Positions 1 to 64,000 of a stretch of DNA of 64,000 bases are shown here, piece after piece. The notes beneath the pieces were generated by a model. It did not search any database, was not told the origin of the DNA, and saw nothing but the letters and a program-made list of their open reading frames with translations. The position numbers were made by a program, and so were the translations under genes. The DNA is from an uncultured Klebsiella sp. Lineage in GTDB: Bacteria > Pseudomonadota > Gammaproteobacteria > Ga0077536. The first letter of the stretch is position 1, and each line of letters opens with the position of its first letter. The stretch covers positions 343,177-407,176 of the forward strand of contig CAZKRY010000001.1 in assembly GCA_964555355.1 (NCBI GenBank), in the 5' to 3' direction.

Positions 1-2
1 TT

Positions 3-407
3 CAAGCGGCGTTACAACGCCAGAGCACCAATGCACAAACCGAGGCTCAACTGCGAGCCGATATCGAAGCCTTGAGGGCGCGTGCCACGGTCGCGTCGCG
101 CGATCTGACGGATGCGATTGCGCTCGCCGCGGCCACGAACGAACGTCAGCGTGCGAACGCCGATCGCCTAGAGCGAACGTTAAGCTCCGAGACCGAGCTT
201 AATCATCTTTTGCGGCGCGAACTCGACGACTGGGTGGGCGAACAGGAACGCATTCAGAATTCGACGGCGCAGCGCGCCGATCTCGCGCGGCGGATGGCGC
301 ATACGTCTAGGATCCGGGAGCGCGCCGCGGCGGCGAAGCAGGCGGCCGAGTCAACGACGTTTTCGCTATTGGATGAGATTGCTTCGAAGCTTGGCGAGGA
401 TCTTTAA
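3..407 (+). CDS. 5'-truncated ORF encoding the C-terminal part of a coiled-coil protein (Q/A/R/E-rich); the frame is open to the window edge
   Basis: Frame 3 is open from position 3 with no upstream stop; the sequence is Ala/Arg/Glu/Gln-rich with no recognisable catalytic motif. The first in-frame ATG is at position 72. Confidence 0.35.
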   Translation, partial: QAALQRQSTNAQTEAQLRADIEALRARATVASRDLTDAIALAAATNERQRANADRLERTLSSETELNHLLRRELDDWVGEQERIQNSTAQRADLARRMAHTSRIRERAAAAKQAAESTTFSLLDEIASKLGEDL

Positions 408-414
408 TTTGATT

Positions 415-894
415 TCACGCCGCGCGCTCGTCGCCGTCCAGGTAATAGTGACGAAGCTGTTCGGCGAAATACGAATCCACGATGCGGCGCGCCTTGGGTC
501 GCAAATTCAGAAACTGAAAGCCAAGCACACAGTTCGGCGAGGTGGGATTGGTCGCGATGTAGAGCAAGCGCACGCCAACTGACAGCGTTTCCGGGCCGCC
601 AGCCAGCGGAATCACGGCGGTGGCTTGGAGCAAGGGCAAGTTATCCGCCTCCAATAAACCGGTGTGCGGGTGAATGATTTGGGCGGTCACCAAATTACAT
701 CGCACTTGCAAGCCGTCCGGCGAAATATTGCATAACTTGGCCGCGCAATGTTGGCCGCTCGCGTTGCGAAAGGCGACCGGTACATCGAGCGCGATGCGCG
801 GATAAGCGCGCTGCTCATCCTCCATGCCAAGCGATGGCCAGGATGAAAGTTCCGGTGCACTAGGCGTGTTTTCAAAGTCGCTCGCGTTACTCAT
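415..894 (-). CDS. PilZ-domain (c-di-GMP-binding) protein
   Basis: Both PilZ signature motifs are present: RAYPR (RxxxR), then NISPDG ((D/N)xSxxG) about 25 residues downstream. Size is 159 aa. Confidence 0.6.
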   Translation of the reverse strand: MSNASDFENTPSAPELSSWPSLGMEDEQRAYPRIALDVPVAFRNASGQHCAAKLCNISPDGLQVRCNLVTAQIIHPHTGLLEADNLPLLQATAVIPLAGGPETLSVGVRLLYIATNPTSPNCVLGFQFLNLRPKARRIVDSYFAEQLRHYYLDGDERAA

Positions 895-1119
895 CTGACT
901 GCCCCGTGAATGATGTTTTTATTGGCGTCCTGCCCATTGAGCGCAAAGCTCAGGCATGTACAGATTACAAATCCGAATCGCGCAAGAAGGCGACGAAGTT
1001 CACGTTACGTTATCGAGCCCACGCACGCGACATTCTTTTGCAAAGACCGGTACGCATCTTGTCGTAGGGCATGATCTCGGCGCGGCATGACCATTTGATG
1101 ACCTCGCGCAACACATTGC

Positions 1120-1947
1120 TTATCGACTGGGGGCGACGGATTTCACGGTTTGCGAGAGCGCCGCAAGCCGGGCGCGTGCCTCCTCTAAATCCGCATCGCC
1201 AAACTGCTGCGCAAGGAGTGCCGCGTTTTGGTCTGCCACCGCGAGTCCGCCTTGGGCGGCCATACGATACCAAGCCCATGCTTGGTGCGGATCGGGGGTG
1301 AGTCCCTCGCCACGTTGCAACGCTTCGCCAAGCGCGTTCTGCGCGAGCAGCGAACCCGCGCGAGCGGCTTCTTCCCACAGTTTAGCGGCTCGTCCCAAAT
1401 CGCGCGGCACGCCTAATCCGCGCCGATACAAGATCCCCAAGTTGTAGCCGGCGTCGGGTTCGCCGCCGGCGAATGCCTGTGCCCACCAATGCTCGGCTCG
1501 GGTGAAATCCCGGGGAACACCTTCACCGCGGAAAAACGCCAACCCCAATTGCTGCGCGGATTTTGCGCTGCCGTGGGCGGCGGCCCGTTTGAACCAATGG
1601 CGCGCGCGCTCGAGATCGGGCGTGACGCCCGCGCCGGTTTGATACATCACGCCAAGATTGTGCTCGGCCTTTGCGAATTTCTGCGCCGCCGCTTGTTCAA
1701 ACCACCGGCGCGCGGCCTGGTTGTCGGCAATGACTCCCCAGCCCTGCGCATGCATAACCCCTAAGTAATACTGGGCGATGGCGTCGCCGGCCGCCGCCGG
1801 CGCTTTGAGTTCGGCCAAGGCCTGCCCGTAATCGCCGCTTTTAAACGCCGCGACGCCCGTATCGAGGTCCGCGAAGCTGAACGGCGCCGCGCCTAAGCAA
1901 AGCGCCAGCACCAGTCCTTGAAAGGTGGTATGTCCCTTGTATTGCAT
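1120..1947 (-). CDS. Sel1-repeat (TPR-like) protein with an N-terminal signal peptide
   Basis: Hydrophobic N-terminus (LVLALCLGAAPFSFA). Seven tandem ~36-aa repeats with the Sel1 pattern (AQYxLGxMYxxGxGVxxDxxxAxxWFxKAAxQG). Confidence 0.8.
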   Translation of the reverse strand: MQYKGHTTFQGLVLALCLGAAPFSFADLDTGVAAFKSGDYGQALAELKAPAAAGDAIAQYYLGVMHAQGWGVIADNQAARRWFEQAAAQKFAKAEHNLGVMYQTGAGVTPDLERARHWFKRAAAHGSAKSAQQLGLAFFRGEGVPRDFTRAEHWWAQAFAGGEPDAGYNLGILYRRGLGVPRDLGRAAKLWEEAARAGSLLAQNALGEALQRGEGLTPDPHQAWAWYRMAAQGGLAVADQNAALLAQQFGDADLEEARARLAALSQTVKSVAPSR

Positions 1948-2063
1948 CGGCTAATTCCTACGTTCGCCTACGTTGGTTTACCTTTGAGCCTGCTGAGTGG
2001 CGAGCGGTTCCGGAAACTATTGCATTACAATGCCGCGCTCCATCCCCTAATACGGAACCCAAC

Positions 2064-2921
2064 ATGTCCACTGCGCGTTTTACCGGTACCGATACGTACG
2101 TTGCGACCGACGATCTCATGATGGCGGTGAACGCCGCTATTGTGCTGACCCGTCCGCTGCTAGTGAAAGGGGAGCCGGGAACCGGCAAAACGATGCTCGC
2201 GGAAGAAATCGCCCGCTCACTCGACAGGCCGCTGATCCAATGGCATATCAAGTCGACCACCAAAGCGGCCCGTGGACTATACGAATATGACGCCGTTGCC
2301 CGGTTACGCGACTCGCAGTTGGGCGATGACCGCGTCAAAGACATTCGCAACTACATTCAGAAGGGCAAGCTGTGGGAGGCTTTCGAATCCAACGCGCAGC
2401 CGGTCTTGCTAATTGATGAGATAGACAAAGCCGATATCGAGTTTCCGAACGACTTATTGCAAGAACTCGACCGCATGGAGTTCTACGTTTACGAAACCAA
2501 GGAAACGATCAGGGCCACACACCGGCCGATCATCATCATCACCAGTAACAATGAAAAAGAATTGCCGGATGCGTTTCTGCGTCGGTGTTTCTTTCACTAC
2601 ATTCGATTTCCGGACCAGGAAACGATGGAGCACATCGTGCATGTGCATTATCCGGATATCAAAAAGCGCTTGCTCGCCGAAGCTTTGCAATGCTTTTTTG
2701 AGTTGCGCGATCTGCCCGGTCTGAAGAAAAAACCGTCCACGTCTGAATTGCTGGACTGGATCAAACTCTTGGTCGCCGAAGACATTCCGCCGGAAGCCCT
2801 GCGCGAGAAGGATTCACGCAAAGCGATCCCCAAGTTGTACGGCGCGCTACTCAAGAACGAACAAGATATGCATCTCTTCGAGCGGCTGGTGTTCATGTCG
2901 CGAGGTCGCGGTGCTAACTGA
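2064..2921 (+). CDS. MoxR-family AAA+ ATPase (CoxD/NorQ-like)
   Basis: Walker A GEPGTGKT, Walker B LLIDEIDK, sensor arginines; ~285 aa, the size typical of single-domain MoxR ATPases. It overlaps the downstream VWA gene by 11 nt. Confidence 0.85.
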   Translation: MSTARFTGTDTYVATDDLMMAVNAAIVLTRPLLVKGEPGTGKTMLAEEIARSLDRPLIQWHIKSTTKAARGLYEYDAVARLRDSQLGDDRVKDIRNYIQKGKLWEAFESNAQPVLLIDEIDKADIEFPNDLLQELDRMEFYVYETKETIRATHRPIIIITSNNEKELPDAFLRRCFFHYIRFPDQETMEHIVHVHYPDIKKRLLAEALQCFFELRDLPGLKKKPSTSELLDWIKLLVAEDIPPEALREKDSRKAIPKLYGALLKNEQDMHLFERLVFMSRGRGAN

Positions 2922-4095
2922 GTTTTTTTATCGCCTGCGCAAGGTACAAATACCGGTCTCGCTGACCGAGTATTTGACGTTGATGCAGGCGCTGGAAGCG
3001 CGTATCGCGGGTTTCAGCATCGACGATTTTTACTATTTGGCGCGCGCCACGCTGGTGAAAGACGAGCGCTATTTTGATCGCTTCGATCAAGTCTTTGGCG
3101 ATTACATCCGAGGCCAAACCACGGCGTTTGAACAAATTCTGGGCGAGATCCCGCTCGAATGGCTGCGTAAGCAAAAAGAACTGACGCTGACCGACGAAGA
3201 GAAAAAACTGATCGAAAGTTTGGGCGGCTGGGACAAGTTGATGGAGACGCTGAAGCAGCGTCTGGAAGAACAGAAGAAGGCGCATCACGGCGGTAACAAG
3301 TGGATAGGGACCGGCGGGACCTCGCCATTCGGCGCGCATGGCTATAACCCGGAGGGCGTGCGCATCGGGCAGCCCACCGGGCGCCAAGGGAAAGCGGTCA
3401 AGGTGTGGGATAAACGCGAATACCAGAACCTGGATGACCAGGTCGAACTCGGTACACGCAACATCAAAGTGGCGCTGCGTAAATTGCGCCGCTTCGCGCG
3501 CGAAGGGGCGGAAGAAGAACTCGATTTGGACGATACGATCCGCTCAACCGCGCGCCGCGCCGGCCTCTTGGATATCAAGCTCGTGCCCGAGCGGCGCAAC
3601 ACCACCAAGGTTCTGCTGTTCTTGGATGTGGGCGGCTCGATGGACCCGCACGTCAAAGTTTGCGAGGAGTTGTTCTCCGCAACACGCGCCGAGTTCAAGC
3701 ACCTGGAGCATTTCTACTTCCACAATTTTGTCTACGAGACGGTGTGGCGGGACAATCGCATGCGTAACAACCAGCGGTATCCGACGCAATCCGTGCTGAA
3801 TAAATACAGTGCCGATCACAAGGTAGTCTTTGTCGGCGACGCGACGATGAGCCCGTATGAAATCATGGCGGTGGGCGGCAGTATCGAACACTGGAACGAA
3901 GAAGCCGGCGCGACTTGGATGGGGCGCTTGCTCGCGCTTTACCCTTACGCGGTGTGGTTAAACCCGCAGCCGGAAGATTATTGGAGCTACATCCCGTCCA
4001 TTGGTATCGTTAAACAATTATTGGCCGATCGAATGTTTCCGCTGACGATCGATGGGTTGGAACGCGCGATGAAGGCGCTTAAAAAGGCGCACTGA
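2911..4095 (+). CDS. VWA-domain protein (CoxE-like), partner of the MoxR ATPase
   Basis: C-terminal von Willebrand A domain with a MIDAS motif (LLFLDVGGSMD). The N-terminal region resembles the CoxE family. Translationally coupled to the upstream MoxR gene. Confidence 0.75.
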   Translation: MLTEFFYRLRKVQIPVSLTEYLTLMQALEARIAGFSIDDFYYLARATLVKDERYFDRFDQVFGDYIRGQTTAFEQILGEIPLEWLRKQKELTLTDEEKKLIESLGGWDKLMETLKQRLEEQKKAHHGGNKWIGTGGTSPFGAHGYNPEGVRIGQPTGRQGKAVKVWDKREYQNLDDQVELGTRNIKVALRKLRRFAREGAEEELDLDDTIRSTARRAGLLDIKLVPERRNTTKVLLFLDVGGSMDPHVKVCEELFSATRAEFKHLEHFYFHNFVYETVWRDNRMRNNQRYPTQSVLNKYSADHKVVFVGDATMSPYEIMAVGGSIEHWNEEAGATWMGRLLALYPYAVWLNPQPEDYWSYIPSIGIVKQLLADRMFPLTIDGLERAMKALKKAH

Positions 4096-4100
4096 GTGTT

Positions 4101-5147
4101 TTGAACGCCAGCGGCGATCTCCGATTGAACGTTGGGACCGCTTGTTCTTGTTTGAGAGTGTTACTGCTCATTGTTAGCGCCATGACGCTAACGCGCGTTA
4201 CGTTCGCGATAAGCGCCGACGATCTTGCCGTCATTATCAACGATGACGACGCTTACAGTGTCGACATCGGGACGCATTACGCGGCGGCACGGCAGATCCC
4301 TCAAGCGCATGTCGTGCACGTTCATCTCGGCACCCCCCGCGCTGTTCTCGCCCCGGACGACTTCAAGCGCGCATACACAACAGTGACTGAAACGCTGCCC
4401 AAGACGGTGCAAGGATTCGCGCTCGCGTGGACGCGTCCTTATCGCGTTGGGTGCATGTCGATGACCACCGCTTTCGCGATGGGTTACGCACCGCGGCATT
4501 GTGCGGACGGTTGTAAACCCATTGCGCCAAATCCGTTGTATGACAAAGAGACGCGTGCGCCGTACACGGACTTCCGCGTGCGTCCGGCAATGTTGCTTGC
4601 GGCAGAAACCGCCGCGAACGCGCGCCAACTGATCGCCCGCGGCGTGCGCAGCGACGGGATCAAACCCGCCGGCACTGCGTATTTAGTCGAAACCAACGAT
4701 CGTGCGCGCAGCACACGTACGCCTAAGTATCCGGCAATCGTGCAGCGGTTCGGGAGCGCATTAGACGTGCGGATGGTGCGCGGCGAAGGTATTCGCGAGC
4801 GCTTCGATGTCATGTTTTATTTCACCGGTGCGACTCATGTGCCGTACCTTGAAACGCTTGGGTTTTTGCCGGGCGCGATTGCCGATCATTTAACCTCCGC
4901 CGGGGGCCAGCTTGACGGCGAGGGTCAGATGAGCGCGCTGCGATGGCTGGAAGCAGGTGCGACCGGTAGCTACGGTACCGTTGTCGAGCCGTGCAATTTC
5001 CCGCAAAAGTTCCCCGCCCCCATGCAGGTACTAAAGTTTTATCTGGCCGGCGAAACGCTGCTGGAAGCTTACTGGAAGAGTGTGGTGTGGCCTGGCCAAG
5101 GGGTCTTTATTGGCGAGCCGCTCGCGAGCCCCTATCGTGTCCAGTGA
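4101..5147 (+). CDS. Hypothetical secreted protein (signal peptide), possibly the third member of the MoxR/VWA module
   Basis: N-terminal hydrophobic h-region followed by AISADD. No recognisable catalytic motif. Starts 6 nt after the VWA gene. Confidence 0.45.
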   Translation: MNASGDLRLNVGTACSCLRVLLLIVSAMTLTRVTFAISADDLAVIINDDDAYSVDIGTHYAAARQIPQAHVVHVHLGTPRAVLAPDDFKRAYTTVTETLPKTVQGFALAWTRPYRVGCMSMTTAFAMGYAPRHCADGCKPIAPNPLYDKETRAPYTDFRVRPAMLLAAETAANARQLIARGVRSDGIKPAGTAYLVETNDRARSTRTPKYPAIVQRFGSALDVRMVRGEGIRERFDVMFYFTGATHVPYLETLGFLPGAIADHLTSAGGQLDGEGQMSALRWLEAGATGSYGTVVEPCNFPQKFPAPMQVLKFYLAGETLLEAYWKSVVWPGQGVFIGEPLASPYRVQ

Positions 5148-5263
5148 CGCCGCCCGGCGTCAGGTGCCAGAATTTGTCGCTAGGTAGCGTCAGTTCGCGC
5201 GCACGAGTTTCGAATATTTCCTACCCCGGTCAAGATCCACCGCCTCCACGCCGCTAATTTCTC

Positions 5264-5605
5264 GTGAAACGGGTCACGTTTCCTCACTCAAACGACGAAC
5301 CCGGTCGCACTGACAGCACAGTGAACGTCTATGTTTGCGAAGATGGAACGACGATTGCTGTATCTGTCATGAAACGCAATCCACGGAGACCAATAATGAA
5401 GGCCATTTCGACGATAGACCGGCGCATTGCGCGATTCTCCGGCTATCGGGACATGAACGGTGAGTTTGTGCCATTCACGATGTCCGACGAAGTTTTCAGC
5501 CGCGCGCGGAAACTCGGCGCGCGGGTTCTGTTGCGCCTGGAACTGTCCGAGAGTCGCGAGTTACAAGGTTTGTTTTATACCAACGATCGCAGCCTATCGC
5601 GCTAA
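5264..5605 (+). CDS. Small hypothetical protein (113 aa); start uncertain
   Basis: The ORF is present, but a REP-like hairpin lies immediately downstream. No motif recognised. Confidence 0.25.
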   Translation: MKRVTFPHSNDEPGRTDSTVNVYVCEDGTTIAVSVMKRNPRRPIMKAISTIDRRIARFSGYRDMNGEFVPFTMSDEVFSRARKLGARVLLRLELSESRELQGLFYTNDRSLSR

Positions 5606-5610
5606 CGAAC

Positions 5611-5665
5611 GAAACCTCTCCCACCGGGAGAGGTCGGCGCGTCAGCGCCGGGTGCGGGGCAGCCT
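5611..5665. repeat. REP-like palindromic element (single copy of the family seen at 36.2, 49.8, 52.1 and 55.4 kb)
   Basis: The cctctcccaccgggagagg hairpin followed by a ggcgcgtcagcgcc hairpin. The core is shared with the other copies. Confidence 0.6.
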
Positions 5666-5750
5666 TTCTACAGCCACCCGCACGCTCCGCAAAAACACTG
5701 TCTCTACCGCACCTGGTTAGCTACCATGCTCCGAATTTCGGAGGCTCGGT

Positions 5751-6518
5751 GTGGACAAGGGAAAGCTCGAATCGGCGTTTAAGCGTTTTGCGGATAATCC
5801 CGCCGATCTTCTCGAAGGCGCGCTGCTGGTGTCTGCGCTAGTGCAACCGTTGACCGATCCCGCCTGGTGCCGCCGCACCATTCAAGAGTTAACCGACAAA
5901 TTGAGTTTGCCGACGGTAGAGGCTTTGCTTGAGCTGTTTCACCGTGAAGGATTCGCTGGCGCCGACACGTATTACGAAGCGCGCAACAGCGCGGTCGACT
6001 ATGTACTTAAGGAGCGACGCGGCATTCCCATCACCCTTGCGGTTATTTTGATAGAGGTGGCCCGTAGAGCGGGACTCGCCGCTGCGGGAATTAATTTCCC
6101 GGGGCACTTTTTAGTTTCGATAGCCGAACGTGTGGTCGATCCCTTCACGTTGCAGGCGCTGTCCGAACAAGCATGTAAACAACGTCTCGCGGCCTCGGGC
6201 GTGCGTCCAGAAGTCGCGTGGCGGCGCGCGTCCAATACCGCCATCGTATTGAGAATGCTGAATAATCTGCGGGGTATCGCACTGCAATCCGGTGATTCCG
6301 CGCGGGCGCTCGAGTACACCGATTACCAGCTTCAACTAAACGGTGACCGGCTTGAACTTGCGCTCGTCCGGGCGGAATTGTGGGTCGCGATTGGCGCGCC
6401 ACAAATAGCGGTGCATGAACTTGAAACGGCTAAGACCTTGAATCCTGGTGCGGAACTCACTGAACAAATTGACCAGCGGTTATCTCTGCTAGCGAAGGCA
6501 AGGCCCTCTCTGCACTGA
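5751..6518 (+). CDS. SirB1/YchA-family protein (transglutaminase-like N-domain plus TPR-like C-domain)
   Basis: GTG start. The GIPITLAVILIEVARRAGL...GINFPGHFLV segment is characteristic of the UPF0162/SirB1 family; TPR-like C-terminus. Confidence 0.65.
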   Translation: MDKGKLESAFKRFADNPADLLEGALLVSALVQPLTDPAWCRRTIQELTDKLSLPTVEALLELFHREGFAGADTYYEARNSAVDYVLKERRGIPITLAVILIEVARRAGLAAAGINFPGHFLVSIAERVVDPFTLQALSEQACKQRLAASGVRPEVAWRRASNTAIVLRMLNNLRGIALQSGDSARALEYTDYQLQLNGDRLELALVRAELWVAIGAPQIAVHELETAKTLNPGAELTEQIDQRLSLLAKARPSLH

Positions 6519-6529
6519 GAATTTCCTGT

Positions 6530-6577
6530 TGTTCACGCTATGAACAGCATGATAGGCTGTGTTCATACCTTGAACAC
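6530..6577 (+). promoter_or_regulatory. Two copies of an inverted-repeat operator-like site (TGTTCA-N5-TGAACA) immediately upstream of the winged-helix regulator gene
   Basis: 6530-6546 tgttcaCGCTAtgaaca and 6559-6577 gtgttcaTACCTtgaacac. Both are perfect 6-7 bp palindromic half-sites with a 5-bp spacer, 13 bp apart. Confidence 0.5.
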
Positions 6578-6582
6578 CCTGT

Positions 6583-7233
6583 ATGACCCAGCAACGCGAA
6601 GAATCCCTCACTCTGGAATTGCTCTCAGCGATCGAAGCCAAGAGCGACGTCACTCAGCGCCATATCGCGGACCGCATGGGGGTGGCGCTCGGACTCGCGA
6701 ATTCCTACTTAAAACGCTGTGTGCGAAAGGGGTTGGTGAAAATCACCCAAGCACCGGCTAACCGTTATTTGTATTACTTAACGCCAACCGGGTTCGCCGA
6801 GAAAAGCCGCCTGACAGCGCAGTATTTCAGCTATTCGTTTGATTTTTATCGGCGGGCGAGTGCTTCCACGCGCGAAGCGCTCGCGCTCTGCGCTGAACGG
6901 AACTGGCGGCGATTGCTCTTTATCGGCACCTCTGAACTCGCGGAAATCGCGTTTGTGAGCAGTCATGACTTTAAGTTCGAAATTATTGGGACCTACGCCG
7001 CGGGAAGCGGACTTAAAGCTTTTCTGGGTAGACCGGTGTGGGAAGAAATTCCGCCGCTAGACAAGTTTGACGGTGCGATATTTTGCGCGCTGGATGGCCA
7101 CCAAGCGTGGTTTGAACGTGTTACCCAAGAGATTCCCGTTGAACGATTGGTTTTTCCGGAACTCGTTAAACCGCTCATGCCCGTAACCTCCAATTTTCAC
7201 GCGCCAACGCCGACGTCAGGCGCAAGGAGTTAA
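6583..7233 (+). CDS. Winged-helix-turn-helix transcriptional regulator at the head of the glycan locus
   Basis: N-terminal wHTH (SDVTQRHIADRMGVALGLANSYLKRCVRKGLVKI). The C-terminal ~120 aa are of unknown function. First gene of the + strand block. Confidence 0.5.
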   Translation: MTQQREESLTLELLSAIEAKSDVTQRHIADRMGVALGLANSYLKRCVRKGLVKITQAPANRYLYYLTPTGFAEKSRLTAQYFSYSFDFYRRASASTREALALCAERNWRRLLFIGTSELAEIAFVSSHDFKFEIIGTYAAGSGLKAFLGRPVWEEIPPLDKFDGAIFCALDGHQAWFERVTQEIPVERLVFPELVKPLMPVTSNFHAPTPTSGARS

Positions 7234-7237
7234 CTCG

Positions 7238-8302
7238 ATGGAATATCGCGTGCCTTATCGGATTGAGGACCGACGCATACGGTTTGCCGTCGTCGGCGCC
7301 GGCCGCATTTCCGACCGGCATTTCGATGCACTGAAGGCGCATGCGGAACGCGCCGAACTGGTCGCCATCGCGGACAGCGATCCCCAAGTACTCAAAAAGA
7401 CTTGCGAAACACACGGGGTGGAGGGTTATGACGGATTAGATGCGTTGCTCACAAAAAGCGACGCCGACTGCGTCGCGCTATGCACGCCCTCGGGTCTTCA
7501 CCCGGCACAAGCGATGCAAGTTGCCCGCGCCGGCCGCCACGTCGTTACGGAAAAGCCAATGGCCACGCGCCTGGTCGATGGCAAACGCATGGTACAAACC
7601 TGCGACGAAAACAATGTTCATCTGTTCGTCGTCAAACAGAATCGCCTGAACCCGACGTTGCAGTTGGTCAAAAATGCGGTGCGCAAACGGCGCTTTGGAC
7701 GCATCTACATGGTCAACGTCAATGTGTTCTGGACGCGACCGCAGTCTTATTACGACTCATCCCGTTGGCGCGGAACCTGGGAATTTGACGGCGGCGCATT
7801 CATGAACCAAGCCAGCCACTACATTGATCTGCTCGACTGGCTAATTGGCCCAATCGAGAGCGTGCATGCCTATACCTCAACACTCGAACGCAATATCGAA
7901 GTCGAAGATAGCGGGGTCGCCAATATCAAATGGCGCTCCGGCGCGCTGGGGTCGCTCAATGTCACGATGTTGACCTACCCGCGTAACCTTGAAGGCTCGA
8001 TCACTATCTTGGGTGAAAAGGGCTCGGTGCAAGTAGGCGGTGTTGCCGTCAACGAAATCAAACACTGGGAGTTTGCCGAGCCTGACGCCGACGATGAGAA
8101 AGTTAAAGACGCAAGTTACGGCACGGCGTCCGTATATGGCGTCGGCCATCCGATGTACTACGACAACGTTATTCGCGTGCTACGGGGCGAAGCGAGAGCG
8201 GAAACCGATGGACGGGAAGGGCTACGTTCGCTCGAAACCTTGATCGCCATGTACATCTCCTCACGCGATGGCCGTCGCGTGTCATTGCCGCTCGAATATT
8301 GA
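7238..8302 (+). CDS. wbpB: Gfo/Idh/MocA-family oxidoreductase, WbpB-like UDP-GlcNAcA 3-dehydrogenase
   Basis: N-terminal Rossmann fold ([14 protein letters not shown]) and EKP motif (VVTEKPMA). Gene order with the WbpD-like and WbpE-like genes downstream. AGGAG ribosome-binding site 8 nt upstream. Confidence 0.75.
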
Positions 8303-8312
8303 GGCTCTGACT

Positions 8313-8888
8313 ATGGCCTATACCGTTCACCCAAGCGCAATCGTCGATGACGGCGCGCAGATCGGCGATGGCACCCGGATCTGGCACTGGGTGCATGTGA
8401 GCGCGGGCGCGCGGATCGGCCAAGGTTGCTCGCTTGGCCAGAATGTCTATGTGGGCAATCGCGTCGTCATCGGCAATAACGTCAAGATTCAAAATAACGT
8501 TTCGGTATATGACAACGTAACACTAGAAGACGGCGTCTTTTGCGGTCCGAGCATGGTGTTCACGAATGTTTATAACCCACGCTCGGAAGTCTCACGCAAA
8601 GACGAGTACCGCGATACGTTGGTGAAGCGCGGCGCGACCTTAGGTGCTAATTGCACCATCGTGTGCGGGGCGACAATCGGCGAGTACGCATTTATTGGCG
8701 CGGGCGCGGTTGTCAATCGCGATGTGCCGGCGTTTGCGCTAATCGTCGGCGTCCCAGGCAAACAGATGGGATGGATGAGTAAGTTTGGCGAGCGATTGAA
8801 TTTACCGCTCAGCGGAGACGCTGAGTGTATTTGTCCGCATACGAACGAACGTTATGTACTACGAGCCGGCGTGTGTACCACCGTTTGA
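8313..8888 (+). CDS. wbpD: Left-handed beta-helix (hexapeptide) N-acetyltransferase, WbpD-like
   Basis: Hexapeptide repeats ([27 protein letters not shown]...). The start is taken at the internal ATG 8313 (MAYTVHPS) rather than the ORF-track start 8268, to avoid overlapping wbpB. Confidence 0.75.
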
Positions 8889-8916
8889 AGCGAATAAACG
8901 CGACACCTAGGACACC

Positions 8917-10023
8917 ATGATGGAATTCATTGATCTCAAAACGCAGTACCAACGGCTTAAACCGGAAATCGACCGACATATCCAACAAGTGCTCGACCAC
9001 GGCGCCTACATCATGGGGCCCGAAGTCGCGGCGATAGAAGCCAAACTCGCGGAGTATGTCGGCACCAAACACTGCATTACCGTCGCCAGTGGTACCGATG
9101 CACTGCTAATCGCGATGATGGCGCTGGGGATCAAGGCCGGCGATGAAATCATCACGACCCCATTCACGTTTATCGCAACTGGCGAAATGATTGCGCTACT
9201 CGGCGCCAAACCCGTGTTTGTCGATATCGATCGTGAGACCTATAACCTCGATCCCACGCTCACTGAAGCCGCCATCACCTCGCGCACTCGCGCGATCATG
9301 CCGGTGAGTTTGTATGGCCAGTGCGCCGAATTGGACGAGATTAATGCGATCGGCGCCAAACACGGCATTCCGGTGATTGAAGATGCGGCGCAGAGTTTCG
9401 GCGCCACTTACAAAGGCCGAAAATCATGTGCACTTTCCACCATTGGATGCACGAGCTTTTTCCCGTCCAAGCCGCTGGGTTGCTATGGCGATGGCGGCGC
9501 CTGTTTTACGGACGACGATGCGCTCGCCAAAGCAATGCGCGAGATCCGCGTACACGGCCAGGACCGCCGTTATCATCATCCAATCATCGGTGTGAATGGC
9601 CGGATGGATACGTTGCAGTGCGCGATTCTGCTCGCCAAGTTCCCGACGTTTGCGGAAGAAGTACGGCTGCGTGAAGAAATCGGCGCGCGCTACACAGCGC
9701 TAATCAAGAATGCCGCAAGCGGCGCGCAACCGCCGACACTAAGGTCCTACAACACCTCGGTCTATGCGCAGTACACGGTGGAAGTGGACGCGCGAGACGT
9801 GGTCCAAGAAAAATTGAAAGCGGCCGGGATCCCAACCGCCGTGCATTATCCGGTACCGCTACATTTGCAGCCGGCGTTTGCGTCGCTTGGACTGAAAGAA
9901 GGAGCCTTCCCCAAGAGCGAAGCGGCGGCGAAACGGGTGATGAGTTTGCCGATGCATCCGTTTCTAAATGAATCAACTCAACAACAGGTTATTCAAGCGC
10001 TGATGTCGGCGACTTCACGCTAA
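8917..10023 (+). CDS. wbpE: DegT/DnrJ/EryC1/StrS-family PLP aminotransferase, WbpE-like
   Basis: DegT-family fold with the PLP-lysine region (SFFPSKPLGCYGDGGA). Position after the WbpB/WbpD-like genes. Confidence 0.8.
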   Translation: MMEFIDLKTQYQRLKPEIDRHIQQVLDHGAYIMGPEVAAIEAKLAEYVGTKHCITVASGTDALLIAMMALGIKAGDEIITTPFTFIATGEMIALLGAKPVFVDIDRETYNLDPTLTEAAITSRTRAIMPVSLYGQCAELDEINAIGAKHGIPVIEDAAQSFGATYKGRKSCALSTIGCTSFFPSKPLGCYGDGGACFTDDDALAKAMREIRVHGQDRRYHHPIIGVNGRMDTLQCAILLAKFPTFAEEVRLREEIGARYTALIKNAASGAQPPTLRSYNTSVYAQYTVEVDARDVVQEKLKAAGIPTAVHYPVPLHLQPAFASLGLKEGAFPKSEAAAKRVMSLPMHPFLNESTQQQVIQALMSATSR

Positions 10024-10043
10024 TTCAACTTCCGGAGCACAAC

Positions 10044-11039
10044 ATGGATATTCGCGGTAAGAAACTCGTGGTCATTGGTGGAGCCGGTTTAATCGGCTCA
10101 CACGCCGTTGATTTATTAACTAAGGAAGATGTCGGCGAAATCGTTATCTACGATAACTTCGTCCGCGGCACGACCGAAAATTTAGCGGGCGCGTTACGCG
10201 ATCCGCGGGTCAAGGTGTATGAAGCCGGTGGCGACGTTTGTCAGGCGGATATTCTCGATGCGGCGCTCAAAGGCGCGGATGGCGTATTTCATTTCGCCGC
10301 GTTGTGGCTCCTGCAGTGCCATGAGTTCCCGCGCGCGGCGTTTGACGTCAATGTGCGCGGCACTTTCAACGTGCTTGAGGCATGCGTCGCGAACAAAGTT
10401 CAACGCCTCGTCTACTCGTCATCCGCATCAGTCTACGGCGACGCGGTGGAAGAACCGATGACCGAAGACCACCCGTTTCTAAATAAGAATTTTTACGGCG
10501 CGACGAAAATTTGCGGCGAATCGATGGCGCGCGCCTATCACCATCGCTATGGACTGAACTTTGTCGGCTTACGCTACATGAACGTCTATGGCCCTCGCCA
10601 GGATTATCGGGGCGCGTATATCGCGGTGATCATGAAGATGTTGGACGCAATCGACAAAGGTGAGGGCCCAACGATCTTCGGAGACGGCTCCGAAGCTTTT
10701 GACTTTGTGGCCGTTGAAGACTGCGGCGCGGCGAATGTCTGCGCCATGAAGGCCGAGACGGTCGATCGCTTTTACAATGTCGGCACCGGCCATCGGACCT
10801 CTTTAAAAGAAATTGCCGAGCTACTGCTACGTCTATCTGGCTCGAAAGCTACCATCAATTACGCGCCCCGCAGTCAAGCGACGTTCGTTCGCAACCGGAT
10901 CGGCTGCCCGAAACGGGCAACGGCCGAAATCGGTTTTACCGCGAAAATCGCACTCGAAGAAGGCATGCGTCGAGTCATCGATTGGCGCAAGTCGCACATT
11001 GAGGAAGTGAACTCGCGTCGCGCGAAGGCTGCGAAGTAG
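10044..11039 (+). CDS. NAD-dependent epimerase/dehydratase (extended SDR; UDP-sugar 4-epimerase/decarboxylase-like)
   Basis: GGAGLIGSH glycine-rich NAD motif and catalytic YxxxK (YGATKICGE); ~330 aa. Confidence 0.8.
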   Translation: MDIRGKKLVVIGGAGLIGSHAVDLLTKEDVGEIVIYDNFVRGTTENLAGALRDPRVKVYEAGGDVCQADILDAALKGADGVFHFAALWLLQCHEFPRAAFDVNVRGTFNVLEACVANKVQRLVYSSSASVYGDAVEEPMTEDHPFLNKNFYGATKICGESMARAYHHRYGLNFVGLRYMNVYGPRQDYRGAYIAVIMKMLDAIDKGEGPTIFGDGSEAFDFVAVEDCGAANVCAMKAETVDRFYNVGTGHRTSLKEIAELLLRLSGSKATINYAPRSQATFVRNRIGCPKRATAEIGFTAKIALEEGMRRVIDWRKSHIEEVNSRRAKAAK

Positions 11040-11059
11040 GTCGGCGGCGCAGACACACG

Positions 11060-12934
11060 ATGTGCGGAATTGCTGGGATTCTACACCTGGACGGCGCGCC
11101 CGCTTCGGTGACGTTGCTGCGCAGGATGACGGATTCAATCTCGCATCGTGGACCCGATGGCGAAGGTCATCACGTGGATGGGTCGCTCGCGCTAGGACAT
11201 CGACGCCTGTCAATCATCGACTTATCCGCTGCCGGCCATCAACCGATGGCGACACCCGATGGCCGCTACCTGCTTACCTACAACGGGGAGATCTACAACT
11301 TCCAGGAACTACGCACAGCGCTTGAAGCGCTGGGTCGCCAGTTCCGTTCGCGCACGGATTCCGAGGTGTTGCTAATGGGCTTCGCGGAGTGGGGGCTGCG
11401 CGTCCTGGACCGCCTGAACGGCATGTTTGCCTTTGCGATCTGGGACAAAGAAACCCGCACACTGACGCTTGCTCGTGACCGTTACGGTATCAAGCCGCTG
11501 TATTGGGCAAAGGTTGGCGCAACGGTTCTGTTCGGCTCCGAGATAAAGGCGATCCTTGCCCACGGTGCTATCAGGGCAAAACTCGATGGACCGGGTCTCC
11601 TCGAATACTTCACTTTTCAGAACTTTTTCACCGACCATACGCTATTCGACGGAGTGCGATTGTTGCCAGCCGGCACCTATTTGCAAGTCCGCGCCGACGT
11701 GCGCTGGACGCCATCGCCGGTGCGTTATTGGGACTATGATTTCAATGAACCCCTCGAGCGCATATCCGACGCGGAATACCTCGAAGAACTCGACCGGCTC
11801 TTCAAGCAGGCAGTGAACAGGCAACTAGTCAGTGACGTTGAACTCGGCAGTTACCTGTCCGGCGGTATGGATTCGGGTTCCATCACGGCGATCGCGGCGA
11901 GACAGATCCCTGATCTCAAGTCCTTCACGTGCGGTTTCGACCTACGCTCCGCGTCCGGCCTCGAACTGAACTTCGATGAGCGCCAAGCCGCCGAAGCGAT
12001 GTCCTATGAATTTAAGACCGAACATTATGAGATGGTGCTCAAAGCCGGGGACATGGAGCGTGTAATCCCGCGGCTGGCTTGGCACTTGGAGGAACCGCGC
12101 GTTGGCCAGTGCTACCCAAACTTCTATGCCGCGCAACTGGCAAGCAAGTTCGTCAAGGTAGTGCTATCCGGCGCGGGCGGTGACGAGTTGTTCGGTGGTT
12201 ATCCATGGCGCTACTACCGCGCCGTCGTCAACGACGATTTCGAACATTATATCGACAAGTATTATTCGTACTGGCAGCGCTTAGTCCCGAACAAGACCAT
12301 AAAGCAGCTGTTCGCGCCAATCTGGAGCGACGTCAAGGACGTTTGGACACGTGATATTTTTCGCGATGTCTTCGGTCATCACGCCGCTTCGCTCACGCGG
12401 CCGGAAGATTACGTCAACCACTCGTTGTACTTCGAGGCGAAAACTTTCCTGCACGGATTATTGGTGGTGGAAGACAAGATGAGTATGGCGCATTCGCTCG
12501 AAACGCGCGTGCCTTTCCTCGACAACGACCTCGTGGACTTCGCGACGCGCGTGCCGGTATCGCTGAAACTTGGCAACCTAGGCGAAGTGGTGAGACTCAA
12601 CGAGAACGAGCCTTCGCACAAGACGACCAAGTACTATCAGAAAACCAATGATGGAAAACTTTTATTGCGAAAGATGATGTCGCGGCATATCCCGGCGGAG
12701 ATCGCGGATCGTGAAAAGCAGGGGTTTTCCGCGCCCGATGCGAGTTGGTTCAAGGGAGAAAGCATCGACTACGTGAAACGCATGCTCTACCAGGGGCCGA
12801 CAAGCCTCTACAAATTCCTCGATCGCGGTACCGTTCATGGCTTAGTCGATGAGCACCTCGAAGGTCACGAGAATCGGCGGCTGTTGATCTGGTCGTTGCT
12901 GAATGTCGAGCAGTGGTGCAGGCATTACCTGTGA
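11060..12934 (+). CDS. Asparagine synthase (glutamine-hydrolysing)-family amidotransferase, WbpS/AsnB-like
   Basis: N-terminal MCGIAG (Ntn Cys2), GATase-2 domain, PP-loop SGGMDSGS. Confidence 0.85.
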   Translation: MCGIAGILHLDGAPASVTLLRRMTDSISHRGPDGEGHHVDGSLALGHRRLSIIDLSAAGHQPMATPDGRYLLTYNGEIYNFQELRTALEALGRQFRSRTDSEVLLMGFAEWGLRVLDRLNGMFAFAIWDKETRTLTLARDRYGIKPLYWAKVGATVLFGSEIKAILAHGAIRAKLDGPGLLEYFTFQNFFTDHTLFDGVRLLPAGTYLQVRADVRWTPSPVRYWDYDFNEPLERISDAEYLEELDRLFKQAVNRQLVSDVELGSYLSGGMDSGSITAIAARQIPDLKSFTCGFDLRSASGLELNFDERQAAEAMSYEFKTEHYEMVLKAGDMERVIPRLAWHLEEPRVGQCYPNFYAAQLASKFVKVVLSGAGGDELFGGYPWRYYRAVVNDDFEHYIDKYYSYWQRLVPNKTIKQLFAPIWSDVKDVWTRDIFRDVFGHHAASLTRPEDYVNHSLYFEAKTFLHGLLVVEDKMSMAHSLETRVPFLDNDLVDFATRVPVSLKLGNLGEVVRLNENEPSHKTTKYYQKTNDGKLLLRKMMSRHIPAEIADREKQGFSAPDASWFKGESIDYVKRMLYQGPTSLYKFLDRGTVHGLVDEHLEGHENRRLLIWSLLNVEQWCRHYL

Positions 12935-12958
12935 CCATGCGAAAGAACGGAATTCGAT

Positions 12959-13807
12959 ATGGAGTTTAGCCTCATAAACACACTGGCTCCGTCCTCAATC
13001 GCGCGCGCGTGCCGCGCAGCGTATATGACTTTAAGCGCAAATAGAGGCCTGGTTTTCGAGATGACTCGGCGAGACCTGAAGTCCCAATACGCCGGCCAAA
13101 TTATCGGGAATTGGTGGGTTGTGGCTCACCCTTTGTTTATGATGTCGCTCTACGTATTCGTGTTTGCGTACGTATTCAAAGTTAAACTGGGCGGGACTGT
13201 TGATATGCCGCTCAGTTACACGGCATATATACTCAGCGGTCTAGTTCCATGGTTGAGTTTCAACCAATGCATGGCGCGGGCACCGGTTGTTTTGCCGGGC
13301 CACGCCAATCTCGTTAAGCAGGTCGTGTTTCCTCTTGAAGTGCTACCCGCCACCGCAGTTCTACTCAATCTAATACCACTAGCAGTCGGTTTGGTCGTCC
13401 TTTTGGTACACGTGATATGGACGAACGGCCTCCCTCCAGCAACTTATTTGTTGCTGCCGTTGCTTGTTACGCTACAGATGATCGCAATGCTAGGTGTTTC
13501 ATTTGCGCTTGCGGCACTTGGTCCATTTGCCCGAGATACGAAAGATATTGTTCAGATCTTCGCGTTAGCCGGCAATTACCTGATGCCGATTTTTTACCTT
13601 CCCGAATGGGTACCGAACGCCCTGCGGCCTCTGCTTTACCTGAATCCGTTTAGTTATCTCACCTGGTGTTATCAGGACGCGCTTTATTTTGGCCGTTTCG
13701 AACATCCGATTGCGTGGGTGGCGAACACCGTGGGCAGTTTTCTCGTTCTGGCATGGGGATACTCTATTTTCCGTAGACTTCGACCGTTCTTTGGAAGCGC
13801 ATTATGA
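12959..13807 (+). CDS. wzm: ABC-2-type polysaccharide exporter permease (Wzm-like)
   Basis: Six predicted transmembrane segments. The RRDLKSQYAGQIIGNWWVVAHPLFMMSLYVFVF motif is typical of Wzm/KpsM permeases. The start could instead be the internal ATG about 66 nt downstream. Confidence 0.75.
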   Translation: MEFSLINTLAPSSIARACRAAYMTLSANRGLVFEMTRRDLKSQYAGQIIGNWWVVAHPLFMMSLYVFVFAYVFKVKLGGTVDMPLSYTAYILSGLVPWLSFNQCMARAPVVLPGHANLVKQVVFPLEVLPATAVLLNLIPLAVGLVVLLVHVIWTNGLPPATYLLLPLLVTLQMIAMLGVSFALAALGPFARDTKDIVQIFALAGNYLMPIFYLPEWVPNALRPLLYLNPFSYLTWCYQDALYFGRFEHPIAWVANTVGSFLVLAWGYSIFRRLRPFFGSAL

Positions 13808-15081
13808 GTTCCAACGAACTTGCAATTTCAGTTTCGAATTTGTGTAAGGCATATAACGTCTATAATTCTCCGCGCGATTTTATTGTCGAGACGATTACAT
13901 CAAAACCGCGCCACATTAAGCAGCTTGCACTTCGAGACGTATCTTTTGAGATCCGACGCGGAGAAATTGTAGGGATAATCGGATCGAACGGTGCCGGTAA
14001 GAGTACGCTGCTCAAAATCCTCGCGGGCACGTTAGACCGCACGAGCGGACAAGTCGCCGTTTACGGCAAGATTTCCGCAATTCTTGAGCTGGGCACTGGA
14101 TTTCATCCTGATTTCACCGGGCGCGAGAACATCATTATCGGCGGAATGTGTTTGGGCATGACCCGAGAGGAAGCTATTCGAAAAGCGCCTTCGATCATTG
14201 AATTCAGTGAGCTAGAGTCGGTAATCGATCAACCGTTTAAAACTTACTCTAGCGGTATGCAGGCGAGGCTGACATTTTCTACGGCGATCAGCATCGACCC
14301 AGACATTCTGATAATCGATGAAGCCCTCGCAGCAGGTGACGCATATTTCGTTAGAAAATCTTTGGCGCGACTACGAGAGATATGCCGCTCGGGCGTGACC
14401 GTGTTGTTGGTGACACATTCAACCGACATAATCGCGACGTTGTGTCAACGCGCTATCTGGCTCGGAGATGGCACGATTCGCATGGAGGGCCCCGCAAAAT
14501 CCGTTGCCAATGCTTATGAGTTAGATGTGGAACGACGAATTACTGCGGGATACAAAGACGCACAAGCAAGAACCTTCGCAAGTAAGGTAAGCGCTGACGG
14601 CGAAGCTTATAGCTTTCTACGCGCTGGGATCGATATCGTCCAATGCCGGGTAGAAGATTCAAATGGCCAGGAGCGAGAGTCATTCGCGCAAGGGGAGCCT
14701 CTACGCATAGTCATTCGGTGGCGCGGACAATTTGACGGAACGTTACATCCAGTTATCGGTATACGATCAACTAGTGGAGTTGTAAGTGGTTTCGTTGGCT
14801 GCGAGCATGGTGTCTATCTGCGGACGCCCAGCGGAGAGGGTCTTATTGCACTGGATATAATCGATCCACTTTATGGTCTCGGCGAGTACTCGATCTCGCT
14901 TTCACTAGTCCGCTCGGACCCCGTTCAAGCCTTAGAAGAGGAAGTGTGTTTCATTCGGAATGCAGCCAAATTCTACGTAAGGCGGCGATTTCCCCGAAGC
15001 TATTGCTATGCGTACGAACCCCGTGTTCGCTGGCGAGATAGCGACGGATGCGAAATCTCTTCACTCGAAATTGAGGCATGA
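13804..15081 (+). CDS. wzt: ABC transporter ATP-binding protein (Wzt-like) with a C-terminal glycan-binding extension
   Basis: Walker [13 protein letters not shown] signature YSSGMQARL, Walker B ILIIDEA. An additional ~170-aa C-terminal domain, as in O-antigen Wzt. ATGA overlap with wzm. Confidence 0.85.
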
Positions 15082-15084
15082 CTC

Positions 15085-16707
15085 ATGAATAAATTTCCCG
15101 AAAATATCCATCTGCGCGCGAGGTCAAACGAGTCGAGCTTAGCGTCAGGATTTTTGCGTGGCATGAGATGGTTTTCGAGCGCGTTCGCGAAAAAACCGAG
15201 AGCCGCGCGACTAATCGGATATCTTGTGGTCAGTAAACAGATTGATCAGTCGTACGAAGAGAAGCGGATCAAAAGAATTATTCACGAGTTACGCGCCAGT
15301 GGAACTACTCAATTTGCGGCGAGTGAACTTACTGGAAATGCGCAAATAGATTCACTGTTCAATGAAGTAATCCCGCTGCAGAAACTACCGACCGAATACG
15401 CAAATGATTTTGTCGTAATGTGTCCTACGAGTCAGTACCACGTCACGAACCTACATCTCAAAACAATGATTAGTGCTGCGCGCCTTAGCGGTAAAACATC
15501 TTGCTACCAGATCGTCGGCAGTGAATTTATAGGAAATATGGGATTGCACTTCTGCATAGCCGTTTTGGCGCCGCAATCCGCTAGCATTAATCCCGCCCGC
15601 TTGGGATATCTAAATTTTTGGAACGAGCAGACGCCATTCGACGATGAAACAACTGTAAATTGGCTGGAGATTTCCGACGCTGAGCTACGCGAAGCCTATC
15701 GAAGCTATGCAGAAATTGGTCGCCCTAAGACGGTTACCGTCGAACTCAATAGCACTTGTAACTTCAAATGCAGTTACTGCCCTTTCCACGGCGACGACAC
15801 AGAGAATCCCCTCTATGTCGGCCCGAAGTTAGGACGCGAAATGTGCCTTGAAGACTTCGCCAAACAGGTTCGGTCTGTCGCTGAATGGAAAGATGAATTC
15901 GATCCGCAGGTCGCAACTATTGCCCCGTTCTGGCGTGGCGAGTTTTTTATGGCGGGAAAATGGCAGGAAGCCCTCGCGGTGATAAAAGAGAACGGCCTAC
16001 GCTCATATGTATGCACAAATGGCTCGGTGCTGCGAAGGGATATCGTCGACACATTAATGAAGACTGGCCTGCTAGATCATTTAACCATTAGCCTTGACGC
16101 GACAGATGATGAACAGAACTGGGCTACACGTCGGAACGCAAAATTTGATCGTATTCAATCCATTATTGAATATGCGTTAAGTGAACGGGCTCGCTTGGCA
16201 CGGCCGATGACGATCGCGCTTAACTTCACGATCGTCACCGAAAACAAGGAAGCTATCGAAGCCTACGTGGAGCAGTGGGGATCAAAAGTAGATTACATTT
16301 TGATGGGACCGCGCCACAAAATGAATCCACAATCACTACATGGTGAATATGAGCAGGACTTGGTTCCATGGGAACAAGCGCCGATACCGATGCGGCGAGT
16401 TCCATGCGTTTATCTGGTTAATACCATATCTGTGAATTGTGACCAGGAGATGCATCTGTGCGCCCCGTGCGGTTCGCAACGAATCGAAGTTGCTAACGTC
16501 TCAAAGCGTGGGATAGCCGTTGAACGAAGTGAGTCGGTAAAAGTGAAAGAAACCATTAAATCCTTTGAAGATGGGTCTTTCGAAAATAATGATTACTGTC
16601 GGAATTGCAGCATGTGGCGATTCCACTTCCAGAGTAGAGAAGAGCGCATGGGCTACGCCTTTACGATGAACCCGCAGGCATGGACTATCACTCGTAAGCA
16701 GCTGTGA
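15085..16707 (+). CDS. Radical SAM protein with a ~220-aa N-terminal domain of unknown function and a Cys-rich (SPASM-like) C-terminus
   Basis: CNFKCSYC matches the CxxxCxxC radical-SAM cluster motif. The C-terminal cysteines (CVYL..C..C..CG; CRNC) suggest auxiliary clusters. Local GC is lower than in the flanks. Confidence 0.7.
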   Translation: MNKFPENIHLRARSNESSLASGFLRGMRWFSSAFAKKPRAARLIGYLVVSKQIDQSYEEKRIKRIIHELRASGTTQFAASELTGNAQIDSLFNEVIPLQKLPTEYANDFVVMCPTSQYHVTNLHLKTMISAARLSGKTSCYQIVGSEFIGNMGLHFCIAVLAPQSASINPARLGYLNFWNEQTPFDDETTVNWLEISDAELREAYRSYAEIGRPKTVTVELNSTCNFKCSYCPFHGDDTENPLYVGPKLGREMCLEDFAKQVRSVAEWKDEFDPQVATIAPFWRGEFFMAGKWQEALAVIKENGLRSYVCTNGSVLRRDIVDTLMKTGLLDHLTISLDATDDEQNWATRRNAKFDRIQSIIEYALSERARLARPMTIALNFTIVTENKEAIEAYVEQWGSKVDYILMGPRHKMNPQSLHGEYEQDLVPWEQAPIPMRRVPCVYLVNTISVNCDQEMHLCAPCGSQRIEVANVSKRGIAVERSESVKVKETIKSFEDGSFENNDYCRNCSMWRFHFQSREERMGYAFTMNPQAWTITRKQL

Positions 16708-17546
16708 TGCTGTCTGCGCGAGGGAATTCTGATATGACAGCGAAAAATGAATGGAAAGCGTCCCTTCATTCTTTCTTCGATCAGAGAGGTGGGGAGTTAT
16801 TGTCACATCCTACCTTGCAGGAGTTATGTTACGTGAGCGGTCGCGATCCGCGATTGTGGTCCGATCCCGTAATGTATGGCGATCTGATAAGAAGCATCGT
16901 TGACAGTCTGAGTGTCAGCAAATCGGCTTCGATTCTGGAAGTCGGCTGCGCGGCCGGATTTATCGCCAACGGCGTCGCCCCACTAGTTAAAAACTATATT
17001 GGTATCGACCTCGCGCGGAATGCTCTCGTTGCCGCAGGGAGGCTCGGTCTCCCCAATGCGGTGTTTAAGCATTCAGACGGAAGCTCCGTTCCACTTCAGA
17101 GTAGTTCCGTGGATGCGGCATTTTGTTACGACGTGGTAACCAACTTTCCCTCGTTCGACGACGTCGAGCCTCTAATTGCCGAAATGCTTAGAGTAGTTCG
17201 ACCTGGTGGTAAGGTCATGATTGGTTCCGTGCCGGATGCAGCTTGCCGGGATGAATACGAGCAGCGGATACAAGAGGTGGCAAAAGAACTCGATGCTAAA
17301 TTTGGTCCATCAGTACCACAAGTCAATGGTGTCAAGACGAATTCTCTCCTAAAGGGCGTGATTCGCCATTTATTTCGAAGACCGAGTGCACCGCCGCCGG
17401 CCATCTTTTGCTACTACTTTAGTCGAGCAGACTTTAGGGCGGTTGCGCAGCGTTTCGGGGTACGGTTGGTGTTTGGTGAAATCCACGAGATGAATCCGTA
17501 TCGAGGGCACCGCTTTAACGCAATTTTCCAACGTGTGGGGTCATGA
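16704..17546 (+). CDS. Class I SAM-dependent methyltransferase
   Basis: Motif I ILEVGCAAG, motif post-II VRPGGKVMIG. The GTG/ATG start overlaps the radical-SAM stop (GTGATG). Confidence 0.75.
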   Translation: MMLSARGNSDMTAKNEWKASLHSFFDQRGGELLSHPTLQELCYVSGRDPRLWSDPVMYGDLIRSIVDSLSVSKSASILEVGCAAGFIANGVAPLVKNYIGIDLARNALVAAGRLGLPNAVFKHSDGSSVPLQSSSVDAAFCYDVVTNFPSFDDVEPLIAEMLRVVRPGGKVMIGSVPDAACRDEYEQRIQEVAKELDAKFGPSVPQVNGVKTNSLLKGVIRHLFRRPSAPPPAIFCYYFSRADFRAVAQRFGVRLVFGEIHEMNPYRGHRFNAIFQRVGS

Positions 17547-18667
17547 GGCCGATAGCCCATGCATTAATTGATGCGGTCGATTGGGAAAAGACTTGCGGAC
17601 TTGCATCCGAAGCATGGCTTTTCCATCGATATGATTGGGTTGGAATAGAGGCGGACAATTGGGCGGAGTCAAATGCGTCATTCGCTCTCTTTGACAACCG
17701 AGGGATGATAGGAATTGCCCCGCTTTATGGCGTTGTTAGCGGCGACGAGCGCCTAGTACATTCCGGTATTCATCGCCATGCGGGCTTGGCACTAATCGAT
17801 GGCTTGTCCCTCGGAGACCAGCGCGCCGCGCGCGATGCATACATCAAGAGAGTTTTACGGGTGGCGCGCGACTTCGGCGCACACCGGATCCAATTGAATG
17901 CGCATAACCTGAGTCCGGCCATGCGCGAATTTCCCCGTGAAGAGATCCCGTTCTTCGTGCAGAACTATGGCTTTCATTCTGGCCTTGCCTTCGGTCCAAC
18001 CGGGATCCAGGCCGCACCCGGCATGTCCACGTGCAATGCCGATCAAATCGTCGATCTAGCGCCCTCCGAAGATCAGTTGTTCGCAAATCTTGACGAGGCC
18101 TGCCGCCGGGCGGTCCGCAAGGCGCAAAAAAGCGGGTTGAGCGCGCGTGAGGCCACGCAGGAAAGCGACGTTCGGGCGTACTACGCGCTGGCAGAACTAT
18201 CGGCACGTCGCACTGGCGAGACTTTGCCGCCATACGACTATTACGCACGCATCTGGAGAACGTTCCACGCCCGCGGTCATTGCCGTATTCTTTTCGCACA
18301 AATAGGCGGAGAGCGTCTCGCGGCATTGATGCTGTTCGCGGATCGCGGCGCGATGAACTTCGCGGCGGGTGTCACGGCGCCGGAAGCGCTGCCGCTGCGC
18401 GCCAATGATTTCTTGCACTGGGAGGCCATCCGCCTCGCAAAACGCGAACGCCTTTCGCACTACCGCCTCGGTCCGATTTTCCCGGAGGTACCGTCGTCCT
18501 GGCCGATTGCCATGGTGTCGCGTTTCAAGGGCAAATTCGGTGGCCGCTCGGTGCCGATCGTTCAAGGCAGTTTTTTTCTCGACCCCGCGCGCTATCTGCA
18601 GCAGGGCATCGCGCAGTTGACCGCGCTGTGTTCGCAACCGCGCGACGAAGTCGTGCAGGATGACTGA
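17543..18667 (+). CDS. FemAB/BioF2-like GNAT-fold acyl(aminoacyl)transferase-family protein
   Basis: ~370 aa with two GNAT-like halves, of a size and pattern resembling Fem/PF13480-type proteins. ATGA overlap with the upstream methyltransferase gene. Confidence 0.45.
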   Translation: MRPIAHALIDAVDWEKTCGLASEAWLFHRYDWVGIEADNWAESNASFALFDNRGMIGIAPLYGVVSGDERLVHSGIHRHAGLALIDGLSLGDQRAARDAYIKRVLRVARDFGAHRIQLNAHNLSPAMREFPREEIPFFVQNYGFHSGLAFGPTGIQAAPGMSTCNADQIVDLAPSEDQLFANLDEACRRAVRKAQKSGLSAREATQESDVRAYYALAELSARRTGETLPPYDYYARIWRTFHARGHCRILFAQIGGERLAALMLFADRGAMNFAAGVTAPEALPLRANDFLHWEAIRLAKRERLSHYRLGPIFPEVPSSWPIAMVSRFKGKFGGRSVPIVQGSFFLDPARYLQQGIAQLTALCSQPRDEVVQDD

Positions 18668-18696
18668 CAGTTAGCACAACTGAGACGATTCGAAGT

Positions 18697-20094
18697 ATGA
18701 ATTCCACCGACCACGACGCGGCGTTGGAACTGCTGAAGCATCTCGCGCGCGTATTCGGTCTCGCCCCAAGCGTGTTCGATTTGCAGCGCGCATGCGTCAT
18801 CCGCGGAAATCTTGCCGCGACGGGCGAAATTTCCCCACGCTGCGAACTCATCGTTCTGCTGGCACCCGATGCCGCGGCCTGTGCACAGCTCGATCTGGTC
18901 GCTTCAGTGCACCCACCGATATCGGATTTGTTTGCGGTCAACGAACGACCCTCGTTGCGCATGTCGTCGCTGCACGGTTATCAAACTTTTGTTGACGATA
19001 AGGGACACTGTCGGCCAGTGGTGCGGGATGCCGCGGGTCGCAACGCATGGATCGAAGTTGAGCAGGGCGGCCGTCGCTGGCTCGTGGTTGGCACAGCGCT
19101 TGTGGCTGACCTCGAACGCTTTCGTCAGGGTGACCCTGCGCGAGCCAACGATCGTTCGCAGAGTGCGAAATGGGATTTTGCGTTCGAGCGCCCGAACTAT
19201 CTGTTCGAGGCCCAGTTGCAGGGGCTCGATGCGCGCGTGCGCCACGCGGACTACTGGTGCGAAACGCTCGTCGGCGCGATTGCCGGCGCCATCCCGACAG
19301 CGCGAAGGCCGATCCTGCCGGGCGATGCACCGGGCGCGCTCGTGATCACCGGCGACGACGATCAGGCTTACCTCGAAAAATATGCGGCACAGCAGGAGGC
19401 GCTTGCAGGACTGCCAATTACCTATCTGATGCATCCGCTGACGCGACATGACCGCCAGAGCGCCAGGCGCATGTTTGGATGTCGACGAGTGGAACTCGGC
19501 ATCCATCCGGACGCGCTCGAGACGCCTTCGGCGTATGGCTCTCGGCTCGATGAACAAGTCCGTTGGTTCGAGTCTCGTTTTGGCTTTAGAGCCACGAGCG
19601 TGCGCAATCACGGCTTTCTCAACGATGGGTATTGGGGACATCTACCCGCTTGGCAGACCGCAGGAATCCATATCAGCTCAAATATTCCGGGCTTGGACGG
19701 TAATTTGTTGAACGCATCAATGTTGCCAGGGCGCGTACTGTTCGATGGCGTCTTGTCATCGCACTGGTCCGTTCTGACGACATTTGGCGACGGCATGGTG
19801 TTCGCGCTTGGCTTATCGGACATGGCGGCGTCGGCGCGCGTCGGCGACAGCGCCGCCGCGATCGTCGCGTCCCGCGTGCCGGGCGTCATCGTCGTAAATC
19901 TCCATCCGCAGAACATTGACAGCACTCGACGGATTCACGATGTCCTGCGCGAGATTGCACAAATGGGCTTTGTAGCGTGGACGCTCGCCGATTGCTGGCG
20001 CTGGTTCAATGAACTTGATCGGCGCGAAACGCCGCGGCCGTTCCTACACCGAGCGGCAGTGACTGCGCGCAGTCTGTTGCGAGTAAGATCGTGA
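18697..20094 (+). CDS. Hypothetical protein; the C-terminal half resembles the polysaccharide deacetylase/CE4-like fold
   Basis: ITGDDD, HPD, RNHG and NLHP motifs are spaced as in NodB-type deacetylases. The N-terminal 200 aa are of unknown function. Confidence 0.35.
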   Translation: MNSTDHDAALELLKHLARVFGLAPSVFDLQRACVIRGNLAATGEISPRCELIVLLAPDAAACAQLDLVASVHPPISDLFAVNERPSLRMSSLHGYQTFVDDKGHCRPVVRDAAGRNAWIEVEQGGRRWLVVGTALVADLERFRQGDPARANDRSQSAKWDFAFERPNYLFEAQLQGLDARVRHADYWCETLVGAIAGAIPTARRPILPGDAPGALVITGDDDQAYLEKYAAQQEALAGLPITYLMHPLTRHDRQSARRMFGCRRVELGIHPDALETPSAYGSRLDEQVRWFESRFGFRATSVRNHGFLNDGYWGHLPAWQTAGIHISSNIPGLDGNLLNASMLPGRVLFDGVLSSHWSVLTTFGDGMVFALGLSDMAASARVGDSAAAIVASRVPGVIVVNLHPQNIDSTRRIHDVLREIAQMGFVAWTLADCWRWFNELDRRETPRPFLHRAAVTARSLLRVRS

Positions 20095-21683
20095 CTTTTG
20101 TTAAGACTGCCACTTTGTCCTGGTCCGCGAACCTGCAAACTGGCTGGCGTAACTATCAATGGCGCAGGCTGAACGGATTGCGCGAAGCGCAACGGTTGGA
20201 GGTGTTGTGGCGCGGTGCTCCACCGGTTGAGCGCTTCGACTCCTGGGACCCGGCTCCATGGCGTCACCCGTGGCTCACTCCGGATAATCTACGCGCAATG
20301 CGCGACTACAGCGAAACGTGCCTCACACGTTGGCAACACGAAGCCGACACGCCTCATGTCGGGCAATCGGAACGCTACGCGTTCATCGGCAACCTCGCGA
20401 ATAACATGTACATGCGTGCGCGTCCGCTGCGCCGGCTTGGCCTCGACATCGACGTCTATTTGCACCCTCAGGATCACTATGTGATGAGCCAACCGGGCTG
20501 GGAGGAATTGCACGGACTGATCGAAAGTTCCGAGACAGATATGCGGCGGTTGCGTGAGCAGGGGGTAACCCTGCCAACGGTGCCTGGAGTCTATCAGTCG
20601 CCAGAGTCCGCACCGATTTCCGCGCAAGAGGCATATCTACGCTACCCGCATTTGTCGGCGCGCGATGTCCTGCGTTGGCTGCCATACCTGAACGGACACG
20701 ACTGGCTGCATGAACTCGCGGGCTACGACGCATTGCTGTGCGCACAGTCAACCTTCGTCGGATTGTTGTCCGGCCAACCGTATGTGGCCGCGCACGTCGG
20801 CGGCGATATCTGGTATGAATGTTCGCGCGGCGACTTACTCGGCAGGCTGCAACTCGAAGCCTATCGTCGCGCTGCGGTAATGCTCGCGTCGAACCCGTGG
20901 AGCTTCGCTCACGCGCGACGCTACGGCTTGTGTAACGCCATCTATGTCCCGCTGGTACTCGACGAAGAGTTCTATGCGCCAGGTCCGAGCCCGTTTCGCC
21001 AGACCTGGATGAACTCGAGCGGTGGCGACTTTTTTGTGTTCAGCGCGGTTCGTCAGAACGATGCGATTAAGGGAACGCTCACCGGACTCGAGGGCTTCGC
21101 GCGTTTCGCAGCGAACCGGCCGGGCGCCAGGCTGGTCATCGTCGAATGGGGCCAGCAGTCCGACCTCAATCTAGAACGGTTCGCAGCACTCGGTATCAGC
21201 GACAAAGTTATCCGTGTGCCGATTGCCGGAAAGCGGCGCGTTGTCGACTACCTGCGTTCGGCCGACTGCTCAATCGACCAGTTTACGCTCGGCTATTACG
21301 GCGCTAGCGCCCTCGAGGCCATGGGTTGCGGCCTGCCTGTCATCATGCGTATCGAACACGCGCAGTACGCCGCATTATGTCGCGCCGGTGCACCGCCGGT
21401 GGTCGAGGCGGCGACAGCCGGAGAAGTTGCCTCGGCGCTTGAACGGTTAAGAGCGAACGTCGATCTTCGTCGCGCCACAGCGAGTGCGCAGCGAGATTGG
21501 TTTGTGGCCGCCCATGGGGCCAAGGCCTGGTATCCGGCGCTCGTGGCGATGTTGCGTGTGACAGCGACTGGGCGTCGGGAGCGCTTCGCGCATTCACCGC
21601 TGCGGATGCGTCTTTCGACGGTAGAACGCGACTATCACACGCAGGGTCTGGCCCGCGCCCCGAAATTTCCAAACTATCAATGA
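20091..21683 (+). CDS. GT-B fold glycosyltransferase (GT4-like), paralog 1 of 3
   Basis: N-terminal IGNLANNMY motif shared with the other two paralogs. C-terminal donor-binding domain (EAMGCGLPVIM). GTGA overlap with the upstream gene. Confidence 0.55.
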   Translation: MTFVKTATLSWSANLQTGWRNYQWRRLNGLREAQRLEVLWRGAPPVERFDSWDPAPWRHPWLTPDNLRAMRDYSETCLTRWQHEADTPHVGQSERYAFIGNLANNMYMRARPLRRLGLDIDVYLHPQDHYVMSQPGWEELHGLIESSETDMRRLREQGVTLPTVPGVYQSPESAPISAQEAYLRYPHLSARDVLRWLPYLNGHDWLHELAGYDALLCAQSTFVGLLSGQPYVAAHVGGDIWYECSRGDLLGRLQLEAYRRAAVMLASNPWSFAHARRYGLCNAIYVPLVLDEEFYAPGPSPFRQTWMNSSGGDFFVFSAVRQNDAIKGTLTGLEGFARFAANRPGARLVIVEWGQQSDLNLERFAALGISDKVIRVPIAGKRRVVDYLRSADCSIDQFTLGYYGASALEAMGCGLPVIMRIEHAQYAALCRAGAPPVVEAATAGEVASALERLRANVDLRRATASAQRDWFVAAHGAKAWYPALVAMLRVTATGRRERFAHSPLRMRLSTVERDYHTQGLARAPKFPNYQ

Positions 21684-22744
21684 GCAGCGAGCTGACTGTC
21701 CGTTACTACCTAGCAGGCGAGCTGCCGATGGCCGAATACGAAGGCTGGCTCGCGAACCGCCGCAACGCGCTGATCTACGCCGCGCCGATGTTCCATCGCT
21801 TCCTCGGTGCGGCGGTTGGTGGTGAGTGTCATTATTTGATCGCGCGGCGCGGAGATTCGCTATGCGGTGCGCTAGCATTTTTTAGACGCGATGTGCTGGG
21901 CATCGGCTGTGTCGTCAACAGTCTACCCTGGTACGGCACACACGGTGCTTGCATTGGTGTCGACGCAGACGATGTCGCTACCCGAGTTTCTCTTATCGGT
22001 ACTTTCCGCGATTACACGCGTGAGGCGCGACCACTGTCATCGACGCTAATCCTCACGCCCGAAGAATCGCTGCACGCTGACGAGTACACAGCGGGCCAAG
22101 CGCACGTCGTTACCGATGGTCGTATTGGACAGTGGACGCGTCTGCCGCAAAGCGGCAGTGCACCTGATCTTGCGGCGACATTGCTGCAGAAAACTCGTAA
22201 CCTCGTCAACAAGTCACTACGCCAAGGCTTTCGCGAAGAAATTGGGGATGAATCAGACGCAGCGTGGGAATTTCTCGGTAACGTGCATGCGGAGAATCTA
22301 CGGGCGATAGGCGGCAAGGCAAAACCATGGGCGCATTTCGAAGCCTTACGTGCTGAGATCCCGCTACCACATCGCCGCTTAACGATCGCCTGGCTCGGCG
22401 ATGAACCCGTTGCCGCACTCCTGCTTCTCGCGTTTAACGAGACAGTGGAATACGTAACTCCGGTGATCCGGGCCGAGTATCGTTCGCAGCAACCGCTGTC
22501 GTTTTTGATCTGGCAAGGCATGCTCTGGGCTATGCAGCAAGGTTTTCGCTGGTGGAACTGGGGCGGTACCTGGAGCACCCAGACGAACCTACTACATTTC
22601 AAGGCGGGTTGGGGCGCGCTCGAACGGCCGTACACTTATGTCATCAGCGCATCGCCGGACGCGCTCACGCAGTTTCGTACGGGGTTCGACGAACTCGCAC
22701 AGGCTTTTCCTTACTACTACCTTTATCCGCACGGTAGTCTTTGA
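21680..22744 (+). CDS. FemAB/BioF2-like GNAT-fold acyltransferase-family protein (second copy)
   Basis: The start is reset to ATG 21680, whose ATGA overlaps the upstream stop; the ORF-track start 21497 would overlap the upstream gene by 190 nt. Similar length and architecture to 17543..18667. Confidence 0.45.
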   Translation: MSSELTVRYYLAGELPMAEYEGWLANRRNALIYAAPMFHRFLGAAVGGECHYLIARRGDSLCGALAFFRRDVLGIGCVVNSLPWYGTHGACIGVDADDVATRVSLIGTFRDYTREARPLSSTLILTPEESLHADEYTAGQAHVVTDGRIGQWTRLPQSGSAPDLAATLLQKTRNLVNKSLRQGFREEIGDESDAAWEFLGNVHAENLRAIGGKAKPWAHFEALRAEIPLPHRRLTIAWLGDEPVAALLLLAFNETVEYVTPVIRAEYRSQQPLSFLIWQGMLWAMQQGFRWWNWGGTWSTQTNLLHFKAGWGALERPYTYVISASPDALTQFRTGFDELAQAFPYYYLYPHGSL

Positions 22745-23799
22745 TGAGCACGATCCCCCACAGTCGCCCAACGCTCGAGCATCACGACATTGAACGTATT
22801 ACTGCGCAATTCGCCTCAGGCATGGTTGCCGAAGGCGAACTGACGGCGGCAGTCGAAGCCCGGTTGGCTCAGCGCTGGCGCATGGTCGCCGCCACCGCGA
22901 CAGGGTCCGGCACGCAAGCGCTTGTTCTCGCGCTCGCCGCGCTCGGTGTCGACAGTAGCGCCGAGGTGATATGCCCGGACTATGTATGCCCGGAGGTGCT
23001 CGCGGCGATCGAGGCGCGTGGAGCCACGCCCGTGCTAGTCGACATTGGCGAAGACTATTTCCCTTCGCGGGACAGCCTCGTGGGTGCGATAACCTCCCGT
23101 ACTGGCGCCATCGTGCTGCCATTTTTGTTTGGGCTCTATAAGCCACTAGACGGTTTGCGGGATCTAGGGGTGCCGTTGATCGCCGATTGCGCGCAGTTTT
23201 TCCCCGCGCAAAATTCCGCGGTCGACGTGGCTGCGGACCTCATCGTGCTTTCCTTCGAGGGCACCAAGTTGTTGACGAGCGGAGAAGGTGGAGCCGTGCT
23301 CGCGGAGAGTGCATCACTTGGCGCGCGAGTCGCCAAGTACAAACGTCTAGACGATGGACCCTACAAGCGAAACCTTTATCCCTTCTCCGATCTGCAGGCA
23401 GCTCTCCTCGACGCGCAGCTCGATCGAATTGACGAATTTCTTGACCGGCGCCATCGGCTCGCGGAGCATTACAAAACTGGGCTACAACTGGCGCCGCATA
23501 TCTCCTGTCCCGGCTGGCTAGCGCCGTACTCCTGCTTCTTTCGGTATCCGTTGCGCATTGAGAACGCGCCCGACGAGTTGGTCGCGCGCCTGATCGAGTT
23601 CTGTGGCGCGCGCGATGTCGCTGTGCGCAGACCTGTAGACACACTGCTGCACAGACTGCGTCCGCAAGCCATGGACTTCCCTGGCGCCGAACGGGCATGG
23701 CGCGAGACGCTGTCGATACCGATTTACCCTGGGCTTGCCGCAACCGAGCAGACCCGGGTCATCGACGTCGTCAACGAAGCATTGGCCGCCTGCGGCTAG
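22744..23799 (+). CDS. DegT/DnrJ/EryC1/StrS-family aminotransferase (short form)
   Basis: PLP-lysine region SFEGTKLLTSGEGG. ATG 22744 overlaps the upstream stop (tgATGa). Confidence 0.7.
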   Translation: MSTIPHSRPTLEHHDIERITAQFASGMVAEGELTAAVEARLAQRWRMVAATATGSGTQALVLALAALGVDSSAEVICPDYVCPEVLAAIEARGATPVLVDIGEDYFPSRDSLVGAITSRTGAIVLPFLFGLYKPLDGLRDLGVPLIADCAQFFPAQNSAVDVAADLIVLSFEGTKLLTSGEGGAVLAESASLGARVAKYKRLDDGPYKRNLYPFSDLQAALLDAQLDRIDEFLDRRHRLAEHYKTGLQLAPHISCPGWLAPYSCFFRYPLRIENAPDELVARLIEFCGARDVAVRRPVDTLLHRLRPQAMDFPGAERAWRETLSIPIYPGLAATEQTRVIDVVNEALAACG

Positions 23800-23808
23800 G
23801 AGGACCTA

Positions 23809-24807
23809 TTGGACGAACCAATACGAGTCGAACAGCTGCGAAAGGATTCTCGTCTGGAGCACCGTCTCGCGGAGGTGAACGCGCTGCTGGCTCCCGTCGA
23901 GGAAAAGTTGCAACACGAGATTGCTGCGGTCGAGCCTCCGTTGGTATTCGTCGTCGGTATGGCGCGGTCAGGCACGACGCTCGCCGGTCAGCTCTTGGCG
24001 AGCGCTGGGTTTGGTTATGTTAGTAATTTCGTGGCCCGCTTCTGGCGTGCACCCGCACTCGGCGCGACTTTGCAACGCACGGTGTTGAAGGTTGGAGACG
24101 CACTGAGCAGTAGCTTCCAGTCACACCATGGGGTGACGGATGGTTGGTTCGAACCGCACGAGTTCGGGTATTTCTGGGACCGCTGGTTCGATCTGGGGCA
24201 GGCCACGCACAAGCTTGATGTCGAACTGCGTTCGCGTGTCGATCGGGAGGGCCTCCATCGCGCGGTGAGTGCGCTACAGCAGGTGGAAGGGCGTCCCTTT
24301 ACCTTTAAGAACAATACGTGGTGCAGCCTACAGGCAAGTTGGTTGGCAAACCTTTTCCCGCGTTCGATCTTCGTGGTGTGTCGTCGTCCGGCGTGCTGGA
24401 TCGCGCAGTCGCTGTGCCTCGCGCGCGAGGAACGTTATGGCAGCCGCGATAGCTGGTGGTCGATCCGCCCGAGTACCTACGCGTCGTTCGTCGGGTTGCC
24501 GTGGTGGGAGCAGATCGCCGCACAGGTCATCGATTTCGACATTGAGATGGATGCCGAACTGACGCAGATCCCGTCCAGTAGGCTCATCGAAATCGAGTAT
24601 GGCGATTTATGTGCCAACCCTCGCGGGCTTATTGCACGGACCGCCTCGCAACTCCTGGGCATGGGGATACAATTCACCCCGGTGTCCGAACGAATTCCCG
24701 AACGACTCGCGTCGCGTGATACCCAGCGGCTCGTCGATGCAGACTGGCGGCGACTTAACGACGCAATTGAACAGCGGGCACAGTCCCGTCAGCGCAAGGT
24801 GACTTGA
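23809..24807 (+). CDS. Sulfotransferase-family protein (PAPS-dependent)
   Basis: 5'-PSB P-loop-like motif VVGMARSGTT near residue 45, and a downstream RxxxxS-type region; ~330 aa. Confidence 0.6.
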   Translation: MDEPIRVEQLRKDSRLEHRLAEVNALLAPVEEKLQHEIAAVEPPLVFVVGMARSGTTLAGQLLASAGFGYVSNFVARFWRAPALGATLQRTVLKVGDALSSSFQSHHGVTDGWFEPHEFGYFWDRWFDLGQATHKLDVELRSRVDREGLHRAVSALQQVEGRPFTFKNNTWCSLQASWLANLFPRSIFVVCRRPACWIAQSLCLAREERYGSRDSWWSIRPSTYASFVGLPWWEQIAAQVIDFDIEMDAELTQIPSSRLIEIEYGDLCANPRGLIARTASQLLGMGIQFTPVSERIPERLASRDTQRLVDADWRRLNDAIEQRAQSRQRKVT

Positions 24808-25955
24808 TCATGCAGATAACTTTTCCCTCCTTCGACGAGGCCGAAATTTCGGCGCTGCGCGAATGCCTCGGCAGCGGCTGGGTGACCCAGGGTCCGATGG
24901 TGGCGCGCTTCGAAAAGCTCATCGCCGAATTTCATCAGGTTCAACATGCGCTCGCCACCACCTCCTGTACCGCCGCCTTGCATCTTGCGACCGCCGCGCT
25001 GCAACTGAGCCGCGGCGACGAGGTGCTGGTTCCGGCTTTCACGTGGGTGACCTCCGCGCATTGTGCAGAGTACATGGGCGCACGGGCTTGTTTCGTGGAC
25101 GTCGATCCGAACACGTTCAACTTAGACCCAGTCGCGCTCGAGGCCGCAATCACGCCCCGATCGCGCGCGATTGTCGCGGTGCATTTGTTCGGGCTGGCGG
25201 CGCCGATGGACGAGATCATGGCCATTGCGAAGCGCCACGGACTCGCCGTGATCGAGGACGCGGCCTGTGCGATCGGAACGCGCTACCAAGGCAAGCCCAT
25301 TGGCGGCATCGGGGACTTCGGATGTTTCTCGTTTCATCCGCGCAAGGTGGTGACGACAGGCGAAGGCGGCATGGTGACGACCAACAACGCGGAGTACGCC
25401 CGACGCGTCCAAAGTCTGCGTAACCATGGCGCAACCGGTCTGCCGCCGGTAACTGAAGCAGAGCCACATGGCCCATGGACCATGGCGCGATTTGAGATGC
25501 TCGGGTTCAACCTCCGACTGTCGGATATCCAAGCCGCCGTTGGTGTCGCCCAAATGGCGAAGCTCGAAACCCTATTAGCCGAACGTAAGGCCGCGGCGGT
25601 CCATTACTCATCCATGCTCGAAAATATCGATGAGTTGGCTGTCCCCGACACACTCGCGCTCGACGGGCATACCTACCAGTCTTACGTCGTTCGCGTGTTG
25701 AAGGGCGGTCGTGTGCGCCGCAATCGATTGATGGCCGCACTCGACGCAGCGGGGATCCAGACACGTCCCGGCACGCATGCCGTGCACCGTCTTGATTATT
25801 ATGCCCGCAAGTACGAGTTAGCTCCGGAGGCATATCCGAACGCCGCACTATGCGAGGACACCACTATCACGCTGCCAATCTTCCCCGGCATGCAGGAGAG
25901 GGATCGAGAATCTGTCGTGGCTTGCATAAGAGACGGCTTGGTTAAATCGAATTGA
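24804..25955 (+). CDS. DegT/DnrJ/EryC1/StrS-family PLP aminotransferase
   Basis: Typical DegT fold with PLP lysine (FSFHPRKVVTTGEGG). The TTG 24804 start overlaps the upstream stop; an alternative ATG is at 24810. Confidence 0.8.
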   Translation: MIMQITFPSFDEAEISALRECLGSGWVTQGPMVARFEKLIAEFHQVQHALATTSCTAALHLATAALQLSRGDEVLVPAFTWVTSAHCAEYMGARACFVDVDPNTFNLDPVALEAAITPRSRAIVAVHLFGLAAPMDEIMAIAKRHGLAVIEDAACAIGTRYQGKPIGGIGDFGCFSFHPRKVVTTGEGGMVTTNNAEYARRVQSLRNHGATGLPPVTEAEPHGPWTMARFEMLGFNLRLSDIQAAVGVAQMAKLETLLAERKAAAVHYSSMLENIDELAVPDTLALDGHTYQSYVVRVLKGGRVRRNRLMAALDAAGIQTRPGTHAVHRLDYYARKYELAPEAYPNAALCEDTTITLPIFPGMQERDRESVVACIRDGLVKSN

Positions 25956-25965
25956 GTCAGTTCGG

Positions 25966-27636
25966 ATGACTGAAGACGCCGCCGTCGAGACGCCGTACGC
26001 CTTCCATTGGGTCCAGGACTTCATTGGCCGACACGGTCGTAAGCCCCGCATTCTACACATCGGCAACATCGCGAATAACGCGTTCATCAACTGCAAGTTG
26101 TTGAACGCCGCCGGACTGGACTGCGATCTCATCTGTTACGACTACTACCATCTCATGGGCTGTCCGGAGTGGGAGGAAGCGGACATCGACGTAGTGCCGG
26201 AAGACCAGGCGTTTCCGGATTGGACCAAAATTGACCTACGGGGCTATCAACGCCCGCGCTGGTTCGTTCAAGGTCCGTTGAGTCTATGCATCGACTATTT
26301 GTTGGCGCGCCGACAGGGGCGTCGGGTTGCCGAGATTTGCCGCTGGCGAGAACTTGCGCGCTTCAATCACACACAGACTGCAGCCATGGAGCCAATCGAT
26401 CGTGCACTGGCACTATCGGAATGGTCACTCGGAGCTCCTGGCCAATTTTGGCGCGGGACGATATCGCTTTGTGTACGGGTGGCGCAGCGCGCCCGCCGGA
26501 TGGCATGCTTAGTTGCGAGGCATCTGCGCCGCCTATCGAGAGACGCCTTGTTGGCGTCACCATTGAGATCGCTGAAGCGATGGATCGTCGCGGTCGAAGC
26601 AAGCGTGTTTCGAGCCAGTCGTGCATTTCGCGTCAAGGCTCAACTCCACCGTTCGCTGGACGTAGAAAGCATCTGCACGCGTTTCGGGGGCTACTTTCCG
26701 AACCGCGCGGACCAATTACAGCCAGCGGAACTCGACCCCTATTTACAAACGATCCCGCGCTGGAGCGCGCTTTTTGATCACTACGATCTGATCCAAGCTT
26801 ATGCAACCGACCCCTTACTTCCCGCGCTCACCGGGCATCGCGCGGTTGCTTTCGAGCACGGCACGTTGCGCACCTTTTTGTGGGGCGACACGTCACTGCA
26901 TCGACTTACGTCGCTTGGATACCGGCACGCCGCGCATGTCTTTGTGACCAACGGCGATTGCCTCGAACACGCAGTGCGCCTCGGTGTGCCGAGCTATAGC
27001 GCGATGTTGCATCCGGTTGATGTTGATCAGCATCGTACAGCTGGGCTAGAACTGTCGGCGACGATTCGCGAAGAGTACGCGGCGGACTGTCTTTTGCTCT
27101 GTCCGCTCCGGCACGATTGGGCCATCAAGGGCACGGACATCCATCTCCGCGCTCTGCCGTTGATCAAGGCCCGATACAATGGGCGATTAGTTGTGCTCCT
27201 GACGGAATGGGGTGCGGACCTCGCCGCGAGCAAAGCGCTCGTGCGCGAACTCGGCTGCGAGCAGAACGTACGTTGGATCGCGCCGCTAGGGCGCATCCGG
27301 CTAATCGCGCATACGCGCGCCGCCGACGTCGTTCTCGACCAAATCGCGCTACCGCACTTCGGGGCGACGGCGCCGCAGTCACTGGCGGTCGGCACGCCGG
27401 TCGTCAGCAGCTACGATCCACGCAGTACGGAGTGGATAGTCGATGAGCCGGCGCCCATTTTGCCGGCCTTCAATCCAGAGGAAGTCGCGGAGGCCGTGCT
27501 GACCGCCATGGATCCTGCTTGGCGTATCGAACACGCTCGGCGCGCACGGCAGTGGATTGATCATCATCATCATCACCGGCGGGTGGTCGCAGACCATCTC
27601 AAAATCTATGAACGGCTCATTAAGGCCACGGAGTAA
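25966..27636 (+). CDS. GT-B fold glycosyltransferase (GT4-like), paralog 2 of 3
   Basis: N-terminal RILHIGNIANNAF...CDLICYDYYHLMGCPEWEE motif. C-terminal GT-B domain (TEWGADL...VGTPVVS). His-rich C-terminal tail HHHHHRR. Confidence 0.55.
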   Translation: MTEDAAVETPYAFHWVQDFIGRHGRKPRILHIGNIANNAFINCKLLNAAGLDCDLICYDYYHLMGCPEWEEADIDVVPEDQAFPDWTKIDLRGYQRPRWFVQGPLSLCIDYLLARRQGRRVAEICRWRELARFNHTQTAAMEPIDRALALSEWSLGAPGQFWRGTISLCVRVAQRARRMACLVARHLRRLSRDALLASPLRSLKRWIVAVEASVFRASRAFRVKAQLHRSLDVESICTRFGGYFPNRADQLQPAELDPYLQTIPRWSALFDHYDLIQAYATDPLLPALTGHRAVAFEHGTLRTFLWGDTSLHRLTSLGYRHAAHVFVTNGDCLEHAVRLGVPSYSAMLHPVDVDQHRTAGLELSATIREEYAADCLLLCPLRHDWAIKGTDIHLRALPLIKARYNGRLVVLLTEWGADLAASKALVRELGCEQNVRWIAPLGRIRLIAHTRAADVVLDQIALPHFGATAPQSLAVGTPVVSSYDPRSTEWIVDEPAPILPAFNPEEVAEAVLTAMDPAWRIEHARRARQWIDHHHHHRRVVADHLKIYERLIKATE

Positions 27637-27641
27637 TTGGC

Positions 27642-28433
27642 ATGTCCATTACCGACGACGCACAACTGCTTAAAGAGCGTTACGAGAGTATCGCGCTCAG
27701 CTTAGACGACAAGACCACCGCATCCGACTATCTGCTGCGGGAACTCGAAATCGATCTCGGCGCCCAATACATGCACCCCGATCAGCAGGTTCTCGATGTC
27801 GGCTGTGGCTTGGGTTACGCGCTCCGTCAGTACGCGCAGCGCTGCAAGGTATCCGGCGTCGGTCTCGATTACGCCGAGAACATGGTCAAGTCGGCGCACC
27901 AGCGGGTTGTGGACACGATGCCCGACGCGCCGATCGAATTTGTGCATGGTTCGGTCGCGGACATGCCGCTTGATAGCGGGCGCTTTGATGTCGTCACCAG
28001 TCATCGCTGCCTGATGGCATTGCTCGATTGGGACCTCCAACGCGCAGCGTTGCGAGATATACATCGCGTCCTAAAGCCGGGCGGCATCCTCGTACTCATG
28101 GAAGGGACGCTCGACGGCCTTGAACGCCTTAACTTCTATCGCCGGCTGTTTGGTCTAGCGGAAATCGAAGCGGACGGACGTGATCGCCTACTGACGCGCA
28201 AGTTCCGCGAGAAAGCGTTGCTGGATGAAGTCGGGACTGGGTTTGAACTGCTACGCACCCAACGCTTCGGGATGTACTACTTCCTGACGCGCATTGTGCA
28301 ACCGCTGTTCGTCGCGCCGGACGCCCCGCGTTACGACCACAAGCTCAATGAAATCGCGCATCGTATCGCCAAAGCCATCCCCGATCTTGACGGCATCGGT
28401 CACCTGGTCGGCTTTGTGCTGCGGAAGCGGTAG
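27642..28433 (+). CDS. Class I SAM-dependent methyltransferase
   Basis: Motif I VLDVGCGLGY, motif II LKPGGILVLME. Confidence 0.75.
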   Translation: MSITDDAQLLKERYESIALSLDDKTTASDYLLRELEIDLGAQYMHPDQQVLDVGCGLGYALRQYAQRCKVSGVGLDYAENMVKSAHQRVVDTMPDAPIEFVHGSVADMPLDSGRFDVVTSHRCLMALLDWDLQRAALRDIHRVLKPGGILVLMEGTLDGLERLNFYRRLFGLAEIEADGRDRLLTRKFREKALLDEVGTGFELLRTQRFGMYYFLTRIVQPLFVAPDAPRYDHKLNEIAHRIAKAIPDLDGIGHLVGFVLRKR

Positions 28434-28440
28434 TCCGCGC

Positions 28441-29151
28441 ATGATCTGCCTGAGCTTAGATACGGATCACATGAGCGAGGCGCGCATGCGTGACTTTCTC
28501 GCTGAATTCACGTTGCCGGGCCAAGCCACATTTTTCTGCACCGGAGCGTACGACTCCCTGGCCGCTACGGATCACGAGTTGTGTCCGCATCCGTATCTTG
28601 GGCCGAGCAACGATTGGAACGAGGAGCTTGCGTCGATGCGACGAATGTTTCCGGCCGCCCGCGGCTGGCGCTCGCATTCCTGTGTATTCAGCCACACGCT
28701 CGCGGAGCAGGTTGCCAGCCTTGGTTATGCCTACGCAAGCACCCAGGATGATCTCGGCTGCGCGAACCTGCGTCCGCATCGGCACGCGTGGGGTCTGTGG
28801 CAAATGCCCATCTATTACATGGACAACCTCGACTTCTCCCATTCACGATTCTGGCGAGACTCATCACACCGCCCGTTCGACCAGACGGTTATCGACACCG
28901 CCCTGCGTGGCGATGCCCTGTATATCTTCGATTTCCATCCGATCCATTTAATGCTGAATAGCCATTCCGCGGAGTCGTATTTCGTGCGGCGAGATGCGTT
29001 CAAAGGCGGTGCGGACATTGCGAGCCTGCGCTGTCCGGAGCCTGGGGTGCGGGATTTTTTCTTGAATCTGATCGATGCGATGGCGCGGGCGGGAATGCGG
29101 AGTTACGCGCTGCGCGAAGCGCTTGACGTCCATATTGCGCGCGGCTGCTGA
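28441..29151 (+). CDS. Putative polysaccharide deacetylase (CE4)-like protein
   Basis: The start is set at ATG 28441; the ORF-track start 28294 overlaps the upstream gene. SLDTDH, CPHPY and FHPIHL motifs are spaced like CE4 motifs 1, 2 and 5. Confidence 0.35.
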   Translation: MICLSLDTDHMSEARMRDFLAEFTLPGQATFFCTGAYDSLAATDHELCPHPYLGPSNDWNEELASMRRMFPAARGWRSHSCVFSHTLAEQVASLGYAYASTQDDLGCANLRPHRHAWGLWQMPIYYMDNLDFSHSRFWRDSSHRPFDQTVIDTALRGDALYIFDFHPIHLMLNSHSAESYFVRRDAFKGGADIASLRCPEPGVRDFFLNLIDAMARAGMRSYALREALDVHIARGC

Positions 29152-29175
29152 ACGAATGAGCAAGGACAGCATGGA

Positions 29176-30978
29176 ATGAACGCGACGGTTGGCGTTGAGA
29201 CGGGAATCGTGGTCAAGACAGACGATACGCCGTTCGATCCCGAGGCTTGGGTAAGCGCCTTTTCGGCACGCCATGGTCGTCGTCCGCGCGTGCTGCATAT
29301 CGGCAACATCGCCGCAAACGCCTACAACAACGCGAAAATGATGAACACGCTCGGCTTCGAGTGCGAAGTGTTGTGCGCAGACTACTATCACATGATGGGT
29401 TGTCCCGAGTGGGAGGACGCGGACTTTGAGGGCGATATCGGTGATCACTTCGCGCCCACTTGGTTTAAAGTCAATCTCCGCGGTTACGAGCGGCCTCGAT
29501 GGTTCGCTCAAGGGCCGCTTGAATTGTGCCTACGTTATTTGGGCGCCCGCGCAGCGGGGCGCCAACGTGAAGCGGATTATCTCTGGCGCGCGCTCGGAGT
29601 TTTTAATCGTACGCGCGCGCCGGGGCCGCTCGAATCCTTGCAGAGCACGCTTTATCAGAGTCGTCAATTAGCACGCCGTATAGCCGCTGTCCTAGATTCT
29701 CCGGTGCGCCGTGCACGGGTCATCGCGCGGCTAGAAGAAATCGGGACGCGTTGGCGCCATCAGTGGCGAAGACGCCACGCGCTGGCAGCATCGATGGGCG
29801 CCGTGCGCAATCTGAGTCGCGCCATCGCCGGAAACGCTTTGCTGCTCATCGCAGCAGTGCTTCGCGCCTGTTTTACCTACTTGCCTGGAGGGCGGAACGC
29901 GCGAGAAGTATCGACTGCCGGCGAGAATGCGAGTGCGCAGCTTGCGGCGATGCTTTGCGATGACTTCAAACGACGTTTTCCTTCTCGAACCGATACCCTT
30001 GTTGTCACTGATGTGGCCGCGTACGCCTCGAATATGCCTTCATGGCAGGAAGTCTTTGCCTCGTATGACTTAGTCCAAGGATATGCGACCGATCCGATTT
30101 TTCCGATGTTGACCGGTCATCCCTACTGCGCTTTCGAACATGGAACTTTGCGCGAATTACCGTTTCGCAACGACGCGCTTGGCAGAATGACCGCGTTAGC
30201 CTATGCGCGCGCACAGCAAGTATTTGTCACTAACTCCGATTGCATCGATAACGCCCACCTTCTCGCCGGTTCGCGCGCGATACCTTTACCACACCCGTTC
30301 GACGAAGATCGCGCTGTTCGCGTGATTGGAGCGGACGCGCTTCGCACAAGCCTAAAGGCCGAACTTAATGTCGACATCCTCGCTTTTTTCCCGACTCGTC
30401 ACGATTGGGTAGTGGGCACGGGTTTCGCCGACAAAGCGAACGATCGTTTTTTCCAAGCCCTGGCGCGACTTCATCGCGACGGCTTCCGTGTTGGGGTTGT
30501 TTGCTGCGAATGGGGACGCAACGTCGTCGAAAGCAAGGCGTTGATTCGCGACCTAGGGCTTGAGAATTGCGTGAAGTGGGTTGCGCCGATGGGCGTCGTG
30601 CGTTACGAGCGCCACGTGCTCGCGTGTGATTTTGTCGTTGATCAATTCTTGCTCGGCGCGTTCGGCGGCGTCACTTTTCGTGCGCTGGCCGCCGGTCGAC
30701 CGGTGCTGACCTGGCTACGTTCGGACGAAGTCGCACGAAGCTTTGGCACGTGTCCGCCAATAATCAACTGTCAGTCGACAGAGGATATCGTTCAAGCATT
30801 GGGCCGAGCATTAAGTGTCGCCGGAGAATTACAACGCATCGGCGCTGACGCGCGGCGCTGGGTTGAGCGATACCACAGCGGGCGCGCTACGGTTACCACG
30901 CAATTACGCGCATACGCACGAATAATTGAGGAGTCACGATCATCGGAAAACTTGTCGCCGAAGAGGATGTTGAGGTGA
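29176..30978 (+). CDS. GT-B fold glycosyltransferase (GT4-like), paralog 3 of 3
   Basis: The RVLHIGNIAANAYNNAK...CEVLCADYYHMMGCPEWED N-terminal motif is near-identical to that of paralog 2. C-terminal GT-B domain. Confidence 0.55.
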   Translation: MNATVGVETGIVVKTDDTPFDPEAWVSAFSARHGRRPRVLHIGNIAANAYNNAKMMNTLGFECEVLCADYYHMMGCPEWEDADFEGDIGDHFAPTWFKVNLRGYERPRWFAQGPLELCLRYLGARAAGRQREADYLWRALGVFNRTRAPGPLESLQSTLYQSRQLARRIAAVLDSPVRRARVIARLEEIGTRWRHQWRRRHALAASMGAVRNLSRAIAGNALLLIAAVLRACFTYLPGGRNAREVSTAGENASAQLAAMLCDDFKRRFPSRTDTLVVTDVAAYASNMPSWQEVFASYDLVQGYATDPIFPMLTGHPYCAFEHGTLRELPFRNDALGRMTALAYARAQQVFVTNSDCIDNAHLLAGSRAIPLPHPFDEDRAVRVIGADALRTSLKAELNVDILAFFPTRHDWVVGTGFADKANDRFFQALARLHRDGFRVGVVCCEWGRNVVESKALIRDLGLENCVKWVAPMGVVRYERHVLACDFVVDQFLLGAFGGVTFRALAAGRPVLTWLRSDEVARSFGTCPPIINCQSTEDIVQALGRALSVAGELQRIGADARRWVERYHSGRATVTTQLRAYARIIEESRSSENLSPKRMLR

Positions 30979-31859
30979 AGCGAGTAATGGTCGTTGGCGC
31001 CCAGGGATATCTTGGGCGGGCCTTTTGTCGAGTAGCGAGCGCCCGAGGACTACAAGTGTTCGCGGCCAGTTCTCGTGATGGAACAGGTCTCAATCCAACG
31101 ACCGGACTGGTGAGTGACGGCTTTGCGATACCGCCAAATACCGACACGGTTCTTTATCTCGCGCAATCGCCTTACTACCGCCATGTGCCGCAATATGCGG
31201 CGCATCTTATGACGGTCAATAGCGTTAGCGCCGTTGAGGTGGCGCGTCTCGCGACCGAAGCGGGCGTACGCCGCTTCATCTACGCCTCCACCGGCAGTGT
31301 TTACGAACCCAAATTTACGCCGCTCGCCGAAACAGCGCCGCTGTTGGAGACCGCATGGTATCCGTTGTCGAAAATTCTCGCCGAGAAGGCGCTCGCGTTG
31401 TTCAGACCCGCGCTCGATGTTTGTGCCGTACGCATTTTTGGAATTTACGGCCCCATGCAACAAGACAAGCTCGTGCCGAATCTTGTCAATCGATTGCGCG
31501 AAAATCAACCGGTGATTCTTCAGGCAAACCCCACAAATCCCGCTGATCGCGGCGGGCTGCGAATCTCGCTGTGCCATATCGACGACGCGTGCCAGGTGCT
31601 ACTGCAACTAATCGCGATCGCCGGACAATTACCGCACATTCTCAACCTTGGCGGCGATGAGGCAGTCGATCTGCGCACGCTGGCGACGCTGCTTTCGCGT
31701 CGACTTGGGGTCGCGGCAACCTTTACCGAAACCGATATCGAGCGGCATGGTGATCTCGTATGCGATGGAAGCTTGCTTGCATCGTTAGTAAAACCTGAAT
31801 TCAGGCCCATTGCAGAAGGCTTGCAGTATGTAGTCGATCCGCGCGAGGGTCGAGATTGA
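30975..31859 (+). CDS. NAD-dependent epimerase/dehydratase-family protein (SDR)
   Basis: VVGAQGYLG Rossmann motif and YxxxK (YPLSKILAE). GTGA overlap with the upstream gene; an alternative ATG is at 30987. Confidence 0.7.
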   Translation: MKRVMVVGAQGYLGRAFCRVASARGLQVFAASSRDGTGLNPTTGLVSDGFAIPPNTDTVLYLAQSPYYRHVPQYAAHLMTVNSVSAVEVARLATEAGVRRFIYASTGSVYEPKFTPLAETAPLLETAWYPLSKILAEKALALFRPALDVCAVRIFGIYGPMQQDKLVPNLVNRLRENQPVILQANPTNPADRGGLRISLCHIDDACQVLLQLIAIAGQLPHILNLGGDEAVDLRTLATLLSRRLGVAATFTETDIERHGDLVCDGSLLASLVKPEFRPIAEGLQYVVDPREGRD

Positions 31860-33037
31860 GTGCGCCGTGTAAGCGCCGCTTCGGCCTTGTGCTCGTCGGC
31901 GTTGGCGATTTAACGGGAGGAGGCGGCGCGGAACGTTACTTCGCGGACTTGTTTCTCACGCACCGTGCGCGAGCGGCTCATGCCAACGAAGAACTTTGGC
32001 TAATCACGGACGCCACAACCATTACCAGGCTCGAGGCGATTGGCCGTTGTGTGAAAGGTGAACGAGTAATCCAAGTCCCAGAGCGGCGCTTCGTCGCCGC
32101 GTTTGGCGAGACGCGCCGTTTGCGGCAAATCTCGACCAGCGGAGGCTTCGATCTTTTGCATCTAACGCAAGCGTTGCCACGCCATCTTCTCTGGCTATGG
32201 ACGCTGCCTCGTCTTAGATCTCGAATCACGATGAATCTCAATGATGACGAGATTGCGCTGCGCTTGGAATCCAGACCGTTACCGCGCGGGCGCGATTTGG
32301 AATGGCGAACCTATCGAGCGTATTTCCAATCGACAGCAATCGACGGATACATGGTTTGGTATCGTCGCTTAGCTGAAGTCTTGCCCCGCTTTCTCGCGAA
32401 GCGAACGTCTACCGTACGCGCCGCCCAGTACTGTTTCGTGGATGTGGAAAAATTCAAGCCTGCGGCCTTAAAACAAAAACAAATTGTGTTTGCCGGGCGA
32501 TTTGTGTCGGTTAAGCGGCCGGAGCTATTTGTCGCGGCCGTGGCAATCGCGCGCGCACGTATTCCCGAGTGCTTGGCAACTTGGAAATTTTCGATGTTTG
32601 GCAAAGGGCCGCTCGAGCGCGCGCTTCGCGAACAATGCCACGCGGCCGGATTGGACGATATTCTGACCATTGGCTATGCAGCCGACATGGGCTCGGTGCT
32701 TTCGACGAGCAATTGTTTCGTCTCTACGCAGGATCACGAGAACTTCACTTCTCTCGCGATGCTGGAGGCAATGGCTTGCGGTAACGCGATTATCGCAAGA
32801 GACGTCGGACAGACCGTGGATTTTGTGCGCCCGGGTAGAAATGGGTTGTTGGTAGATTCTGACAAGCCGGAAGCGCTTGCGGATGCGTTAGTTGAATACG
32901 TTTCGCATCCCGAATCTCACGCCGTGTATGCGAAGGAAAGCCGTCGAATTACCGAAGAAGAACATTGCGCCGAAAATGCGCTCTCGGAGTTTTTGGAATT
33001 TTGGACGACAGTCTCTTCTAGCCACGCGTATGGATGA
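31856..33037 (+). CDS. Glycosyltransferase family 4 (GT-B)
   Basis: The GGAERYFADL N-terminal motif and C-terminal EAMACGNAIIA are typical of GT4/GT1. Apparent TTG start overlapping the upstream stop. Confidence 0.75.
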   Translation: MSAPCKRRFGLVLVGVGDLTGGGGAERYFADLFLTHRARAAHANEELWLITDATTITRLEAIGRCVKGERVIQVPERRFVAAFGETRRLRQISTSGGFDLLHLTQALPRHLLWLWTLPRLRSRITMNLNDDEIALRLESRPLPRGRDLEWRTYRAYFQSTAIDGYMVWYRRLAEVLPRFLAKRTSTVRAAQYCFVDVEKFKPAALKQKQIVFAGRFVSVKRPELFVAAVAIARARIPECLATWKFSMFGKGPLERALREQCHAAGLDDILTIGYAADMGSVLSTSNCFVSTQDHENFTSLAMLEAMACGNAIIARDVGQTVDFVRPGRNGLLVDSDKPEALADALVEYVSHPESHAVYAKESRRITEEEHCAENALSEFLEFWTTVSSSHAYG

Positions 33038-34199
33038 AAAACCACTAGCGCGGCGGATCCGTATTACGCATCTGATTCCGAGTCTTGAAATTGGCGGCGC
33101 CGAACAGTCGCTAGTCAAGCTGGTTACGGGCCTCGACCCGCAAGTATTCGAACAGCGCGTTATCTCGATGATCGGGGGCGGCGCGCTGGCGAGTAAGCTG
33201 GAGGCAGTTGGGATCCCGCTCGAGTCACTCGGCATGCGACGCGGACAACCGTCACCGCGTGCGTACTGGCGGCTTCGTCGGTCTCTTCGTGGCGCTCCTC
33301 CGGACGTGCTCCAGACGTGGCTATACCACGCGGACTTGCTTGGGACGATTGCCGTCGGGCGCGCGACCCGGCCCAGTCTCGTGTGGAACGTACGGTGTTC
33401 AAACATGGATCTGACGCAATATCGATCACTAACGAGATTGGTGTTGTTTATTTTGTCTCGATGGGCTTTTCGGCCTTTAGCGGTTTTGGTTAATAGTGAA
33501 GCGGGTCGGCGTTACCATGCCGCGCTTGGTTATGCTCCACGACGTTGGGAGGTCATCCCTAACGGGTTTGATACCGAGCGATTCCGTCCCGACTCGGTGG
33601 CGCGAGACGCCATTCGTCGAGAGCTAGCTATTCCGCCGCAAGCACCCATCGTCGGCTTGGTTGCCCGTCATGATCCCGCGAAGGATCACCGCACATTTTT
33701 AGAGGCCGCCCGGCTGGTTCACACGGCTTGTCCCTTAACACGGTTTATTCTAATAGGCAGCGGCATCCCTGCGTTGCGAGAAGCGGTGTCCGCGCAGGGG
33801 CTTGCCTCGCATGTGCATTTGCTTGATGCACGCAGCGATATCGAACGAGTCATGGCAGCGTTTGACGTAGGTTGTCTTGCTTCCGCATGGGGCGAGGGGT
33901 TTCCGAACGTGCTCGGTGAAATGATGGCCTGTGGCGTACCTTGCGTAACAACTCGCGTGGGTGATGCGGCAACGATTATCGGCACGACAGGAGAAGTCGT
34001 TTCGCCCGGCGACGCCACCGCGCTCGCCACCGCGTTGATCGGGCTTTGTTCAGTAACTCCGGCGGCGCGCGCGCGGTTAGGCGCGGCGGCGCGCGCGCGA
34101 ATTCAGGCGGATTATTCGCTGGCAGTCGTCTTGGCGCGCTACGCGGATTTTTATCATTCGTTGGCGGATGTCGCGGCCCTCGCGCAAGTCAATTCTTAG
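33030..34199 (+). CDS. Glycosyltransferase family 4 (GT-B)
   Basis: The start is set at ATG 33030, overlapping the upstream gene by 8 nt (ATGGATGA). IRITHLIPSLEIGGAEQ N-terminal motif, C-terminal GEMMACGVPCV. Confidence 0.8.
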   Translation: MDEKPLARRIRITHLIPSLEIGGAEQSLVKLVTGLDPQVFEQRVISMIGGGALASKLEAVGIPLESLGMRRGQPSPRAYWRLRRSLRGAPPDVLQTWLYHADLLGTIAVGRATRPSLVWNVRCSNMDLTQYRSLTRLVLFILSRWAFRPLAVLVNSEAGRRYHAALGYAPRRWEVIPNGFDTERFRPDSVARDAIRRELAIPPQAPIVGLVARHDPAKDHRTFLEAARLVHTACPLTRFILIGSGIPALREAVSAQGLASHVHLLDARSDIERVMAAFDVGCLASAWGEGFPNVLGEMMACGVPCVTTRVGDAATIIGTTGEVVSPGDATALATALIGLCSVTPAARARLGAAARARIQADYSLAVVLARYADFYHSLADVAALAQVNS

Positions 34200-34238
34200 A
34201 AATCACGAAGCTATCGATAAGCATTGGAATAAAACATT

Positions 34239-36194
34239 ATGTGTGGAATTGTCGGCGCGCTTATCGGTAACGCGTTCGATCGATCGAACTTACGTTCGGC
34301 GGTGGACGCAATGAACACGCGTCTCCATCACCGCGGCCCCGACGCCGGCGACGTGTGGGTTGACGCCTCCGCTGGCCTTGCGCTCGGCCACCGACGCTTG
34401 TCGATTCTCGATCTCTCGCCCGCAGGCGCGCAGCCGATGCACTCCAAGTGTGGTCGCTATGTCATCGTCTTTAACGGCGAGATCTATAACTTCGCGTCTT
34501 TGCGCGACGAGCTTGCCGCGCGCGGAGAAATCTTTGTCGGGCATTCGGATACGGAAGTCTTGCTCGCGGGTTTTGTCGCTTGGGGTATCGAACAGACACT
34601 AAAACGCGCCAACGGCATGTTTGCGATTGCACTCTGGGACAAACGCGAACGTGAATTAACGCTGGCGCGCGACAGATTAGGCGAAAAGCCGCTGTATTAC
34701 GGAATGCATCAGGGATCGTTGTTGTTCGCCTCGGAACTCAAAGCACTGCATGCCTGGCCGGATTTCAGACCAGAGATCGATCGCGATGCGCTTACGCTCT
34801 TTCTCCGACATAACTACATTCCAGAGCCGTTTTGTGTTTATCGGGGCTTACGCAAACTGCCGCCTGCGCATTTCTTGACCGTTGGTGTCGATTCGCTCCG
34901 AGAGTTACCCGCGCCCCGACCGTATTGGTCGTTGCAAGATGCGATCACGCGTGGGCGGCAAACACCCTTCTCCGGCACACGCGAAGAAGGCGTGGAGTTA
35001 TTGGATACAACACTGCGCGAATCGGTGCGGCTGCGCATGGTGGCCGATGTCCCGCTCGGCGCGTTTCTCTCGGGCGGGATCGATTCCTCCACCGTGGTCG
35101 CCCTGATGCAGGCACAGAGCACACGCCCAATCCGCACGTTTTCGATTGGCTTTACCGTGCCTGAGTATGACGAAGCGCCCTATGCGCGCGCGGTCGCCAA
35201 ACACTTGGGCACGGACCACACGGAGCTTTACGTCAATCCGGATGAGACGCGCGCCGTCATCCCGCGCCTCCCGGCGATGTATGACGAACCCTTTGCGGAC
35301 TCATCGCAAATTCCAACCTTCTTGGTGTCCTCGCTCGCCCGCCAACACGTCACGGTCGCAATGTCAGGTGACGCCGGAGACGAACTTTTTGCTGGCTACA
35401 CACGTTATTCCGTGGCACTCGACCTTTGGCGCCGGCAACAACGTTTGCCATTGGTTGCCCGGCGTGCGCTGGCGCGCGTGTTGACCGGCATCGCTCCGCG
35501 GCAGTGGGATAGTTTGTTCAAGGTACTTGGCCCAGTACTGCCGGCGCGTCTACGTCAACCGATGCCCGGTGACAAATTGCATAAGCTCGCAGGCTTGCTC
35601 GCAATCAATGAATCGCTCGCGATGTATCGCGATTTGATTTCCCTATGGAAAGAGCCGGAGCGAGTGGTACTCGGAGGCCGCGAACCACCGAGTGTCATGT
35701 CGATTGCAGCTAACTTGCCTAACGAACTCGAGTTTGTCGAACGCATGATGGCGCTGGATACCTTGCACTATCTGCCGGGCGACATTTTGACCAAAGTCGA
35801 TCGCGCGAGCATGGCAGTAAGTCTGGAAGCGCGCGTGCCGTTACTCGATACGGAAGTCGTCGAACTCGCTTGGCGCTTACCGCAGTCATTTAAGGTGCAT
35901 CAAGGCGTGGGCAAATGGGTGCTGCGCGAGGTGCTCGCGCGCTACGTGCCGCGTAAGCTTTTTGAACGGCCCAAAATGGGTTTCGGGATCCCGATTGACG
36001 CCTGGCTGCGCGGCCCTTTACGCGAATGGGCGGAAGATCTGTTGAACGAATCGCGCTTAGCGCAAGCCGGTTTTTTCGACGCTAAGGCAGTACGGCAGGT
36101 ATGGCAGGCTCATCTATCCGGCGGCCAGAATCTGCAATATTTGTTGTGGACGATTTTGACTTTCGAGGCGTGGCGGGCCGCTTATCGGAGCTAA
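34239..36194 (+). CDS. Asparagine synthase (glutamine-hydrolysing)-family amidotransferase, second paralog
   Basis: MCGIVG N-terminus and PP-loop SGGIDSST. Paralogous to 11060..12934. Confidence 0.85.
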   Translation: MCGIVGALIGNAFDRSNLRSAVDAMNTRLHHRGPDAGDVWVDASAGLALGHRRLSILDLSPAGAQPMHSKCGRYVIVFNGEIYNFASLRDELAARGEIFVGHSDTEVLLAGFVAWGIEQTLKRANGMFAIALWDKRERELTLARDRLGEKPLYYGMHQGSLLFASELKALHAWPDFRPEIDRDALTLFLRHNYIPEPFCVYRGLRKLPPAHFLTVGVDSLRELPAPRPYWSLQDAITRGRQTPFSGTREEGVELLDTTLRESVRLRMVADVPLGAFLSGGIDSSTVVALMQAQSTRPIRTFSIGFTVPEYDEAPYARAVAKHLGTDHTELYVNPDETRAVIPRLPAMYDEPFADSSQIPTFLVSSLARQHVTVAMSGDAGDELFAGYTRYSVALDLWRRQQRLPLVARRALARVLTGIAPRQWDSLFKVLGPVLPARLRQPMPGDKLHKLAGLLAINESLAMYRDLISLWKEPERVVLGGREPPSVMSIAANLPNELEFVERMMALDTLHYLPGDILTKVDRASMAVSLEARVPLLDTEVVELAWRLPQSFKVHQGVGKWVLREVLARYVPRKLFERPKMGFGIPIDAWLRGPLREWAEDLLNESRLAQAGFFDAKAVRQVWQAHLSGGQNLQYLLWTILTFEAWRAAYRS

Positions 36195-36204
36195 GCAAGT
36201 AAAC

Positions 36205-36681
36205 CCTTCCGCGTGCGGGAGAGGGTAGGGTGAGGGTCTTCATACAACGCCACTCGACACGCTGCCCCTCACCCGGCGCTACGCGCCGGCCTCTCCCGGT
36301 GGGGAGAGGCGATTGGAATGACGCTCCTGCTGCGCGTGAGTAGCAAAAACCCTCTCCCGCATGCGGGAGGGCAGGGTGAGGGTCTTCATACAACGCCACT
36401 CGACACGCTGCCCCTCACCCGGCGCTACGCGCCGGCCTCTCCCGGTGGGGAGAGGCGATTGGAATGACGCTCCTGCTGCGCGTGAGTAGCAAAAACCCTC
36501 TCCCGCATGCGGGAGGGCAGGGTGAGGGTCTTCATACAACGCCACTCGACACGCTGCCCCTCACCCGGCGCTATGCGCCGGCCTCTCCCGGAGGGAGAGG
36601 CGATTCGATGACACTCCTGCTGCGCGGAAGTGGCAAAATAAAACCCTCTCCCGCATGCGGGAGAGGGCAGGGTGAGGGTCT
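36205..36681. repeat. Tandem array (about 3.3 copies) of a 146-bp composite REP/BIME-like palindromic element
   Basis: The catacaacgc landmark recurs at 36241, 36387 and 36533, a period of 146 bp. Each unit contains the hairpins ccctctcccgc..gcgggaggg, ccctcaccc..gggtgaggg and cctctcccggtggggagagg. The array fills the gap between two convergent genes. Confidence 0.85.
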
Positions 36682-36690
36682 TAAGGCCAC

Positions 36691-37506
36691 TCAACTCCGC
36701 AAATGCACTTCCCGCTGCGGCAGGATCTGAATACCACCGGCCACCAGCGCCGAATACACCGTAGCGTTTACCGCATGACGCGTTTCGAAATAGCGTGCAC
36801 TCGGTGCCCAATAACGAAACGCAAGTGCGATTGACGTTTCGCCAAATCCCTCTATCCCGATTTGCGGCGCGGGCTCCACGGCCACTTCCGTCACACTGCG
36901 CAGTGCCTCTGCAATCAACGCGACCGCGCGTCTCGGATCGGCTTGATACGCAACCCCAATCCGGCCTTCGACAATACGGTTCGCGAAAGAATTGCGATGG
37001 ATTTCACCCGCGATTTGTTTGTTCGGAATAACGATGATTTCGCCGTCTTCGGCCTTGAGTTTGGTGGTCGCGAGCGTGATGTCGGTCACCACGCCGGCGC
37101 AACCTTGCACTTCGATCGTGTCGCCGACTTTGAACGTGCGCGACAAAATCAATGATAACCCCGCGCCGTAGTTGGAAACCGGCCCTTGCAATGCCATGCC
37201 GGCGCCGAGCGCCACGCCACCCAGCGCCGCGAGCAACGGCGCGATACTGATCCCAAGCTTGGCGAGTGCGACGATCAAAAACATTACCATCACGATCAGG
37301 CGCACCGTGCTCGCGATGAATTGGCGGAGCGTGATATCGACATCGCGCCGTTCCTGCAAGCGCAATACCGCATTGCCGACACTGCGCGCCACAAACAAGC
37401 CCACGCCGAAAATGATCAAAGCGCCAATCACTTGGAACGAATAGCGGACAAAAAAATCGATCACGTTTTGCGTGACGCGTGCCAAGGTGTCGATTTCTAG
37501 CGGCAT
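36691..37506 (-). CDS. Small-conductance mechanosensitive channel (MscS family)
   Basis: Three N-terminal transmembrane helices, then the conserved pore/beta-domain region (LGGVALGAGMALQGPVSNYGAGLSL...VGD). Confidence 0.8.
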   Translation of the reverse strand: MPLEIDTLARVTQNVIDFFVRYSFQVIGALIIFGVGLFVARSVGNAVLRLQERRDVDITLRQFIASTVRLIVMVMFLIVALAKLGISIAPLLAALGGVALGAGMALQGPVSNYGAGLSLILSRTFKVGDTIEVQGCAGVVTDITLATTKLKAEDGEIIVIPNKQIAGEIHRNSFANRIVEGRIGVAYQADPRRAVALIAEALRSVTEVAVEPAPQIGIEGFGETSIALAFRYWAPSARYFETRHAVNATVYSALVAGGIQILPQREVHLRS

Positions 37507-37528
37507 ACGCGGCTCCTACGGTCGCGGG

Positions 37529-38389
37529 CTAAGGCCTAAAGTCTTGTTTGCTGGTGCCGCGGTACAAGGTTTGTGCTTGTGCGCCGGTGACCTCGCGATG
37601 ATGTGCCACTGCTTCCGGCGCAAAGTCGTAAGCCGGCGCGCGTTCCGGTGAAAAATGTTTGAAATCATCCACCCCGCGCACCAACACCGCCGAGTCCTGC
37701 GCGCCAGCGACTTGCCGCACATGGGTCGGAATGTAACGAATCGCGAAACCAATCCGCCGATCGTCACTCCGATTGGGTTCGGAGCCATGTACCAATAACA
37801 CGTGATGCAGCGACATTTCGCCAGGCGCCAGTATGAGATCGACCGCGGATGCTTCTTCTACGTCCACCATGACTTCCTGTCCACGCGTTAACAGGTTATT
37901 GGTGTCGAAAGTATCCCGATGAGCGACTTGCGTCTGATGGGAACCCGGAACGACCCGCATGGCGCCGGATTCTTTGGTACTCGGGGACAGCGCGATCCAA
38001 GCCGTCGCGACCAGTGGCTCGCTCAAACCCCAATAGGTTGCATCCTGATGCCAAGACACGAACGATGGATCGTGCGCTTCTTTCACGAAGAACGAACTGG
38101 ACCAACACAAAAGATTAGAGCCGAGCAGGTCTTCGATCGGATCGAGAATTCGTGGGTGGAAGATTAACTCCCATAGCCACGGAAAGAGCAGATGCGCCTT
38201 ATGCCGTTGATGGCCGGATAAAACCTGTCCGGCGGCACGCTCATGCGCCTCGAGCTTGGCGCGCAAGGTTGCTGCTTCCTGGGCAGAGAGCACCGGCACG
38301 GGATGAAAGTACCCGGCCGCTTGATATTGCGCGATGCCCGCGCTCGATAAGGCGCGCGGCGTGGTGGTGGCGAGTCGAGAAGCGGTCAT
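37529..38389 (-). CDS. Phytanoyl-CoA dioxygenase (PhyH)-family Fe(II)/2-oxoglutarate oxygenase
   Basis: The WHQDATYW motif and downstream His of the HxD..H facial triad, characteristic of the PhyH family. Confidence 0.75.
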   Translation of the reverse strand: MTASRLATTTPRALSSAGIAQYQAAGYFHPVPVLSAQEAATLRAKLEAHERAAGQVLSGHQRHKAHLLFPWLWELIFHPRILDPIEDLLGSNLLCWSSSFFVKEAHDPSFVSWHQDATYWGLSEPLVATAWIALSPSTKESGAMRVVPGSHQTQVAHRDTFDTNNLLTRGQEVMVDVEEASAVDLILAPGEMSLHHVLLVHGSEPNRSDDRRIGFAIRYIPTHVRQVAGAQDSAVLVRGVDDFKHFSPERAPAYDFAPEAVAHHREVTGAQAQTLYRGTSKQDFRP

Positions 38390-38494
38390 TAGTCAGTTTC
38401 CTCCGACAAACGCGGCCGCCTTATTGTTGGGCAACCGTTGCCGATTGGAAAGCGACACGTTTTTGCGGATGATGGCGTTATTCAGTAGGAGCCC

Positions 38495-39073
38495 ATGCCC
38501 ATGAGCCGACCCCATAATTTTGCCCACGTCGTTTACCGCACACGTAATTTCGAGCGCATGTTGGATTGGTATCTGCGGGTATTCGAGGCCAAAGTTCAGT
38601 TCCAATCGCCGGTTTTGGCGTTTCTCACTTATGACGAAGAGCACCATCGCTTCGCGTTGGTCAACCTGGCGTTACTCGCACCCGACGCACCGCCGCTCAA
38701 TCCCCCGGCAAGTGCGACCGTCGAACACGTTGCTTATGGATTTAAGACGCTGCACGACCTGATGACGCATTACACCCGCTTGAAGGAACAAGGCATCAAG
38801 CCGTACTGGGCGATTCATCACGGGATCACCATTTCACTGTATTACGGCGATCCGGATGGCAATCAGATGGAGTTTCAAACGGATTGTTTCGGCTCCAATG
38901 ACGAAGCCAATGCCTTCATGTACGGTCCGGATTTCGCGAAAAACCCAATCGGTGTCGAATATGATCCCGATGCCATGGCGGCGGCGGTGCTGGGCGGCGC
39001 GCCCGCGAGCCAATTCGCGCGGCGACCGGATGGCCCAATGTCGCCGATCCGCAGCGCCGCCAAGCAACTGTGA
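38495..39073 (+). CDS. VOC-family (glyoxalase/bleomycin-resistance/extradiol dioxygenase-fold) protein
   Basis: Two βαβββ modules (HVVYRTRNFERMLDWY...; HVAYGFKTLHDLM...). Confidence 0.6.
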   Translation: MPMSRPHNFAHVVYRTRNFERMLDWYLRVFEAKVQFQSPVLAFLTYDEEHHRFALVNLALLAPDAPPLNPPASATVEHVAYGFKTLHDLMTHYTRLKEQGIKPYWAIHHGITISLYYGDPDGNQMEFQTDCFGSNDEANAFMYGPDFAKNPIGVEYDPDAMAAAVLGGAPASQFARRPDGPMSPIRSAAKQL

Positions 39074-39285
39074 GGCAGCCGTGAGGCGTGCGAAAAACTG
39101 CTGCGGGAGAACGCGCGAGCAGGTATAAAGACTGGATGGTTGCGCGGTGCTTTTGCATATCGGTTCGGAATAGCCTATTTAGGCCCGCGGGCTTGATCTG
39201 ACGTCCCCTTGGTGATTGCGCTGCGCGCCGCTGCGTGCAGGCAGCCGTGCGAGCGGGACACAAAACATAAAACGGGAGGTAACCC

Positions 39286-40149
39286 TTGTTGACTTACAAT
39301 TGCCCCACCAGCGTTGACGAAGCCGTCGCTTTGTTGAGTGCGGGACCCACACGCCGCGTACTCGCCGGTGGCACCGATTTGCTGGTGCAATTACGCGCAC
39401 ATCGTGTGCAGGCCGACGGTATCGTCGATATCAAACGGATTCCAGAACTCAAACGCATTACGGCCGAACCAGGCGGATTTCGTGTCGGTGCGGCGGTATC
39501 GGGTGCCGAACTCGGCGAGCACCCGGCATTAAGCAAGATGTGGCCTGGGGTGGTTGAAGCCGCGAACCTCATCGGTTCGACCCAGATCCAAGGCCGCGCC
39601 AGCCTCGGCGGCAATTTATGCAATGCCTCGCCTGCCGCGGATAGCGTGCCGGCGCTGATTGCGGCGGGCGTGCGTTGCACGATAGCCGGTCCCAAAGGTC
39701 GCCGCGAGGCGCCGGTCGAAACGATTTGCACGAGTCCAGGCAAAACCAGTCTCGCCACCGGTGAATTCATCGTTGACTTCATCCTCCCGGCGCAAGCGGC
39801 ACACGGTGGGGATGCCTATCTACGGTTCATCCCGCGCACCGAGATGGATATCGCGGTCGTCGGTGCTGGTGTCTGCCTCGCGCTCGATGCAAAAGGTGTG
39901 GTGCAACAGGCCCGCGTTGCACTAGGCGCCGTCGCGCCACGCGCGTTGCTGGTGGAAGCCGCCGGTCGTGCGCTTATCGGCACGAAATTGGAACCTGCCG
40001 CAATGAGTGCGCTGGCGGCCGCCGCCAGCGCCGCGTGTGCGCCGATTAACGACAAACGCGGCACCATCGAATTTAGAACCCAAGTGGCAGGAGTCCTCGC
40101 CCGGCGCGCGGCTCAAATTGCCTATGACCGCGCAAGGAGAACCGCATGA
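39286..40149 (+). CDS. Molybdo-flavoprotein FAD-binding (medium) subunit, CoxM/XdhB-like
   Basis: FAD-binding domain of the molybdopterin dehydrogenases (LAGGTDLLVQ, ASLGGNLCNASP). TTG start with a GGGAGG ribosome-binding site. Confidence 0.8.
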   Translation: MLTYNCPTSVDEAVALLSAGPTRRVLAGGTDLLVQLRAHRVQADGIVDIKRIPELKRITAEPGGFRVGAAVSGAELGEHPALSKMWPGVVEAANLIGSTQIQGRASLGGNLCNASPAADSVPALIAAGVRCTIAGPKGRREAPVETICTSPGKTSLATGEFIVDFILPAQAAHGGDAYLRFIPRTEMDIAVVGAGVCLALDAKGVVQQARVALGAVAPRALLVEAAGRALIGTKLEPAAMSALAAAASAACAPINDKRGTIEFRTQVAGVLARRAAQIAYDRARRTA

Positions 40150-40622
40150 GCAAACATCACGTTGCCGCGAAAGTGAATGGCGACCCTGTCGAATTTTTGT
40201 GTGAAACCGAACAAACGCTGCTGGATGTTCTGCGCGATGAACTGGGGCTTACGGGTTCAAAAGAAGGCTGTGGCTCGGGCGATTGTGGCGCCTGCAGCGT
40301 GCGCGTCGACGGTCGTTTGGTGTGCGCTTGTTTGGTGCTTGGCGCCGAAGTCAACGGCTGCAAGATAGACACCATCGAAGGTGTCGCGCAGGGCGCGGAA
40401 CTTCACCCCTTACAGCAGGTCTTTCTTGAAGAGGCAGCGTTGCAATGTGGGATCTGCACGCCGGGGATTATCGTCGCGGCCAAGGCGCTGCTCGAGAAGA
40501 ACCCTGACCCATCCGAAACCGAGATCCGCTTTTGGCTTGCCGGTAACCTGTGCCGTTGCACGGGGTACGACAAAATCGTGCGGGCAGTACAGAAAGCAGC
40601 AACCGTCATGAGGAGCGCATAA
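40146..40622 (+). CDS. [2Fe-2S]-binding (small) subunit, CoxS-like
   Basis: Two Cys clusters ([11 protein letters not shown]; CGICTPG...CRCTGY). Overlaps the medium-subunit gene stop. Confidence 0.85.
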
Positions 40623-40624
40623 AC

Positions 40625-42889
40625 ATGGGCAACGAAAAGCAATTCAAGTGGGTAGGCACCCGCCCGGTACGCCCGGATGGCGTCGACAAAGTCACCGGTC
40701 AAGCGACCTATGGCGCGGACTACAATCTGCCAGGCATGTTGACCGGCCGCGTGTTACGCAGTCCGCACCCGCATGCGCGCATCAAAGCGATCGATACGTC
40801 CAAGGCCGAAGCGCTGGCCGGCGTACGCGCGGTGGTGACCGCCGCCGATTTCCCGGAACTGCCGTCGGAACTTTCCACCGGTGGTGAAGTGCCGATCAAC
40901 TTTCGTTATGTCTCGGAAAACGCGATCGCGCGCCGTAAGGTGCTCTACGAAGGTCACGCCGTCGCCGCCGTCGCCGCCTCGACCCCTGCGATTGCCGAGC
41001 AGGCGTTGGGGCTCATCAAGGTGGACTACGAAATCCTGCCGCATGTCATCAACGTGCAAGACGCGATGAAAGCGAATGCACCGGTACTGCACGACGACCT
41101 CATGACAGCCAATGTCGATCCCAAACCGACCAAGGCGTCCAACGTCGCGGCGCGCGTTGAATTTGCGCTCGGCGATATCGACAAGGGTTTCGCGGAAGCC
41201 GAGGTCATCGTTGAACGCGAATACACCACCGAAGCCGTGCACCAAGGTTATATCGAACCGCATGCCTGCGTGGCGAGCGTCGCGGCCGATGGCATGGCAA
41301 CGGTGTGGTGCTCCAGCCAAGGGCAGTTCATGGTGCGTGAATTCTGCGCTAAATTGCTGAAGCTCGAGGGCGCCGCGTTGCGCGTCATTCCGGCCGAAAT
41401 CGGCGGCGGTTTCGGCGGCAAGACCACTGTGTATCTCGAACCGCTGGCGCTCGCGCTGTCGCGTAAATCCGGCCGGCCGGTCAAGATGGTCATGAACCGC
41501 GAAGAAGTTTTCCGCGCCTCGGGCCCCACCTCGGGTTCGCATCTGCGCTGCAAAATTGGCGCGAAGCGCGATGGCACGCTCGTCGCCGGGCATCTTGAAC
41601 TCGCTTATCAAGCCGGCGCGTTTCCGGGCTCGCCGTTCGGTCCTGGCTGCATGACGGGGTTCGCGCCGTACGATATGCCGAATGCCAAGGCCACTGGCTT
41701 TGATGTGGTGTCCAATCGCCCGAAATGCGCGGCCTATCGTGCACCGGGCGCGCCGATGGCCTCTTTCGCGGTGGAATCCACGCTCGATCAACTCGCCTTA
41801 CAGCTCGGTATCGATCCGCTTGAACTGCGTCTAAAGAACGCCGCCAAAGAAGGCACGCGTGCGATCTATGGCCCCAAGTTCCCGGTCATCGGCTATGTCG
41901 AAACGCTGCAAGCCGCGAAAGCGCATCCGCACTACAGCGCGCCGTTGAAACCCAACCAAGGCCGCGGCGTTGCCTCTGGCTTCTGGTTCAACATCGGCGG
42001 CCCGTCGAGTGCGGCCGTGCATGTGAACGAAGACGGCACGGTGGAAGTCGTGACCGGCAATCCGGATATCGGGGGCTCACGCGCCTCGATGGCCATCATG
42101 GCGGCGGAGGTGCTGGGCATTGATTACGCCAAGGTCAAACCCATCATCGGGGATACCGCCCAAGTCGGCTATAGCTTCTTGACCGGCGGCAGCCGGGTGA
42201 CCTTCGCCACCGGTAAAGCAGTGTGCGATGCGGCGTCGGACGTGGTCGAACAACTACGCGCCCGCGCGGCCAAGCTCTGGAAGTGCGAGCCGGACGAAGT
42301 GGTGTGGAAAGAGGGTGCTGCCCATCCGCGCGATGGCCAAACGGATACCCGCACGGTCCTGACGTTGAAAGACTTAGCGGCAAGCTCGAATAAAACCGGT
42401 GGTCCGATTTCCGGCAAGTCGACGCAGAACGTCGGCGGCGCGGGGGCGGGCTTCGGCACACACATCTGTGATGTGGAAGTCGATCCGGAGACTGGTCGGG
42501 TATCGGTCATTCGGTATACGGCGGTACAAGACGTCGGGCGGGCAATTCATCCGAGTTATGTCGAAGGCCAGATCCAAGGCGGCGCGGTACAAGGGATTGG
42601 CTGGGCATTGAATGAGGAATACGTCTACGACGACAAGGGTCACTTGCAGAATGCCGGGTTCCTGGATTACCGAATGCCGGTGGCCTCCGATCTCCCGATG
42701 ATCGACACGGTGATGGTGGAAGTGCCGAACCCGAATCATCCGTATGGGGTGCGGGGCGTGGGTGAAGTGCCGATCGTGCCGCCGTTGGCGGCGGTGGCGA
42801 ATGCGGTGTCGCGTGCCACCGGCGTGCGCATGGCGGACCTTCCCATCTCGCCGCCGCGTTTGTTGGCGGCGCTCAACAAGAAGGGCTAG
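40625..42889 (+). CDS. Molybdopterin-binding (large) subunit of a xanthine-dehydrogenase/CO-dehydrogenase-family hydroxylase, CoxL-like
   Basis: The start is set at ATG 40625 (MGNEKQF), 2 nt after the small-subunit stop. Aldehyde-oxidase/xanthine-dehydrogenase a/b hammerhead and MoCo-binding domains. Confidence 0.85.
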
Positions 42890-42902
42890 TCGCTCAGCCA
42901 GG

Positions 42903-43151
42903 ATGGCGACCGTCGTTCTACAGCCAGGCTTTGCGCGCCGCTATACCGGCGGCGCGCAAACCATCGACGTTAACGCCCGTAGTTATCAAACGCTCATCGA
43001 GGAACTCGATGAGCGTTTTCCAGGTTTCGCCGATGCAGTCGCCGTGCGCACCGCGGTCGCGATTGATGGCGAAATTTTCCAAGATCCCTTGCTTGAACCG
43101 ATCGCACCCCATAGCGAAGTGTTTTTCCTGCCGGCACTCGAAGGCGGCTAA
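42903..43151 (+). CDS. MoaD/ThiS-like ubiquitin-fold sulfur-carrier-type protein ending in Gly-Gly
   Basis: 82 aa from the internal ATG 42903. The C-terminus is ...FFLPALEGG followed by stop, the diagnostic C-terminal GG. Sits directly downstream of the Mo-large-subunit gene. Confidence 0.5.
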   Translation: MATVVLQPGFARRYTGGAQTIDVNARSYQTLIEELDERFPGFADAVAVRTAVAIDGEIFQDPLLEPIAPHSEVFFLPALEGG

Positions 43152-43295
43152 CCGCCGTTTCCCCGTCTGCCGACCTGTGTCGCGGTTCACAGCGCGGCGC
43201 TGAGCGACACCGCGATTTGCGAATTCGCGCAACAGTTCAAACCTCGTTCGCCGCTACAGTCTTGACCCATCAAGAAGTCACTGCTGCTAAGGCTA

Positions 43296-45722
43296 ATGCT
43301 GCATCACGTTTTTGAGAACACCGACTATCTAGCTTTCGCGCTATGCGCGCTCGGCACTTTTGCCGCCCTGCATGTTTGGTTAGTCCGGCGCGGCGCGGCC
43401 GGCTTACCGCTCAAGCTCGTTGTATTGGTGCTGGGGTTGCTCATCATCGGGGGCGCGGCGGTCGATCATACCGGCCACCGCGCGGCGGACAAATTACAGC
43501 GCGCAATTACCGGCATGGCGCCCACCTACGCGCTCGAAATCGAACGGCTTGGGCATGCGCACGTAACGCTCGCCACTCCGGCAGACGATCCCGCCTACCG
43601 CGCGATCATCGACGCGCAACTTCGTTGGTTAGCGGTGAACCCCAACGTCAACGATATCTACACATTTCGGGTGGTGGACGACCAAACGGTCGCACTGATT
43701 GTCGACTCGGAAACTGACTACAACCGGGATGGCCGTTTCAATGGCGAGCGTGAGGTGCGCACCGCCATCGGCGAAACATTGGAGGTAAGCAGCCCCCTAA
43801 TCCGCGCGGCTCTGAGCGGACGCGGTGGGCTCGATCCCGAGACGTACACCGATCGTTGGGGCACCTGGGTTAGCGCTTATTGGCCGCTCCGAAATTCTGT
43901 CGGTGCGGTGGAAGCGGTGCTGGGCGTCGATTTCCAAGCGACCAATTGGCTTATGGAAATCCGAAATGCACGGCTTGCGGGCATGGCGTCGGTCGCGATC
44001 GTGCTCCTCATTTTGTTTGCCGCGGCAGCATTGGCTTCGATGCAACGTATGGAAATTAAGTCCCGCGAACGAATTGCGGATGCGTTACGTGCGGCACGCG
44101 ATGCGGCGGAGAGCGCGAGCGCGCTTAAGAGTCAATTCTTAGCGTGCATGAGCCATGAAATTCGCACACCGATGAACGGTGTCATGGGTGTTACCGAGTT
44201 ACTGCTGGAAACCAAATTGGATACAAAACAACGCGAGTTTAGTAATTTGATTTATCGCTCCGCCGCGACACTGTTGAGCGTTATCAACGACGTTCTTGAT
44301 TACTCTAAAATCGAGGCAGACAAACTATCGCTGGAAAACTCCGAATTCGACCCACGCGAGACGATTGAAGACATCGGCGAACTCTTGTCGACTCAAGCAC
44401 ATCACAAAGGTCTGCGGCTCAATTTGGATATTTCACCCGATTTACCAACGAGCCTAATCGGCGACGCCGGCCGCCTGCGGCAAGTTTTAATCAACCTGGT
44501 CGGCAACGCCGTCAAATTTACCGAGCGAGGAGAGGTCGATGTGATCTGCGCATGGCGCGCAGTCGCGCACACTGTCACGCTACGCTGCGAAGTACGCGAC
44601 ACCGGCGCCGGCATCGAAACGGCGGCGCTAGAGACCTTGTTCGAACCGTTTGTGCAGGCGGATAGCTCAATTACGCGCCGTTACGGCGGGACGGGACTCG
44701 GGCTTACCATTTCCAAACGGTTAGTCGAATTGATGGGCGGTCAGATCGTTTGCGAGTCGGCGCCCGGGCAGGGCACCAAGTTCATCATCGAAGTACCGTT
44801 CGAGCGCGGCATTACCACGCCTACCGGCCTTGAACCCCGTGCGGGGGCTAGAGACTTACGTGGCGTACGGGTGTTGGTGGTCGACGATAACGATACCAAT
44901 CGCGAGATTCTCGAACATCTAATGGCCGCCTGGGGCATGCGCGCGACCAGTGCGAGTTCGGCGCAAGATGCGCTCACGCTAATCGCAGCCGCCAATGCGC
45001 TTGGTGAACCGTATCAACTCGCCGTACTCGATCGTGATATGCCGGGCCGCGACGGCCTCCAACTCACGACCAGCATCCGCGCTGATCCGGCGAACATCGG
45101 CATGAAGCTTTTAATGTTAAGTTCAGCGAGCGATCTCGGAGATACAGCGCAGTGGCGTGCGGTGGGTATCAATGTCTATCTAACGAAACCCGTGCGGCAT
45201 GCCGCGCTCTTTCGCGCGCTGTGCAATTTGCTCCGTGTGGCGACTGAAGATCAGTCGTTGCTCAAGACCTGGTCAACGGCGCAACCGATTGCAAAAACCG
45301 AACTTTTCGCCGGCGAACTTCTGCTCGCCGAAGACAACGCCGTGAATCAAATTATCGCGGTCGAAATGCTAACCGCGCTTGGCTTCACGGTGACCGCGGT
45401 GGAAGACGGTCAGGCGGCGCTCGAGGCAATCGTCGCCGCGCCGTTACGCTTCCAAGCAGTACTGATGGATTGCGAAATGCCGCGACTGGACGGCCGCTCG
45501 GCGACTGCAAAAATTCGCGCCTTTGAATTCTCCACCGGCCACCCCCGGCTGCCGATTATCGCGCTCACCGCGCATGCCGCGGATAGCGATCGCGGTGCTT
45601 GCCTCGGGGCCGGGATGGATGACTATCTCTCCAAACCCTTCACCCAAGCGCAGCTGGCCGAGACCTTGGCGCGTTGGTGCGCGGAGACCCCGAGTACTAC
45701 GACCAAAGCGGTCGCTGCTTAA
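43296..45722 (+). CDS. Hybrid sensor histidine kinase with a periplasmic sensor domain and two C-terminal receiver domains
   Basis: Two transmembrane segments flank a ~200-aa periplasmic region. HisKA H-box [12 protein letters not shown], HATPase_c N/G-boxes, then two REC domains ([10 protein letters not shown]...; [10 protein letters not shown]... with conserved Asp). Confidence 0.85.
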
Positions 45723-45734
45723 GCGCGAATTGTG

Positions 45735-45762
45735 CGACCTGGCGCGCGGAGGCGCTTTTTTT
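45735..45762 (+). terminator. Putative intrinsic terminator for the histidine-kinase gene
   Basis: A GC-rich dyad (gcgcGGAGgcgc and the flanking gcgcg/cgcgc) is followed by a T7 run at 45756-45762, 13 nt after the kinase stop. The stem is short, so this is tentative. Confidence 0.4.
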
Positions 45763-45770
45763 AGAGCTCG

Positions 45771-47660
45771 TTAACGCAACGCCGGCCGCGCGATCCCGAG
45801 CTTTCTGATCCGGTAGCGCAGCGTGCTGGGATGCATATTGAGCAGTGCCGCCGCGCCGGTCGGGCCTTCGATGATCCAGTGTGCTTTTTCAAGCATCGCG
45901 CGAATATGCGCGCGTTCTACGTCTTCTAGACTGTCCGAGCTTACCAGCGTCTCGACTGGCGACGGAAGCGTAGGGTTATCGTGGAGACCGGGCAACATGT
46001 CGGCATCGACCGTCAACGTTATCCCGTCACTTAAGATAAGCGCGCGTTCGATAACATTCTCAAGCTCCCGAACATTGCCCGGCCATTGATACGCGCGTAG
46101 TCGTTGTAAGGACGCGGGATCAACCGACTGCACGCGCAAGCCAAGCTTTGGTCCAAGTTTTTCTAGCAGGTGCTGAACAAGCGCCGGGATGTCTTCGCGC
46201 CGCTCGCGCAACGGCGGCAATTGCACCGGAAACACGTTCAACCGGTAATAGAGATCCTCGCGGAAAGTTCGGTCTTGCACCGCCTGCTGCAAATCACGAT
46301 TGGTCGCGGCGATGACTCGGATATCGACCTTAAGCGGCCGTTCGCCACCCACGCGTTCAAACTCGCGCTCTTGCAACACGCGTAACAGTTTCGCCTGCAT
46401 ATCGAGCGGCAGTTCGCCAATTTCATCCAAGAAGAGCGTACCGCCGTCCGCCAATTCAAAGCGACCTTGGCGGCGCGCAATCGCACCGGTAAATGCGCCT
46501 TTCTCGTGACCAAAGAGCTCGCTTTCGAGCAAATGCGTGGGCAGCGCCGCACAGTTCACTTTGATCAGCGGCTTGTCGCGTCGCGGGCTCGCCGAATGTA
46601 TGGCGCGCGCGATGAGTTCTTTACCGGTGCCGGTTTCGCCCCATACCAGCACCGTCGCGTCGGTGGCAGCGACTCTCTCGATCCCTTTCAACAACCTAGT
46701 TAGCGCGGAACTACTGCCCACGATCTCGTCAAAGTTGTGGACGGCTTTAATTTCATCTTGCAGATATCGATTTTGGGCCTGCAAGCGGGCTTGCTCTTGC
46801 TCCATCAACACACGCGAAGTGATATCTAGAAACATCGTGCGTGTGAATTGGCCGCTCGGATCAGGTCGTGACCACCACTCGATCCACAATGGCTTGCCGG
46901 TATCTTTACGACTCAGCTCAAGCACGACGCCGCTGGTATCGACTCCGCGGCCAATCGATTCGAACGCCATCTGCAGGCGCTGCTGCGCTTCGGGAGTGTT
47001 CGGCGCCAATGATTTGCCGCGCATGCCGGCGACTTCGTCGGGGCGTATGCCAAGCACCTTTAGCGCCGTGCGGTTGGCGCGGATGAAACGCGAATCGAGA
47101 TCTTCGTGCACGTACGCGATCGGCGCTTCTTCAAAGAGATCGTCCAAGCGGGCCTCGCTTAAGCGCAGCGCCTCCTCCATGCGCAAACGTTCGAATTCGC
47201 TGGATGCGCGCGCGGCGAATATCTGGAACAAATAAAGCAACGAGTCACTATCCGGCATCGGCCGGTCGTCGAACACCGCCATATGGCCGATGACTTCGCC
47301 GGTCGCGGCGCGCAGCGGCACCCCAAGGTAACTCTCAACTCCAGGCTCGTTGGGAAAGCGCTGCGACACGCCGGAGGGGTAATGACAGAACTGGCCGCCG
47401 ACTACTTCCTCGCATGGCGTGCCGACCAATGGCCATTCAACATCGTCGAGAAAGTGATCACGCTCCCAAAAGACCACCGCGCGCACGCGCGTTCGGTCTT
47501 CGGCAAAGCGGGCGACGAAGGCATTGCGCACGCCGGTCGCAATGGCCAGGTTTCTTACTAGTTCGTGGAAAAAGGCGTCACCGGTAACGCCCGCGGTGCC
47601 TTCGAAAATCGCGCGCAGCGTTTCGAGTTCGAGCGCGGAATGGGCGGGAATGTCAGCCAT
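45771..47660 (-). CDS. Sigma-54-dependent transcriptional activator (bacterial enhancer-binding protein) with N-terminal GAF and PAS sensor domains and a C-terminal Fis-type HTH
   Basis: AAA+ sigma-54 interaction domain ([14 protein letters not shown] loop, [15 protein letters not shown]) and a C-terminal HTH ([18 protein letters not shown]). Confidence 0.85.
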
Positions 47661-47672
47661 CTGCGTGCCGGC

Positions 47673-48899
47673 TCAATGCCGGATCAACCGCACCGGAAGA
47701 TGTTTTAGCCCACCGACGAAGCTGGATTGCACGCGCTCCACCGAGCCGGTGATTTCAACGCCTGCATAACGTTCCATCAACTCTTCCATCGCGATGCGGA
47801 TTTCGACTTTGGCGAGCGGTCCGCCCAAACAAAAATGCGGTCCTGCCCCAAAACCCAAATGGAGGTTGGGGTGGCGCGTGATGTCGAACTTGTACGGCTC
47901 TTCGAACACTTCCTCATCGCGATTGGCAGACGGGAACCACAGCAGGAGACGATCACCGGTTTTGATACGGTGGCCGCGGAGTTCGGTATCGCGCGTCGCG
48001 ACGCGCATCAACGAAATCACCGGATCCGACCAGCGCACGAACTCTTCAACCCCAAGTCGTAAGCGCTTCGGATCTTCCCGCAACAACGCCATTTGCGCGG
48101 GATTCTGCAGTAACGCAAGCACCCCACCGGAAAACGCGTTGCGGGTGGTCTCGAACCCCGCAAGCATCAACTGCACGCCGTTGTGCGCGACTTGCGAGTG
48201 CGGTAGCGGCTGATCGAACACCATCGCATTGGCAAGCATCGTTAGTGGATCCGAAAACGGACAGCCTCGGCGCGCATTCGCCTGCTGCAAACTGTAGTCG
48301 AATAATTGTTGGAAACCGCAGCTCACGGTTTCGGCCGCCGAGCGACCCTGCCGGTATTCGGGATCGGTGCCGCCGATCGCCATCTTGCCCCAGCCTAGTA
48401 GTTGGTCCCAGTGTGCAGGCGGAAGTTGCAAAATTTCGCAGATCACCGCCATCGGAATTTTAACCGCCAGATCGCTCACCAAATCGATCTCGCCGTGCGC
48501 GGGTAAGCCGTCAAAGATCTTGCCGATTAATTCCTTGGTCCGAGCTTCGCCATCCGCCAATGCCTTTGGCATGAATGGCGCCGACATGACCTTACGGACT
48601 TCAGTGTGGCGTGGTGGATCAATGGTCAGCACATTCTCACCGACACCCATCGCATCACCCGCGATGGCGGCCATCTCATCATCGATAACGGGCATGACGC
48701 CTTCGCGTTCGGAGGAAAATAGTTCGGGTTCGTTCAAGATGTGTTTTAGGTCGGCGTGCTTGAACACCGACCAGTAACCGCGACCATCGGGACTCGTCGT
48801 CCAATGCACCGGATTGTCGCGCCGCATGCGGTCGAAGAGCCGATAGTACTCATCGGTGGCGAAGAACGTGGGATCGTTTAACTGATCATCAACGCGCAT
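47673..48899 (-). CDS. Cytochrome P450
   Basis: Heme-binding loop FGAGPHFCLG, ExxR (ETTR), I-helix AGFETT. The start is set at the internal ATG (MRVDDQL), 14 nt downstream of the SDR stop. Confidence 0.85.
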   Translation of the reverse strand: MRVDDQLNDPTFFATDEYYRLFDRMRRDNPVHWTTSPDGRGYWSVFKHADLKHILNEPELFSSEREGVMPVIDDEMAAIAGDAMGVGENVLTIDPPRHTEVRKVMSAPFMPKALADGEARTKELIGKIFDGLPAHGEIDLVSDLAVKIPMAVICEILQLPPAHWDQLLGWGKMAIGGTDPEYRQGRSAAETVSCGFQQLFDYSLQQANARRGCPFSDPLTMLANAMVFDQPLPHSQVAHNGVQLMLAGFETTRNAFSGGVLALLQNPAQMALLREDPKRLRLGVEEFVRWSDPVISLMRVATRDTELRGHRIKTGDRLLLWFPSANRDEEVFEEPYKFDITRHPNLHLGFGAGPHFCLGGPLAKVEIRIAMEELMERYAGVEITGSVERVQSSFVGGLKHLPVRLIRH

Positions 48900-48915
48900 G
48901 CATGTTTCTCCTGCG

Positions 48916-49665
48916 TTAACGCCCGCCGGCGACTTCGATGAAGGTGCCGATCGTGTACGACGCCGCTTCAGACAGCAACCACATAATTGCTTCCGCGACT
49001 TCATCCGCCGTTCCACCGCGTTGCATTGGTACGTTCACCTTGAGTCGATCGACGCGTTCCGGATCGCCATAACTTGCGTGAATGTCCGTGTAAATGAGTC
49101 CGGGCCGGACGGCGTTGACGCGGATGCCTTCGGTGGCAACTTCTTTGGCGAGCCCCACGGTGAAAGTATCCAGCGCACCCTTGGAGGCCGCATAGTCCAC
49201 ATACTCACCCGGCGAGCCCAGCCGCGCGGCGGCGGACGACACATTGACGATCGCGCCACCGCGCCCGCCGTAGCGCGTCGACATTCGCTTAACGGCTTCG
49301 CGCGCGCAGAGAAAGCTGCCGATGACATTGGTGGCAAACACTTCGCTCAAGCGAGCGTAATCCATGGCGTCGACCCTAGCTTGCGTGGCGGCGATGCCCG
49401 CATTGTTGACGAGCGCGTCGAGGCGACCGAAGTCACGATCGATCGAATCGAATAATTGCAATACCTCGGCTTCCTGGCTCACATCAACCCGATACGCGCG
49501 GATGGCTGCAATCGTTGTGTCGATGGATTCGCAGAGTGTGTCGGCAGACTGCTTTGCGGTGCGATACGTAAACGCCACGGCATAACCGCGCGCGACCGCC
49601 ATGCGAACGGTGGCGGCGCCGATCCCCCGGCTACCGCCCGTCACCAACAAAACCGGTCGTGTCAT
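48916..49665 (-). CDS. SDR-family oxidoreductase (classical short-chain dehydrogenase)
   Basis: TGGSRGIG cofactor motif, NNAG, catalytic YxxxK (YAASKGAL). Confidence 0.85.
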   Translation of the reverse strand: MTRPVLLVTGGSRGIGAATVRMAVARGYAVAFTYRTAKQSADTLCESIDTTIAAIRAYRVDVSQEAEVLQLFDSIDRDFGRLDALVNNAGIAATQARVDAMDYARLSEVFATNVIGSFLCAREAVKRMSTRYGGRGGAIVNVSSAAARLGSPGEYVDYAASKGALDTFTVGLAKEVATEGIRVNAVRPGLIYTDIHASYGDPERVDRLKVNVPMQRGGTADEVAEAIMWLLSEAASYTIGTFIEVAGGR

Positions 49666-49775
49666 GTGACTCGACCGCTTCTAGAAATTGCAGTCAGCGC
49701 GGAGTAATGAGGATCAACAACGCGTAATGCGCGGAGGTTTCGTCGATGACGGCGGGTATAGGCAGTTGAAACGCC

Positions 49776-49868
49776 GCCCCTCACCCGGCGCTGCGCACCG
49801 GCCTCTCCCGGTGGGAGAGGCGAATAAGTGAACCCTCTCCCGCTGGCGGGAGAGGGTAGGGTGAGGGT
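49776..49868. repeat. REP-like composite palindromic element
   Basis: ccctcacccggcgctgcgcaccggcctctcccggtgggagagg followed by ccctctcccgctggcgggagagggtagggtgaggg. Same family as the 36.2-kb array. Confidence 0.8.
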
Positions 49869-49893
49869 GGAAGACCATCCCTTCACGCCAACC

Positions 49894-50565
49894 TCAGCCC
49901 ACATGCTTCCCAAAGAACGCCAGCGTGCGCTCTTTGGCGAGCTTCGCGCTATTCGCGTCATAGCTACCGCGCTCGTCGCAGTTAAAACCGTGATCGGCCG
50001 GGTAGATAAAAATTTCAACGTTCGGCTGCGCTTTGTGAATCGTCTCGACGTCGGTCATCGGAATATGCATGTCGCGCTCGCCGAAATGCATGATGACCGG
50101 GCATTTGGCGGAGCGAGTCGCTTCCTTCGCGATGCCGCCGCCGTAGTACGCCGAAGCCGCCGTGACGCCTTTCAACTCGCAAGCCGAAAGCCAGGTCATC
50201 AATCCACCGAAACAATAACCGACGACTCCAACCTTGCCGTATTTGGCGGCGGCTTCGATCGCCGCTTGCAGATCGAGCAGACAGTGTTCGCGCTTCAAAT
50301 CTTGAAAAGCAAGCTTAATGCCTTTTTGAAATTCGGTCTGATCGGTGTAGCCAAGTTCCACATTGCGTTCGACACGATCGAAGATCTGCGGCGCGATAGC
50401 GGCATACCCATCTTTCGCATACCCATCCGCGACATTGCGGATATGGCGGTTCACACCGAATATCTCCTGGATGACCACCACCGCGCCTTTAGCGGTGCCG
50501 GTGGGCAGTGCTTCATAGGCACCGAACGAAAAACCATCTGAGGCGGTGAGTTGGCGTGAGGGCAT
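49894..50565 (-). CDS. Dienelactone hydrolase-family protein (carboxymethylenebutenolidase-like)
   Basis: α/β-hydrolase with nucleophile motif GYCFGG (DLH family uses Cys) and a C-terminal His. Confidence 0.7.
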   Translation of the reverse strand: MPSRQLTASDGFSFGAYEALPTGTAKGAVVVIQEIFGVNRHIRNVADGYAKDGYAAIAPQIFDRVERNVELGYTDQTEFQKGIKLAFQDLKREHCLLDLQAAIEAAAKYGKVGVVGYCFGGLMTWLSACELKGVTAASAYYGGGIAKEATRSAKCPVIMHFGERDMHIPMTDVETIHKAQPNVEIFIYPADHGFNCDERGSYDANSAKLAKERTLAFFGKHVG

Positions 50566-50856
50566 TGGGATCTCCTTATAAAGCGTGGGGTGTTCGATTT
50601 TGGTCTTGGTGCGCTGGGAATTGTGCGGCGTTAGTAATGCCGATGGCCCGACACTTTAGCCGGTTTCGCCTCCTACTCAACTATGCGCAGTGGTCTTGCC
50701 GGTGCGTGGAGCGATGCCACTTGGGTTGCAACCTCCGTGTTTGGGGCTTGCGGTTACGCAGCAGCCTGGGCGACGATGCGGGACAAAATAAGCGCCTTCA
50801 TTTAAGAATGCGCCTACGCAATTTCAGCACCCTTTCGCCACTTCCTGGAGGCCGCC

Positions 50857-52038
50857 ATGGAACCATTACGTGGGATCCGCGTCATTGATGTCACGACTAA
50901 CGCATCCGGTCCGATGGCCGCCGGGATGTTGGCCGATCAAGGGGCTGACGTCATCCGCATTGAAACCCTGGGTAGCGGCGATCCTTCACGGCATGTCGGT
51001 GGCACCCGTGGCGGCGTCTCGTCGTATACGGCCTATCTTAATCGCAATAAGCGCTCCATCGCGGCTGACTTAAAAAACGCGGCCTTAAAACCGTTGCTCT
51101 ACAAGCTTATCCAAACTGCCGATGTGTTTATCCAAAACTCGCGACCGGGTGCGTTGGAGCGTGCGGGCTACGGCTTCGCCGATTTGCACAAAATCAACCC
51201 GAAGCTTATCTATGTGTCGATTTCCGGATTCGGTGCCACCGGTCCCGCCGCGGGGCAGCGGGTGTACGACCCGGTGATTCAATGTGTAGCGGGTTTTGCA
51301 ACCGCGCAAGGCGCGGGCGGCGAACCGGCACTGGTCAAGACCATCGCAAGCGACAAGGTGGCGGCGCTTACTGCCGCGCAGGCCGTCTCGAGCGCGTTGC
51401 TTGCGCGCGAACGCGGGCTTATTGGTGGTCATCACGTTGAACTCTCGATGCTTGATGCGAGCCTCGCCTTCCTGTGGCCGGATATTTATTGGAACCATGG
51501 GTTTGTCGGCGAGGAAGGCGTTACCCGTAAACCGCTGATTGCGGATTTCTATCGGTTGCTGAAAACCGCGAACGGTTTCATCACGACGATTATTGTTGGC
51601 GATGGCGAGTTCGCCGGCGCGTGTCGCGCGTTCGGCACCGAACACATGCTGAGCGATCCGCGCTTTAAAACGCTTACCGATCGTTTCGGCAATTACGCCG
51701 ATATGCATGCCGCCTTCCAAGCGAAAGCGGCAACCATGCAAGCGGATGATTTGATCGCGCGCTTGATGCGCGAAGATGTACCTTGCGCCAAGGTCAACGC
51801 GCTTGATGATGTATTCACCGATCCGCGCGTCACGCATCGCCAAAGCATTGTTGAATACGACGACCCGCGCGCTGGCCGCATGCGCGCGGCACGTGCACCC
51901 GCTATTTTCGACGGCGAACCCTGCCCGATCCGCCGGCCTTCGCCAGCGCTCGGCGAACACACGGCGGAAGTGCTGCAGTCGGTAGGTTGTAGCACGGAAG
52001 AGTTGGCCTCACTGCGTAAATCGGGTGCGATTAATTGA
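50857..52038 (+). CDS. Family III CoA-transferase (CaiB/BaiF family)
   Basis: N-terminal LRGIRVIDVTTNASGPMAAGMLADQGADVIRIE signature. The catalytic Asp region is conserved. Confidence 0.85.
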   Translation: MEPLRGIRVIDVTTNASGPMAAGMLADQGADVIRIETLGSGDPSRHVGGTRGGVSSYTAYLNRNKRSIAADLKNAALKPLLYKLIQTADVFIQNSRPGALERAGYGFADLHKINPKLIYVSISGFGATGPAAGQRVYDPVIQCVAGFATAQGAGGEPALVKTIASDKVAALTAAQAVSSALLARERGLIGGHHVELSMLDASLAFLWPDIYWNHGFVGEEGVTRKPLIADFYRLLKTANGFITTIIVGDGEFAGACRAFGTEHMLSDPRFKTLTDRFGNYADMHAAFQAKAATMQADDLIARLMREDVPCAKVNALDDVFTDPRVTHRQSIVEYDDPRAGRMRAARAPAIFDGEPCPIRRPSPALGEHTAEVLQSVGCSTEELASLRKSGAIN

Positions 52039-52052
52039 CAAGATCGTTTACT

Positions 52053-52209
52053 CCCTCTCCCGCGACGCGAGAGGGCAGGGGTGAGGGTCTTCGTGCGGAG
52101 CCGGTCGAAGCGCTGCCCCTCACCCGGCGCTGCGCGCCGGCCTCTCCCGGTGGGAGAGGTTTTTTCCCTTCTCCCTCTCCCACTTCGCAGGAGAGGGGAG
52201 GGGGTGAGG
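52053..52209. repeat. REP-like composite palindromic element (two adjacent modules)
   Basis: ccctctcccgcgacgcgagagggcaggggtgaggg ... ccctcacccggcgctgcgcgccggcctctcccggtgggagagg ... ccctctcccacttcgcaggagaggggagggggtgagg. Confidence 0.8.
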
Positions 52210-52252
52210 ACCAAGCTTTTTGGAAAGTAGAAATAGATTTAAAGGAGACCCC

Positions 52253-53341
52253 ATGCATCTCGGATATTTCATGATGCCGTTGCATCATGCGGACAGCGAT
52301 TACCATCAAACGTTGAGCGACGACGTCGAAGCCATCGTGCTGGCCGACGAACTAGGTTTCACGGAAGCGTGGGTTGGCGAACACTATTCAGCAACGGTCG
52401 AGCAGATCACCTCGCCCCTACTCTTTCACGCCAATCTCATCGCGCGCACCAAGCGTATTAAATTTGCAACCGGCGTAATCTGTCTACCGCAGTATCATCC
52501 GGCCGTCATTGCCGGGCAGGCCGCGATGTTCGATCACTTGAGCAATGGGCGCTTCATCATGGGCATTGGCCCCGGCGGCTTGCCGTCGGATTTCGCGTTG
52601 TTTGGCGTCATGAACAAAGATCGCCAAAAAATGGCCGAAGAATCCATCGATCAAATTCTGACCATGTGGTCGACTTCGCCGCCGTACAACCTCCGAGGCG
52701 AGCATTGGACCATCGACATGACCGCGTGGACGCATCATGACATCAAGATGGGTTACATCCCGAAGCCGTTGCAACAACCGCATCCGCCGATCGCGGTCTC
52801 GGCCGTCAGCCCGAACTCCGGCTCGTTGAAATACGCAGGCAGCAAAGGCTTTATTCCGGTATCCGCAAACTTCATCGCCGAATGGAACTTAAAGACCCAT
52901 TGGCCGACATACGCCGCCGGCGCGCAAGCTGCCGGTCACACACCGAAGAGCGCCGACTGGCATGTGGCGCGCAGCATTTTTGTCGCGGACACGGATGCAG
53001 AAGCCGCCGAGTTCGTTGCCCAACCCGGCGCGGCTTACGGCTATTACTACGAATATCTGTTCAAGATTTTCGATCGCACTAACTTTCGCGGACCTTTCGT
53101 GCCGAATCAGGGTGACGATCCGATGAGCTTGACGCCGACGGCGCTCCGCGAAGCTTGTGTTATTCACGGCAGTCCGGAGACAGTCGCGCGTCAGATTTTA
53201 GGATTGCGTGAGCGTATCGGTGATTTCGGCACCTTGCTTTACGCCGCGCACGATTGGGTCGATAAGCCGGCGATGAAACGTTCGATGCAATTGATGGCGC
53301 AGGAAGTCATGCCGCGCGTCAATCGCGCGTTAGCCGCTTAA
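52253..53341 (+). CDS. LLM-class (luciferase-like) flavin-dependent monooxygenase/oxidoreductase
   Basis: The start is set at ATG 52253 with an AAAGGAGA ribosome-binding site 5 nt upstream. TIM-barrel LLM signature regions (FTEAWVGEHY; ICLPQYHP). Confidence 0.7.
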   Translation: MHLGYFMMPLHHADSDYHQTLSDDVEAIVLADELGFTEAWVGEHYSATVEQITSPLLFHANLIARTKRIKFATGVICLPQYHPAVIAGQAAMFDHLSNGRFIMGIGPGGLPSDFALFGVMNKDRQKMAEESIDQILTMWSTSPPYNLRGEHWTIDMTAWTHHDIKMGYIPKPLQQPHPPIAVSAVSPNSGSLKYAGSKGFIPVSANFIAEWNLKTHWPTYAAGAQAAGHTPKSADWHVARSIFVADTDAEAAEFVAQPGAAYGYYYEYLFKIFDRTNFRGPFVPNQGDDPMSLTPTALREACVIHGSPETVARQILGLRERIGDFGTLLYAAHDWVDKPAMKRSMQLMAQEVMPRVNRALAA

Positions 53342-53356
53342 GACCAGTCTTAAACG

Positions 53357-54388
53357 ATGCGCGCCAAACGACTCGGTCTCATGCTGTGGCCCGTGCCGGG
53401 CCTCGAGGCCGGGTTCGACCGCGGCGTGTGGGCCGAACAGGCCGGATACGACGACCTATGGTTGGCCGATGCGGAAGGACTGCAAGATCCGATTGCTTTG
53501 GCTGCGGCGCTAGGCGTAGCGACCAATAAGGTGCGCCTCTGTACGGGGGTGGTGCCGGTGTTCAACCGGCCGCCGCCGGTACTCGCGACCGGCGTGGTTG
53601 CTGCTGCCGAGCGCGCTCCGGGGCGTTTCGTCCTTGGCTTGGGCGCTTCCACGGGCAACATGGTCGATCGCTGGTACGGGCTCAAGTACGACAAACCACT
53701 GACCCGCGTGCGTGAAACGGTAGCGCTTCTGCGTCAGATCTTGGGCGGTGAGAAAACCAATTTTGAAGGCATTACGCTGCGCAGCCAGGGCTTCAAGTTA
53801 CCCGCGCTGCCGAGCGAGCCGGTACCCATCATGCTCGGCGCCATCGGGCAGAAAATGCTGCAGTTGGCAGGTGAGATCGCCGATGGCGTGGTGTTGAACG
53901 ATTTCACGCCCCCAGACCGGATGGGTTACGCGCTCGAGCAGTTAGATATCGGCGCAAAGCGTGTGGGCCGACGCGTGGAAGACTTGGAAATCGTCAAACG
54001 GCGCGCGCTCAAAATTGCCGAGACGCCCGTTGAACAAGCGCAGGCGCATACGTACTTTCGCCAACACTTGGCGTTCTATGGATCGGCTGCGGCGTATCAA
54101 GAAATCATGCTGCAATTGGGTTACCGCGAAGCAGTGCGATCGTTACGCGAAGGTTACGCGACGCGCGATCGCGCGCGCATCGCGTCCGCCATTCCGGATG
54201 AGATGGTGCCGAGAATTTTTACTTCCGGCACCGCCGCGCATTGCCAACAGTCCGTGCGCGCCGATTTCGCGGCGGGTGTCGACACTATCGTGATTAGCCC
54301 TCAGGCGAGTGAGGCGGCAGCATTCGCACACACAGCGGAGATTTTTAGTGCTGCGTGCGAACTCAAGAGTGCCTCCGCACATTCATAA
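53357..54388 (+). CDS. LLM-class flavin/F420-dependent oxidoreductase
   Basis: Luciferase-like fold (GYDDLWLADAEGLQDP...; VLGLGAS). 15 nt after the upstream LLM gene. Confidence 0.65.
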   Translation: MRAKRLGLMLWPVPGLEAGFDRGVWAEQAGYDDLWLADAEGLQDPIALAAALGVATNKVRLCTGVVPVFNRPPPVLATGVVAAAERAPGRFVLGLGASTGNMVDRWYGLKYDKPLTRVRETVALLRQILGGEKTNFEGITLRSQGFKLPALPSEPVPIMLGAIGQKMLQLAGEIADGVVLNDFTPPDRMGYALEQLDIGAKRVGRRVEDLEIVKRRALKIAETPVEQAQAHTYFRQHLAFYGSAAAYQEIMLQLGYREAVRSLREGYATRDRARIASAIPDEMVPRIFTSGTAAHCQQSVRADFAAGVDTIVISPQASEAAAFAHTAEIFSAACELKSASAHS

Positions 54389-55350
54389 CGAGGATCATTG
54401 GTTTGGGCGCAAGACTTTCGATTGATCTAAACGACTGCCGCAAATTCGCCGTCGGCGTCAAACGCCCGGAAGATGTGGTAGTCAGCCGCGACGGCACGGT
54501 GTGGATTTCGGATCAGGCAAGTGCCTGCGCGCGGGTGAGCCCGGATGGTACCTTCACCCGCATTGGCCGCGCGGGCGGGGCGCCAAACGGAATAAATCTC
54601 GATCTCGAGGATCGTGTGTTGATTGCGAATTTCGGCGGACCGGAAGATGGGCACGGTCCGTTGCAACGGCTCGATCCGAGAACCGGCACGGTGACTACGT
54701 TGTGTGATTCGATCAACGGTCGCCCGCTATTCGGCGCGAACTACCCGCTGGTGGATGGCCGAGGCCGCGTGTGGTGCTCGCATTCCACGTTCGGCCCGTT
54801 GGATGCCGCATGGGCCGGCCAGCACGACGGATCGATTTTCCGCGTTGACGGAGGTGCGGTTACCGTCCTTGCGGACGGCATTGAATTTGCAAACGGCATC
54901 GCTTTCGATGCCGAAGATAAATATCTCTACGTCTGCCAAACCACGGCATGCAATGTCGTTCGCTTTCCAATCAACGCCGATGGCACGCTAGGCCGCGCGG
55001 AGCGCTATGGGCCAAAGCTCGGCTTCACGAATGACGAAGTGCAACACCTACGTCCGCTCACACTCGAACAGCGCAGCCAGCTTGGACCTACCGACGGCTG
55101 CGGTTTTGACGCCGAGGGGAATTTGTGGGTGACCTTGGTGCTTGCCAACAAGGTTGTCGCCATCACGCCCAGTGGAGAGGTAGTTACGGTGCTCTCCGAT
55201 CCGACGGGTAAACTGATGCGCAATCCCACCAATGTCACGTGGGGTGGGCGCGACATGCGGGATTTGTATATCGGCAGCGTAACTACCGATTACGTCGTGC
55301 ATGCGCGCAGCCCAATTCCGGGCATGCGGATGTGGCATCAACGGCATTGA
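54355..55350 (+). CDS. SMP-30/gluconolactonase/LRE-family six-bladed beta-propeller protein (lactonase-like)
   Basis: DAEGNLWVT (DxEGxLW) and NG/DG propeller motifs. The ORF-track start overlaps the upstream gene by 34 nt, so the true start is probably slightly downstream. Confidence 0.6.
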   Translation: MRTQECLRTFITRIIGLGARLSIDLNDCRKFAVGVKRPEDVVVSRDGTVWISDQASACARVSPDGTFTRIGRAGGAPNGINLDLEDRVLIANFGGPEDGHGPLQRLDPRTGTVTTLCDSINGRPLFGANYPLVDGRGRVWCSHSTFGPLDAAWAGQHDGSIFRVDGGAVTVLADGIEFANGIAFDAEDKYLYVCQTTACNVVRFPINADGTLGRAERYGPKLGFTNDEVQHLRPLTLEQRSQLGPTDGCGFDAEGNLWVTLVLANKVVAITPSGEVVTVLSDPTGKLMRNPTNVTWGGRDMRDLYIGSVTTDYVVHARSPIPGMRMWHQRH

Positions 55351-55373
55351 GTGCCATGAACGTAGCGAGGTTG

Positions 55374-55502
55374 CCCCTCACCCGGCGCGCTGCGCCGGCC
55401 TCTCCCGGTGGGAGAGGCGAATTCACTCAGTTTTCCCGTGAAGTGGAAGATATAAAAGCGCTCTCCCTCTCCCGCGAAGTGGGAGAGGGTAGGGGTGAGG
55501 GT
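55374..55502. repeat. REP-like composite palindromic element
   Basis: ccctcacccggcgcgctgcgccggcctctcccggtgggagagg ... ctctccctctcccgcgaagtgggagagggtaggggtgaggg. Confidence 0.8.
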
Positions 55503-55540
55503 CTTCTCTCAATGCATCGTTCCTTCAAAAGAGTTTCATC

Positions 55541-56482
55541 ATGAGCCATGACCGCCAATTCACCCCGCGCGACGATCACTTTCATTTCGACGAAATGGGC
55601 GACGATTGGTGGGCGACGGAAACGTCATGGTTTTCTTTTCATCATCCGGAACGCAAACTCGGCGGCTGGTTCTACACCATGGCGCGGCCGAACATCGGCA
55701 CCATCGCCGGGGGCGCATGGGTATGGGACGACCGCGCTTATCTGCCGTGGGAAGTACTGTATTCAGCCAATTACTCCGCGCAGGAATTACTGCCCAACAC
55801 CGATCTTGCGGACTGCAAACTACCGAACGGCGTTTCGATCAAGGTGCTCGAACCGTGCACACGCTATGCGCTCGGTTACGACGATGGTGATCGGTTTAAA
55901 GCCGATCTCATTTTCCACGCAGTCATGCCGCCCGAACCATTGACGGCGGTGGGCTCGACATTTGGCAGCGCGCATCACTTCGATCAATTCGGACGTGTGA
56001 CCGGCAACCTCGTCTTACATGGTGAGGTCATCGCGCTAGACTGCATTGGCATGCGCGATCGAACCTGGGGACGGCGACCGGAAGACCGGCCGCGCCAAGC
56101 GGCGTATGTCACCGGCGCGGCCAACGCCGACACCGGGTTTCTCGCGGTTACGCAGGGCAAAGTGCCGCGAGACGAAGTGGCCTATGGATTTCTGCGGCGC
56201 GACGGCCGCAACGTACCGCTCGCGAGCGGCGAGCGGCAGGTTGAACGCGATCCCAAAGAAGGTTGGATCACACGCATCACTTTGCTTGCGCGCGACACGC
56301 AAGGCCGCGAATTGCGCGCGGAAGGCGTGCCGGTCAGCCGCATTATTTTGAACCGGCACACCTTCATCGATATCAATAGTTTGATTCGCTGGGAGCACGA
56401 TGGCCTAGTTGCATGGGGCGAAGATCAGGACATGTGGCCGGTGCATCGTTGGGCGCGCCGCCAGCGCGAGGCACGCGGCTAG
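55541..56482 (+). CDS. Hypothetical protein (313 aa) encoded immediately upstream of an acyl-CoA ligase
   Basis: No recognisable motif. The N-terminus is His/Trp/Asp-rich. The stop lies 2 nt before the ligase start. Confidence 0.4.
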   Translation: MSHDRQFTPRDDHFHFDEMGDDWWATETSWFSFHHPERKLGGWFYTMARPNIGTIAGGAWVWDDRAYLPWEVLYSANYSAQELLPNTDLADCKLPNGVSIKVLEPCTRYALGYDDGDRFKADLIFHAVMPPEPLTAVGSTFGSAHHFDQFGRVTGNLVLHGEVIALDCIGMRDRTWGRRPEDRPRQAAYVTGAANADTGFLAVTQGKVPRDEVAYGFLRRDGRNVPLASGERQVERDPKEGWITRITLLARDTQGRELRAEGVPVSRIILNRHTFIDINSLIRWEHDGLVAWGEDQDMWPVHRWARRQREARG

Positions 56483-56484
56483 CA

Positions 56485-58146
56485 ATGGACTTCCAACCGA
56501 TTTTGCCGGCGAGTCGGGTCGCCGATCTCTCCGCGCGCGGGCTATGGCCGAATCGGCTGGTCATCGATTATCTCGATGAGGCCGCGGTCCGCGCGCCGGA
56601 CGCAGTCGCAATTACCGATCGGAATTCGATGACGGGGCAGGTAACCCGCCTCACTTATCGTGAGTTGCGCGCGTACTCGATCCGGATCGCCTGCGCGTTG
56701 AGCGAACTTGGTGTGCGGCGTGGCGATGTGGTCGCCGTGCAATTACCCAATTGGTGGCATTACTCGGCGCTTTATGCGGCCTGCGTGCGGCTTGGCGCGG
56801 TCATCAATCCGTTGATGCCGATTTTTCGCGAGCGCGAGTTGGAATTCATGTTGGGCTTGAGCGAAGCACGGGTGCTCATCGTGCCGCGCGCGTTTCGTGG
56901 ATTCGCTTACGCACCGATGGCGCGCGCACTACAGGAGAAATTGCCGAACCTGCAGCAGATCTTAGTGATCGGCGGTGACGATTCGGCGACTAGTTTCGAA
57001 GCGCGCGTCTTGGCCGATGCGTGGGAGTCCCGCATCGACGCGACTGCACTTTTCAGCGCGCGCCGGCCGTCGCCCAATGATGTCACCGAGATCATGTATA
57101 CCTCCGGCACCACTGGTGAACCCAAAGGTGTGATGCACACGGCGAATACCTTGCTGTGCAAGACGCTATTGGCGACGGAGTTATTCAATTTCACCAGCGA
57201 GGATTCCATTTACATGGGATCGCCCTGCGCGCATCAAACCGGATTTCTGTACGGCTGTGTGATGGCGATGGTTCGCGGCACCAAGTGCGTATTGCAAGAT
57301 ATTTGGGAGCCGGTGCAAGCAGCGCGTTTGATCGAAGCCGAGCGCTGCACGGTGACCTTGGGCTCGACGCCGTTCCTGCGCGACTTAGTGCACACCCCCG
57401 ACGTGCGCGAACACAATGTCACGAGCCTGCGGTTATTTCTCTGTTCCGGCGCGCCGATCCCACGTGTACTGGTGCAGGACGCGCGCGAGGTTCACCCCAA
57501 TCTCTACGTCATGAGTGCCTGGGGCATGACCGAGATGGGCATCACCACCGCCACTTACCCGGGTGATCCGCTCGACAAGATTATTGAGACCGATGGCCGC
57601 GCACTGCCGCATCAAGCCGTGCGCGTAATCGACGATGCCGGCACCCCGGCGCCAATTGGCACCGAAGGTCGTCTACAAGCGCGCTGCGCGACGACGTTCG
57701 TCGGTTATCTTAAACGCCCGGAGTGGTACGGCGTGGATGAGGACGGCTGGATTGAAACCGGCGATAACGCACGCATGGATGCGGATGGTTATATCCGGAT
57801 CACCGGGCGCTCCAAGGACATCATCATCCGCGGCGGTGAGAATATTCCAATCGTGGAAGTGGAAGAATTGTTGTATCGCCATCCGGCGATTCAAGACGCT
57901 GCCATTGTCGCGATGCCAGATCCTCGACTCGGCGAGCGCGGTTGCGCGTTCGTCACGTTGCGCGAAGGGCATACGCTGGATTTCGTTGGCATGCGGGACT
58001 ATCTCGGCGAAGCCAAACTCATCAAACAGTATTGGCCAGAACGTCTGGAAATCATCGCCGAGTTTCCGCGCACTCCGAGCGGCAAGATCCAGAAATTTAA
58101 GTTGCGCGAGTTGGCGCGTGCACTCAAGCCCATAGTGGTGCAATGA
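56485..58146 (+). CDS. AMP-dependent synthetase/ligase (acyl-CoA synthetase family)
   Basis: The start is set at ATG 56485 (MDFQPIL). AMP-binding motif YTSGTTGEPKGV, Motif II and C-terminal lysine (PRTPSGKIQK). Confidence 0.85.
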   Translation: MDFQPILPASRVADLSARGLWPNRLVIDYLDEAAVRAPDAVAITDRNSMTGQVTRLTYRELRAYSIRIACALSELGVRRGDVVAVQLPNWWHYSALYAACVRLGAVINPLMPIFRERELEFMLGLSEARVLIVPRAFRGFAYAPMARALQEKLPNLQQILVIGGDDSATSFEARVLADAWESRIDATALFSARRPSPNDVTEIMYTSGTTGEPKGVMHTANTLLCKTLLATELFNFTSEDSIYMGSPCAHQTGFLYGCVMAMVRGTKCVLQDIWEPVQAARLIEAERCTVTLGSTPFLRDLVHTPDVREHNVTSLRLFLCSGAPIPRVLVQDAREVHPNLYVMSAWGMTEMGITTATYPGDPLDKIIETDGRALPHQAVRVIDDAGTPAPIGTEGRLQARCATTFVGYLKRPEWYGVDEDGWIETGDNARMDADGYIRITGRSKDIIIRGGENIPIVEVEELLYRHPAIQDAAIVAMPDPRLGERGCAFVTLREGHTLDFVGMRDYLGEAKLIKQYWPERLEIIAEFPRTPSGKIQKFKLRELARALKPIVVQ

Positions 58147-58297
58147 CGAATTTTCGGATGGTTGGGGTTCACGTTGTTCACCCCAACCGACAAAACGAAT
58201 GTGCCGTGCAATTAAACATAGAGAGTAGGTTGGGGTGAGCGCAGCGAACCCCAACACCATCGACCAATCGAAACAAAAAAAGTCTTGAGTATTACGC

Positions 58298-58711
58298 ATG
58301 AATGAAAGCGAATTACTGGCCCGCGTCGCGGCCACGCTGAAAAGCGAAGTCGGTCCCGCGGTAACCGAAGTGCAACCTAAATCGCAAGCCTTCATGGCTG
58401 CGGTGGTGTTACAGAAACTAAGCCAGCAACTTGCCGTGCAGCGGCAGCATCACGCGGCGGCCGCGGCGGATCTCGCAAGCTTACTGAGTGATCTTTCCCA
58501 CCTACTTGCCGCCGCCGAAACGCCGGCTGCGGTGGCGGACGCAATGGCCACCCTGGCACGCGAAAAAGATACGGCATCGTTGTGTGCATTCATTACGACG
58601 TTGTATGCCGAACGACAGCCGCTCGGCGAGCAGAGATTTACCGAATTGCTCGGCCGCGTGCGCGTCACCTTGCGCCGGGATATCGATCGGCGCATGGAGT
58701 ATGCGGCATGA
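58298..58711 (+). CDS. Small hypothetical protein (Ala-rich, 137 aa)
   Basis: The ORF ends in an ATGA overlap with the downstream kinase-like gene. No motif recognised. Confidence 0.3.
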   Translation: MNESELLARVAATLKSEVGPAVTEVQPKSQAFMAAVVLQKLSQQLAVQRQHHAAAAADLASLLSDLSHLLAAAETPAAVADAMATLAREKDTASLCAFITTLYAERQPLGEQRFTELLGRVRVTLRRDIDRRMEYAA

Positions 58712-59754
58712 GCGTCAAAGCCGACGATACCGCTGCGCTGCAAATACGCATCGTCGATTACCTTTCAACCAAACTTCCGGCGGCGCGCAATTTCACGCTG
58801 CATAACGTGCAGCGGATCGGCGTTGGTTGGTCACATGAAACCTGGTTATTTGATCTGCGTTACGAACAAGACGGTAAGGCCGCTGAAATGGGCCTGTGTC
58901 TACGGCGCGATCCTGGCAATGCGCTATTGCGGCAGATGTCCGATCTCGCCGAACAGTTTCGGGTGTTGAAATGCCTGGAGCAGACACCGTTGCCAACCCC
59001 CAAAGCCTATTGGTTTGAGCCGGACTCAACCTTGCTCGACGGGCCCTTTCTCGTCATGGAGAAGGTGCCTGGCACCTGCCCTAATCCGTGGGGCAAAGAA
59101 GGCTTGGCGTATTACCGTGCAGCGGCGGAGCGCGGGGTGTTACCGAAGAGTTTCACCACTACGCTCGCGACATTACACACACTCGATTGGCGCGTCGCCG
59201 GTTTGGATTTCTTAGGGGTACCGGCGACGGGAGAAGATTTCGCGCGCCGCGAGATCGCCAAATGGCGCGAACTCATTGCGCAGTCGGAACAACCGCCGGA
59301 ACCGATTCTGACCGATCTCATTTGTTGGCTGGAAGCGAATATCCCAGCCACGTCTCGCTTAACTTTGGTGCACGGCGCCTACCGCACCGGCAATTTGTTA
59401 ATTCATGAAGACCGTGTGTCCGCCGTACTCGATTGGGAACTCCAAGTCATCGGCGATCCAATGTACGACGTCGCCTACGTGTTATCCGATCTAAACCGCG
59501 AAGGCACGCCGCTGTTGTCCAACCTTGTCGATCGCGACGCCTTCTTCCGCGACTACGAAGCCGCCACCGGCTTTGTCATCGACGAGCAAGCCTGCCGTTA
59601 TTACAACGCGCTGTACGCCATGCGTTCAGTGGCGTTTTGGATGAGCGCCTCGGGCCTCTATGCCAGCGGCAAAAGCAATGACATTCGGCTTGCGCGCACG
59701 GCATGGTCGGTGCCGGTGGTGCTGGAGCGCGCGGCGCGGGATTTGAGGTATTGA
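58708..59754 (+). CDS. Phosphotransferase-family protein (APH/ChoK-like kinase fold)
   Basis: The start is set at ATG 58708. Brenner motif HGAYRTGN (HGDxxxxN variant) and DWE (DFG-like DWEL); ~350 aa. Confidence 0.65.
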   Translation: MSVKADDTAALQIRIVDYLSTKLPAARNFTLHNVQRIGVGWSHETWLFDLRYEQDGKAAEMGLCLRRDPGNALLRQMSDLAEQFRVLKCLEQTPLPTPKAYWFEPDSTLLDGPFLVMEKVPGTCPNPWGKEGLAYYRAAAERGVLPKSFTTTLATLHTLDWRVAGLDFLGVPATGEDFARREIAKWRELIAQSEQPPEPILTDLICWLEANIPATSRLTLVHGAYRTGNLLIHEDRVSAVLDWELQVIGDPMYDVAYVLSDLNREGTPLLSNLVDRDAFFRDYEAATGFVIDEQACRYYNALYAMRSVAFWMSASGLYASGKSNDIRLARTAWSVPVVLERAARDLRY

Positions 59755-59863
59755 CGGCGGTCGGAGCGCAGCCCGGCCTTTGGTTTAGCCCATTCGTTTT
59801 AGCGCGTCCCCTGACGATGGAGTTATAGTCTATTCTCCGGACTCCGATTTTTTCCTAACTGCC

Positions 59864-62800
59864 ATGCGCTGTCCTGACTGCCACTCCGAAACCGATGGAA
59901 GCGCGGCATTCTGCGGGCAGTGCGGCGCCTTACTGGCACAACCCAAACAAGAATCCAGGCGCCGCAGTTATACCCCTCAGTACTTGCTGGATAAGGTGTT
60001 TGCCGCAAAACCTGCGGTCGAAGGCGAGCGCAAGCAAGTGACCGTGCTGTTCTGCGACATCGTTGAATCCACATCCATGGCGGCGCGGCTTGGCCCGGAA
60101 GCCATGCATGCGCTGCTCAATCGCTTTTTTGACGCCGCGCTGGAAGAAGTGCACGCGTGCGAAGGCATCGTCAACCAATTCCTAGGGGACGGTTTCATGG
60201 CCATCTTCGGTGCGCCGGTTGCGCATGAGGATCACGCGCGACGGGCAGCGACGGCTGCATTAAATATCCGGCGTAGATGTTTTGCGCCCAGCCTAAGCCT
60301 GGCGGAGGCGCTCGTTCCGATGCGGTTCGGCATGAATACGGGTCCGGTGGTCATTGGCCGAATCGGCGACGATTTGCGTATGGACTACACGGCCATCGGC
60401 GATACCGTAAATCTTGCCGCGCGGATGCAGCAGAGTGCCGCCTCTGGAGAAGTTGCGCTCACCGCGGAGACGCACCAAATCATCGAACCCTACTTCGAGT
60501 GCGATAGCCTCGGCACGCGGCAGGTGAAAGGTCGTTCGCATGGCGTGCCGGTGTATCGACTGAAGCAACCTCGTCAGGGATCGCCCGGGGCAATCACGGC
60601 GCACGCGCAACTAAAAGCCATGCCGATGATCGGGCGCCTCGCGGAGTTAACGCTAATTGAAGCGCAAATCACGGCACTAGGTCGCGGCAAAGGTTCCATC
60701 GTGGTGGTAAGCGGTGAAGCCGGTATCGGCAAATCGCGTTTACTCACGGAGGCACGCACACGCTTTGGCGCCAATCTCCATTGGCTAGAAGGCGCGGCGT
60801 TGTCATTTGGCAGTGCGGTTGCTTACGCGCCGTTTGCGACCGCACTGCGCCCCCTTTTTGGGCTAGACGACTTGCTCGACAGCGAGACCGCATGGCGGCG
60901 CTTGGAGGACCGGTTGCGTGGCCTATTAGGGCCAATGGCGAACGAGTTGTTGCCGTTCGCCGGCATGTTAATGCGCCTTGAGATGCCGAAAGCGGCTTTT
61001 GCACTAGTCGCCAAGCTAGACCCGCTCGACGTACGCGGACAGGTGTTCACCGTTGCGCGGCGTTTGTTAATCGCAACCTCCCGACAGCTGCCGGTTTTTC
61101 TTCACTTAGAAGATTGGCACTGGGCCGACCAAGCGTCCAGCGCGTTGCTTTTCCATTTATTGTCGCTGGCGGAAGCATATCCGGTGACAATCTGTGTCAA
61201 CGGTCGATTCGAGCGCGAGCAATTCGCGCAATTGCAGGTTGCGATGGCACAGCATCCCAACCTCGTCCCAATATCGATACAGCTCGAGCCGCTTACGGCG
61301 TCCGATAGCAATTCATTGCTGTCCGCACTCGGCGAGCGCATCAAAATTGGCAATGCGTCCCGGCAAGAAATCCTAGCGAAGGCGGAAGGGAATCCACTTT
61401 TTCTGGAAGAGGTCATCTATTCGCTGCAAGGATTGCGGACCGCGAGCACGGTGGCGGCGGGGAGTACGCTGGCTTTCTACGACAACGCAGTGATCGCGTT
61501 ACCAAGCACGATTGACGCCATCATTAGTGCACGAATCGATCGTCTACAAAACGATGCCAAGCACATTTTGCGGTTGGCGGCGGTCGTTGGGCGTAGCTTC
61601 TATCGGCGGGTCTTGCAACTAATCAAGGATGCCGACATCGATCTTGATGCAAAGCTGGCGCAGCTTGAGGATTTCGATTTTATTCGGCACCGCGTTCCCG
61701 GCGCGGTCGATGAATATTTGTTCAAACACGCGTTGGTACGGGAAGCGAGTTACCAAAGTATTCTGGAGGACCGCCGTAAGCAGTTGCATCTGCGCGTGGC
61801 AGAGGCGCTCGAGGAATTGTTCGCCGATCGACTACAGGAATATGCCGGACTCCTTGCCTACCATTACGCGCGTGCGAACGTGCAAACCAAGGCGCGGCAG
61901 TACGTGCTGGAGGCGGGCGATCAGGCCGCGCGTATGTCATGCGATGTAGAAGCGTTGGAGCTGTACACACAAGCAGCGCAAAGCTACGCCTCAATCTTCG
62001 GCGAGCGGCATATTTCCAGAGAGCGCGCCGCGTTAGAGCAAAAAATCGGGGATGCATTGTTTCGGCTAGGCGAACATGAACGCGCGACAGAACATTTACA
62101 ACGCGCGCTTATGTTGCTCGGCATTGACTATCCGCGATCCCCTGCCTTGGTAGTGGCAAGAACCGTTGGCTATTTGTTGTTGCATCTACTGAGAAGAAGC
62201 ATGCCTTTTGCACCGACGCCAGGTGACACGTTAACAGGTGACGACGAGGTTCGGCTGAGTGCGTTTGTGTCGTTGGGCTGGATTCATTTTCAAAGCGATC
62301 AGACGCAGTTTTTTTACAATTTGGTAGCGGCATTGCATTGGGCCGAGAAAGGACACTTTTGGCCAGCGATGATTCAGAGCTGGATGGGCTTAGGTCTTGT
62401 GCTTGATGTCATCGGTTTTTCCCGATTGGCCGGGGGGTATCATCGGCGCGCGAATGAACTCGCCGCGCAAATAGACGACGCATCAGCGCGTGGCACGGCA
62501 GTGCACGGCGAGGGGTATCATCAATACCTGCGTGGCGAACTTGCTGCGGCGCGGGTGCAATTCTCGCGCGCCTGTTCACTATTCAAGTCTTCCGGCAAGT
62601 TGCGTGAGCAGTCGATCTCGCTCGCGAGCCAAAGCTTAATCGAGCAGCTCGAAGGCAAGTTTAGTGCCGCCACGGCGACCGCCGTGCGATTGGGTGAGCT
62701 AGCGCAAGACAGCGGTGACAATGTCGTGCGTTTATACCATTGCGAGCGTCAAGCTTCGTGCTGGATGTTCGACGGTAAGCTTGCGGAAGCGGAAACGTAT

Positions 62801-63502
62801 CTTCGTAATGCCGTGGAAGGATTGCGCCTAATTCCGGATTTTCAGATCGAGTGCTGGGCGCTCGGGTGGCAGGCGCGGTGTTATCTGTGGCAAGGCGAGC
62901 TGACCTTAGCGCGCGCCGCGCTAGCGAGAGGTAGTCAACTGGCAGCGTCGTCTCTCATTAGCCCGGAGAATCGTTCCGAGATACTTATCAGCGCTGGTTG
63001 GATCGCATTGGAAGAAGCGGAAGTCGCCTCAGGGGAAGGCAACGCGCTTAAGCGACGGCAGTTGAGTGGCGCCATCTCTGCGCTCGAACGCCTCGGCCGT
63101 CTTTTCAAATGTGTAATTCCCGTTGCTCGCTGCCTAAAGGCCAATGCTCATTGGCTCGCCGGCAAACATCGGGACGCACACAAGTTTTGGGATGAAGCTG
63201 CAAGCTGTGCAACTGAGCAAGGCGCGCAATTCTACGCGGCTGTTGTGGATGAGGAACGTGGCCGATTTACCGGCAACCCGACTTTGTTGCATCGTGCGTT
63301 AGAGCAATATTGTGCTTTTGGGAGCAGTTTCTGCGCCGCACGCACCCATCGGCGATTGGGAGACCATTATCGGAACACCCAACCACAAGACGCGGCGACC
63401 CACTACCGGCGTGCGCTTAAGCTACATCGCGAGATGAGTGCCGAGTATGAATTGCGGCGGGTGCGAGAGAGTCTTTCCAGCCTAGACGATGCTGAACAAT
63501 AA
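59864..63502 (+). CDS. Multidomain signalling protein: Zn-ribbon, class III adenylyl/guanylyl cyclase (CHD), AAA/STAND NTPase and TPR-like helical repeats
   Basis: CPDCHSETDGSAAFCGQCG zinc ribbon. CHD domain (VTVLFCDIVESTS...FLGDGFMAIFGAP...IGDTVNLAARM). P-loop GEAGIGKSRL. A long helical repeat-rich C-terminus. Confidence 0.8.
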   Translation: MRCPDCHSETDGSAAFCGQCGALLAQPKQESRRRSYTPQYLLDKVFAAKPAVEGERKQVTVLFCDIVESTSMAARLGPEAMHALLNRFFDAALEEVHACEGIVNQFLGDGFMAIFGAPVAHEDHARRAATAALNIRRRCFAPSLSLAEALVPMRFGMNTGPVVIGRIGDDLRMDYTAIGDTVNLAARMQQSAASGEVALTAETHQIIEPYFECDSLGTRQVKGRSHGVPVYRLKQPRQGSPGAITAHAQLKAMPMIGRLAELTLIEAQITALGRGKGSIVVVSGEAGIGKSRLLTEARTRFGANLHWLEGAALSFGSAVAYAPFATALRPLFGLDDLLDSETAWRRLEDRLRGLLGPMANELLPFAGMLMRLEMPKAAFALVAKLDPLDVRGQVFTVARRLLIATSRQLPVFLHLEDWHWADQASSALLFHLLSLAEAYPVTICVNGRFEREQFAQLQVAMAQHPNLVPISIQLEPLTASDSNSLLSALGERIKIGNASRQEILAKAEGNPLFLEEVIYSLQGLRTASTVAAGSTLAFYDNAVIALPSTIDAIISARIDRLQNDAKHILRLAAVVGRSFYRRVLQLIKDADIDLDAKLAQLEDFDFIRHRVPGAVDEYLFKHALVREASYQSILEDRRKQLHLRVAEALEELFADRLQEYAGLLAYHYARANVQTKARQYVLEAGDQAARMSCDVEALELYTQAAQSYASIFGERHISRERAALEQKIGDALFRLGEHERATEHLQRALMLLGIDYPRSPALVVARTVGYLLLHLLRRSMPFAPTPGDTLTGDDEVRLSAFVSLGWIHFQSDQTQFFYNLVAALHWAEKGHFWPAMIQSWMGLGLVLDVIGFSRLAGGYHRRANELAAQIDDASARGTAVHGEGYHQYLRGELAAARVQFSRACSLFKSSGKLREQSISLASQSLIEQLEGKFSAATATAVRLGELAQDSGDNVVRLYHCERQASCWMFDGKLAEAETYLRNAVEGLRLIPDFQIECWALGWQARCYLWQGELTLARAALARGSQLAASSLISPENRSEILISAGWIALEEAEVASGEGNALKRRQLSGAISALERLGRLFKCVIPVARCLKANAHWLAGKHRDAHKFWDEAASCATEQGAQFYAAVVDEERGRFTGNPTLLHRALEQYCAFGSSFCAARTHRRLGDHYRNTQPQDAATHYRRALKLHREMSAEYELRRVRESLSSLDDAEQ

Positions 63503-63529
63503 CCCACGAATAATGAAGGAACGGTCGCA

Positions 63530-64000
63530 TGGCTTATGAAATCAAACGTTTCCCCTATGCCGGCACGATCGACGCCGACGGCCATGTATTGGAACCACCG
63601 GATCTATGGGAGCGCTATCTAGAATCCCGTTATCGCGAACGTGCGTTACGTATTCGGGTTGATGATGAGGGCTTTGAATATCTCGAAATAGATGGCCGCC
63701 CTTCCGCGCGCTCGAACAAGGGCTCGCTTGGTTTGCTCGGCACGATGGGCGCGGACGACATGCGCCCGCGTCCGGAGCGTCGTTATGCGGACAACATTCC
63801 GTTCGGCGCCGGCGATCCGCGTGAGCGTCTTTCGCTTCTCGACCAAGAGAACCTTGAAGCCGCGTTGCTCTATCCCACCTTAGGCCTCTTGTGGGAGTAC
63901 GAGCTCACCGATCCCGAGCTGAGCCTCGCCTATGTGCGAGCGTACAACCGTTGGATTGCGGATTTTTGTCGCGACAGCGGCGGGCGCTTGGTGCCGATTG
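63530..64000 (+). CDS. 3'-truncated amidohydrolase-2 (ACMSD-like metal-dependent hydrolase)-family protein
   Basis: ATG 63530 with a GAAGGAA ribosome-binding site. N-terminal DADGHVLEP matches the amidohydrolase_2 family metal-binding start. The frame is open to the window end. Confidence 0.5.

Follow-up and report, generated by a model that had tools for sequence, protein, structure and literature searches.

A predicted three-domain radical SAM protein encoded beside wzt in an O-polysaccharide locus, with a possible role in accessory glycan tailoring

Gene content of the locus and the replaced cassette

The window, a 64,000 nucleotide stretch of DNA from an uncultured Klebsiella sp., contains a glycan locus of ~30 kb (about 6.5-36.2 kb) around a gene encoding a radical SAM protein (rSAM). 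The locus contains WbpB/D/E-like genes, three DegT genes, two AsnB-like genes, Wzm/Wzt, several glycosyltransferases, a sulfotransferase and a WbmS-like deacetylase, and this gene content bears out the glycan setting proposed for rSAM in an earlier, sequence-only reading of this DNA. The best reading of the locus is that it is Bordetella wbm-like and ABC-transporter-dependent, and that it builds an O-polysaccharide of the 2,3-diacetamido-uronic acid type. It shares with Bordetella wbm a WbpB/D/E-type diacetamido-uronic acid pathway, SDR epimerases, AsnB-like amidotransferases, a WbmS-like deacetylase and the ABC transporter (PMC3849452, PMC2279256), but additionally has the sulfotransferase and FemAB-like genes. 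The GC content of the window is ~58%, compared to ~67% for Bordetella (PMC3849452), and the source organism differs.

The features surrounding rSAM are listed in Table 1. Both parts of a carbohydrate-binding domain (CBD)-dependent O-antigen ABC export system are encoded, namely an ABC-2 permease and a Wzt carrying a CBD; the Wzt_C score of the window protein is sub-threshold, and the homologous Wzt proteins in the loci of relatives carry recorded Wzt_C matches. The ATG of rSAM lies 3 nt past the wzt stop. Further downstream, orthologues of the FemAB-like protein that are 43-78% identical were found in loci L002, L008, L010 and L011. The adjacent 465 amino acid protein is 45% identical over 444 amino acids to the C-terminal half of an 866 amino acid protein of L002, and elsewhere the two proteins occur as a single fusion (866 amino acids in L002, 860 in Bosea).

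Table 1. Features in and around the rSAM gene of the window
Feature	Positions	Strand	Evidence
Replaced cassette Wzm-Wzt-rSAM-MTase	12935..17612	+	blastn breakpoints, GC3, identity vs L010
Wzm, ABC-2 permease of O-polysaccharide exporter	12959..13807	+	Pfam ABC2_membrane, E = 2e-15
Wzt nucleotide-binding domain (residues 1-245)	13804..14538	+	Pfam ABC_tran, E = 5.5e-22; NCBIfam Wzt/RfbE-like, 198 bits
Wzt C-terminal carbohydrate-binding domain (CBD; residues 246-425)	14539..15081	+	weak Pfam Wzt_C, 21 bits vs cutoff 30.4
rSAM, three-domain radical SAM protein, 540 aa	15085..16707	+	intact ORF; AF2 model pLDDT 79, pTM 0.80
rSAM N-terminal domain (residues 38-213), GT-A / nucleotidyltransferase-like alpha/beta fold in model, without canonical catalytic motifs	15196..15723	+	
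Radical SAM core (residues ~214-425), RGE(F/L) motif (G285, E286) and N312	15724..16359	+	Pfam PF04055; structure matches
CX3CX2C motif CNFKCSYC (residues 225-232; C225, C229, C232), predicted SAM-binding [4Fe-4S] site	15757..15780	+	inside Pfam Radical_SAM match
Twitch domain (residues ~436-515), invariant C441, C459, C505, C508, one predicted auxiliary [4Fe-4S] cluster	16390..16629	+	BtrN profile alignment; predicted topology
Class I SAM methyltransferase (MTase), likely start ATG 16734, ORF extendable to GTG 16704	16734..17546	+	Pfam Methyltransf_11/25
FemAB / GNAT (Acetyltransf_6)-like acyl- or aminoacyl-transferase, conserved MTase neighbour	17543..18667	+	Pfam
465-aa protein, no family match	18697..20094	+	Pfam and NCBIfam searched

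Comparison by blastn with L010, a gene-for-gene collinear locus that lacks rSAM, gave a continuous alignment at ~78% identity over positions 7237-12934 and 17613-26368, with only short patches in between. GC3 was 0.49-0.54 within this interval versus 0.64-0.69 in the flanks, and protein identity to L010 was 51-57% within it versus 72-94% in the collinear flanking genes. Wzm, Wzt, rSAM and the MTase together constitute a low-GC replacement block. In Bordetella wbm the genes for terminal-residue modification and the ABC transporter likewise lie in variable, low-GC regions (PMC3849452). The behavior of the cassette resembles wbm antigenic variation, and it may therefore bear on the evasion of phages or immunity.

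Domains and relatives of rSAM

The 540 amino acid reading frame is intact, and the CNFKCSYC motif follows an N-terminal region of ~220 residues, as the sequence-only reading had described. Its radical SAM assignment held in an HMM search, in which Pfam Radical_SAM (PF04055) matched residues 223-367 at 55.2 bits (cutoff 29.5). C225, C229 and C232 are invariant in 19/19 relatives, as are G285, E286, N312 and D403 of the core; together with four C-terminal cysteines described below, this makes seven cysteines conserved throughout the 19 relatives. The protein also has the GGE-like and ribose-binding S/T-N motifs of a SAM-binding core and a partial TIM-barrel fold, and the core would be expected to cleave SAM to the 5'-deoxyadenosyl radical. 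Structural matches to the core included DesII, SuiB, BlsE, BtrN, viperin, MoaA and anSME, with SkfB and PqqE also among them, and the nearest structures were mostly sugar- or nucleotide-acting enzymes (DesII, BlsE, BtrN, viperin, AprD4, MoaA). The only significant sequence matches in the PDB were viperin or viperin-like enzymes and BtrN. DesII, BlsE, AprD4 and viperin, whose substrates are nucleotide-linked or amino sugars, are 12-17% identical to rSAM in these matches, but none has a GT-A-like N-terminal domain and none is linked to O-antigen export.

The family is small: billions of proteins yielded 8 close full-length members and ~11 distant ones. Scanning genome contigs added only a relative in Bradyrhizobium sp. 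Pha-3, and scanning metagenome contigs returned weak, core-only matches alone. A glycan context surrounds the relatives in 8 of the 9 examined loci that have any neighboring genes, which supports the earlier view that rSAM is an uncharacterized radical SAM enzyme associated with a glycan pathway. The gene contexts of the two nearest short relatives, P0023 and P0028, were uninformative.

Generic source labels such as 'sulfatase maturation enzyme AslB', along with SuiB, SkfB, anSME and PqqE among the structural matches, might be taken to suggest that rSAM matures a protein or peptide, as an enzyme of the anSME, PqqE or RiPP type, in a coincidental glycan context. The best NCBIfam score of rSAM was 44.6 bits against curated cutoffs of 170-650, with the same outcome for 10 relatives, and no curated cutoff for PqqE, anSME, MoaA, viperin, NirJ or the RiPP maturases was reached. 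There is no RRE domain at the N terminus of rSAM, where the modeled domain is GT-A-like, no sulfatase gene in the surrounding glycan locus, and no precursor peptide gene beside rSAM, since the flanking gaps are only 3 and 26 nt. With the recurring glycan context, these results make a maturase very improbable.

The best full-length-like partial match was to TIGR04321, a 510 amino acid NCBIfam model named 'spiro-SPASM protein', on which we found no literature. Residues 214-511 of rSAM align to model positions 230-505, and since the alignment begins at position 230, TIGR04321 also has an N-terminal region of ~220 residues before the core. However, rSAM is not a member, because its 40 bits fall short of the cutoff of 250, and the N-terminal regions do not align.

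The cysteine clusters that the sequence-only reading had pointed out near the C terminus are present and conserved, but its comparison to SPASM domains did not stand. Only four C-terminal cysteines, C441, C459, C505 and C508, are invariant in 19/19 relatives, and in a profile alignment they fall on cysteines 169, 187, 232 and 235 of BtrN (numbering of the tag-free chain). A twitch domain has one cysteine before a beta-hairpin, one after it and two past helix alpha2', and holds a single auxiliary cluster, whereas a SPASM domain has the seven-cysteine motif CX9-15GX4C-gap-CX2CX5CX3C-gap-C and two auxiliary clusters (PMC6231123). The layout in rSAM is C441, a predicted beta-hairpin (447-458), C459, a predicted helix (485-495), and then C505 and C508. 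No match to PF13186 (SPASM) was obtained in a Pfam search of the protein, and CX5CX3C is absent after the hairpin, where there is just a CX2C (C459, C462) whose second cysteine is missing from the distant clade. A SPASM classification was rejected on these grounds, and by its cysteine pattern and predicted topology the C terminus is a one-cluster twitch domain. The auxiliary cluster of BtrN is ligated by four cysteines (PMC6231123, PMC10337720), and the twitch domain of rSAM would similarly hold one fully cysteine-ligated [4Fe-4S] cluster.

The N-terminal region was previously described as lacking a recognizable motif and as a novel domain. The first part of this description holds, in that no sequence family was detectable by Pfam scans of each member or by a PDB search with a 19-member profile; a profile search of a set of 5.8 billion proteins failed to recover the rSAM family itself and is uninformative. 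The second does not, as judged from structure prediction. Modeled alone, the domain matched solely nucleotide-diphospho-sugar transferase folds and has their alpha/beta/alpha arrangement; the AlphaFold models had just 8 sequences as input, and identity to the matches was 5-12%. It is thus, in the model, a very diverged GT-A or nucleotidyltransferase-like fold. The G-x-G-x-R/K loop is absent after strand 1, the DxD position reads C-P-S/T-x-Q-Y-H with no DxD in the close clade, and R61 is the sole invariant residue. The domain would most likely only bind substrate, either a nucleotide-sugar or a glycan terminus.

The predicted fold could also be taken to suggest a bifunctional enzyme and a self-contained chain terminator, in which an active transferase domain makes or adds a capping residue that the radical SAM domain modifies. 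WbdD and WbbB are products of terminator genes next to wzt in other ABC-dependent systems, a position that rSAM resembles, and in several of the distant members the QYH motif is preceded by an acidic residue. We consider this improbable, given the missing catalytic motifs, the single invariant residue and the lack of sequence similarity to any transferase family. CBD-type Wzt proteins are moreover present in loci that lack rSAM, and capping is therefore independent of the rSAM protein.

The downstream methyltransferase

Pfam confirmed the gene downstream of rSAM as a class I methyltransferase. The sequence-only reading had the rSAM stop overlapping its start, and the codons in question, GTG (16704) and ATG (16707), do occur; the real start is probably ATG 16734. 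The deposited protein of 270 amino acids begins there, the alignment with homologues does not begin before residue 11, and a Shine-Dalgarno sequence (GAGGG) lies 9 nt upstream. Because all three fit ATG 16734, the overlapping start, and with it translational coupling by overlap, is doubtful, and rSAM and the MTase are therefore close neighbors separated by 26 nt and not demonstrably overlapping.

The suggestion that rSAM and the MTase form a specific functional unit failed when their co-occurrence was checked. An obligate, translationally coupled pair, yielding for example a methylated radical-derived product, would be consistent with the rSAM-MTase-FemAB-like gene order shared by the window, L002 and the distant L008, and with the position of the MTase inside the same replaced cassette. 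However, at least 163 MTase orthologues exist versus about 20 rSAM relatives, a family about ten times commoner, and identity among the orthologues is 44-57% whether or not the locus has rSAM. In L010 and in Bosea L011, Wzt runs straight into the MTase with no rSAM between them, while in L001, P0003 and P0005 rSAM is present and an adjacent MTase is absent. An obligate pair was rejected on the basis of these loci and abundances, and with the overlapping start probably not genuine, a coupled two-enzyme unit has little probability. Judged from sequence comparison of the loci, the better-conserved partner of rSAM appears to be the Wzt CBD and not the MTase.

Association of rSAM with a Wzt domain type and its possible role

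rSAM lies directly 3' of a Wzt_C-type Wzt in all five close-clade loci in which the upstream gene could be seen (the window, L001, L002 and the P0004 and P0005 contigs). In the distant-clade locus L009 it is not adjacent to Wzt. The CBDs are 33-40% identical among close rSAM-positive loci and 41% identical between the rSAM-negative loci, but only 19-26% identical across the two groups, whereas the Wzt ATPase domains are 57-71% identical over the six loci and do not split by rSAM state. The association comprises these six loci and may partly reflect plain co-inheritance of adjacent DNA. The insertion of rSAM between wzt and the MTase is optional, and rSAM and one particular Wzt CBD type are inherited together.

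From this co-inheritance we infer that rSAM most likely alters the cap residue or an activated precursor of it. When O-antigen synthesis depends on an ABC transporter, capping governs both the length of the chain and its export. A CBD-bearing Wzt recognizes the terminal cap (PMC9445017). We therefore favor, with a probability of roughly 0.5, a role for rSAM in accessory glycan tailoring, namely remodeling of the chain-terminal cap read by Wzt. The radical would remove a hydrogen atom from one of the ring carbons in the cap sugar, changing the non-reducing terminal residue or its activated precursor, and Wzt would have to recognize this cap before export.

A different possibility is that rSAM tailors the nucleotide-sugar precursor of a backbone or side group, and that the altered polymer indirectly selects a different Wzt CBD. 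The Wzt CBD and the CBD/NBD interface also contact repeat-unit sugars behind the cap (PMC9445017), so that a backbone change is conceivable. The GT-A-like fold predicted for the N-terminal domain suggests a nucleotide-linked substrate, and the distant relatives in L009 and L007 lie in diacetamido-uronic acid loci away from Wzt. However, the glycosyltransferases of the window and L010 are 72-81% identical, as similar as the remainder of the two loci, and give no hint that donor or acceptor specificity has changed, and divergence is restricted to the transporter/MTase cassette. This alternative is accordingly unlikely.

Returning to cap remodeling, no extra partner gene separates rSAM-positive from rSAM-negative loci, and we therefore lean toward a self-contained outcome. 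The candidate chemistries, in order of preference, would be radical epimerization, oxidation to a ketone as in BtrN or DesII, and decarboxylation of a uronic acid as in BlsE. Two clade-specific residues that are candidate hydrogen atom donors for epimerization, C310 and C462, are absent from the distant clade.

BtrN (2-deoxy-scyllo-inosamine dehydrogenase, a twitch radical SAM enzyme, PDB 4M7S/4M7T) matches rSAM in cysteine pattern and fold, but is only about 16% identical to it, has no N-terminal domain and belongs to an aminoglycoside rather than an O-polysaccharide pathway. BtrN-type dehydrogenases oxidize a secondary alcohol by two electrons, and BtrN works with a dedicated aminotransferase. 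Here, the three DegT genes of the window are also those of L010, so that rSAM-positive loci have no aminotransferase of their own, and this identical complement weakens a BtrN-like scheme in which rSAM supplies a keto-sugar to an extra DegT.

The known O-antigen caps (methyl, methyl-phosphate and Kdo) depend on SAM methyltransferases, kinases or a Kdo transferase, and the systems that make them resemble this locus in having Wzm, a CBD-bearing Wzt and modification genes beside wzt (PMC9445017). In the literature on radical SAM enzymes together with O-antigen, Wzt or caps, we found none assigned to capping. A cap made by a radical SAM enzyme would be an export signal of a new chemical kind, added to these three, and the collinear loci with and without rSAM, each with its matching CBD type, would be a natural pair for the co-evolution of transporter specificity and cap chemistry. 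More tentatively, it is possible that rSAM makes a hitherto unknown non-reducing-end cap that is read by the matched Wzt CBD, and that its N-terminal domain represents a type of module, new among radical SAM enzymes, that recruits the substrate. Such a cap might be, for example, an epimerized, oxidized or decarboxylated diamino-uronic acid. The combination of a GT-A-like domain, as modeled, with a radical SAM core and a twitch domain is a new architecture that could show how radical SAM enzymes recruit nucleotide-sugars or glycans, the N-terminal domain then doing for sugars what the RRE does for peptides.

Domain organization of the radical SAM protein

The intact 540-aa radical SAM protein (rSAM) had been read from sequence as carrying a canonical CxxxCxxC motif after a ~220-aa N-terminal region, and this was borne out, since residues 225-232 are CNFKCSYC and the Pfam Radical_SAM model matches residues 223-367 at 55 bits (cutoff 29.5). 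A search of 5.8 billion protein clusters returned only eight full-length relatives (34-43% identity; the close clade), including a protein of Bradyrhizobium sp. Pha-3. When 1.84 billion representatives were searched exhaustively with a profile, ~11 further and more distant full-length members (500-546 aa) emerged, together with a large cloud of shorter proteins matching the core and C-terminus only. The family is very rare: of 185,579 species-representative genomes, a single one has a relative. No NCBIfam model is matched above its curated cutoff by any member, and even the best-scoring partial matches (spiro-SPASM, tungsten-cofactor maturase, twitch subfamily, viperin and MoaA) all fall far short. 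Because the first 37 residues are unconserved, have a pLDDT below 50 and precede the point where homologues begin, the true start codon could lie further downstream, for example at M27.

Features of the locus and of related loci (window coordinates unless stated)
Feature	Position	Strand	Details
Glycan locus	about 6.5-36.2 kb		~30 kb
DNA homology to L010	7237-12934; 17613-26368		unbroken, ~78%
Wzm-Wzt-rSAM-methyltransferase cassette	12935-17612		low GC3, sharp homology breakpoints vs L010
rSAM ORF	15085-16707	+	start 3 nt past stop of upstream gene
rSAM first 37 residues	15085-15195
465-aa protein	18697-20094		no Pfam or NCBIfam match
Overlapping ORFs	20091-21683; 21497-22744		187-nt overlap as listed
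Sulfotransferase	23809-24807
Wzt-rSAM pair, Bradyrhizobium sp. Pha-3 (L001, CP170152)	8692-11494 of L001
Distant radical SAM protein	7838-9121 of L007		427 aa, ~120-aa N-terminal extension

Exactly seven cysteines are invariant among the 19 full-length members: the three of the CxxxCxxC motif (C225, C229 and C232) and C441, C459, C505 and C508. Cysteine clusters near the C-terminus had been likened to SPASM/twitch domains. SPASM is defined as CX9-15GX4C-gap-CX2CX5CX3C-gap-C with two auxiliary clusters, twitch being a SPASM truncated to one cluster (PMC6231123). A SPASM assignment is ruled out, as the CX5CX3C segment was not found in the C-terminal region and only four C-terminal cysteines are invariant. 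In a profile search of PDB sequences these four instead align with BtrN Cys 169, 187, 232 and 235 (position in the tag-free chain), with identical C-X17-C...C-X2-C spacing. The BtrN auxiliary cluster has four Cys ligands (PMC10337720), of which the first precedes a beta-hairpin, the second follows it and the other two come after helix alpha2' (PMC6231123); the predicted hairpin (447-458) and helix (485-495) of rSAM fit a twitch domain. The C-terminal region is thus a twitch domain, predicted to hold one auxiliary cluster. Two further cysteines, C310 in the core and C462 just past the hairpin, are invariant in the close clade only.

The N-terminal domain, described earlier as novel, is so by sequence, having no Pfam family or PDB sequence match even with the 19-member profile, but not by modelled fold. 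When residues 38-215 were modelled alone (pLDDT 80.5) and the structure search was repeated, only nucleotide-diphospho-sugar transferase folds were matched: GlmU and CofC (11.7 each, scores as listed), IspD and CMP-NeuAc synthetase (11.2), RmlA and a MobA-related protein (10.9), KdsB (10.8), and GT-A glycosyltransferases (8-10) including mannosylglycerate synthase, EXTL2, KfiA and ArnC. The catalytic signatures of these transferases were not found in the domain; at the position of the GT-A/MobA-like acidic metal-binding motif the close clade has C-P-S/T-x-Q-Y-H, and R61 is the sole residue of the domain invariant in all 19 members. Since the catalytic signatures are absent, the model suggests a diverged, putative binding module for a nucleotide-sugar or glycan rather than a second catalytic centre.

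For the core, the top-ranked Foldseek structures were DesII, SuiB, viperin, BtrN, EpeE, AprD4, MoaA and anSME, and the significant PDB sequence matches were viperin or viperin-like enzymes and BtrN only. The prominence of sugar- or nucleotide-acting enzymes among these matches, the absence of an RRE domain from rSAM, and flanking gaps too small for a precursor peptide gene argue against a peptide-maturase role.

The glycan locus and the methyltransferase

The glycan-locus setting was confirmed. Around rSAM lie genes for a WbpB-like oxidoreductase, a hexapeptide acetyltransferase, a WbpE-like aminotransferase, SDR epimerases, two AsnB-like amidotransferases, the ABC exporter Wzm and Wzt, two further DegT aminotransferases, two FemAB/GNAT (Acetyltransf_6)-like proteins, a sulfotransferase, a second methyltransferase, a WbmS-like deacetylase and several glycosyltransferases. 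Such gene content is akin to that of wbm-type Bordetella loci for polymers of 2,3-diacetamido-uronic acid (PMC2279256, PMC3849452).

The gene following rSAM encodes a class I SAM methyltransferase whose start had been placed at GTGATG. Codons GTG 16704 and ATG 16707 indeed share bases with the rSAM stop (TGA, 16705-16707), but the deposited length (270 aa, starting at ATG 16734), homologues that align only from residue 11 on, and a GAGGG 9 nt before that ATG all favour ATG 16734 as the true start codon. The genes are therefore tightly spaced, with a probable gap of 26 nt, and their overlap is doubtful. Nor did the proposed coupling of the pair hold up. The methyltransferase does not depend on rSAM, since it directly follows Wzt without rSAM in L010 (GCA_943370145.1) and in Bosea (L011), and its family (at least 163 orthologues at E <= 1e-20) is ~10x commoner. 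Co-occurrence was found elsewhere, in L002, whose gene order (Wzm-Wzt-rSAM-methyltransferase-FemAB-like) is identical to that of the window, and in the distant relative P0009, which has the identical rSAM-methyltransferase-FemAB-like triad; the methyltransferase and FemAB-like proteins are true orthologues between loci (44-50% identity). Another locus, P0010, has the same gene classes (Wzt_C transporter, PAPS synthesis, sulfotransferase, DegT, ~556-aa glycosyltransferase and AsnB-like).

In L002 (866 aa) and Bosea (860 aa) the 465-aa protein is fused to the C-terminus of its FemAB/GNAT-like neighbour, which implies that the two act together; its TGDDDQA...HPD motifs may echo those of CE4/NodB-type deacetylases. 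PAPS-synthesis genes were not found in the window's locus; CysD and CysNC adjoin the sulfotransferase in L002, L009 and L011, and the glycan is probably sulfated. Since the L010 homologue of ORF 21497-22744, a GNAT/Acetyltransf_6 protein, has only 354 aa, the true start of this ORF is probably later than TTG 21497.

A replaced export cassette

The L010 locus is gene-for-gene collinear with the window; protein lengths agree, and the products of the collinear flanking genes are 72-94% identical in amino-acid sequence. Between 12934 and 17613 DNA homology is lost save for short patches, which fall within Wzm, within the ATPase domain of Wzt and within the methyltransferase, and GC3 is 0.49-0.54 within this interval and 0.64-0.69 outside. 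As the homology loss coincides with the low-GC block, Wzm-Wzt-rSAM-methyltransferase is a replaced cassette, reminiscent of the variable regions known from Bordetella wbm, and rSAM is optional in this locus type.

In every close-clade locus with a visible upstream gene (window, L001, L002, and the P0004 and P0005 contigs), rSAM comes immediately 3' of a Wzt whose C-terminus is a Wzt_C carbohydrate-binding domain (CBD). The Bradyrhizobium Wzt-rSAM pair has neither Wzm nor glycan genes beside it; its neighbours are a BrnT/BrnA toxin-antitoxin pair and an IS481-type transposase, and it looks like a transferred fragment or remnant. Isolated in this way among unrelated and mobile genes, the two genes give the impression of moving together.

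Amino-acid identity of the Wzt domains over six loci
Comparison	ATPase	CBD
All pairs, range	57-71%	19-41%
rSAM-positive with each other, all four, mean	62.5%	29.8%
rSAM-positive vs rSAM-negative, mean	64.4%	23.6%
Close-clade rSAM-positive (window, L001, L002) with each other		33-40%
rSAM-negative (L010, L011) with each other	71%	41%
Close-clade rSAM-positive vs rSAM-negative		19-26%
L009 (distant-clade rSAM, not adjoining Wzt) vs all others	57-64%	20-27%

When Wzt was divided into its two domains, the CBD split by rSAM state and the ATPase domain did not, a co-variation drawn from six loci and confounded by co-inheritance of adjacent DNA. Although L010 resembles the window more closely overall than any other locus does, its CBD ranks with those least like the window's.

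Proposed role and chemistry

A CBD-bearing Wzt exports only polymers with a chain-terminating cap at the non-reducing end, the known caps being methyl, methyl-phosphate or Kdo (PMC9445017). In Bordetella, terminal-residue modification genes and the ABC transporter sit in variable, low-GC parts of the locus, and the terminal modifications define serotype (PMC3849452). Since the CBD co-varies with rSAM and its Wzt requires capped polymers, the simplest reading is that rSAM alters the cap, or the activated precursor of the cap residue, and hence that a matching CBD is needed. Since the CBD also contacts sugars behind the cap, rSAM may instead modify the backbone, though this is less probable.

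In altering a cap residue, a 5'-deoxyadenosyl radical would take an H atom from a sugar carbon, with the putative Cys4 auxiliary cluster conducting electrons, a role proposed for those of BtrN and anSME (PMC6231123). Apart from rSAM, no gene distinguishes the window from L010, which suggests a self-contained reaction; BtrN-like oxidation feeding an extra DegT aminotransferase is weakened, the DegT set being identical in L010. Epimerisation at an unactivated carbon is tentatively ranked first, because the clade-specific C310 or C462 could donate the H atom and because EpeE, an epimerase, belongs to the closest structures that show the highest identity to rSAM. Oxidation to a keto sugar, ranked second, is a similarly tentative choice; BlsE-like decarboxylation of a uronic acid (PMC3715490) comes third and is improbable, and some other reaction takes up the remainder.

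Twitch radical SAM enzymes acting on carbohydrates are already known, and our literature search turned up no report of O-antigen capping by a radical SAM enzyme. What is new is the modelled GT-A-like N-domain fusion, a protein covered by no described family, and rSAM as an optional gene of an O-polysaccharide export cassette, tied to Wzt CBD type. The distant radical SAM gene of L007 lies in a glycan locus with UDP-sugar dehydrogenase, WbpB-like and WbpE-like genes, and such enzymes may be a recurring accessory of diamino-uronic-acid glycan loci. On the P0004 contig (JGI 3300047160), Wzt is flanked by two radical SAM genes, one of 480 aa just upstream and the family member just downstream.

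What the first reader, a model, noticed from the sequence alone, without database searches (positions are those of the whole stretch)
20091..30978. Three diverged paralogous large (530-600 aa) GT-B glycosyltransferase-like proteins sharing an unusual N-terminal motif
ORFs 20091..21683, 25966..27636 and 29176..30978 share an N-terminal HIGN(I/L)ANNxY…(D/E)YYH(L/M)MGCPEWE(E/D) region and a C-terminal GT4-like donor-binding domain.
- Paralogs 2 and 3 keep a Cys-x3-Cys-x5-His-x3-Cys arrangement (CDLICYDYYHLMGC; CEVLCADYYHMMGC) that paralog 1 lacks. This may be a metal site or a recent duplication.
- Paralog 2 ends in an HHHHHRR tract.
- Each paralog is interleaved with a tailoring gene (FemAB-like; methyltransferase and deacetylase; epimerase). 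This looks like a modular 'transferase plus modifier' organisation.
Basis: seen in the sequence. Interest (0 to 1): 0.5.

Follow-up and report, generated by a model that had tools for sequence, protein, structure and literature searches.

The report
Three old GT4-like glycosyltransferase paralogs
The three large proteins are real, anciently diverged members of a widespread but uncharacterised branch of GT4-like sugar transferases that sit in an ABC-transporter surface-polysaccharide gene cluster, most likely building a Bordetella-type polymer of diamino-uronic-acid sugars; the proposed zinc site and recent duplication are not supported.

Summary
The three ORFs (20091-21683, 25966-27636, 29176-30978, + strand) exist and are homologous. 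P2/P3 share 37% identity (E 5e-110). P1 is distant (E 3e-14), but its N-terminal motif alone scores E 4e-7, and a profile-profile comparison gives E 7e-73.

AlphaFold models of P2 (pLDDT 89) and P1 (pLDDT 95) are GT-B folds. Their closest solved structures are retaining GT4 enzymes: MshA, BshA, PimA and HepE.

The "unusual" N-terminal motif is the first beta-alpha-beta of the acceptor domain. It is the signature of a family of about 1,000 clusters at 50% identity, found in more than ten phyla and unnamed in NCBIfam.

- **Cysteines:** not conserved. About 58% of family members carry A/S/T at one or more of the three positions, and two of the Cys lie on one beta-strand. A family-wide Zn site is unlikely.
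- **Duplication:** ancient. Each paralog has closer cross-phylum orthologues than the paralogs have to each other.
- **Departures from GT4:** the first Glu of EX7E is Pro/Gly, and P2/P3 carry a roughly 130-aa cationic helical insert.
- **Context:** a wlbA/B/C-like operon with a 4-epimerase, AsnB amidotransferases and Wzm/Wzt points to a 2,3-diacetamido-uronamide polymer.

Two to three family members occur in 33 of 80 related loci. This is an ordinary kind of gene in an uncharacterised subfamily, of moderate interest.

The parts
20091..21683 (+). P1: 530-aa P1-type family member. GT-B fold with a roughly 95-aa helical, Trp-rich N-terminal extension and no helical insert. It keeps the second Glu of EX7E.
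25966..27636 (+). P2: 556-aa P2-type family member. GT-B fold with a cationic helical insert. EX7E positions are Pro463 and Gln471. His-rich stretch at residues 533-537.
   Evidence: (pLDDT 89.3).
29176..30978 (+). P3: 600-aa P3-type family member. Below Pfam thresholds. EX7E positions are Gly and Arg. Its insert contains a hydrophobic 19-mer (Kyte-Doolittle 1.86).
26047..26178 (+). P2 N-terminal signature (residues 28-71): RILHIGNIANNAF...DCDLICYDYYHLMGCPEWEE. This is beta1, a loop, alpha1, beta2 and a loop of the acceptor domain.
   Evidence: DSSP of the model gives E28-32, H35-48, E52-58 and H67-71. G33, N34, N38, H62, P67, W69 and E70 are near-invariant in 241 family sequences.
29287..29418 (+). 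P3 N-terminal signature (residues 38-81): VLHIGNIAANAY...ECEVLCADYYHMMGCPEWED.
20376..20507 (+). P1 degenerate N-terminal signature (residues 96-139): YAFIGNLANNMY...DIDVYLHPQDHYVMSQPGWEE. It has no Cys.
   Evidence: HSP E 4e-7.
26278..26685 (+). P2 helical insert in the N-domain (residues about 105-240). Net charge +16. The long helices 139-155, 158-197 and 203-224 are modelled with lower confidence.
   Evidence: Family median: 133 aa, net charge +13, against -7 for the rest of the protein.
29518..29961 (+). P3 helical insert (residues about 115-262). Net charge +13. It contains AIAGNALLLIAAVLRACFTYL.
7238..10023 (+). WlbA/WbpB-like dehydrogenase, WlbB/WbpD-like N-acetyltransferase and WbpE-like aminotransferase. 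Together these form the UDP-GlcNAc3NAcA pathway.
   Evidence: PDB sequence matches: 3q2i E 1.7e-170, 3mqg E 1.4e-99, WbpE 3nyu E 1.5e-145. Pfam hits.
10044..12934 (+). Epi0 (a WbpP/WbgU-like 4-epimerase-type SDR) and AsnB0 (a glutamine amidotransferase). This pair is the most conserved partner of the GT family.
   Evidence: phmmer scores of 450-610 and 900-1150 bits across phyla.
12959..15081 (+). Wzm-like ABC-2 permease and Wzt ATPase with a weak Wzt_C carbohydrate-binding domain.
   Evidence: The homologues in L083-L085 carry PF01061 and PF14524.
15085..20094 (+). Radical SAM protein, methyltransferase MT1, FemAB-like Fem1 and an unknown 465-aa protein (U465). This is the upstream part of the P1 module.
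   Evidence: MT1-Fem1-U465-P1 recurs in L001, L003, L084 and L085.
21680..25955 (+). FemAB-like Fem2, DegT1, sulfotransferase and DegT2 (closest to C4-aminotransferases). These are tailoring genes linked to P1-type GTs.
   Evidence: perosamine synthetase and ArnB, E 7e-77. DegT2 is present in 22/22 loci that have a P1-type gene. ATGA overlap with P1.
27642..29151 (+). SAM methyltransferase MT2 and a WbmS-like protein, the conserved downstream partners of P2-type GTs.
   Evidence: P2 is followed by MT2 in 15/33 cases.
30975..36194 (+). SDR 'Epi' (294 aa, GTGA overlap with P3), two canonical GT4 enzymes with intact EX7E, and a second AsnB-type amidotransferase. This is the end of the cluster.

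Best explanation
P1, P2 and P3 are three anciently diverged paralogs of one uncharacterised subfamily of GT4-like, probably retaining, nucleotide-sugar-dependent GT-B glycosyltransferases.

They are co-transcribed in an ABC-transporter (Wzm/Wzt)-dependent surface-polysaccharide operon. The operon's precursor genes are WlbA/B/C-like enzymes, a 4-epimerase-type SDR and two AsnB amidotransferases. These should make UDP-2,3-diacetamido-2,3-dideoxy-hexuronic acid and its amide, the building block of the Bordetella O polysaccharide.

Inferred mechanism:
- On the cytoplasmic face of the inner membrane, two canonical GT4 enzymes build the primer or adaptor on undecaprenyl-PP.
- The P2/P3-type enzymes are held at the membrane by their cationic, partly hydrophobic helical insert. 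They add the diacetamido-uronamide-type residues that make up the chain, one linkage or sugar type per paralog.
- P1 has no insert. It is always linked to a C4-aminotransferase-like gene and often to FemAB-like, sulfotransferase and U465 genes. It adds a differently tailored 4-amino sugar, most simply a non-reducing-end cap (or a side residue) that the Wzt carbohydrate-binding domain could read.
- Replacement of the first EX7E Glu by Pro/Gly, with an invariant D-x3-D-Q just upstream, is read as an adaptation of the donor pocket to sugars that carry N-acyl groups instead of hydroxyls.

Shown here: homology, fold, family signature, gene context and co-occurrence. Inferred: donor identity, division of labour between the paralogs, role of the insert, and stereochemistry.
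For: - Homology.
- Donor-binding residues: the Arg/Lys pair is conserved in 238/241 family sequences and aligns with the R...K of a canonical GT4.
- Precursor genes: 3q2i E 2e-170, 3mqg E 1e-99, WbpE E 1e-145, WbpP/WbgU-like epimerase, AsnB.
- Co-occurrence in 80 loci from many phyla: AsnB-like 54, the 294-aa SDR 54, Wzm/Wzt 42. Many contigs are truncated.
- Minimal clusters hold one family member plus small GT4s, for example L009, L027 and L052.
- P1-type linkage: DegT2 22/22, Fem 13/22, Sulfo 12/22, U465 11/22, against 12/58, 2/58, 3/58 and 2/58 in loci without a P1-type gene. The same holds in three loci found independently through P1.
- DegT2 is closest to the C4-aminotransferases perosamine synthetase and ArnB.
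- Insert: median 133 aa, net charge +13 against -7 for the rest of the protein. In 35% of members it has a 19-mer with Kyte-Doolittle score of at least 1.6. It is absent in P1-type proteins.
- Overlapping stop/start codons tie the genes together.
- The Bordetella O polysaccharide is a GalNAc3NAcA(N) homopolymer with a 2,3,4-triamino cap, amidotransferases and an ABC transporter (PMC2615507).
Against: - No member of the family has been characterised, and no product structure is known for any host genome.
- Homology to the Bordetella GTs (WbmA/B/D) could not be tested.
- WlbA/B/C-like genes were seen within 10 kb in only 14/80 loci, although they lie upstream of the flank in the usual gene order.
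- The first EX7E Glu, important in studied GT4 enzymes, is missing in all three paralogs. P3 also lacks the second Glu and falls below Pfam thresholds.
- The cap role for P1 rests on analogy only. DegT2-type genes also occur without a P1-type gene (12/58).
- The loci were collected by similarity to P2, so the co-occurrence counts are not an unbiased sample.
Confidence: 0.6

Rival explanations
1. There is no cap/polymerase split. The three paralogs each make one linkage of a trisaccharide (or more complex) repeating unit, acting in strict alternation as in other ABC-transporter-dependent heteropolymers.
For: Loci with 2 (25/80) or 3 (8/80) family members are common. Each paralog has its own set of neighbouring tailoring genes. 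The same three types occur together in a cyanobacterium (L008) and in a gammaproteobacterial MAG (L002).
Against: P1-type proteins lack the insert that all P2/P3-type members have. Among the loci seen, P1-type genes were found only together with a P2/P3-type gene, whereas P2/P3-type genes are often the sole member. Wzt carries a Wzt_C-like domain, which in known systems reads a terminal cap.
Confidence: 0.25
2. One reading: P2 and P3 carry a structural or regulatory Cys3His zinc site (C-x3-C-x4-H-x3-C) that P1 lost.
For: The full CCHC pattern is present in 90 of about 213 family members, and the three Cys co-occur more often than independence predicts (about 49 expected). A three-ligand site (C57/H62/C66) in a subclade cannot be excluded without coordinates.
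Against: Orthologues with the same gene context have ACHT, ASHT, ACHC and similar patterns; Ala/Ser/Thr replacements are typical of small buried residues. H62 is invariant whether or not the Cys are present. C53 and C57 both lie in strand E52-58 of the model, four residues apart, too far apart for one metal ion (geometric inference, distances not measured). The co-occurrence can be explained by shared ancestry.
Confidence: 0.07
3. The three genes are recent local duplicates still diverging, and one or more (especially P3) is a catalytically dead scaffold.
For: P3 is below Pfam thresholds and has Gly/Arg at the EX7E positions. All three lie within 11 kb.
Against: P2/P3 are 37% identical and P1/P2 about 27%, while each has 42-50% identical orthologues in other phyla. 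The whole triplet is syntenic in a relative at 70-81% identity. P3 keeps the near-invariant R, K and D-x3-D-Q. P3-type is the commonest type and often the only family member in a cluster.
Confidence: 0.05

Closest known systems
Retaining GT4 glycosyltransferases with solved structures (MshA 3c4q, BshA 6n1x/3mbo, PimA 2gej, HepE 4xsu, PglH 6eji, WaaG 8b5s)
   Same: Two-Rossmann-domain GT-B fold. A C-terminal donor domain matching Pfam Glycos_transf_1, with the conserved Arg...Lys pair. A C-terminal helix that crosses back to the N-domain.
   Different: 11-20% identity. The N-domain is not recognised by any Pfam GT4 N-terminal model. A GN(I/L)ANN loop replaces the usual Gly-rich loop. The first Glu of EX7E is Pro or Gly in 229/236 family sequences, and the second is Q/E/K/R. 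P2/P3-type proteins have a roughly 130-aa cationic helical insert, and P1-type proteins a roughly 95-aa N-terminal extension.
Bordetella bronchiseptica/parapertussis wbm O-antigen system (poly-L-GalNAc3NAcA(N) with a 2,3,4-triamino cap; putative GT WbmB)
   Same: The gene repertoire matches: WlbA/B/C-type precursor enzymes, SDR epimerases, several AsnB-type amidotransferases, a WbmS-like protein, an ABC transporter and tailoring enzymes that could decorate a cap (PMC2615507).
   Different: Whether WbmA/B/D belong to this GT family was not tested, because no sequences were available. This cluster adds FemAB-like, sulfotransferase, radical-SAM and U465 genes. The host is a different, unidentified organism whose closest relative is a 'Hydrogenophaga' MAG.
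Multi-GT polymerase/terminator systems of ABC-transporter-dependent O-antigens (E. coli O9a WbdA/WbdD, Klebsiella/Raoultella WbbB)
   Same: Several GT modules plus methyltransferase-type modifiers in one Wzm/Wzt operon. Wzt has a C-terminal carbohydrate-binding domain. Long helices are attached to the GT. Family members elsewhere are fused to methyltransferases. The comparison with these systems rests on general knowledge.
   Different: Here the GT modules are separate proteins of one paralogous family. No kinase or coiled-coil terminator protein was recognised. The function of the helical insert is untested.

Membership tests
GT-B fold / CAZy GT4-like (Pfam Glycos_transf_1, PF00534) | Two Rossmann-like domains (GT-B) with closest structural neighbours in GT4 | tested here: met
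GT-B fold / CAZy GT4-like (Pfam Glycos_transf_1, PF00534) | Score above Pfam's gathering threshold for PF00534 or PF13692 | tested here: inconclusive
   P1 scores 29.3 and 29.6 bits, and P2 scores 28.3 and 30.0 bits, against cut-offs of 26.4 and 27; both are just above. P3 has no PF00534 hit, and its PF13692 score of 16.5 is below 27. Most P3-type homologues carry no precomputed Pfam domain.
GT-B fold / CAZy GT4-like (Pfam Glycos_transf_1, PF00534) | EX7E motif in the C-terminal domain | tested here: not met
   hhalign against the window's own canonical GT4 places Pro463 and Gln471 of P2 on the two Glu positions. Across the family, position 463 is P in 164, G in 65 and E in 3 sequences; position 471 is Q in 100, E in 93, K in 35 and R in 7. 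P1 has G...E and P3 has G...R.
GT-B fold / CAZy GT4-like (Pfam Glycos_transf_1, PF00534) | Arg/Lys pair that binds the nucleotide diphosphate | tested here: met
   R382 and K388 (P2 numbering) are present in 238/241 family sequences and align with the R...K of the canonical GT4.
GT-B fold / CAZy GT4-like (Pfam Glycos_transf_1, PF00534) | N-terminal domain recognised by the GT4 N-domain models (PF13439, PF13579) | tested here: not met
   None of the three proteins hits these models at E <= 1, while the neighbouring canonical GT4 (32892-34199) hits both.
GT-B fold / CAZy GT4-like (Pfam Glycos_transf_1, PF00534) | CAZy/dbCAN family assignment; retaining stereochemistry | not testable with these tools
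   dbCAN is not available here, and stereochemistry needs enzymology.
Cys3His zinc-binding site | All four ligands conserved among orthologues | tested here: not met
   The CCHC pattern is found in 90 of about 213 sequences. The rest are ACHT, ASHT, ACHC and others, and P1-type proteins have none.
Cys3His zinc-binding site | Ligands close enough in space to bind one metal ion | tested here: inconclusive
   DSSP of the model puts C53 and C57 in one strand (E52-58), four residues apart. H62 and C66 are in the following loop.
Bordetella wbm-type diacetamido-uronic acid O-polysaccharide system | WlbA/WlbB/WlbC (WbpB/D/E) precursor enzymes | tested here: met
   3q2i E 1.7e-170; 3mqg E 1.4e-99; WbpE 3nyu E 1.5e-145.
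Bordetella wbm-type diacetamido-uronic acid O-polysaccharide system | AsnB-type amidotransferases, SDR epimerases, Wzm/Wzt exporter and a WbmS-like protein | tested here: met
   Pfam hits. WbmS-like PF22537 at E 1e-16, and WbmS 3hft at E 1.6e-4. WbmF 2pzj matches Epi0 at E 1e-25, but WbpP/WbgU-type 4-epimerases score better.
Bordetella wbm-type diacetamido-uronic acid O-polysaccharide system | Glycosyltransferases homologous to WbmA/WbmB/WbmD | not tested
   No Bordetella Wbm GT sequence could be obtained. The original description of the locus (PMC96651) is not held.
Bordetella wbm-type diacetamido-uronic acid O-polysaccharide system | Product is a poly-2,3-diacetamido-2,3-dideoxy-hexuronic acid/amide | not testable with these tools
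   This needs chemical analysis of the polysaccharide.

The most novel reading that the evidence does not exclude
The family is the so far unidentified chain-building glycosyltransferase for poly-(2,3-diacetamido-2,3-dideoxy-hexuronamide) surface glycans, the Bordetella O-antigen type. On this reading it has spread with a highly conserved epimerase-amidotransferase-Wzm/Wzt cassette across more than ten bacterial phyla, including cyanobacteria, Planctomycetota, Bradyrhizobium and CPR lineages. It would use a modified GT4 active site (Pro/Gly in place of the first EX7E Glu, plus an invariant D-x3-D-Q) adapted to N-acylated donors. Its cationic helical insert would serve as a membrane anchor and perhaps a chain-length device.
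Probability: 0.3. Interest if true: 0.5.

Novelty: new variant of a known kind. Interest (0 to 1): 0.35.

Why it matters
If the assignment holds, it names the enzyme family that polymerises a class of highly modified diamino-uronic acid surface polymers. These are known chemically from Bordetella, where the O antigen is a virulence and immune-evasion factor, but their glycosyltransferases have never been characterised.

It also shows that the same biosynthetic cassette is widespread in environmental bacteria.

The family gives a natural test of what the first EX7E glutamate does in GT4 enzymes, since here it is systematically Pro/Gly.

For genome annotation, P3-type members currently fall below Pfam thresholds and are often labelled hypothetical. 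A dedicated family model would fix that.

As a finding in this window it is otherwise ordinary: glycosyltransferase paralogs in a polysaccharide operon.

Tried and rejected
- **Zinc site:** rejected as a family feature on conservation and secondary-structure grounds. Model coordinates are not exposed, so no distances could be measured.
- **Recent duplication:** rejected.
- **His tract as a C-terminal tag or metal tail:** it is an expansion around the near-invariant His535, 19 residues from the end.
- **Looking for a characterised member:** NCBIfam gives only weak sub-threshold hits to generic GT4 equivalogs. A PDB sequence search gives only MshA and sucrose-phosphate synthase at E about 1e-3. 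Source names are only 'glycosyltransferase' or 'hypothetical'.
- **Literature searches:** searches for WbmS, the wbm locus and diacetamido homopolymers found no paper on these GTs. The Bordetella papers read call wbmB only a 'putative glycosyl transferase'.
- **Unavailable resources:** the original wbm paper is not held. The AFDB50 fold library was not available.
- **Source organism:** could not be identified. An exact look-up shows only an unnamed NCBI contig of 410 kb. There are no tRNA genes in the window.
- **U465:** gave no Pfam, NCBIfam or PDB match.


Full report
**Observation**

The window carries three + strand ORFs at 20091-21683 (P1, 530 aa, GTG start), 25966-27636 (P2, 556 aa) and 29176-30978 (P3, 600 aa).

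They are homologous far beyond chance:
- P2 vs P3 gives BLASTP E 5e-110, 37% identity over the full length.
- P1 vs P2 gives E 3e-14 for the C-terminal domain, plus a separate HSP over the N-terminal motif (E 4e-7, 39% over 49 residues).
- A profile-profile comparison of alignments built around P1 (A3) and around P2/P3 (A2) gives probability 100% and E 6.9e-73. The alignment runs from the N-terminal motif to the C-terminus.

- P1 has only a degenerate form of the motif (FIGNLANNMY...DHYVMSQPGWEE).
- The Cys/His spacing is C-x3-C-x4-H-x3-C.
- The His run of P2 covers residues 533-537 of 556. It surrounds a family-wide, near-invariant W530...H535 (H in 229 of 236 aligned sequences), so it is not a terminal tail.
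- Four tailoring genes, not one, lie between P1 and P2.

**What the proteins are**

Pfam sees only the C-terminal donor domain. Glycos_transf_1 and Glyco_trans_1_4 score just above threshold in P1 and P2 and below threshold in P3. No GT4 N-domain model hits any of the three. NCBIfam has no model for them.

The AlphaFold2 models are confident: P2 has pLDDT 89.3 and pTM 0.85, and P1 has pLDDT 94.6 and pTM 0.92. Both are GT-B folds, and their nearest solved structures are retaining GT4 enzymes:
- P2 (Foldseek): MshA, sucrose-phosphate synthase, BshA, HepE and PimA.

The 'unusual N-terminal motif' maps to beta1 (RILHI), a GNIANN loop, alpha1, beta2 (DCDLICY) and the loop and helix carrying YYH...PEWEE. 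This is the first beta-alpha-beta of the acceptor domain.

**The family**

P2 has more than 800 scored homologues, P3 more than 700 and P1 about 180. Most are full-length at 40-50% identity, come from metagenomes, and are named only 'glycosyltransferase' or 'hypothetical protein'.

An exhaustive HMM search of 1.84 billion 50%-identity representatives finds 1,021 clusters at E <= 1e-30.

A scan of species-representative genomes confirmed 192 relatives. They occur in Proteobacteria, cyanobacteria (Nostoc, Anabaena, Pseudanabaena, Tumidithrix), Planctomycetota, Bradyrhizobium, Legionella, Francisella, Mariprofundus, Myxococcota, Actinomycetota, Chloroflexota, Firmicutes-type MAGs and CPR lineages.

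In 241 family sequences:
- G33, N34, N38, H62, P67, W69, E70, R382, K388, D458, Q459 and G466 (P2 numbering) are near-invariant.
- The R...K pair aligns with that of the window's own canonical GT4.
- The EX7E motif is not kept. The first Glu position is Pro (164) or Gly (65), and Glu in only 3 sequences. The second is Q/E/K/R.

P2/P3-type members have an insert in the N-domain with a median length of 133 aa. Its median net charge is +13, against -7 for the rest of the protein. In 35% of members, P3 included, it has a hydrophobic 19-mer with a Kyte-Doolittle score of at least 1.6. P1-type members lack the insert and instead have a roughly 95-residue helical N-terminal extension.

A single transmembrane pass inside a GT-B domain is topologically impossible. 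The insert is therefore best read as a monotopic or in-plane membrane anchor; this is an inference.

**The zinc and duplication ideas**

The three Cys occur together in only 90 of about 213 members. Orthologues in the same gene context carry ACHT, ASHT, ACHC and similar patterns, while H62 is invariant regardless. C53 and C57 lie in one strand of the model.

A family-wide Cys3His metal site is therefore not supported. A subclade-specific three-ligand site cannot be excluded, because coordinates could not be inspected.

The paralogs are old. Each is closer to cross-phylum orthologues (42-50% identity) than to its neighbours in the window (27-37%). The same P1/P2/P3 triplet with the same partner genes occurs in a syntenic 'Hydrogenophaga' MAG (70-81% identity), in a gammaproteobacterial MAG and in the cyanobacterium Tumidithrix.

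**Context**

The three genes sit in one tightly packed + strand operon from about 7.2 to 36.2 kb. Stop and start codons overlap at U465/P1, P1/Fem2, P3/Epi and Epi/GT4a.

Upstream genes:
- A WlbA-like dehydrogenase (PDB 3q2i, E 1.7e-170), a WlbB-like acetyltransferase (3mqg, E 1.4e-99) and a WbpE-like aminotransferase (E 1.5e-145). From established knowledge of the wlb/wbp pathway, these make UDP-GlcNAc3NAcA.
- A WbpP/WbgU-like 4-epimerase-type SDR and an AsnB-type amidotransferase.
- Wzm, and Wzt with a weak Wzt_C domain.
- A radical SAM protein, a methyltransferase, a FemAB-like protein and an unknown 465-aa protein.

Genes after each paralog:
- After P1: FemAB-like, DegT, sulfotransferase, and a DegT closest to C4-aminotransferases (perosamine synthetase and ArnB, E 7e-77).
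- After P2: a methyltransferase and a WbmS-like protein.
- After P3: an SDR, two canonical GT4s and a second AsnB.

This repertoire mirrors the Bordetella wbm system. Its product is a GalNAc3NAcA(N) homopolymer capped by a 2,3,4-triamino-galacturonamide derivative, and its putative GT gene wbmB is required for O antigen (PMC2615507).

**Conservation of the arrangement**

In 80 related loci, many of them truncated, I scored the window's proteins against all ORFs:
- AsnB-like genes occur in 54 loci, the 294-aa SDR in 54 and Wzm/Wzt in 42.
- 25 loci have two family members and 8 have three.
- P2-type genes are followed by the same methyltransferase in 15/33 cases.
- P3-type genes are followed by the SDR, directly or after a small GT, in 42/66 cases.
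- P1-type genes co-occur with the DegT2 type in 22/22 loci (12/58 in loci without P1). They co-occur with FemAB-like genes in 13/22, the sulfotransferase in 12/22 and U465 in 11/22; the figures without P1 are 2/58, 3/58 and 2/58.

Three loci retrieved independently through P1 homologues show the same order: Epi0-AsnB0-Wzm-Wzt-(MT-Fem-U465)-P1...DegT2-P3type-SDR.

Elsewhere the family is fused to methyltransferase, radical-SAM/SPASM, formyltransferase or canonical GT4 domains.

**Most likely mechanism**

The following is inferred, except where a call is cited.
- Two canonical GT4s prime or adapt the lipid-linked acceptor.
- P2/P3-type enzymes, held at the membrane by the cationic insert, add the diacetamido-uronamide-type residues of the chain. 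Clusters with a single family member (for example L009, L027 and L052) would make a homopolymer.
- P1, which has no insert, adds a differently tailored 4-amino sugar. The simplest reading is the non-reducing cap read by Wzt. One linkage of a heteropolymer repeat is the main rival.
- The Pro/Gly at the first EX7E position may make room for N-acyl groups on the donor.

None of these substrate assignments was tested.

**Comparison and novelty**

The proteins work like GT4 enzymes and have their fold. However, they fail two family hallmarks tested here, the EX7E motif and a recognisable GT4 N-domain, and P3 fails the Pfam threshold. They are best described as a distinct, uncharacterised GT4-like subfamily, a new variant of a known kind.

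Membership of the Bordetella GTs in this family, and the CAZy assignment, remain untested.

**Verdict**

The finding is real. Its more exotic readings (zinc site, recent duplication) do not hold. Interest is moderate, at 0.35.

Noticed in passing
window 18697-20094 (+): A 465-aa protein (U465) with no Pfam, NCBIfam or PDB sequence match. It is translationally coupled to P1 (GTGA overlap). It is conserved next to P1-type GTs in 11/22 loci that have one, and in L084 and L085. Its function is unknown.
   Followed up: partly
window 10044-12934 (+): The epimerase-type SDR and the AsnB-type amidotransferase are far better conserved across phyla than the glycosyltransferases. phmmer scores are about 450-610 and 900-1150 bits in cyanobacteria, Zetaproteobacteria, Thermodesulfobacteriota and others. 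This suggests a strongly constrained precursor-making pair that travels with the GT family.
   Followed up: partly
window 12001-18000: G+C drops to about 0.50-0.52 over Wzm, Wzt, the radical-SAM gene and the first methyltransferase, against about 0.60 in the rest of the cluster. The radical-SAM gene (15085-16707) is absent from the closest syntenic relative (L001). The cluster looks mosaic.
   Followed up: no
P0264, P0269, P0342, P0354, P0357, P0384, P0261 (homologues): In other genomes, family members are fused to SAM-methyltransferase, radical-SAM/SPASM, formyltransferase or canonical GT4 domains.
   Followed up: partly
window 17543-18667 and 21680-22744 (+): Two FemAB-like (Acetyltransf_6) genes in a polysaccharide operon. 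They may aminoacylate an amino sugar. The best NCBIfam hit is the PEP-CTERM-associated FemAB family, far below its cut-off.
   Followed up: no
window 23809-24807 (+): A Sulfotransfer_3 family gene lies between two DegT aminotransferases and recurs with P1-type GTs (12/22 loci). It hints at a sulfated or sulfamidated sugar.
   Followed up: no
L041, L051, L068, L069, L016, L071: The family also occurs in lineages without an outer membrane or LPS: Saccharibacteria, Berkelbacteria, Oscillospiraceae, Bifidobacteriaceae and Actinomycetota MAGs. Its product is therefore not necessarily an O antigen. Some NCBI organism labels of the MAGs (for example 'Bordetella parapertussis' and 'Hydrogenophaga intermedia') look unreliable.
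   Followed up: no
window 36691-63502: The cluster ends at 36194. The rest of the window holds unrelated genes: MscS channel, PhyH dioxygenase, molybdopterin oxidoreductase, hybrid histidine kinase, sigma-54 activator, P450, CoA-transferase, two luciferase-like monooxygenases, an acyl-CoA ligase and a 1212-aa adenylate cyclase-AAA_16 protein.
   Followed up: no

Follow-up and report, generated by a model that had tools for sequence, protein, structure and literature searches.

A predicted PAPS-dependent sulfotransferase of the Sulfotransfer_3 type encoded within a Wzm/Wzt-type glycan biosynthesis cluster

The sulfotransferase gene occupies positions 23809-24807 on the plus strand of the window, the 64-kb stretch of DNA analysed here, and encodes a soluble protein of 332 amino acids with no predicted transmembrane segments. 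The reading frame opens with a TTG codon, five nucleotides after a Shine-Dalgarno sequence AGGAGG read from the sequence (23798-23803, plus strand), and the MDEPIR N-terminus of the product is common to its orthologs. The stop codon TGA (24805-24807) either overlaps the next gene, if that starts at TTG 24804, or abuts it, if the start is ATG 24810, and the gene is tightly coupled with both neighbours. Comparison with the 83%-identical ortholog in locus L001 gives a dN/dS ratio of 0.12; the ortholog in a Hydrogenophaga intermedia MAG displays 83% identity. The gene is real, intact and under constraint. Judged by its dN/dS ratio, ribosome-binding site and count of homologs, it is not a spurious reading frame in GC-rich DNA.

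The gene belongs to a glycan biosynthesis cluster of 29 kb (7238-36194), in which all genes lie on the plus strand. The cluster begins with WbpB/D/E-like genes, an epimerase, an AsnB-like amidotransferase, Wzm/Wzt, a radical SAM gene, a methyltransferase and a FemAB-like gene; continues with an unknown gene for a 465-aa protein, a long GT4-like gene, a second FemAB-like gene, DegT, the sulfotransferase, DegT and another long GT4-like gene; and ends with a methyltransferase, a WbmS-like deacetylase, a long GT4-like gene, an epimerase, two GT4 genes and an AsnB-like amidotransferase. Besides Wzm/Wzt and the WbpB/D/E-like genes, it contains five glycosyltransferase-like genes, three DegT genes and two genes for AsnB-like amidotransferases. 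The Wzm-type ABC-2 permease (12959-13807, plus strand; Pfam ABC2_membrane, with a weak NCBIfam Wzm/RfbD match) is predicted to serve glycan export together with the Wzt-type ABC ATPase of 425 amino acids (13804-15081, plus strand), whose residues 42-239 match NCBIfam Wzt/RfbE at 197.9 bits. The presence of both transporter components alongside GT4-type genes places the cluster in the Wzm/Wzt pathway. Among the open reading frames of at least 200 amino acids in the window, neither a ligase nor an initiating phosphoglycosyltransferase was found, and Pfam searches at relaxed thresholds returned nothing for the 465-aa protein or for the N-terminal portions of the three long GT4-like proteins.

The immediate neighbours of the sulfotransferase are two DegT-family genes, both matching Pfam PF01041 (DegT_DnrJ_EryC1). 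The upstream gene, DegT_B (22741-23799, plus strand; 162.8 bits), encodes a divergent PLP enzyme that retains the SFxxxK lysine motif and has TlmJ, DesV-like enzymes and ArnB as its nearest solved structures; it is conserved beside the sulfotransferase in 10 loci. The downstream gene, DegT_C (24804-25955, plus strand; 386.8 bits), encodes an aminotransferase of the C4-aminotransferase type, nearest in solved structures to perosamine synthetase (262 bits) and ArnB; its sequence keeps 60-91% identity across phyla, and it adjoins the sulfotransferase in 17 loci. Upstream of DegT_B lies FemAB2 (21680-22744, plus strand), a FemAB/GNAT-like acyl- or aminoacyl-transferase gene by its Pfam Acetyltransf_6 match (43.4 bits); its 62.5-bit match to NCBIfam pepcterm_femAB falls under the cutoff of that model, and searches of solved structures with the FemAB2-like protein gave no meaningful match. 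The two flanking DegT aminotransferases named in the original prediction are thus both in place, and the glycan context that it proposed on their account reaches past them, to the whole 29-kb Wzm/Wzt cluster and to a neighbourhood conserved across phyla.

The assignment of the product as a sulfotransferase, proposed from the sequence of its loop, is borne out by the Pfam search: residues 44-277 match Sulfotransfer_3 (PF13469) with E = 3.4e-13 and 50.8 bits, against a curated cutoff of 27 bits, a threshold also passed by the orthologs in loci L021 and L036. Of 1.84 billion cluster representatives, 2,567 match the protein at E <= 1e-3 and 409 do so at E <= 1e-30; with 258 relatives recovered when 185,579 species genomes were scanned by motif, the family is modest in size. 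Close characterized relatives were found neither in NCBIfam, where zero models match the protein, nor among solved structures. A single-sequence search of solved structures gave only chance matches (E >= 0.04), which made a family profile necessary; the profile retrieved TPST1/2 and the Stf-type, CurM and OLS sulfotransferases at E values of 1e-7 to 1e-5, in an alignment covering both the 5'-phosphosulfate-binding (PSB) loop and the 3'-phosphate-binding (3'-PB) motif. Our protein shares just 12-18% identity with solved structures. The AF2 model (pLDDT 94.6, pTM 0.93) displays the sulfotransferase fold and is separable from P-loop kinases. Domain, motifs and predicted fold together confirm the predicted membership of the product in the PAPS-dependent sulfotransferase superfamily, as a protein of the Sulfotransfer_3 type. 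The co-occurrence of the Sulfotransfer_3 match, the motif and the DegT flanks is well past chance expectation. Enzymes of this kind are already known in bacteria, and the gene is a further member of the family.

The predicted PSB loop, VVGMARSGTT (residues 48-57; 23950-23979, plus strand), follows strand E45-49 in the model, its core spanning G50-M-A-R53-S-G-T-T57, and aligns in the family profile to the TPST loop G-x-PRSGTTL, in agreement with its original reading as a 5'-PSB-type loop. Its form, G-x-x-R-S-G-T-T, has no Walker-A lysine and is therefore of the sulfotransferase 5'-PSB type rather than that of an NTPase P-loop. The likening of the loop to that of cytosolic enzymes did not hold, as it follows the R-x-G-T-T pattern of Sulfotransfer_3, TPST and NodH and not the K-x-G-T-T pattern of Sulfotransfer_1. 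Alignment A1 shows no variation at G50 or T57; R53 is found in 79 of 81 sequences and T57 in all 81. The family consensus of the loop is G-x-P-R-S-G-T-T, and the protein carries Ala52 in place of the proline (GMARSGTT), a substitution seen in 3/81 sequences. The MARSGTT variant is common to the whole closest clade (P0002-P0009, 51-84% identity), and is an old, maintained state.

Three further conserved elements could contribute to binding or catalysis. The predicted 3'-PB motif extends from R193 to S201 (RRPACWIAQS; 24385-24411, plus strand), both residues being present in 81/81 sequences; it aligns to the TPST motif RDGRxxxHS, and the model places R193 after strand E186-192 and S201 within helix H195-210. 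The family signature H117-E-F-G-Y-F-W123 (24157-24177, plus strand) was recognized by its conservation in alignment A1, whose sequences were gathered independently of this motif: E118, F119 and G120 do not vary and H117 shows conservation of 90% or more, making H117 and E118 candidate catalytic base residues. Lysine K167 (24307-24309, plus strand), retained in 79/81 sequences, comes within two positions of the 'CNKD' lysine of TPST in the profile alignment and may correspond to the lysine used in catalysis by TPST and the cytosolic SULTs. About 21 residues past the PSB arginine, where TPST has its catalytic glutamate, the family has a conserved asparagine, Asn73.

Genes for the supply of PAPS were sought within the window, where no cysD, cysN, cysC or cysH was found at E <= 1e-5. 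Four related loci carry an APS kinase gene (cysC), with or without cysDN, inside the cassette, beside the sulfotransferase. The APS kinase gene (Pfam PF01583, 221 bits) directly follows the sulfotransferase ortholog in Nostoc (L036) and in a member of Pseudomonadota (L021), and a Bradyrhizobium locus (L009) and locus L029 have cysD, cysN and cysC within the cassette. The embedding of APS kinase in four orthologous cassettes supports the PAPS dependence of the family, and we infer that the sulfotransferase of this window uses PAPS as well.

The core block of FemAB/GNAT-like gene, DegT, sulfotransferase and DegT is found again across many phyla. Synteny was counted in 80 related loci, drawn from many phyla: in 23 of them the sulfotransferase has a FemAB2-like gene no more than 1.5 kb away, its tightest syntenic partner, and in about 60 a DegT-family gene lies within 10 kb. 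The block is not tied to ABC export. On an Aliiroseovarius plasmid the sulfotransferase is followed by DegT in a cluster of the Wzx-flippase type, which also has two GNAT/FemAB-like genes, a deacetylase and an O-antigen-ligase-family gene and is without an ABC exporter. The recurrence of the core module in such a cluster suggests that the enzyme modifies a residue or precursor, whatever the export route. A distant member of the family is encoded on a Phycisphaera plasmid amid metal-resistance genes, without a glycan context.

The product is thus probably a PAPS-dependent sulfotransferase that works as a soluble protein in the cytoplasm and acts on a surface glycan ahead of export, at a residue or precursor derived from an amino sugar. 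The enzyme would act alongside the FemAB/GNAT-like acyltransferase and the C4-type DegT aminotransferases. Its amino-sugar-derived target would receive the sulfate while still a nucleotide sugar or, alternatively, once part of the glycan linked to undecaprenyl diphosphate. In the putative active site, the GMARSGTT loop, through R53 and T56/T57, would hold the 5'-phosphosulfate of PAPS, while R193 and S201 would hold its 3'-phosphate; either H117 or E118 would serve as the base and, aided by K167, activate a hydroxyl or amine of the acceptor, which would take up the sulfuryl group by in-line transfer as PAP is released. The Wzm/Wzt ABC transporter would export the finished sulfated polymer. The cluster likely produces a sulfated sugar polymer; we infer the identity of the acceptor, the stage of its sulfation and that the mature glycan keeps its sulfate, and the final polymer would then carry sulfate.

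The sulfate could instead terminate the chain, a single group on the non-reducing end stopping growth and being read by the C-terminal domain of Wzt. Capping has an established role in ABC-transporter pathways, as with the phosphate-methyl cap added by WbdD in E. coli O9a. The Wzm/Wzt exporter of the cluster agrees with such a role, as does the presence of a sole sulfotransferase among many modifying enzymes, and the Wzt ATPase has a C-terminal extension of about 180 amino acids with a weak match to Wzt_C (PF14524; 24.1 bits, E = 3.9e-5), below the Pfam cutoff of 30.4. We nonetheless regard a cap as unlikely, because the sulfotransferase accompanies FemAB-like and DegT genes rather than Wzt, which occurs in just 17 of the 80 loci, and because the core module also resides in the exporter-free Aliiroseovarius cluster. 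The Wzm/Wzt/methyltransferase segment, moreover, has a GC content unlike that of the sulfotransferase block and is far more diverged from L001, which indicates that the two evolve separately. Transient sulfation appears quite improbable. Here a hydroxyl of a sugar or acyl group would carry the sulfate as a leaving group until its displacement or elimination, giving a mature glycan free of sulfate. The CurM and OLS sulfotransferases work in this manner, as does sulfation-assisted ring formation; the second step might be performed by a flanking PLP enzyme, and the location of the gene between two PLP-dependent enzymes, of which DegT_B is divergent, would suit it. DegT_B, however, retains the ordinary aminotransferase lysine motif and is missing from many related loci that have the sulfotransferase; the nearest relatives of the enzyme are Stf1, Stf9 and TPST rather than CurM, and the data hold no specific pointer to an elimination or substitution step.

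If the enzyme instead sulfated a peptide, a small molecule or a tyrosine in a protein, after the manner of TPST and RaxST, the position of the gene in the cluster would be incidental. Sequence and structure searches both place TPSTs among the best matches, the PSB loop is TPST-like, and the Phycisphaera homolog lies outside glycan clusters; against this stand the synteny with sugar-modifying genes kept across many phyla, the translational coupling of the gene within an operon-like glycan cluster and the lack of a candidate peptide-substrate gene nearby, which make a non-glycan acceptor very improbable. It is harder still to credit that the gene is silent or its product non-catalytic, whether through a host without PAPS or through a disabling Pro-to-Ala change in the PSB loop. 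The absence of PAPS-synthesis genes from the window and the rarity of Ala52 would fit such an explanation, but the low dN/dS ratio, the retention of every predicted PAPS-contacting residue and the maintenance of MARSGTT throughout the closest clade speak for a working enzyme.

The modification of an amino-sugar-derived residue before export admits a bolder extension, which we put forward as possible but doubtful: that the FemAB/GNAT-like protein, the sulfotransferase and the C4-type DegT constitute a portable cross-phylum module making an undescribed sulfated amino sugar. The product may be a 4-amino sugar bearing an N-sulfate (sulfamate), for example, or one whose aminoacyl or hydroxyacyl substituent is O-sulfated. 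If so, the sulfated sugar of the module would enter surface glycans under Wzm/Wzt and Wzx export alike, and some hosts would supply the module with a cysC or cysDNC of its own.

Several known systems resemble the enzyme in part. The mycobacterial Stf1 (PDB 2zq5) and Stf9 (PDB 2z6v) are among the closest relatives, yet share just 12-18% identity with it; unlike the 332-aa enzyme described here, they are larger (365-392 amino acids), and their genes do not belong to a Wzm/Wzt glycan cluster. To our knowledge, their acceptors are not established. TPST1 and TPST2 (PDB 3ap1, 5wri) are animal Golgi membrane enzymes that sulfate protein tyrosines, whereas our enzyme is found in a sugar-biosynthesis context and its family has Asn73 in place of their catalytic glutamate. 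The CurM/OLS domains (PDB 4gbm, 4gox), found by both family profile and fold search, are likewise PAPS-dependent, but are polyketide synthase domains for which sulfate is a leaving group, and are more distant than Stf and TPST. Rhizobial LpsS can be grouped with the polysaccharide-cluster sulfotransferases. Rhizobial KpsS is named a fucosyl sulfotransferase in a review (PMC11625862). NodH, the Nod-factor sulfotransferase of Sinorhizobium meliloti, shares membership of PF13469 with our enzyme and has a PSB loop of the R-x-G type (PMC11625862). NodH acts on a carbohydrate acceptor with PAPS from dedicated cysDN/cysC-like genes (NodPQ), a parallel to the cysDNC genes of some orthologous cassettes, but its target is a lipochitooligosaccharide signal rather than the exported polymer proposed here; a relationship with NodH was not detected in a tblastn search of 72,556 plasmid records, which gave two matches, neither on a rhizobial plasmid. 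Marine sulfated capsule and O-antigen clusters, including that of Cobetia marina KMM 1449, combine embedded sulfotransferases with ABC export and copies of cysNDC (PMC11641403, PMC11766843), and the sulfated capsule cluster of Vibrio sp. KMM 8419 holds cysNDC, sulfotransferases and an ABC transporter (PMC11641403). The Vibrio and Cobetia clusters are Kps-type capsule systems, whereas the partners here are FemAB-like and DegT genes and the host is probably a betaproteobacterium of fresh water or soil; the likeness lies in the logic of the cluster.

Characterized sulfotransferases of bacterial polysaccharides are few, and just a handful of bacterial genera are reported to have sulfated glycans (PMC11625862). 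Our literature search found no paper joining sulfotransferase, FemAB, aminotransferase and polysaccharide, and none linking Hydrogenophaga with a sulfotransferase. The finding amounts to a well-supported annotation and a lead for glycochemistry, and leaves existing concepts unchanged. The partnership with a FemAB-like protein and a C4 aminotransferase, together with the occasional embedded APS kinase, offers a testable route to a defined sulfated sugar, and suggests that lineages of fresh water and soil have sulfated surface glycans too, in addition to marine bacteria, rhizobia and mycobacteria.

The gene at 23809..24807 on the forward strand is intact and under constraint, and it encodes a soluble member of the PAPS-dependent sulfotransferase superfamily. 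The original prediction had placed it exactly: the open reading frame in the window sequence spans 332 codons for amino acids and opens with TTG, 5 nt downstream of an AGGAGG ribosome-binding site. The preceding gene ends 10 nt before this start, and the sulfotransferase gene closes with a stop codon that either overlaps the start of the following gene or directly adjoins it. The predicted 5'-phosphosulfate-binding (PSB) motif VVGMARSGTT occupies residues 48-57 (window 23950..23979), follows the pattern G-x-x-R-S-G-T-T and lacks the lysine of the Walker-A NTP-binding loop. The Pfam domain search proposed with the prediction returned Sulfotransfer_3 (PF13469) with 50.8 bits, where the gathering score is 27; NCBIfam offered no model for the protein. 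The protein has no segment of sufficient hydrophobicity to span a membrane, and comparison with the 83%-identical ortholog from a Hydrogenophaga intermedia MAG gives a dN/dS of 0.12.

When 1.84 billion cluster representatives were searched exhaustively, 2,567 relatives emerged at E <= 1e-3, of which 409 reached E <= 1e-30, and PF13469 was present in all 150 relatives returned by a word-seeded search. Invariant or nearly invariant positions in a 33-sequence alignment include G50, G55 and T57 of the PSB loop, R193, S201 and the block E-P-H117-E118-F-G-Y-F-W. Across 81 sequences T57, R193 and S201 are each kept in 81/81, and R53 and K167 in 79 apiece; HEFGYFW was the pattern used to fetch these loci and is invariant among them by construction, the meaningful figure for its conservation being that of the independently collected 33 sequences. 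A single-sequence search of solved structures gave nothing meaningful. The family profile matched tyrosylprotein sulfotransferases (TPST), the Stf-type structures 2z6v and 2zq5, and the CurM and OLS domains at E 1e-7 to 1e-5, aligning the PSB loop with G-x-PRSGTTL of TPST and R193...S201 with R-D-G-R-x-x-x-H-S. The AlphaFold2 model is confident (mean pLDDT 94.6, pTM 0.93), and all 18 Foldseek matches to solved structures at E <= 1e-3 are sulfotransferases; the nearest, Stf1, Stf9 and TPST, differ widely in sequence (12-18% identity). A conserved Asn73 occupies the position of the TPST catalytic Glu, and H117 and E118 are candidates for the catalytic base.

The sulfotransferase lies inside a 29-kb same-strand run of tightly packed genes (7238..36194), which is an ABC-transporter-type surface-glycan cluster. 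It opens with a WbpB-like oxidoreductase, a hexapeptide acetyltransferase and a DegT aminotransferase, the WbpB/D/E-like genes together covering 7238-10023, and continues with an SDR epimerase/dehydratase, an AsnB-like amidotransferase (11060-12934), the Wzm permease with a 425-aa Wzt ATPase, a radical SAM protein (15085-16707) and a methyltransferase. There follow a FemAB/GNAT-like protein (FemAB1, 17543-18667), a 465-aa protein without a family match (18697-20094), a long GT4-like protein of 530 aa (20091-21683) and a second FemAB/GNAT-like protein (FemAB2, 21680-22744). Both immediate neighbours of the sulfotransferase are, as predicted, DegT/DnrJ/EryC1/StrS-family PLP enzymes: the upstream DegT_B (22741..23799, 162.8 bits) is divergent, and the downstream DegT_C (24804..25955, 386.8 bits) is nearest to perosamine synthetase and ArnB, two C4-aminotransferases that act on nucleotide sugars. 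Beyond them lie a second long GT4-like protein of 556 aa (25966-27636), a second methyltransferase, a WbmS-like deacetylase, a third long GT4-like protein of 600 aa (29176-30978), an SDR, two GT4 glycosyltransferases and a second AsnB-like amidotransferase (34239-36194). In ABC-transporter-type pathways the entire polymer is assembled in the cytoplasm; since PAPS is found there as well, a soluble sulfotransferase fits mechanistically.

Several other genes of the cluster deserve description. The two FemAB/Acetyltransf_6-type genes, unusual acyl or aminoacyl decoration of amino sugars being what the pair suggests, both find their best NCBIfam match, below its cutoff, in a PEP-CTERM-associated FemAB family; FemAB2 probably starts at ATG 21680, with a 4-nt overlap of the preceding stop, rather than as in the listed ORF 21497..22744. 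Of the two asparagine-synthase-like amidotransferases that bracket the cluster, the second reaches 592 bits with the XrtA/PEP-CTERM amidotransferase model, short of its cutoff of 817. Taken with the WbpB/D/E-like genes, the two may indicate amidated residues of diamino-uronic acid, in a possible resemblance to the Bordetella and Pseudomonas pathways. The three long GT4-like proteins are paralogous (second and third 37% identical over their full length) and share an N-terminal region of ~300 aa with the conserved motif HIGNIA-NA...YYH-MGCPEWE and no Pfam match; copies recur in related cassettes across phyla, and close to the C-terminus of the 556-aa protein there is a run of histidines, DHHHHHRR. 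The 465-aa protein matches nothing in Pfam or NCBIfam even at a relaxed threshold, and is conserved in cassettes (31-79% identity) of Beta-, Alpha- and Gammaproteobacteria, Cyanobacteria, Spirochaetota, Anaerolineae and Verrucomicrobiota. None of the genes described downstream of the cluster (36691-63502) has to do with making glycans; they encode an MscS-type channel, a PhyH dioxygenase, CoxM/CoxL-like molybdenum hydroxylase subunits, a hybrid histidine kinase, a sigma-54 activator, a P450 with an SDR, a CoA-transferase, two luciferase-like monooxygenases, an acyl-CoA synthetase and a 1212-aa adenylate-cyclase/AAA/TPR protein.

A scan for the HEFGYFW motif across 185,579 species, each represented by a single genome, found 258 relatives, of which the best 80 were fetched. 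The closest, the H. intermedia locus (83%), is collinear with the window from Wzm through the GT4 genes. A core block in the order FemAB2-like gene, DegT_B in some cases, sulfotransferase and DegT_C, often accompanied by AsnB-like, Wzm/Wzt and long GT4-like genes, recurs in Beta-, Alpha- and Gammaproteobacteria, Myxococcota, Cyanobacteria (Nostoc, Anabaena), Spirochaetota, Anaerolineae, Omnitrophota and Verrucomicrobiota. Among these best 80 of 258 loci, 23 have a FemAB2-like gene no more than 1.5 kb from the sulfotransferase, 17 have a DegT_C-like gene within the same distance, and ~60 have a DegT-family gene within 10 kb. The segment encoding Wzm, Wzt, the radical SAM protein and the methyltransferase (window 12001-18000) has a GC content of 0.50-0.515, against 0.55-0.61 elsewhere in the window, and its genes are 51-57% identical to those of the H. 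intermedia locus, against 70-95% for the block from FemAB1 to the 600-aa GT4-like gene; the radical SAM gene is missing from that locus. The export and possible capping segment seems to have been exchanged on its own, apart from the biosynthetic core. On the conjugative Phycisphaera mikurensis plasmid pPSMK1 a distant member of the family, 30% identical (8884-9909 of its locus), sits among copper and RND efflux genes, with no glycan genes nearby.

Searches with the E. coli K-12 proteins found no CysD, CysN, CysC or CysH homologs within the 64-kb window, and dedicated cysD/cysN/cysC are likewise absent from the H. intermedia locus. Four related loci, each with its own numbering, have PAPS-synthesis genes embedded in the cassette. 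An APS kinase (PF01583, 221 bits in each) lies directly between the sulfotransferase and DegT_C in Nostoc sp. LEGE 06077 (10969-11607) and a Pseudomonadota MAG (10887-11645), and cysD-cysN-cysC stand just upstream of the sulfotransferase block in Bradyrhizobium sp. Pha-3 (5029-7657) and an uncultured proteobacterium MAG (6019-8766). Such embedding is good evidence for PAPS dependence at the level of the family.

The predicted glycan context is supported by the 29-kb cluster around the sulfotransferase and by the conserved synteny. We consider it probable that a cytoplasmic, PAPS-dependent sulfotransferase would act jointly with a FemAB-like acyltransferase and one or more C4 aminotransferases on an amino-sugar-derived residue or precursor, and that the resulting sulfated surface glycan would be exported by Wzm/Wzt. 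The sulfate might instead be a terminal cap read by Wzt, as the extended Wzt with its sub-threshold Wzt_C match could indicate. This appears unlikely, as the core module is independent of Wzt, which is present in 17 of the best 80 loci. An annotated Aliiroseovarius plasmid carries the core in a cluster that encodes, in place of the ABC exporter, an oligosaccharide flippase together with an O-antigen-ligase-family protein; there DegT comes directly after the sulfotransferase, beside a pair of GNAT/FemAB-like genes and a gene for a polysaccharide deacetylase. It follows that the module does not depend on the export route, which speaks for the modification of a sugar residue or of a precursor rather than for a cap confined to the ABC pathway.

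Transient sulfation, with the sulfate serving as a leaving group, has a precedent in the CurM and OLS relatives; nothing specific supports it here, and we regard it as improbable. That the acceptor is not a glycan is very improbable in view of the conserved synteny, and a silent enzyme is scarcely to be expected given a dN/dS of 0.12 and intact motifs.

Bacterial sulfotransferases of this kind are known. NodH belongs to the same Pfam family, PF13469 (PMC11625862), and shows no detectable pairwise similarity to the window protein (tblastn, 72,556 plasmid records); a review names rhizobial and mycobacterial examples (PMC11625862). Sulfotransferases in polysaccharide clusters of marine bacteria, with or without cysDNC, have been described (PMC11641403, PMC11766843), and a sulfated-capsule cluster has been published for Vibrio sp. 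KMM 8419, in which cysNDC accompany sulfotransferases and an ABC transporter (PMC11641403). Our literature search found no description of the association of FemAB-like, sulfotransferase and DegT genes. It is a tentative and rather doubtful proposal that this conserved set of three produces a sulfated amino sugar not described before, which might be N-sulfated or bear its sulfate on an aminoacyl group. Hardly a surprise to the specialist, the finding amounts to a sound annotation and offers glycan chemists a useful lead.
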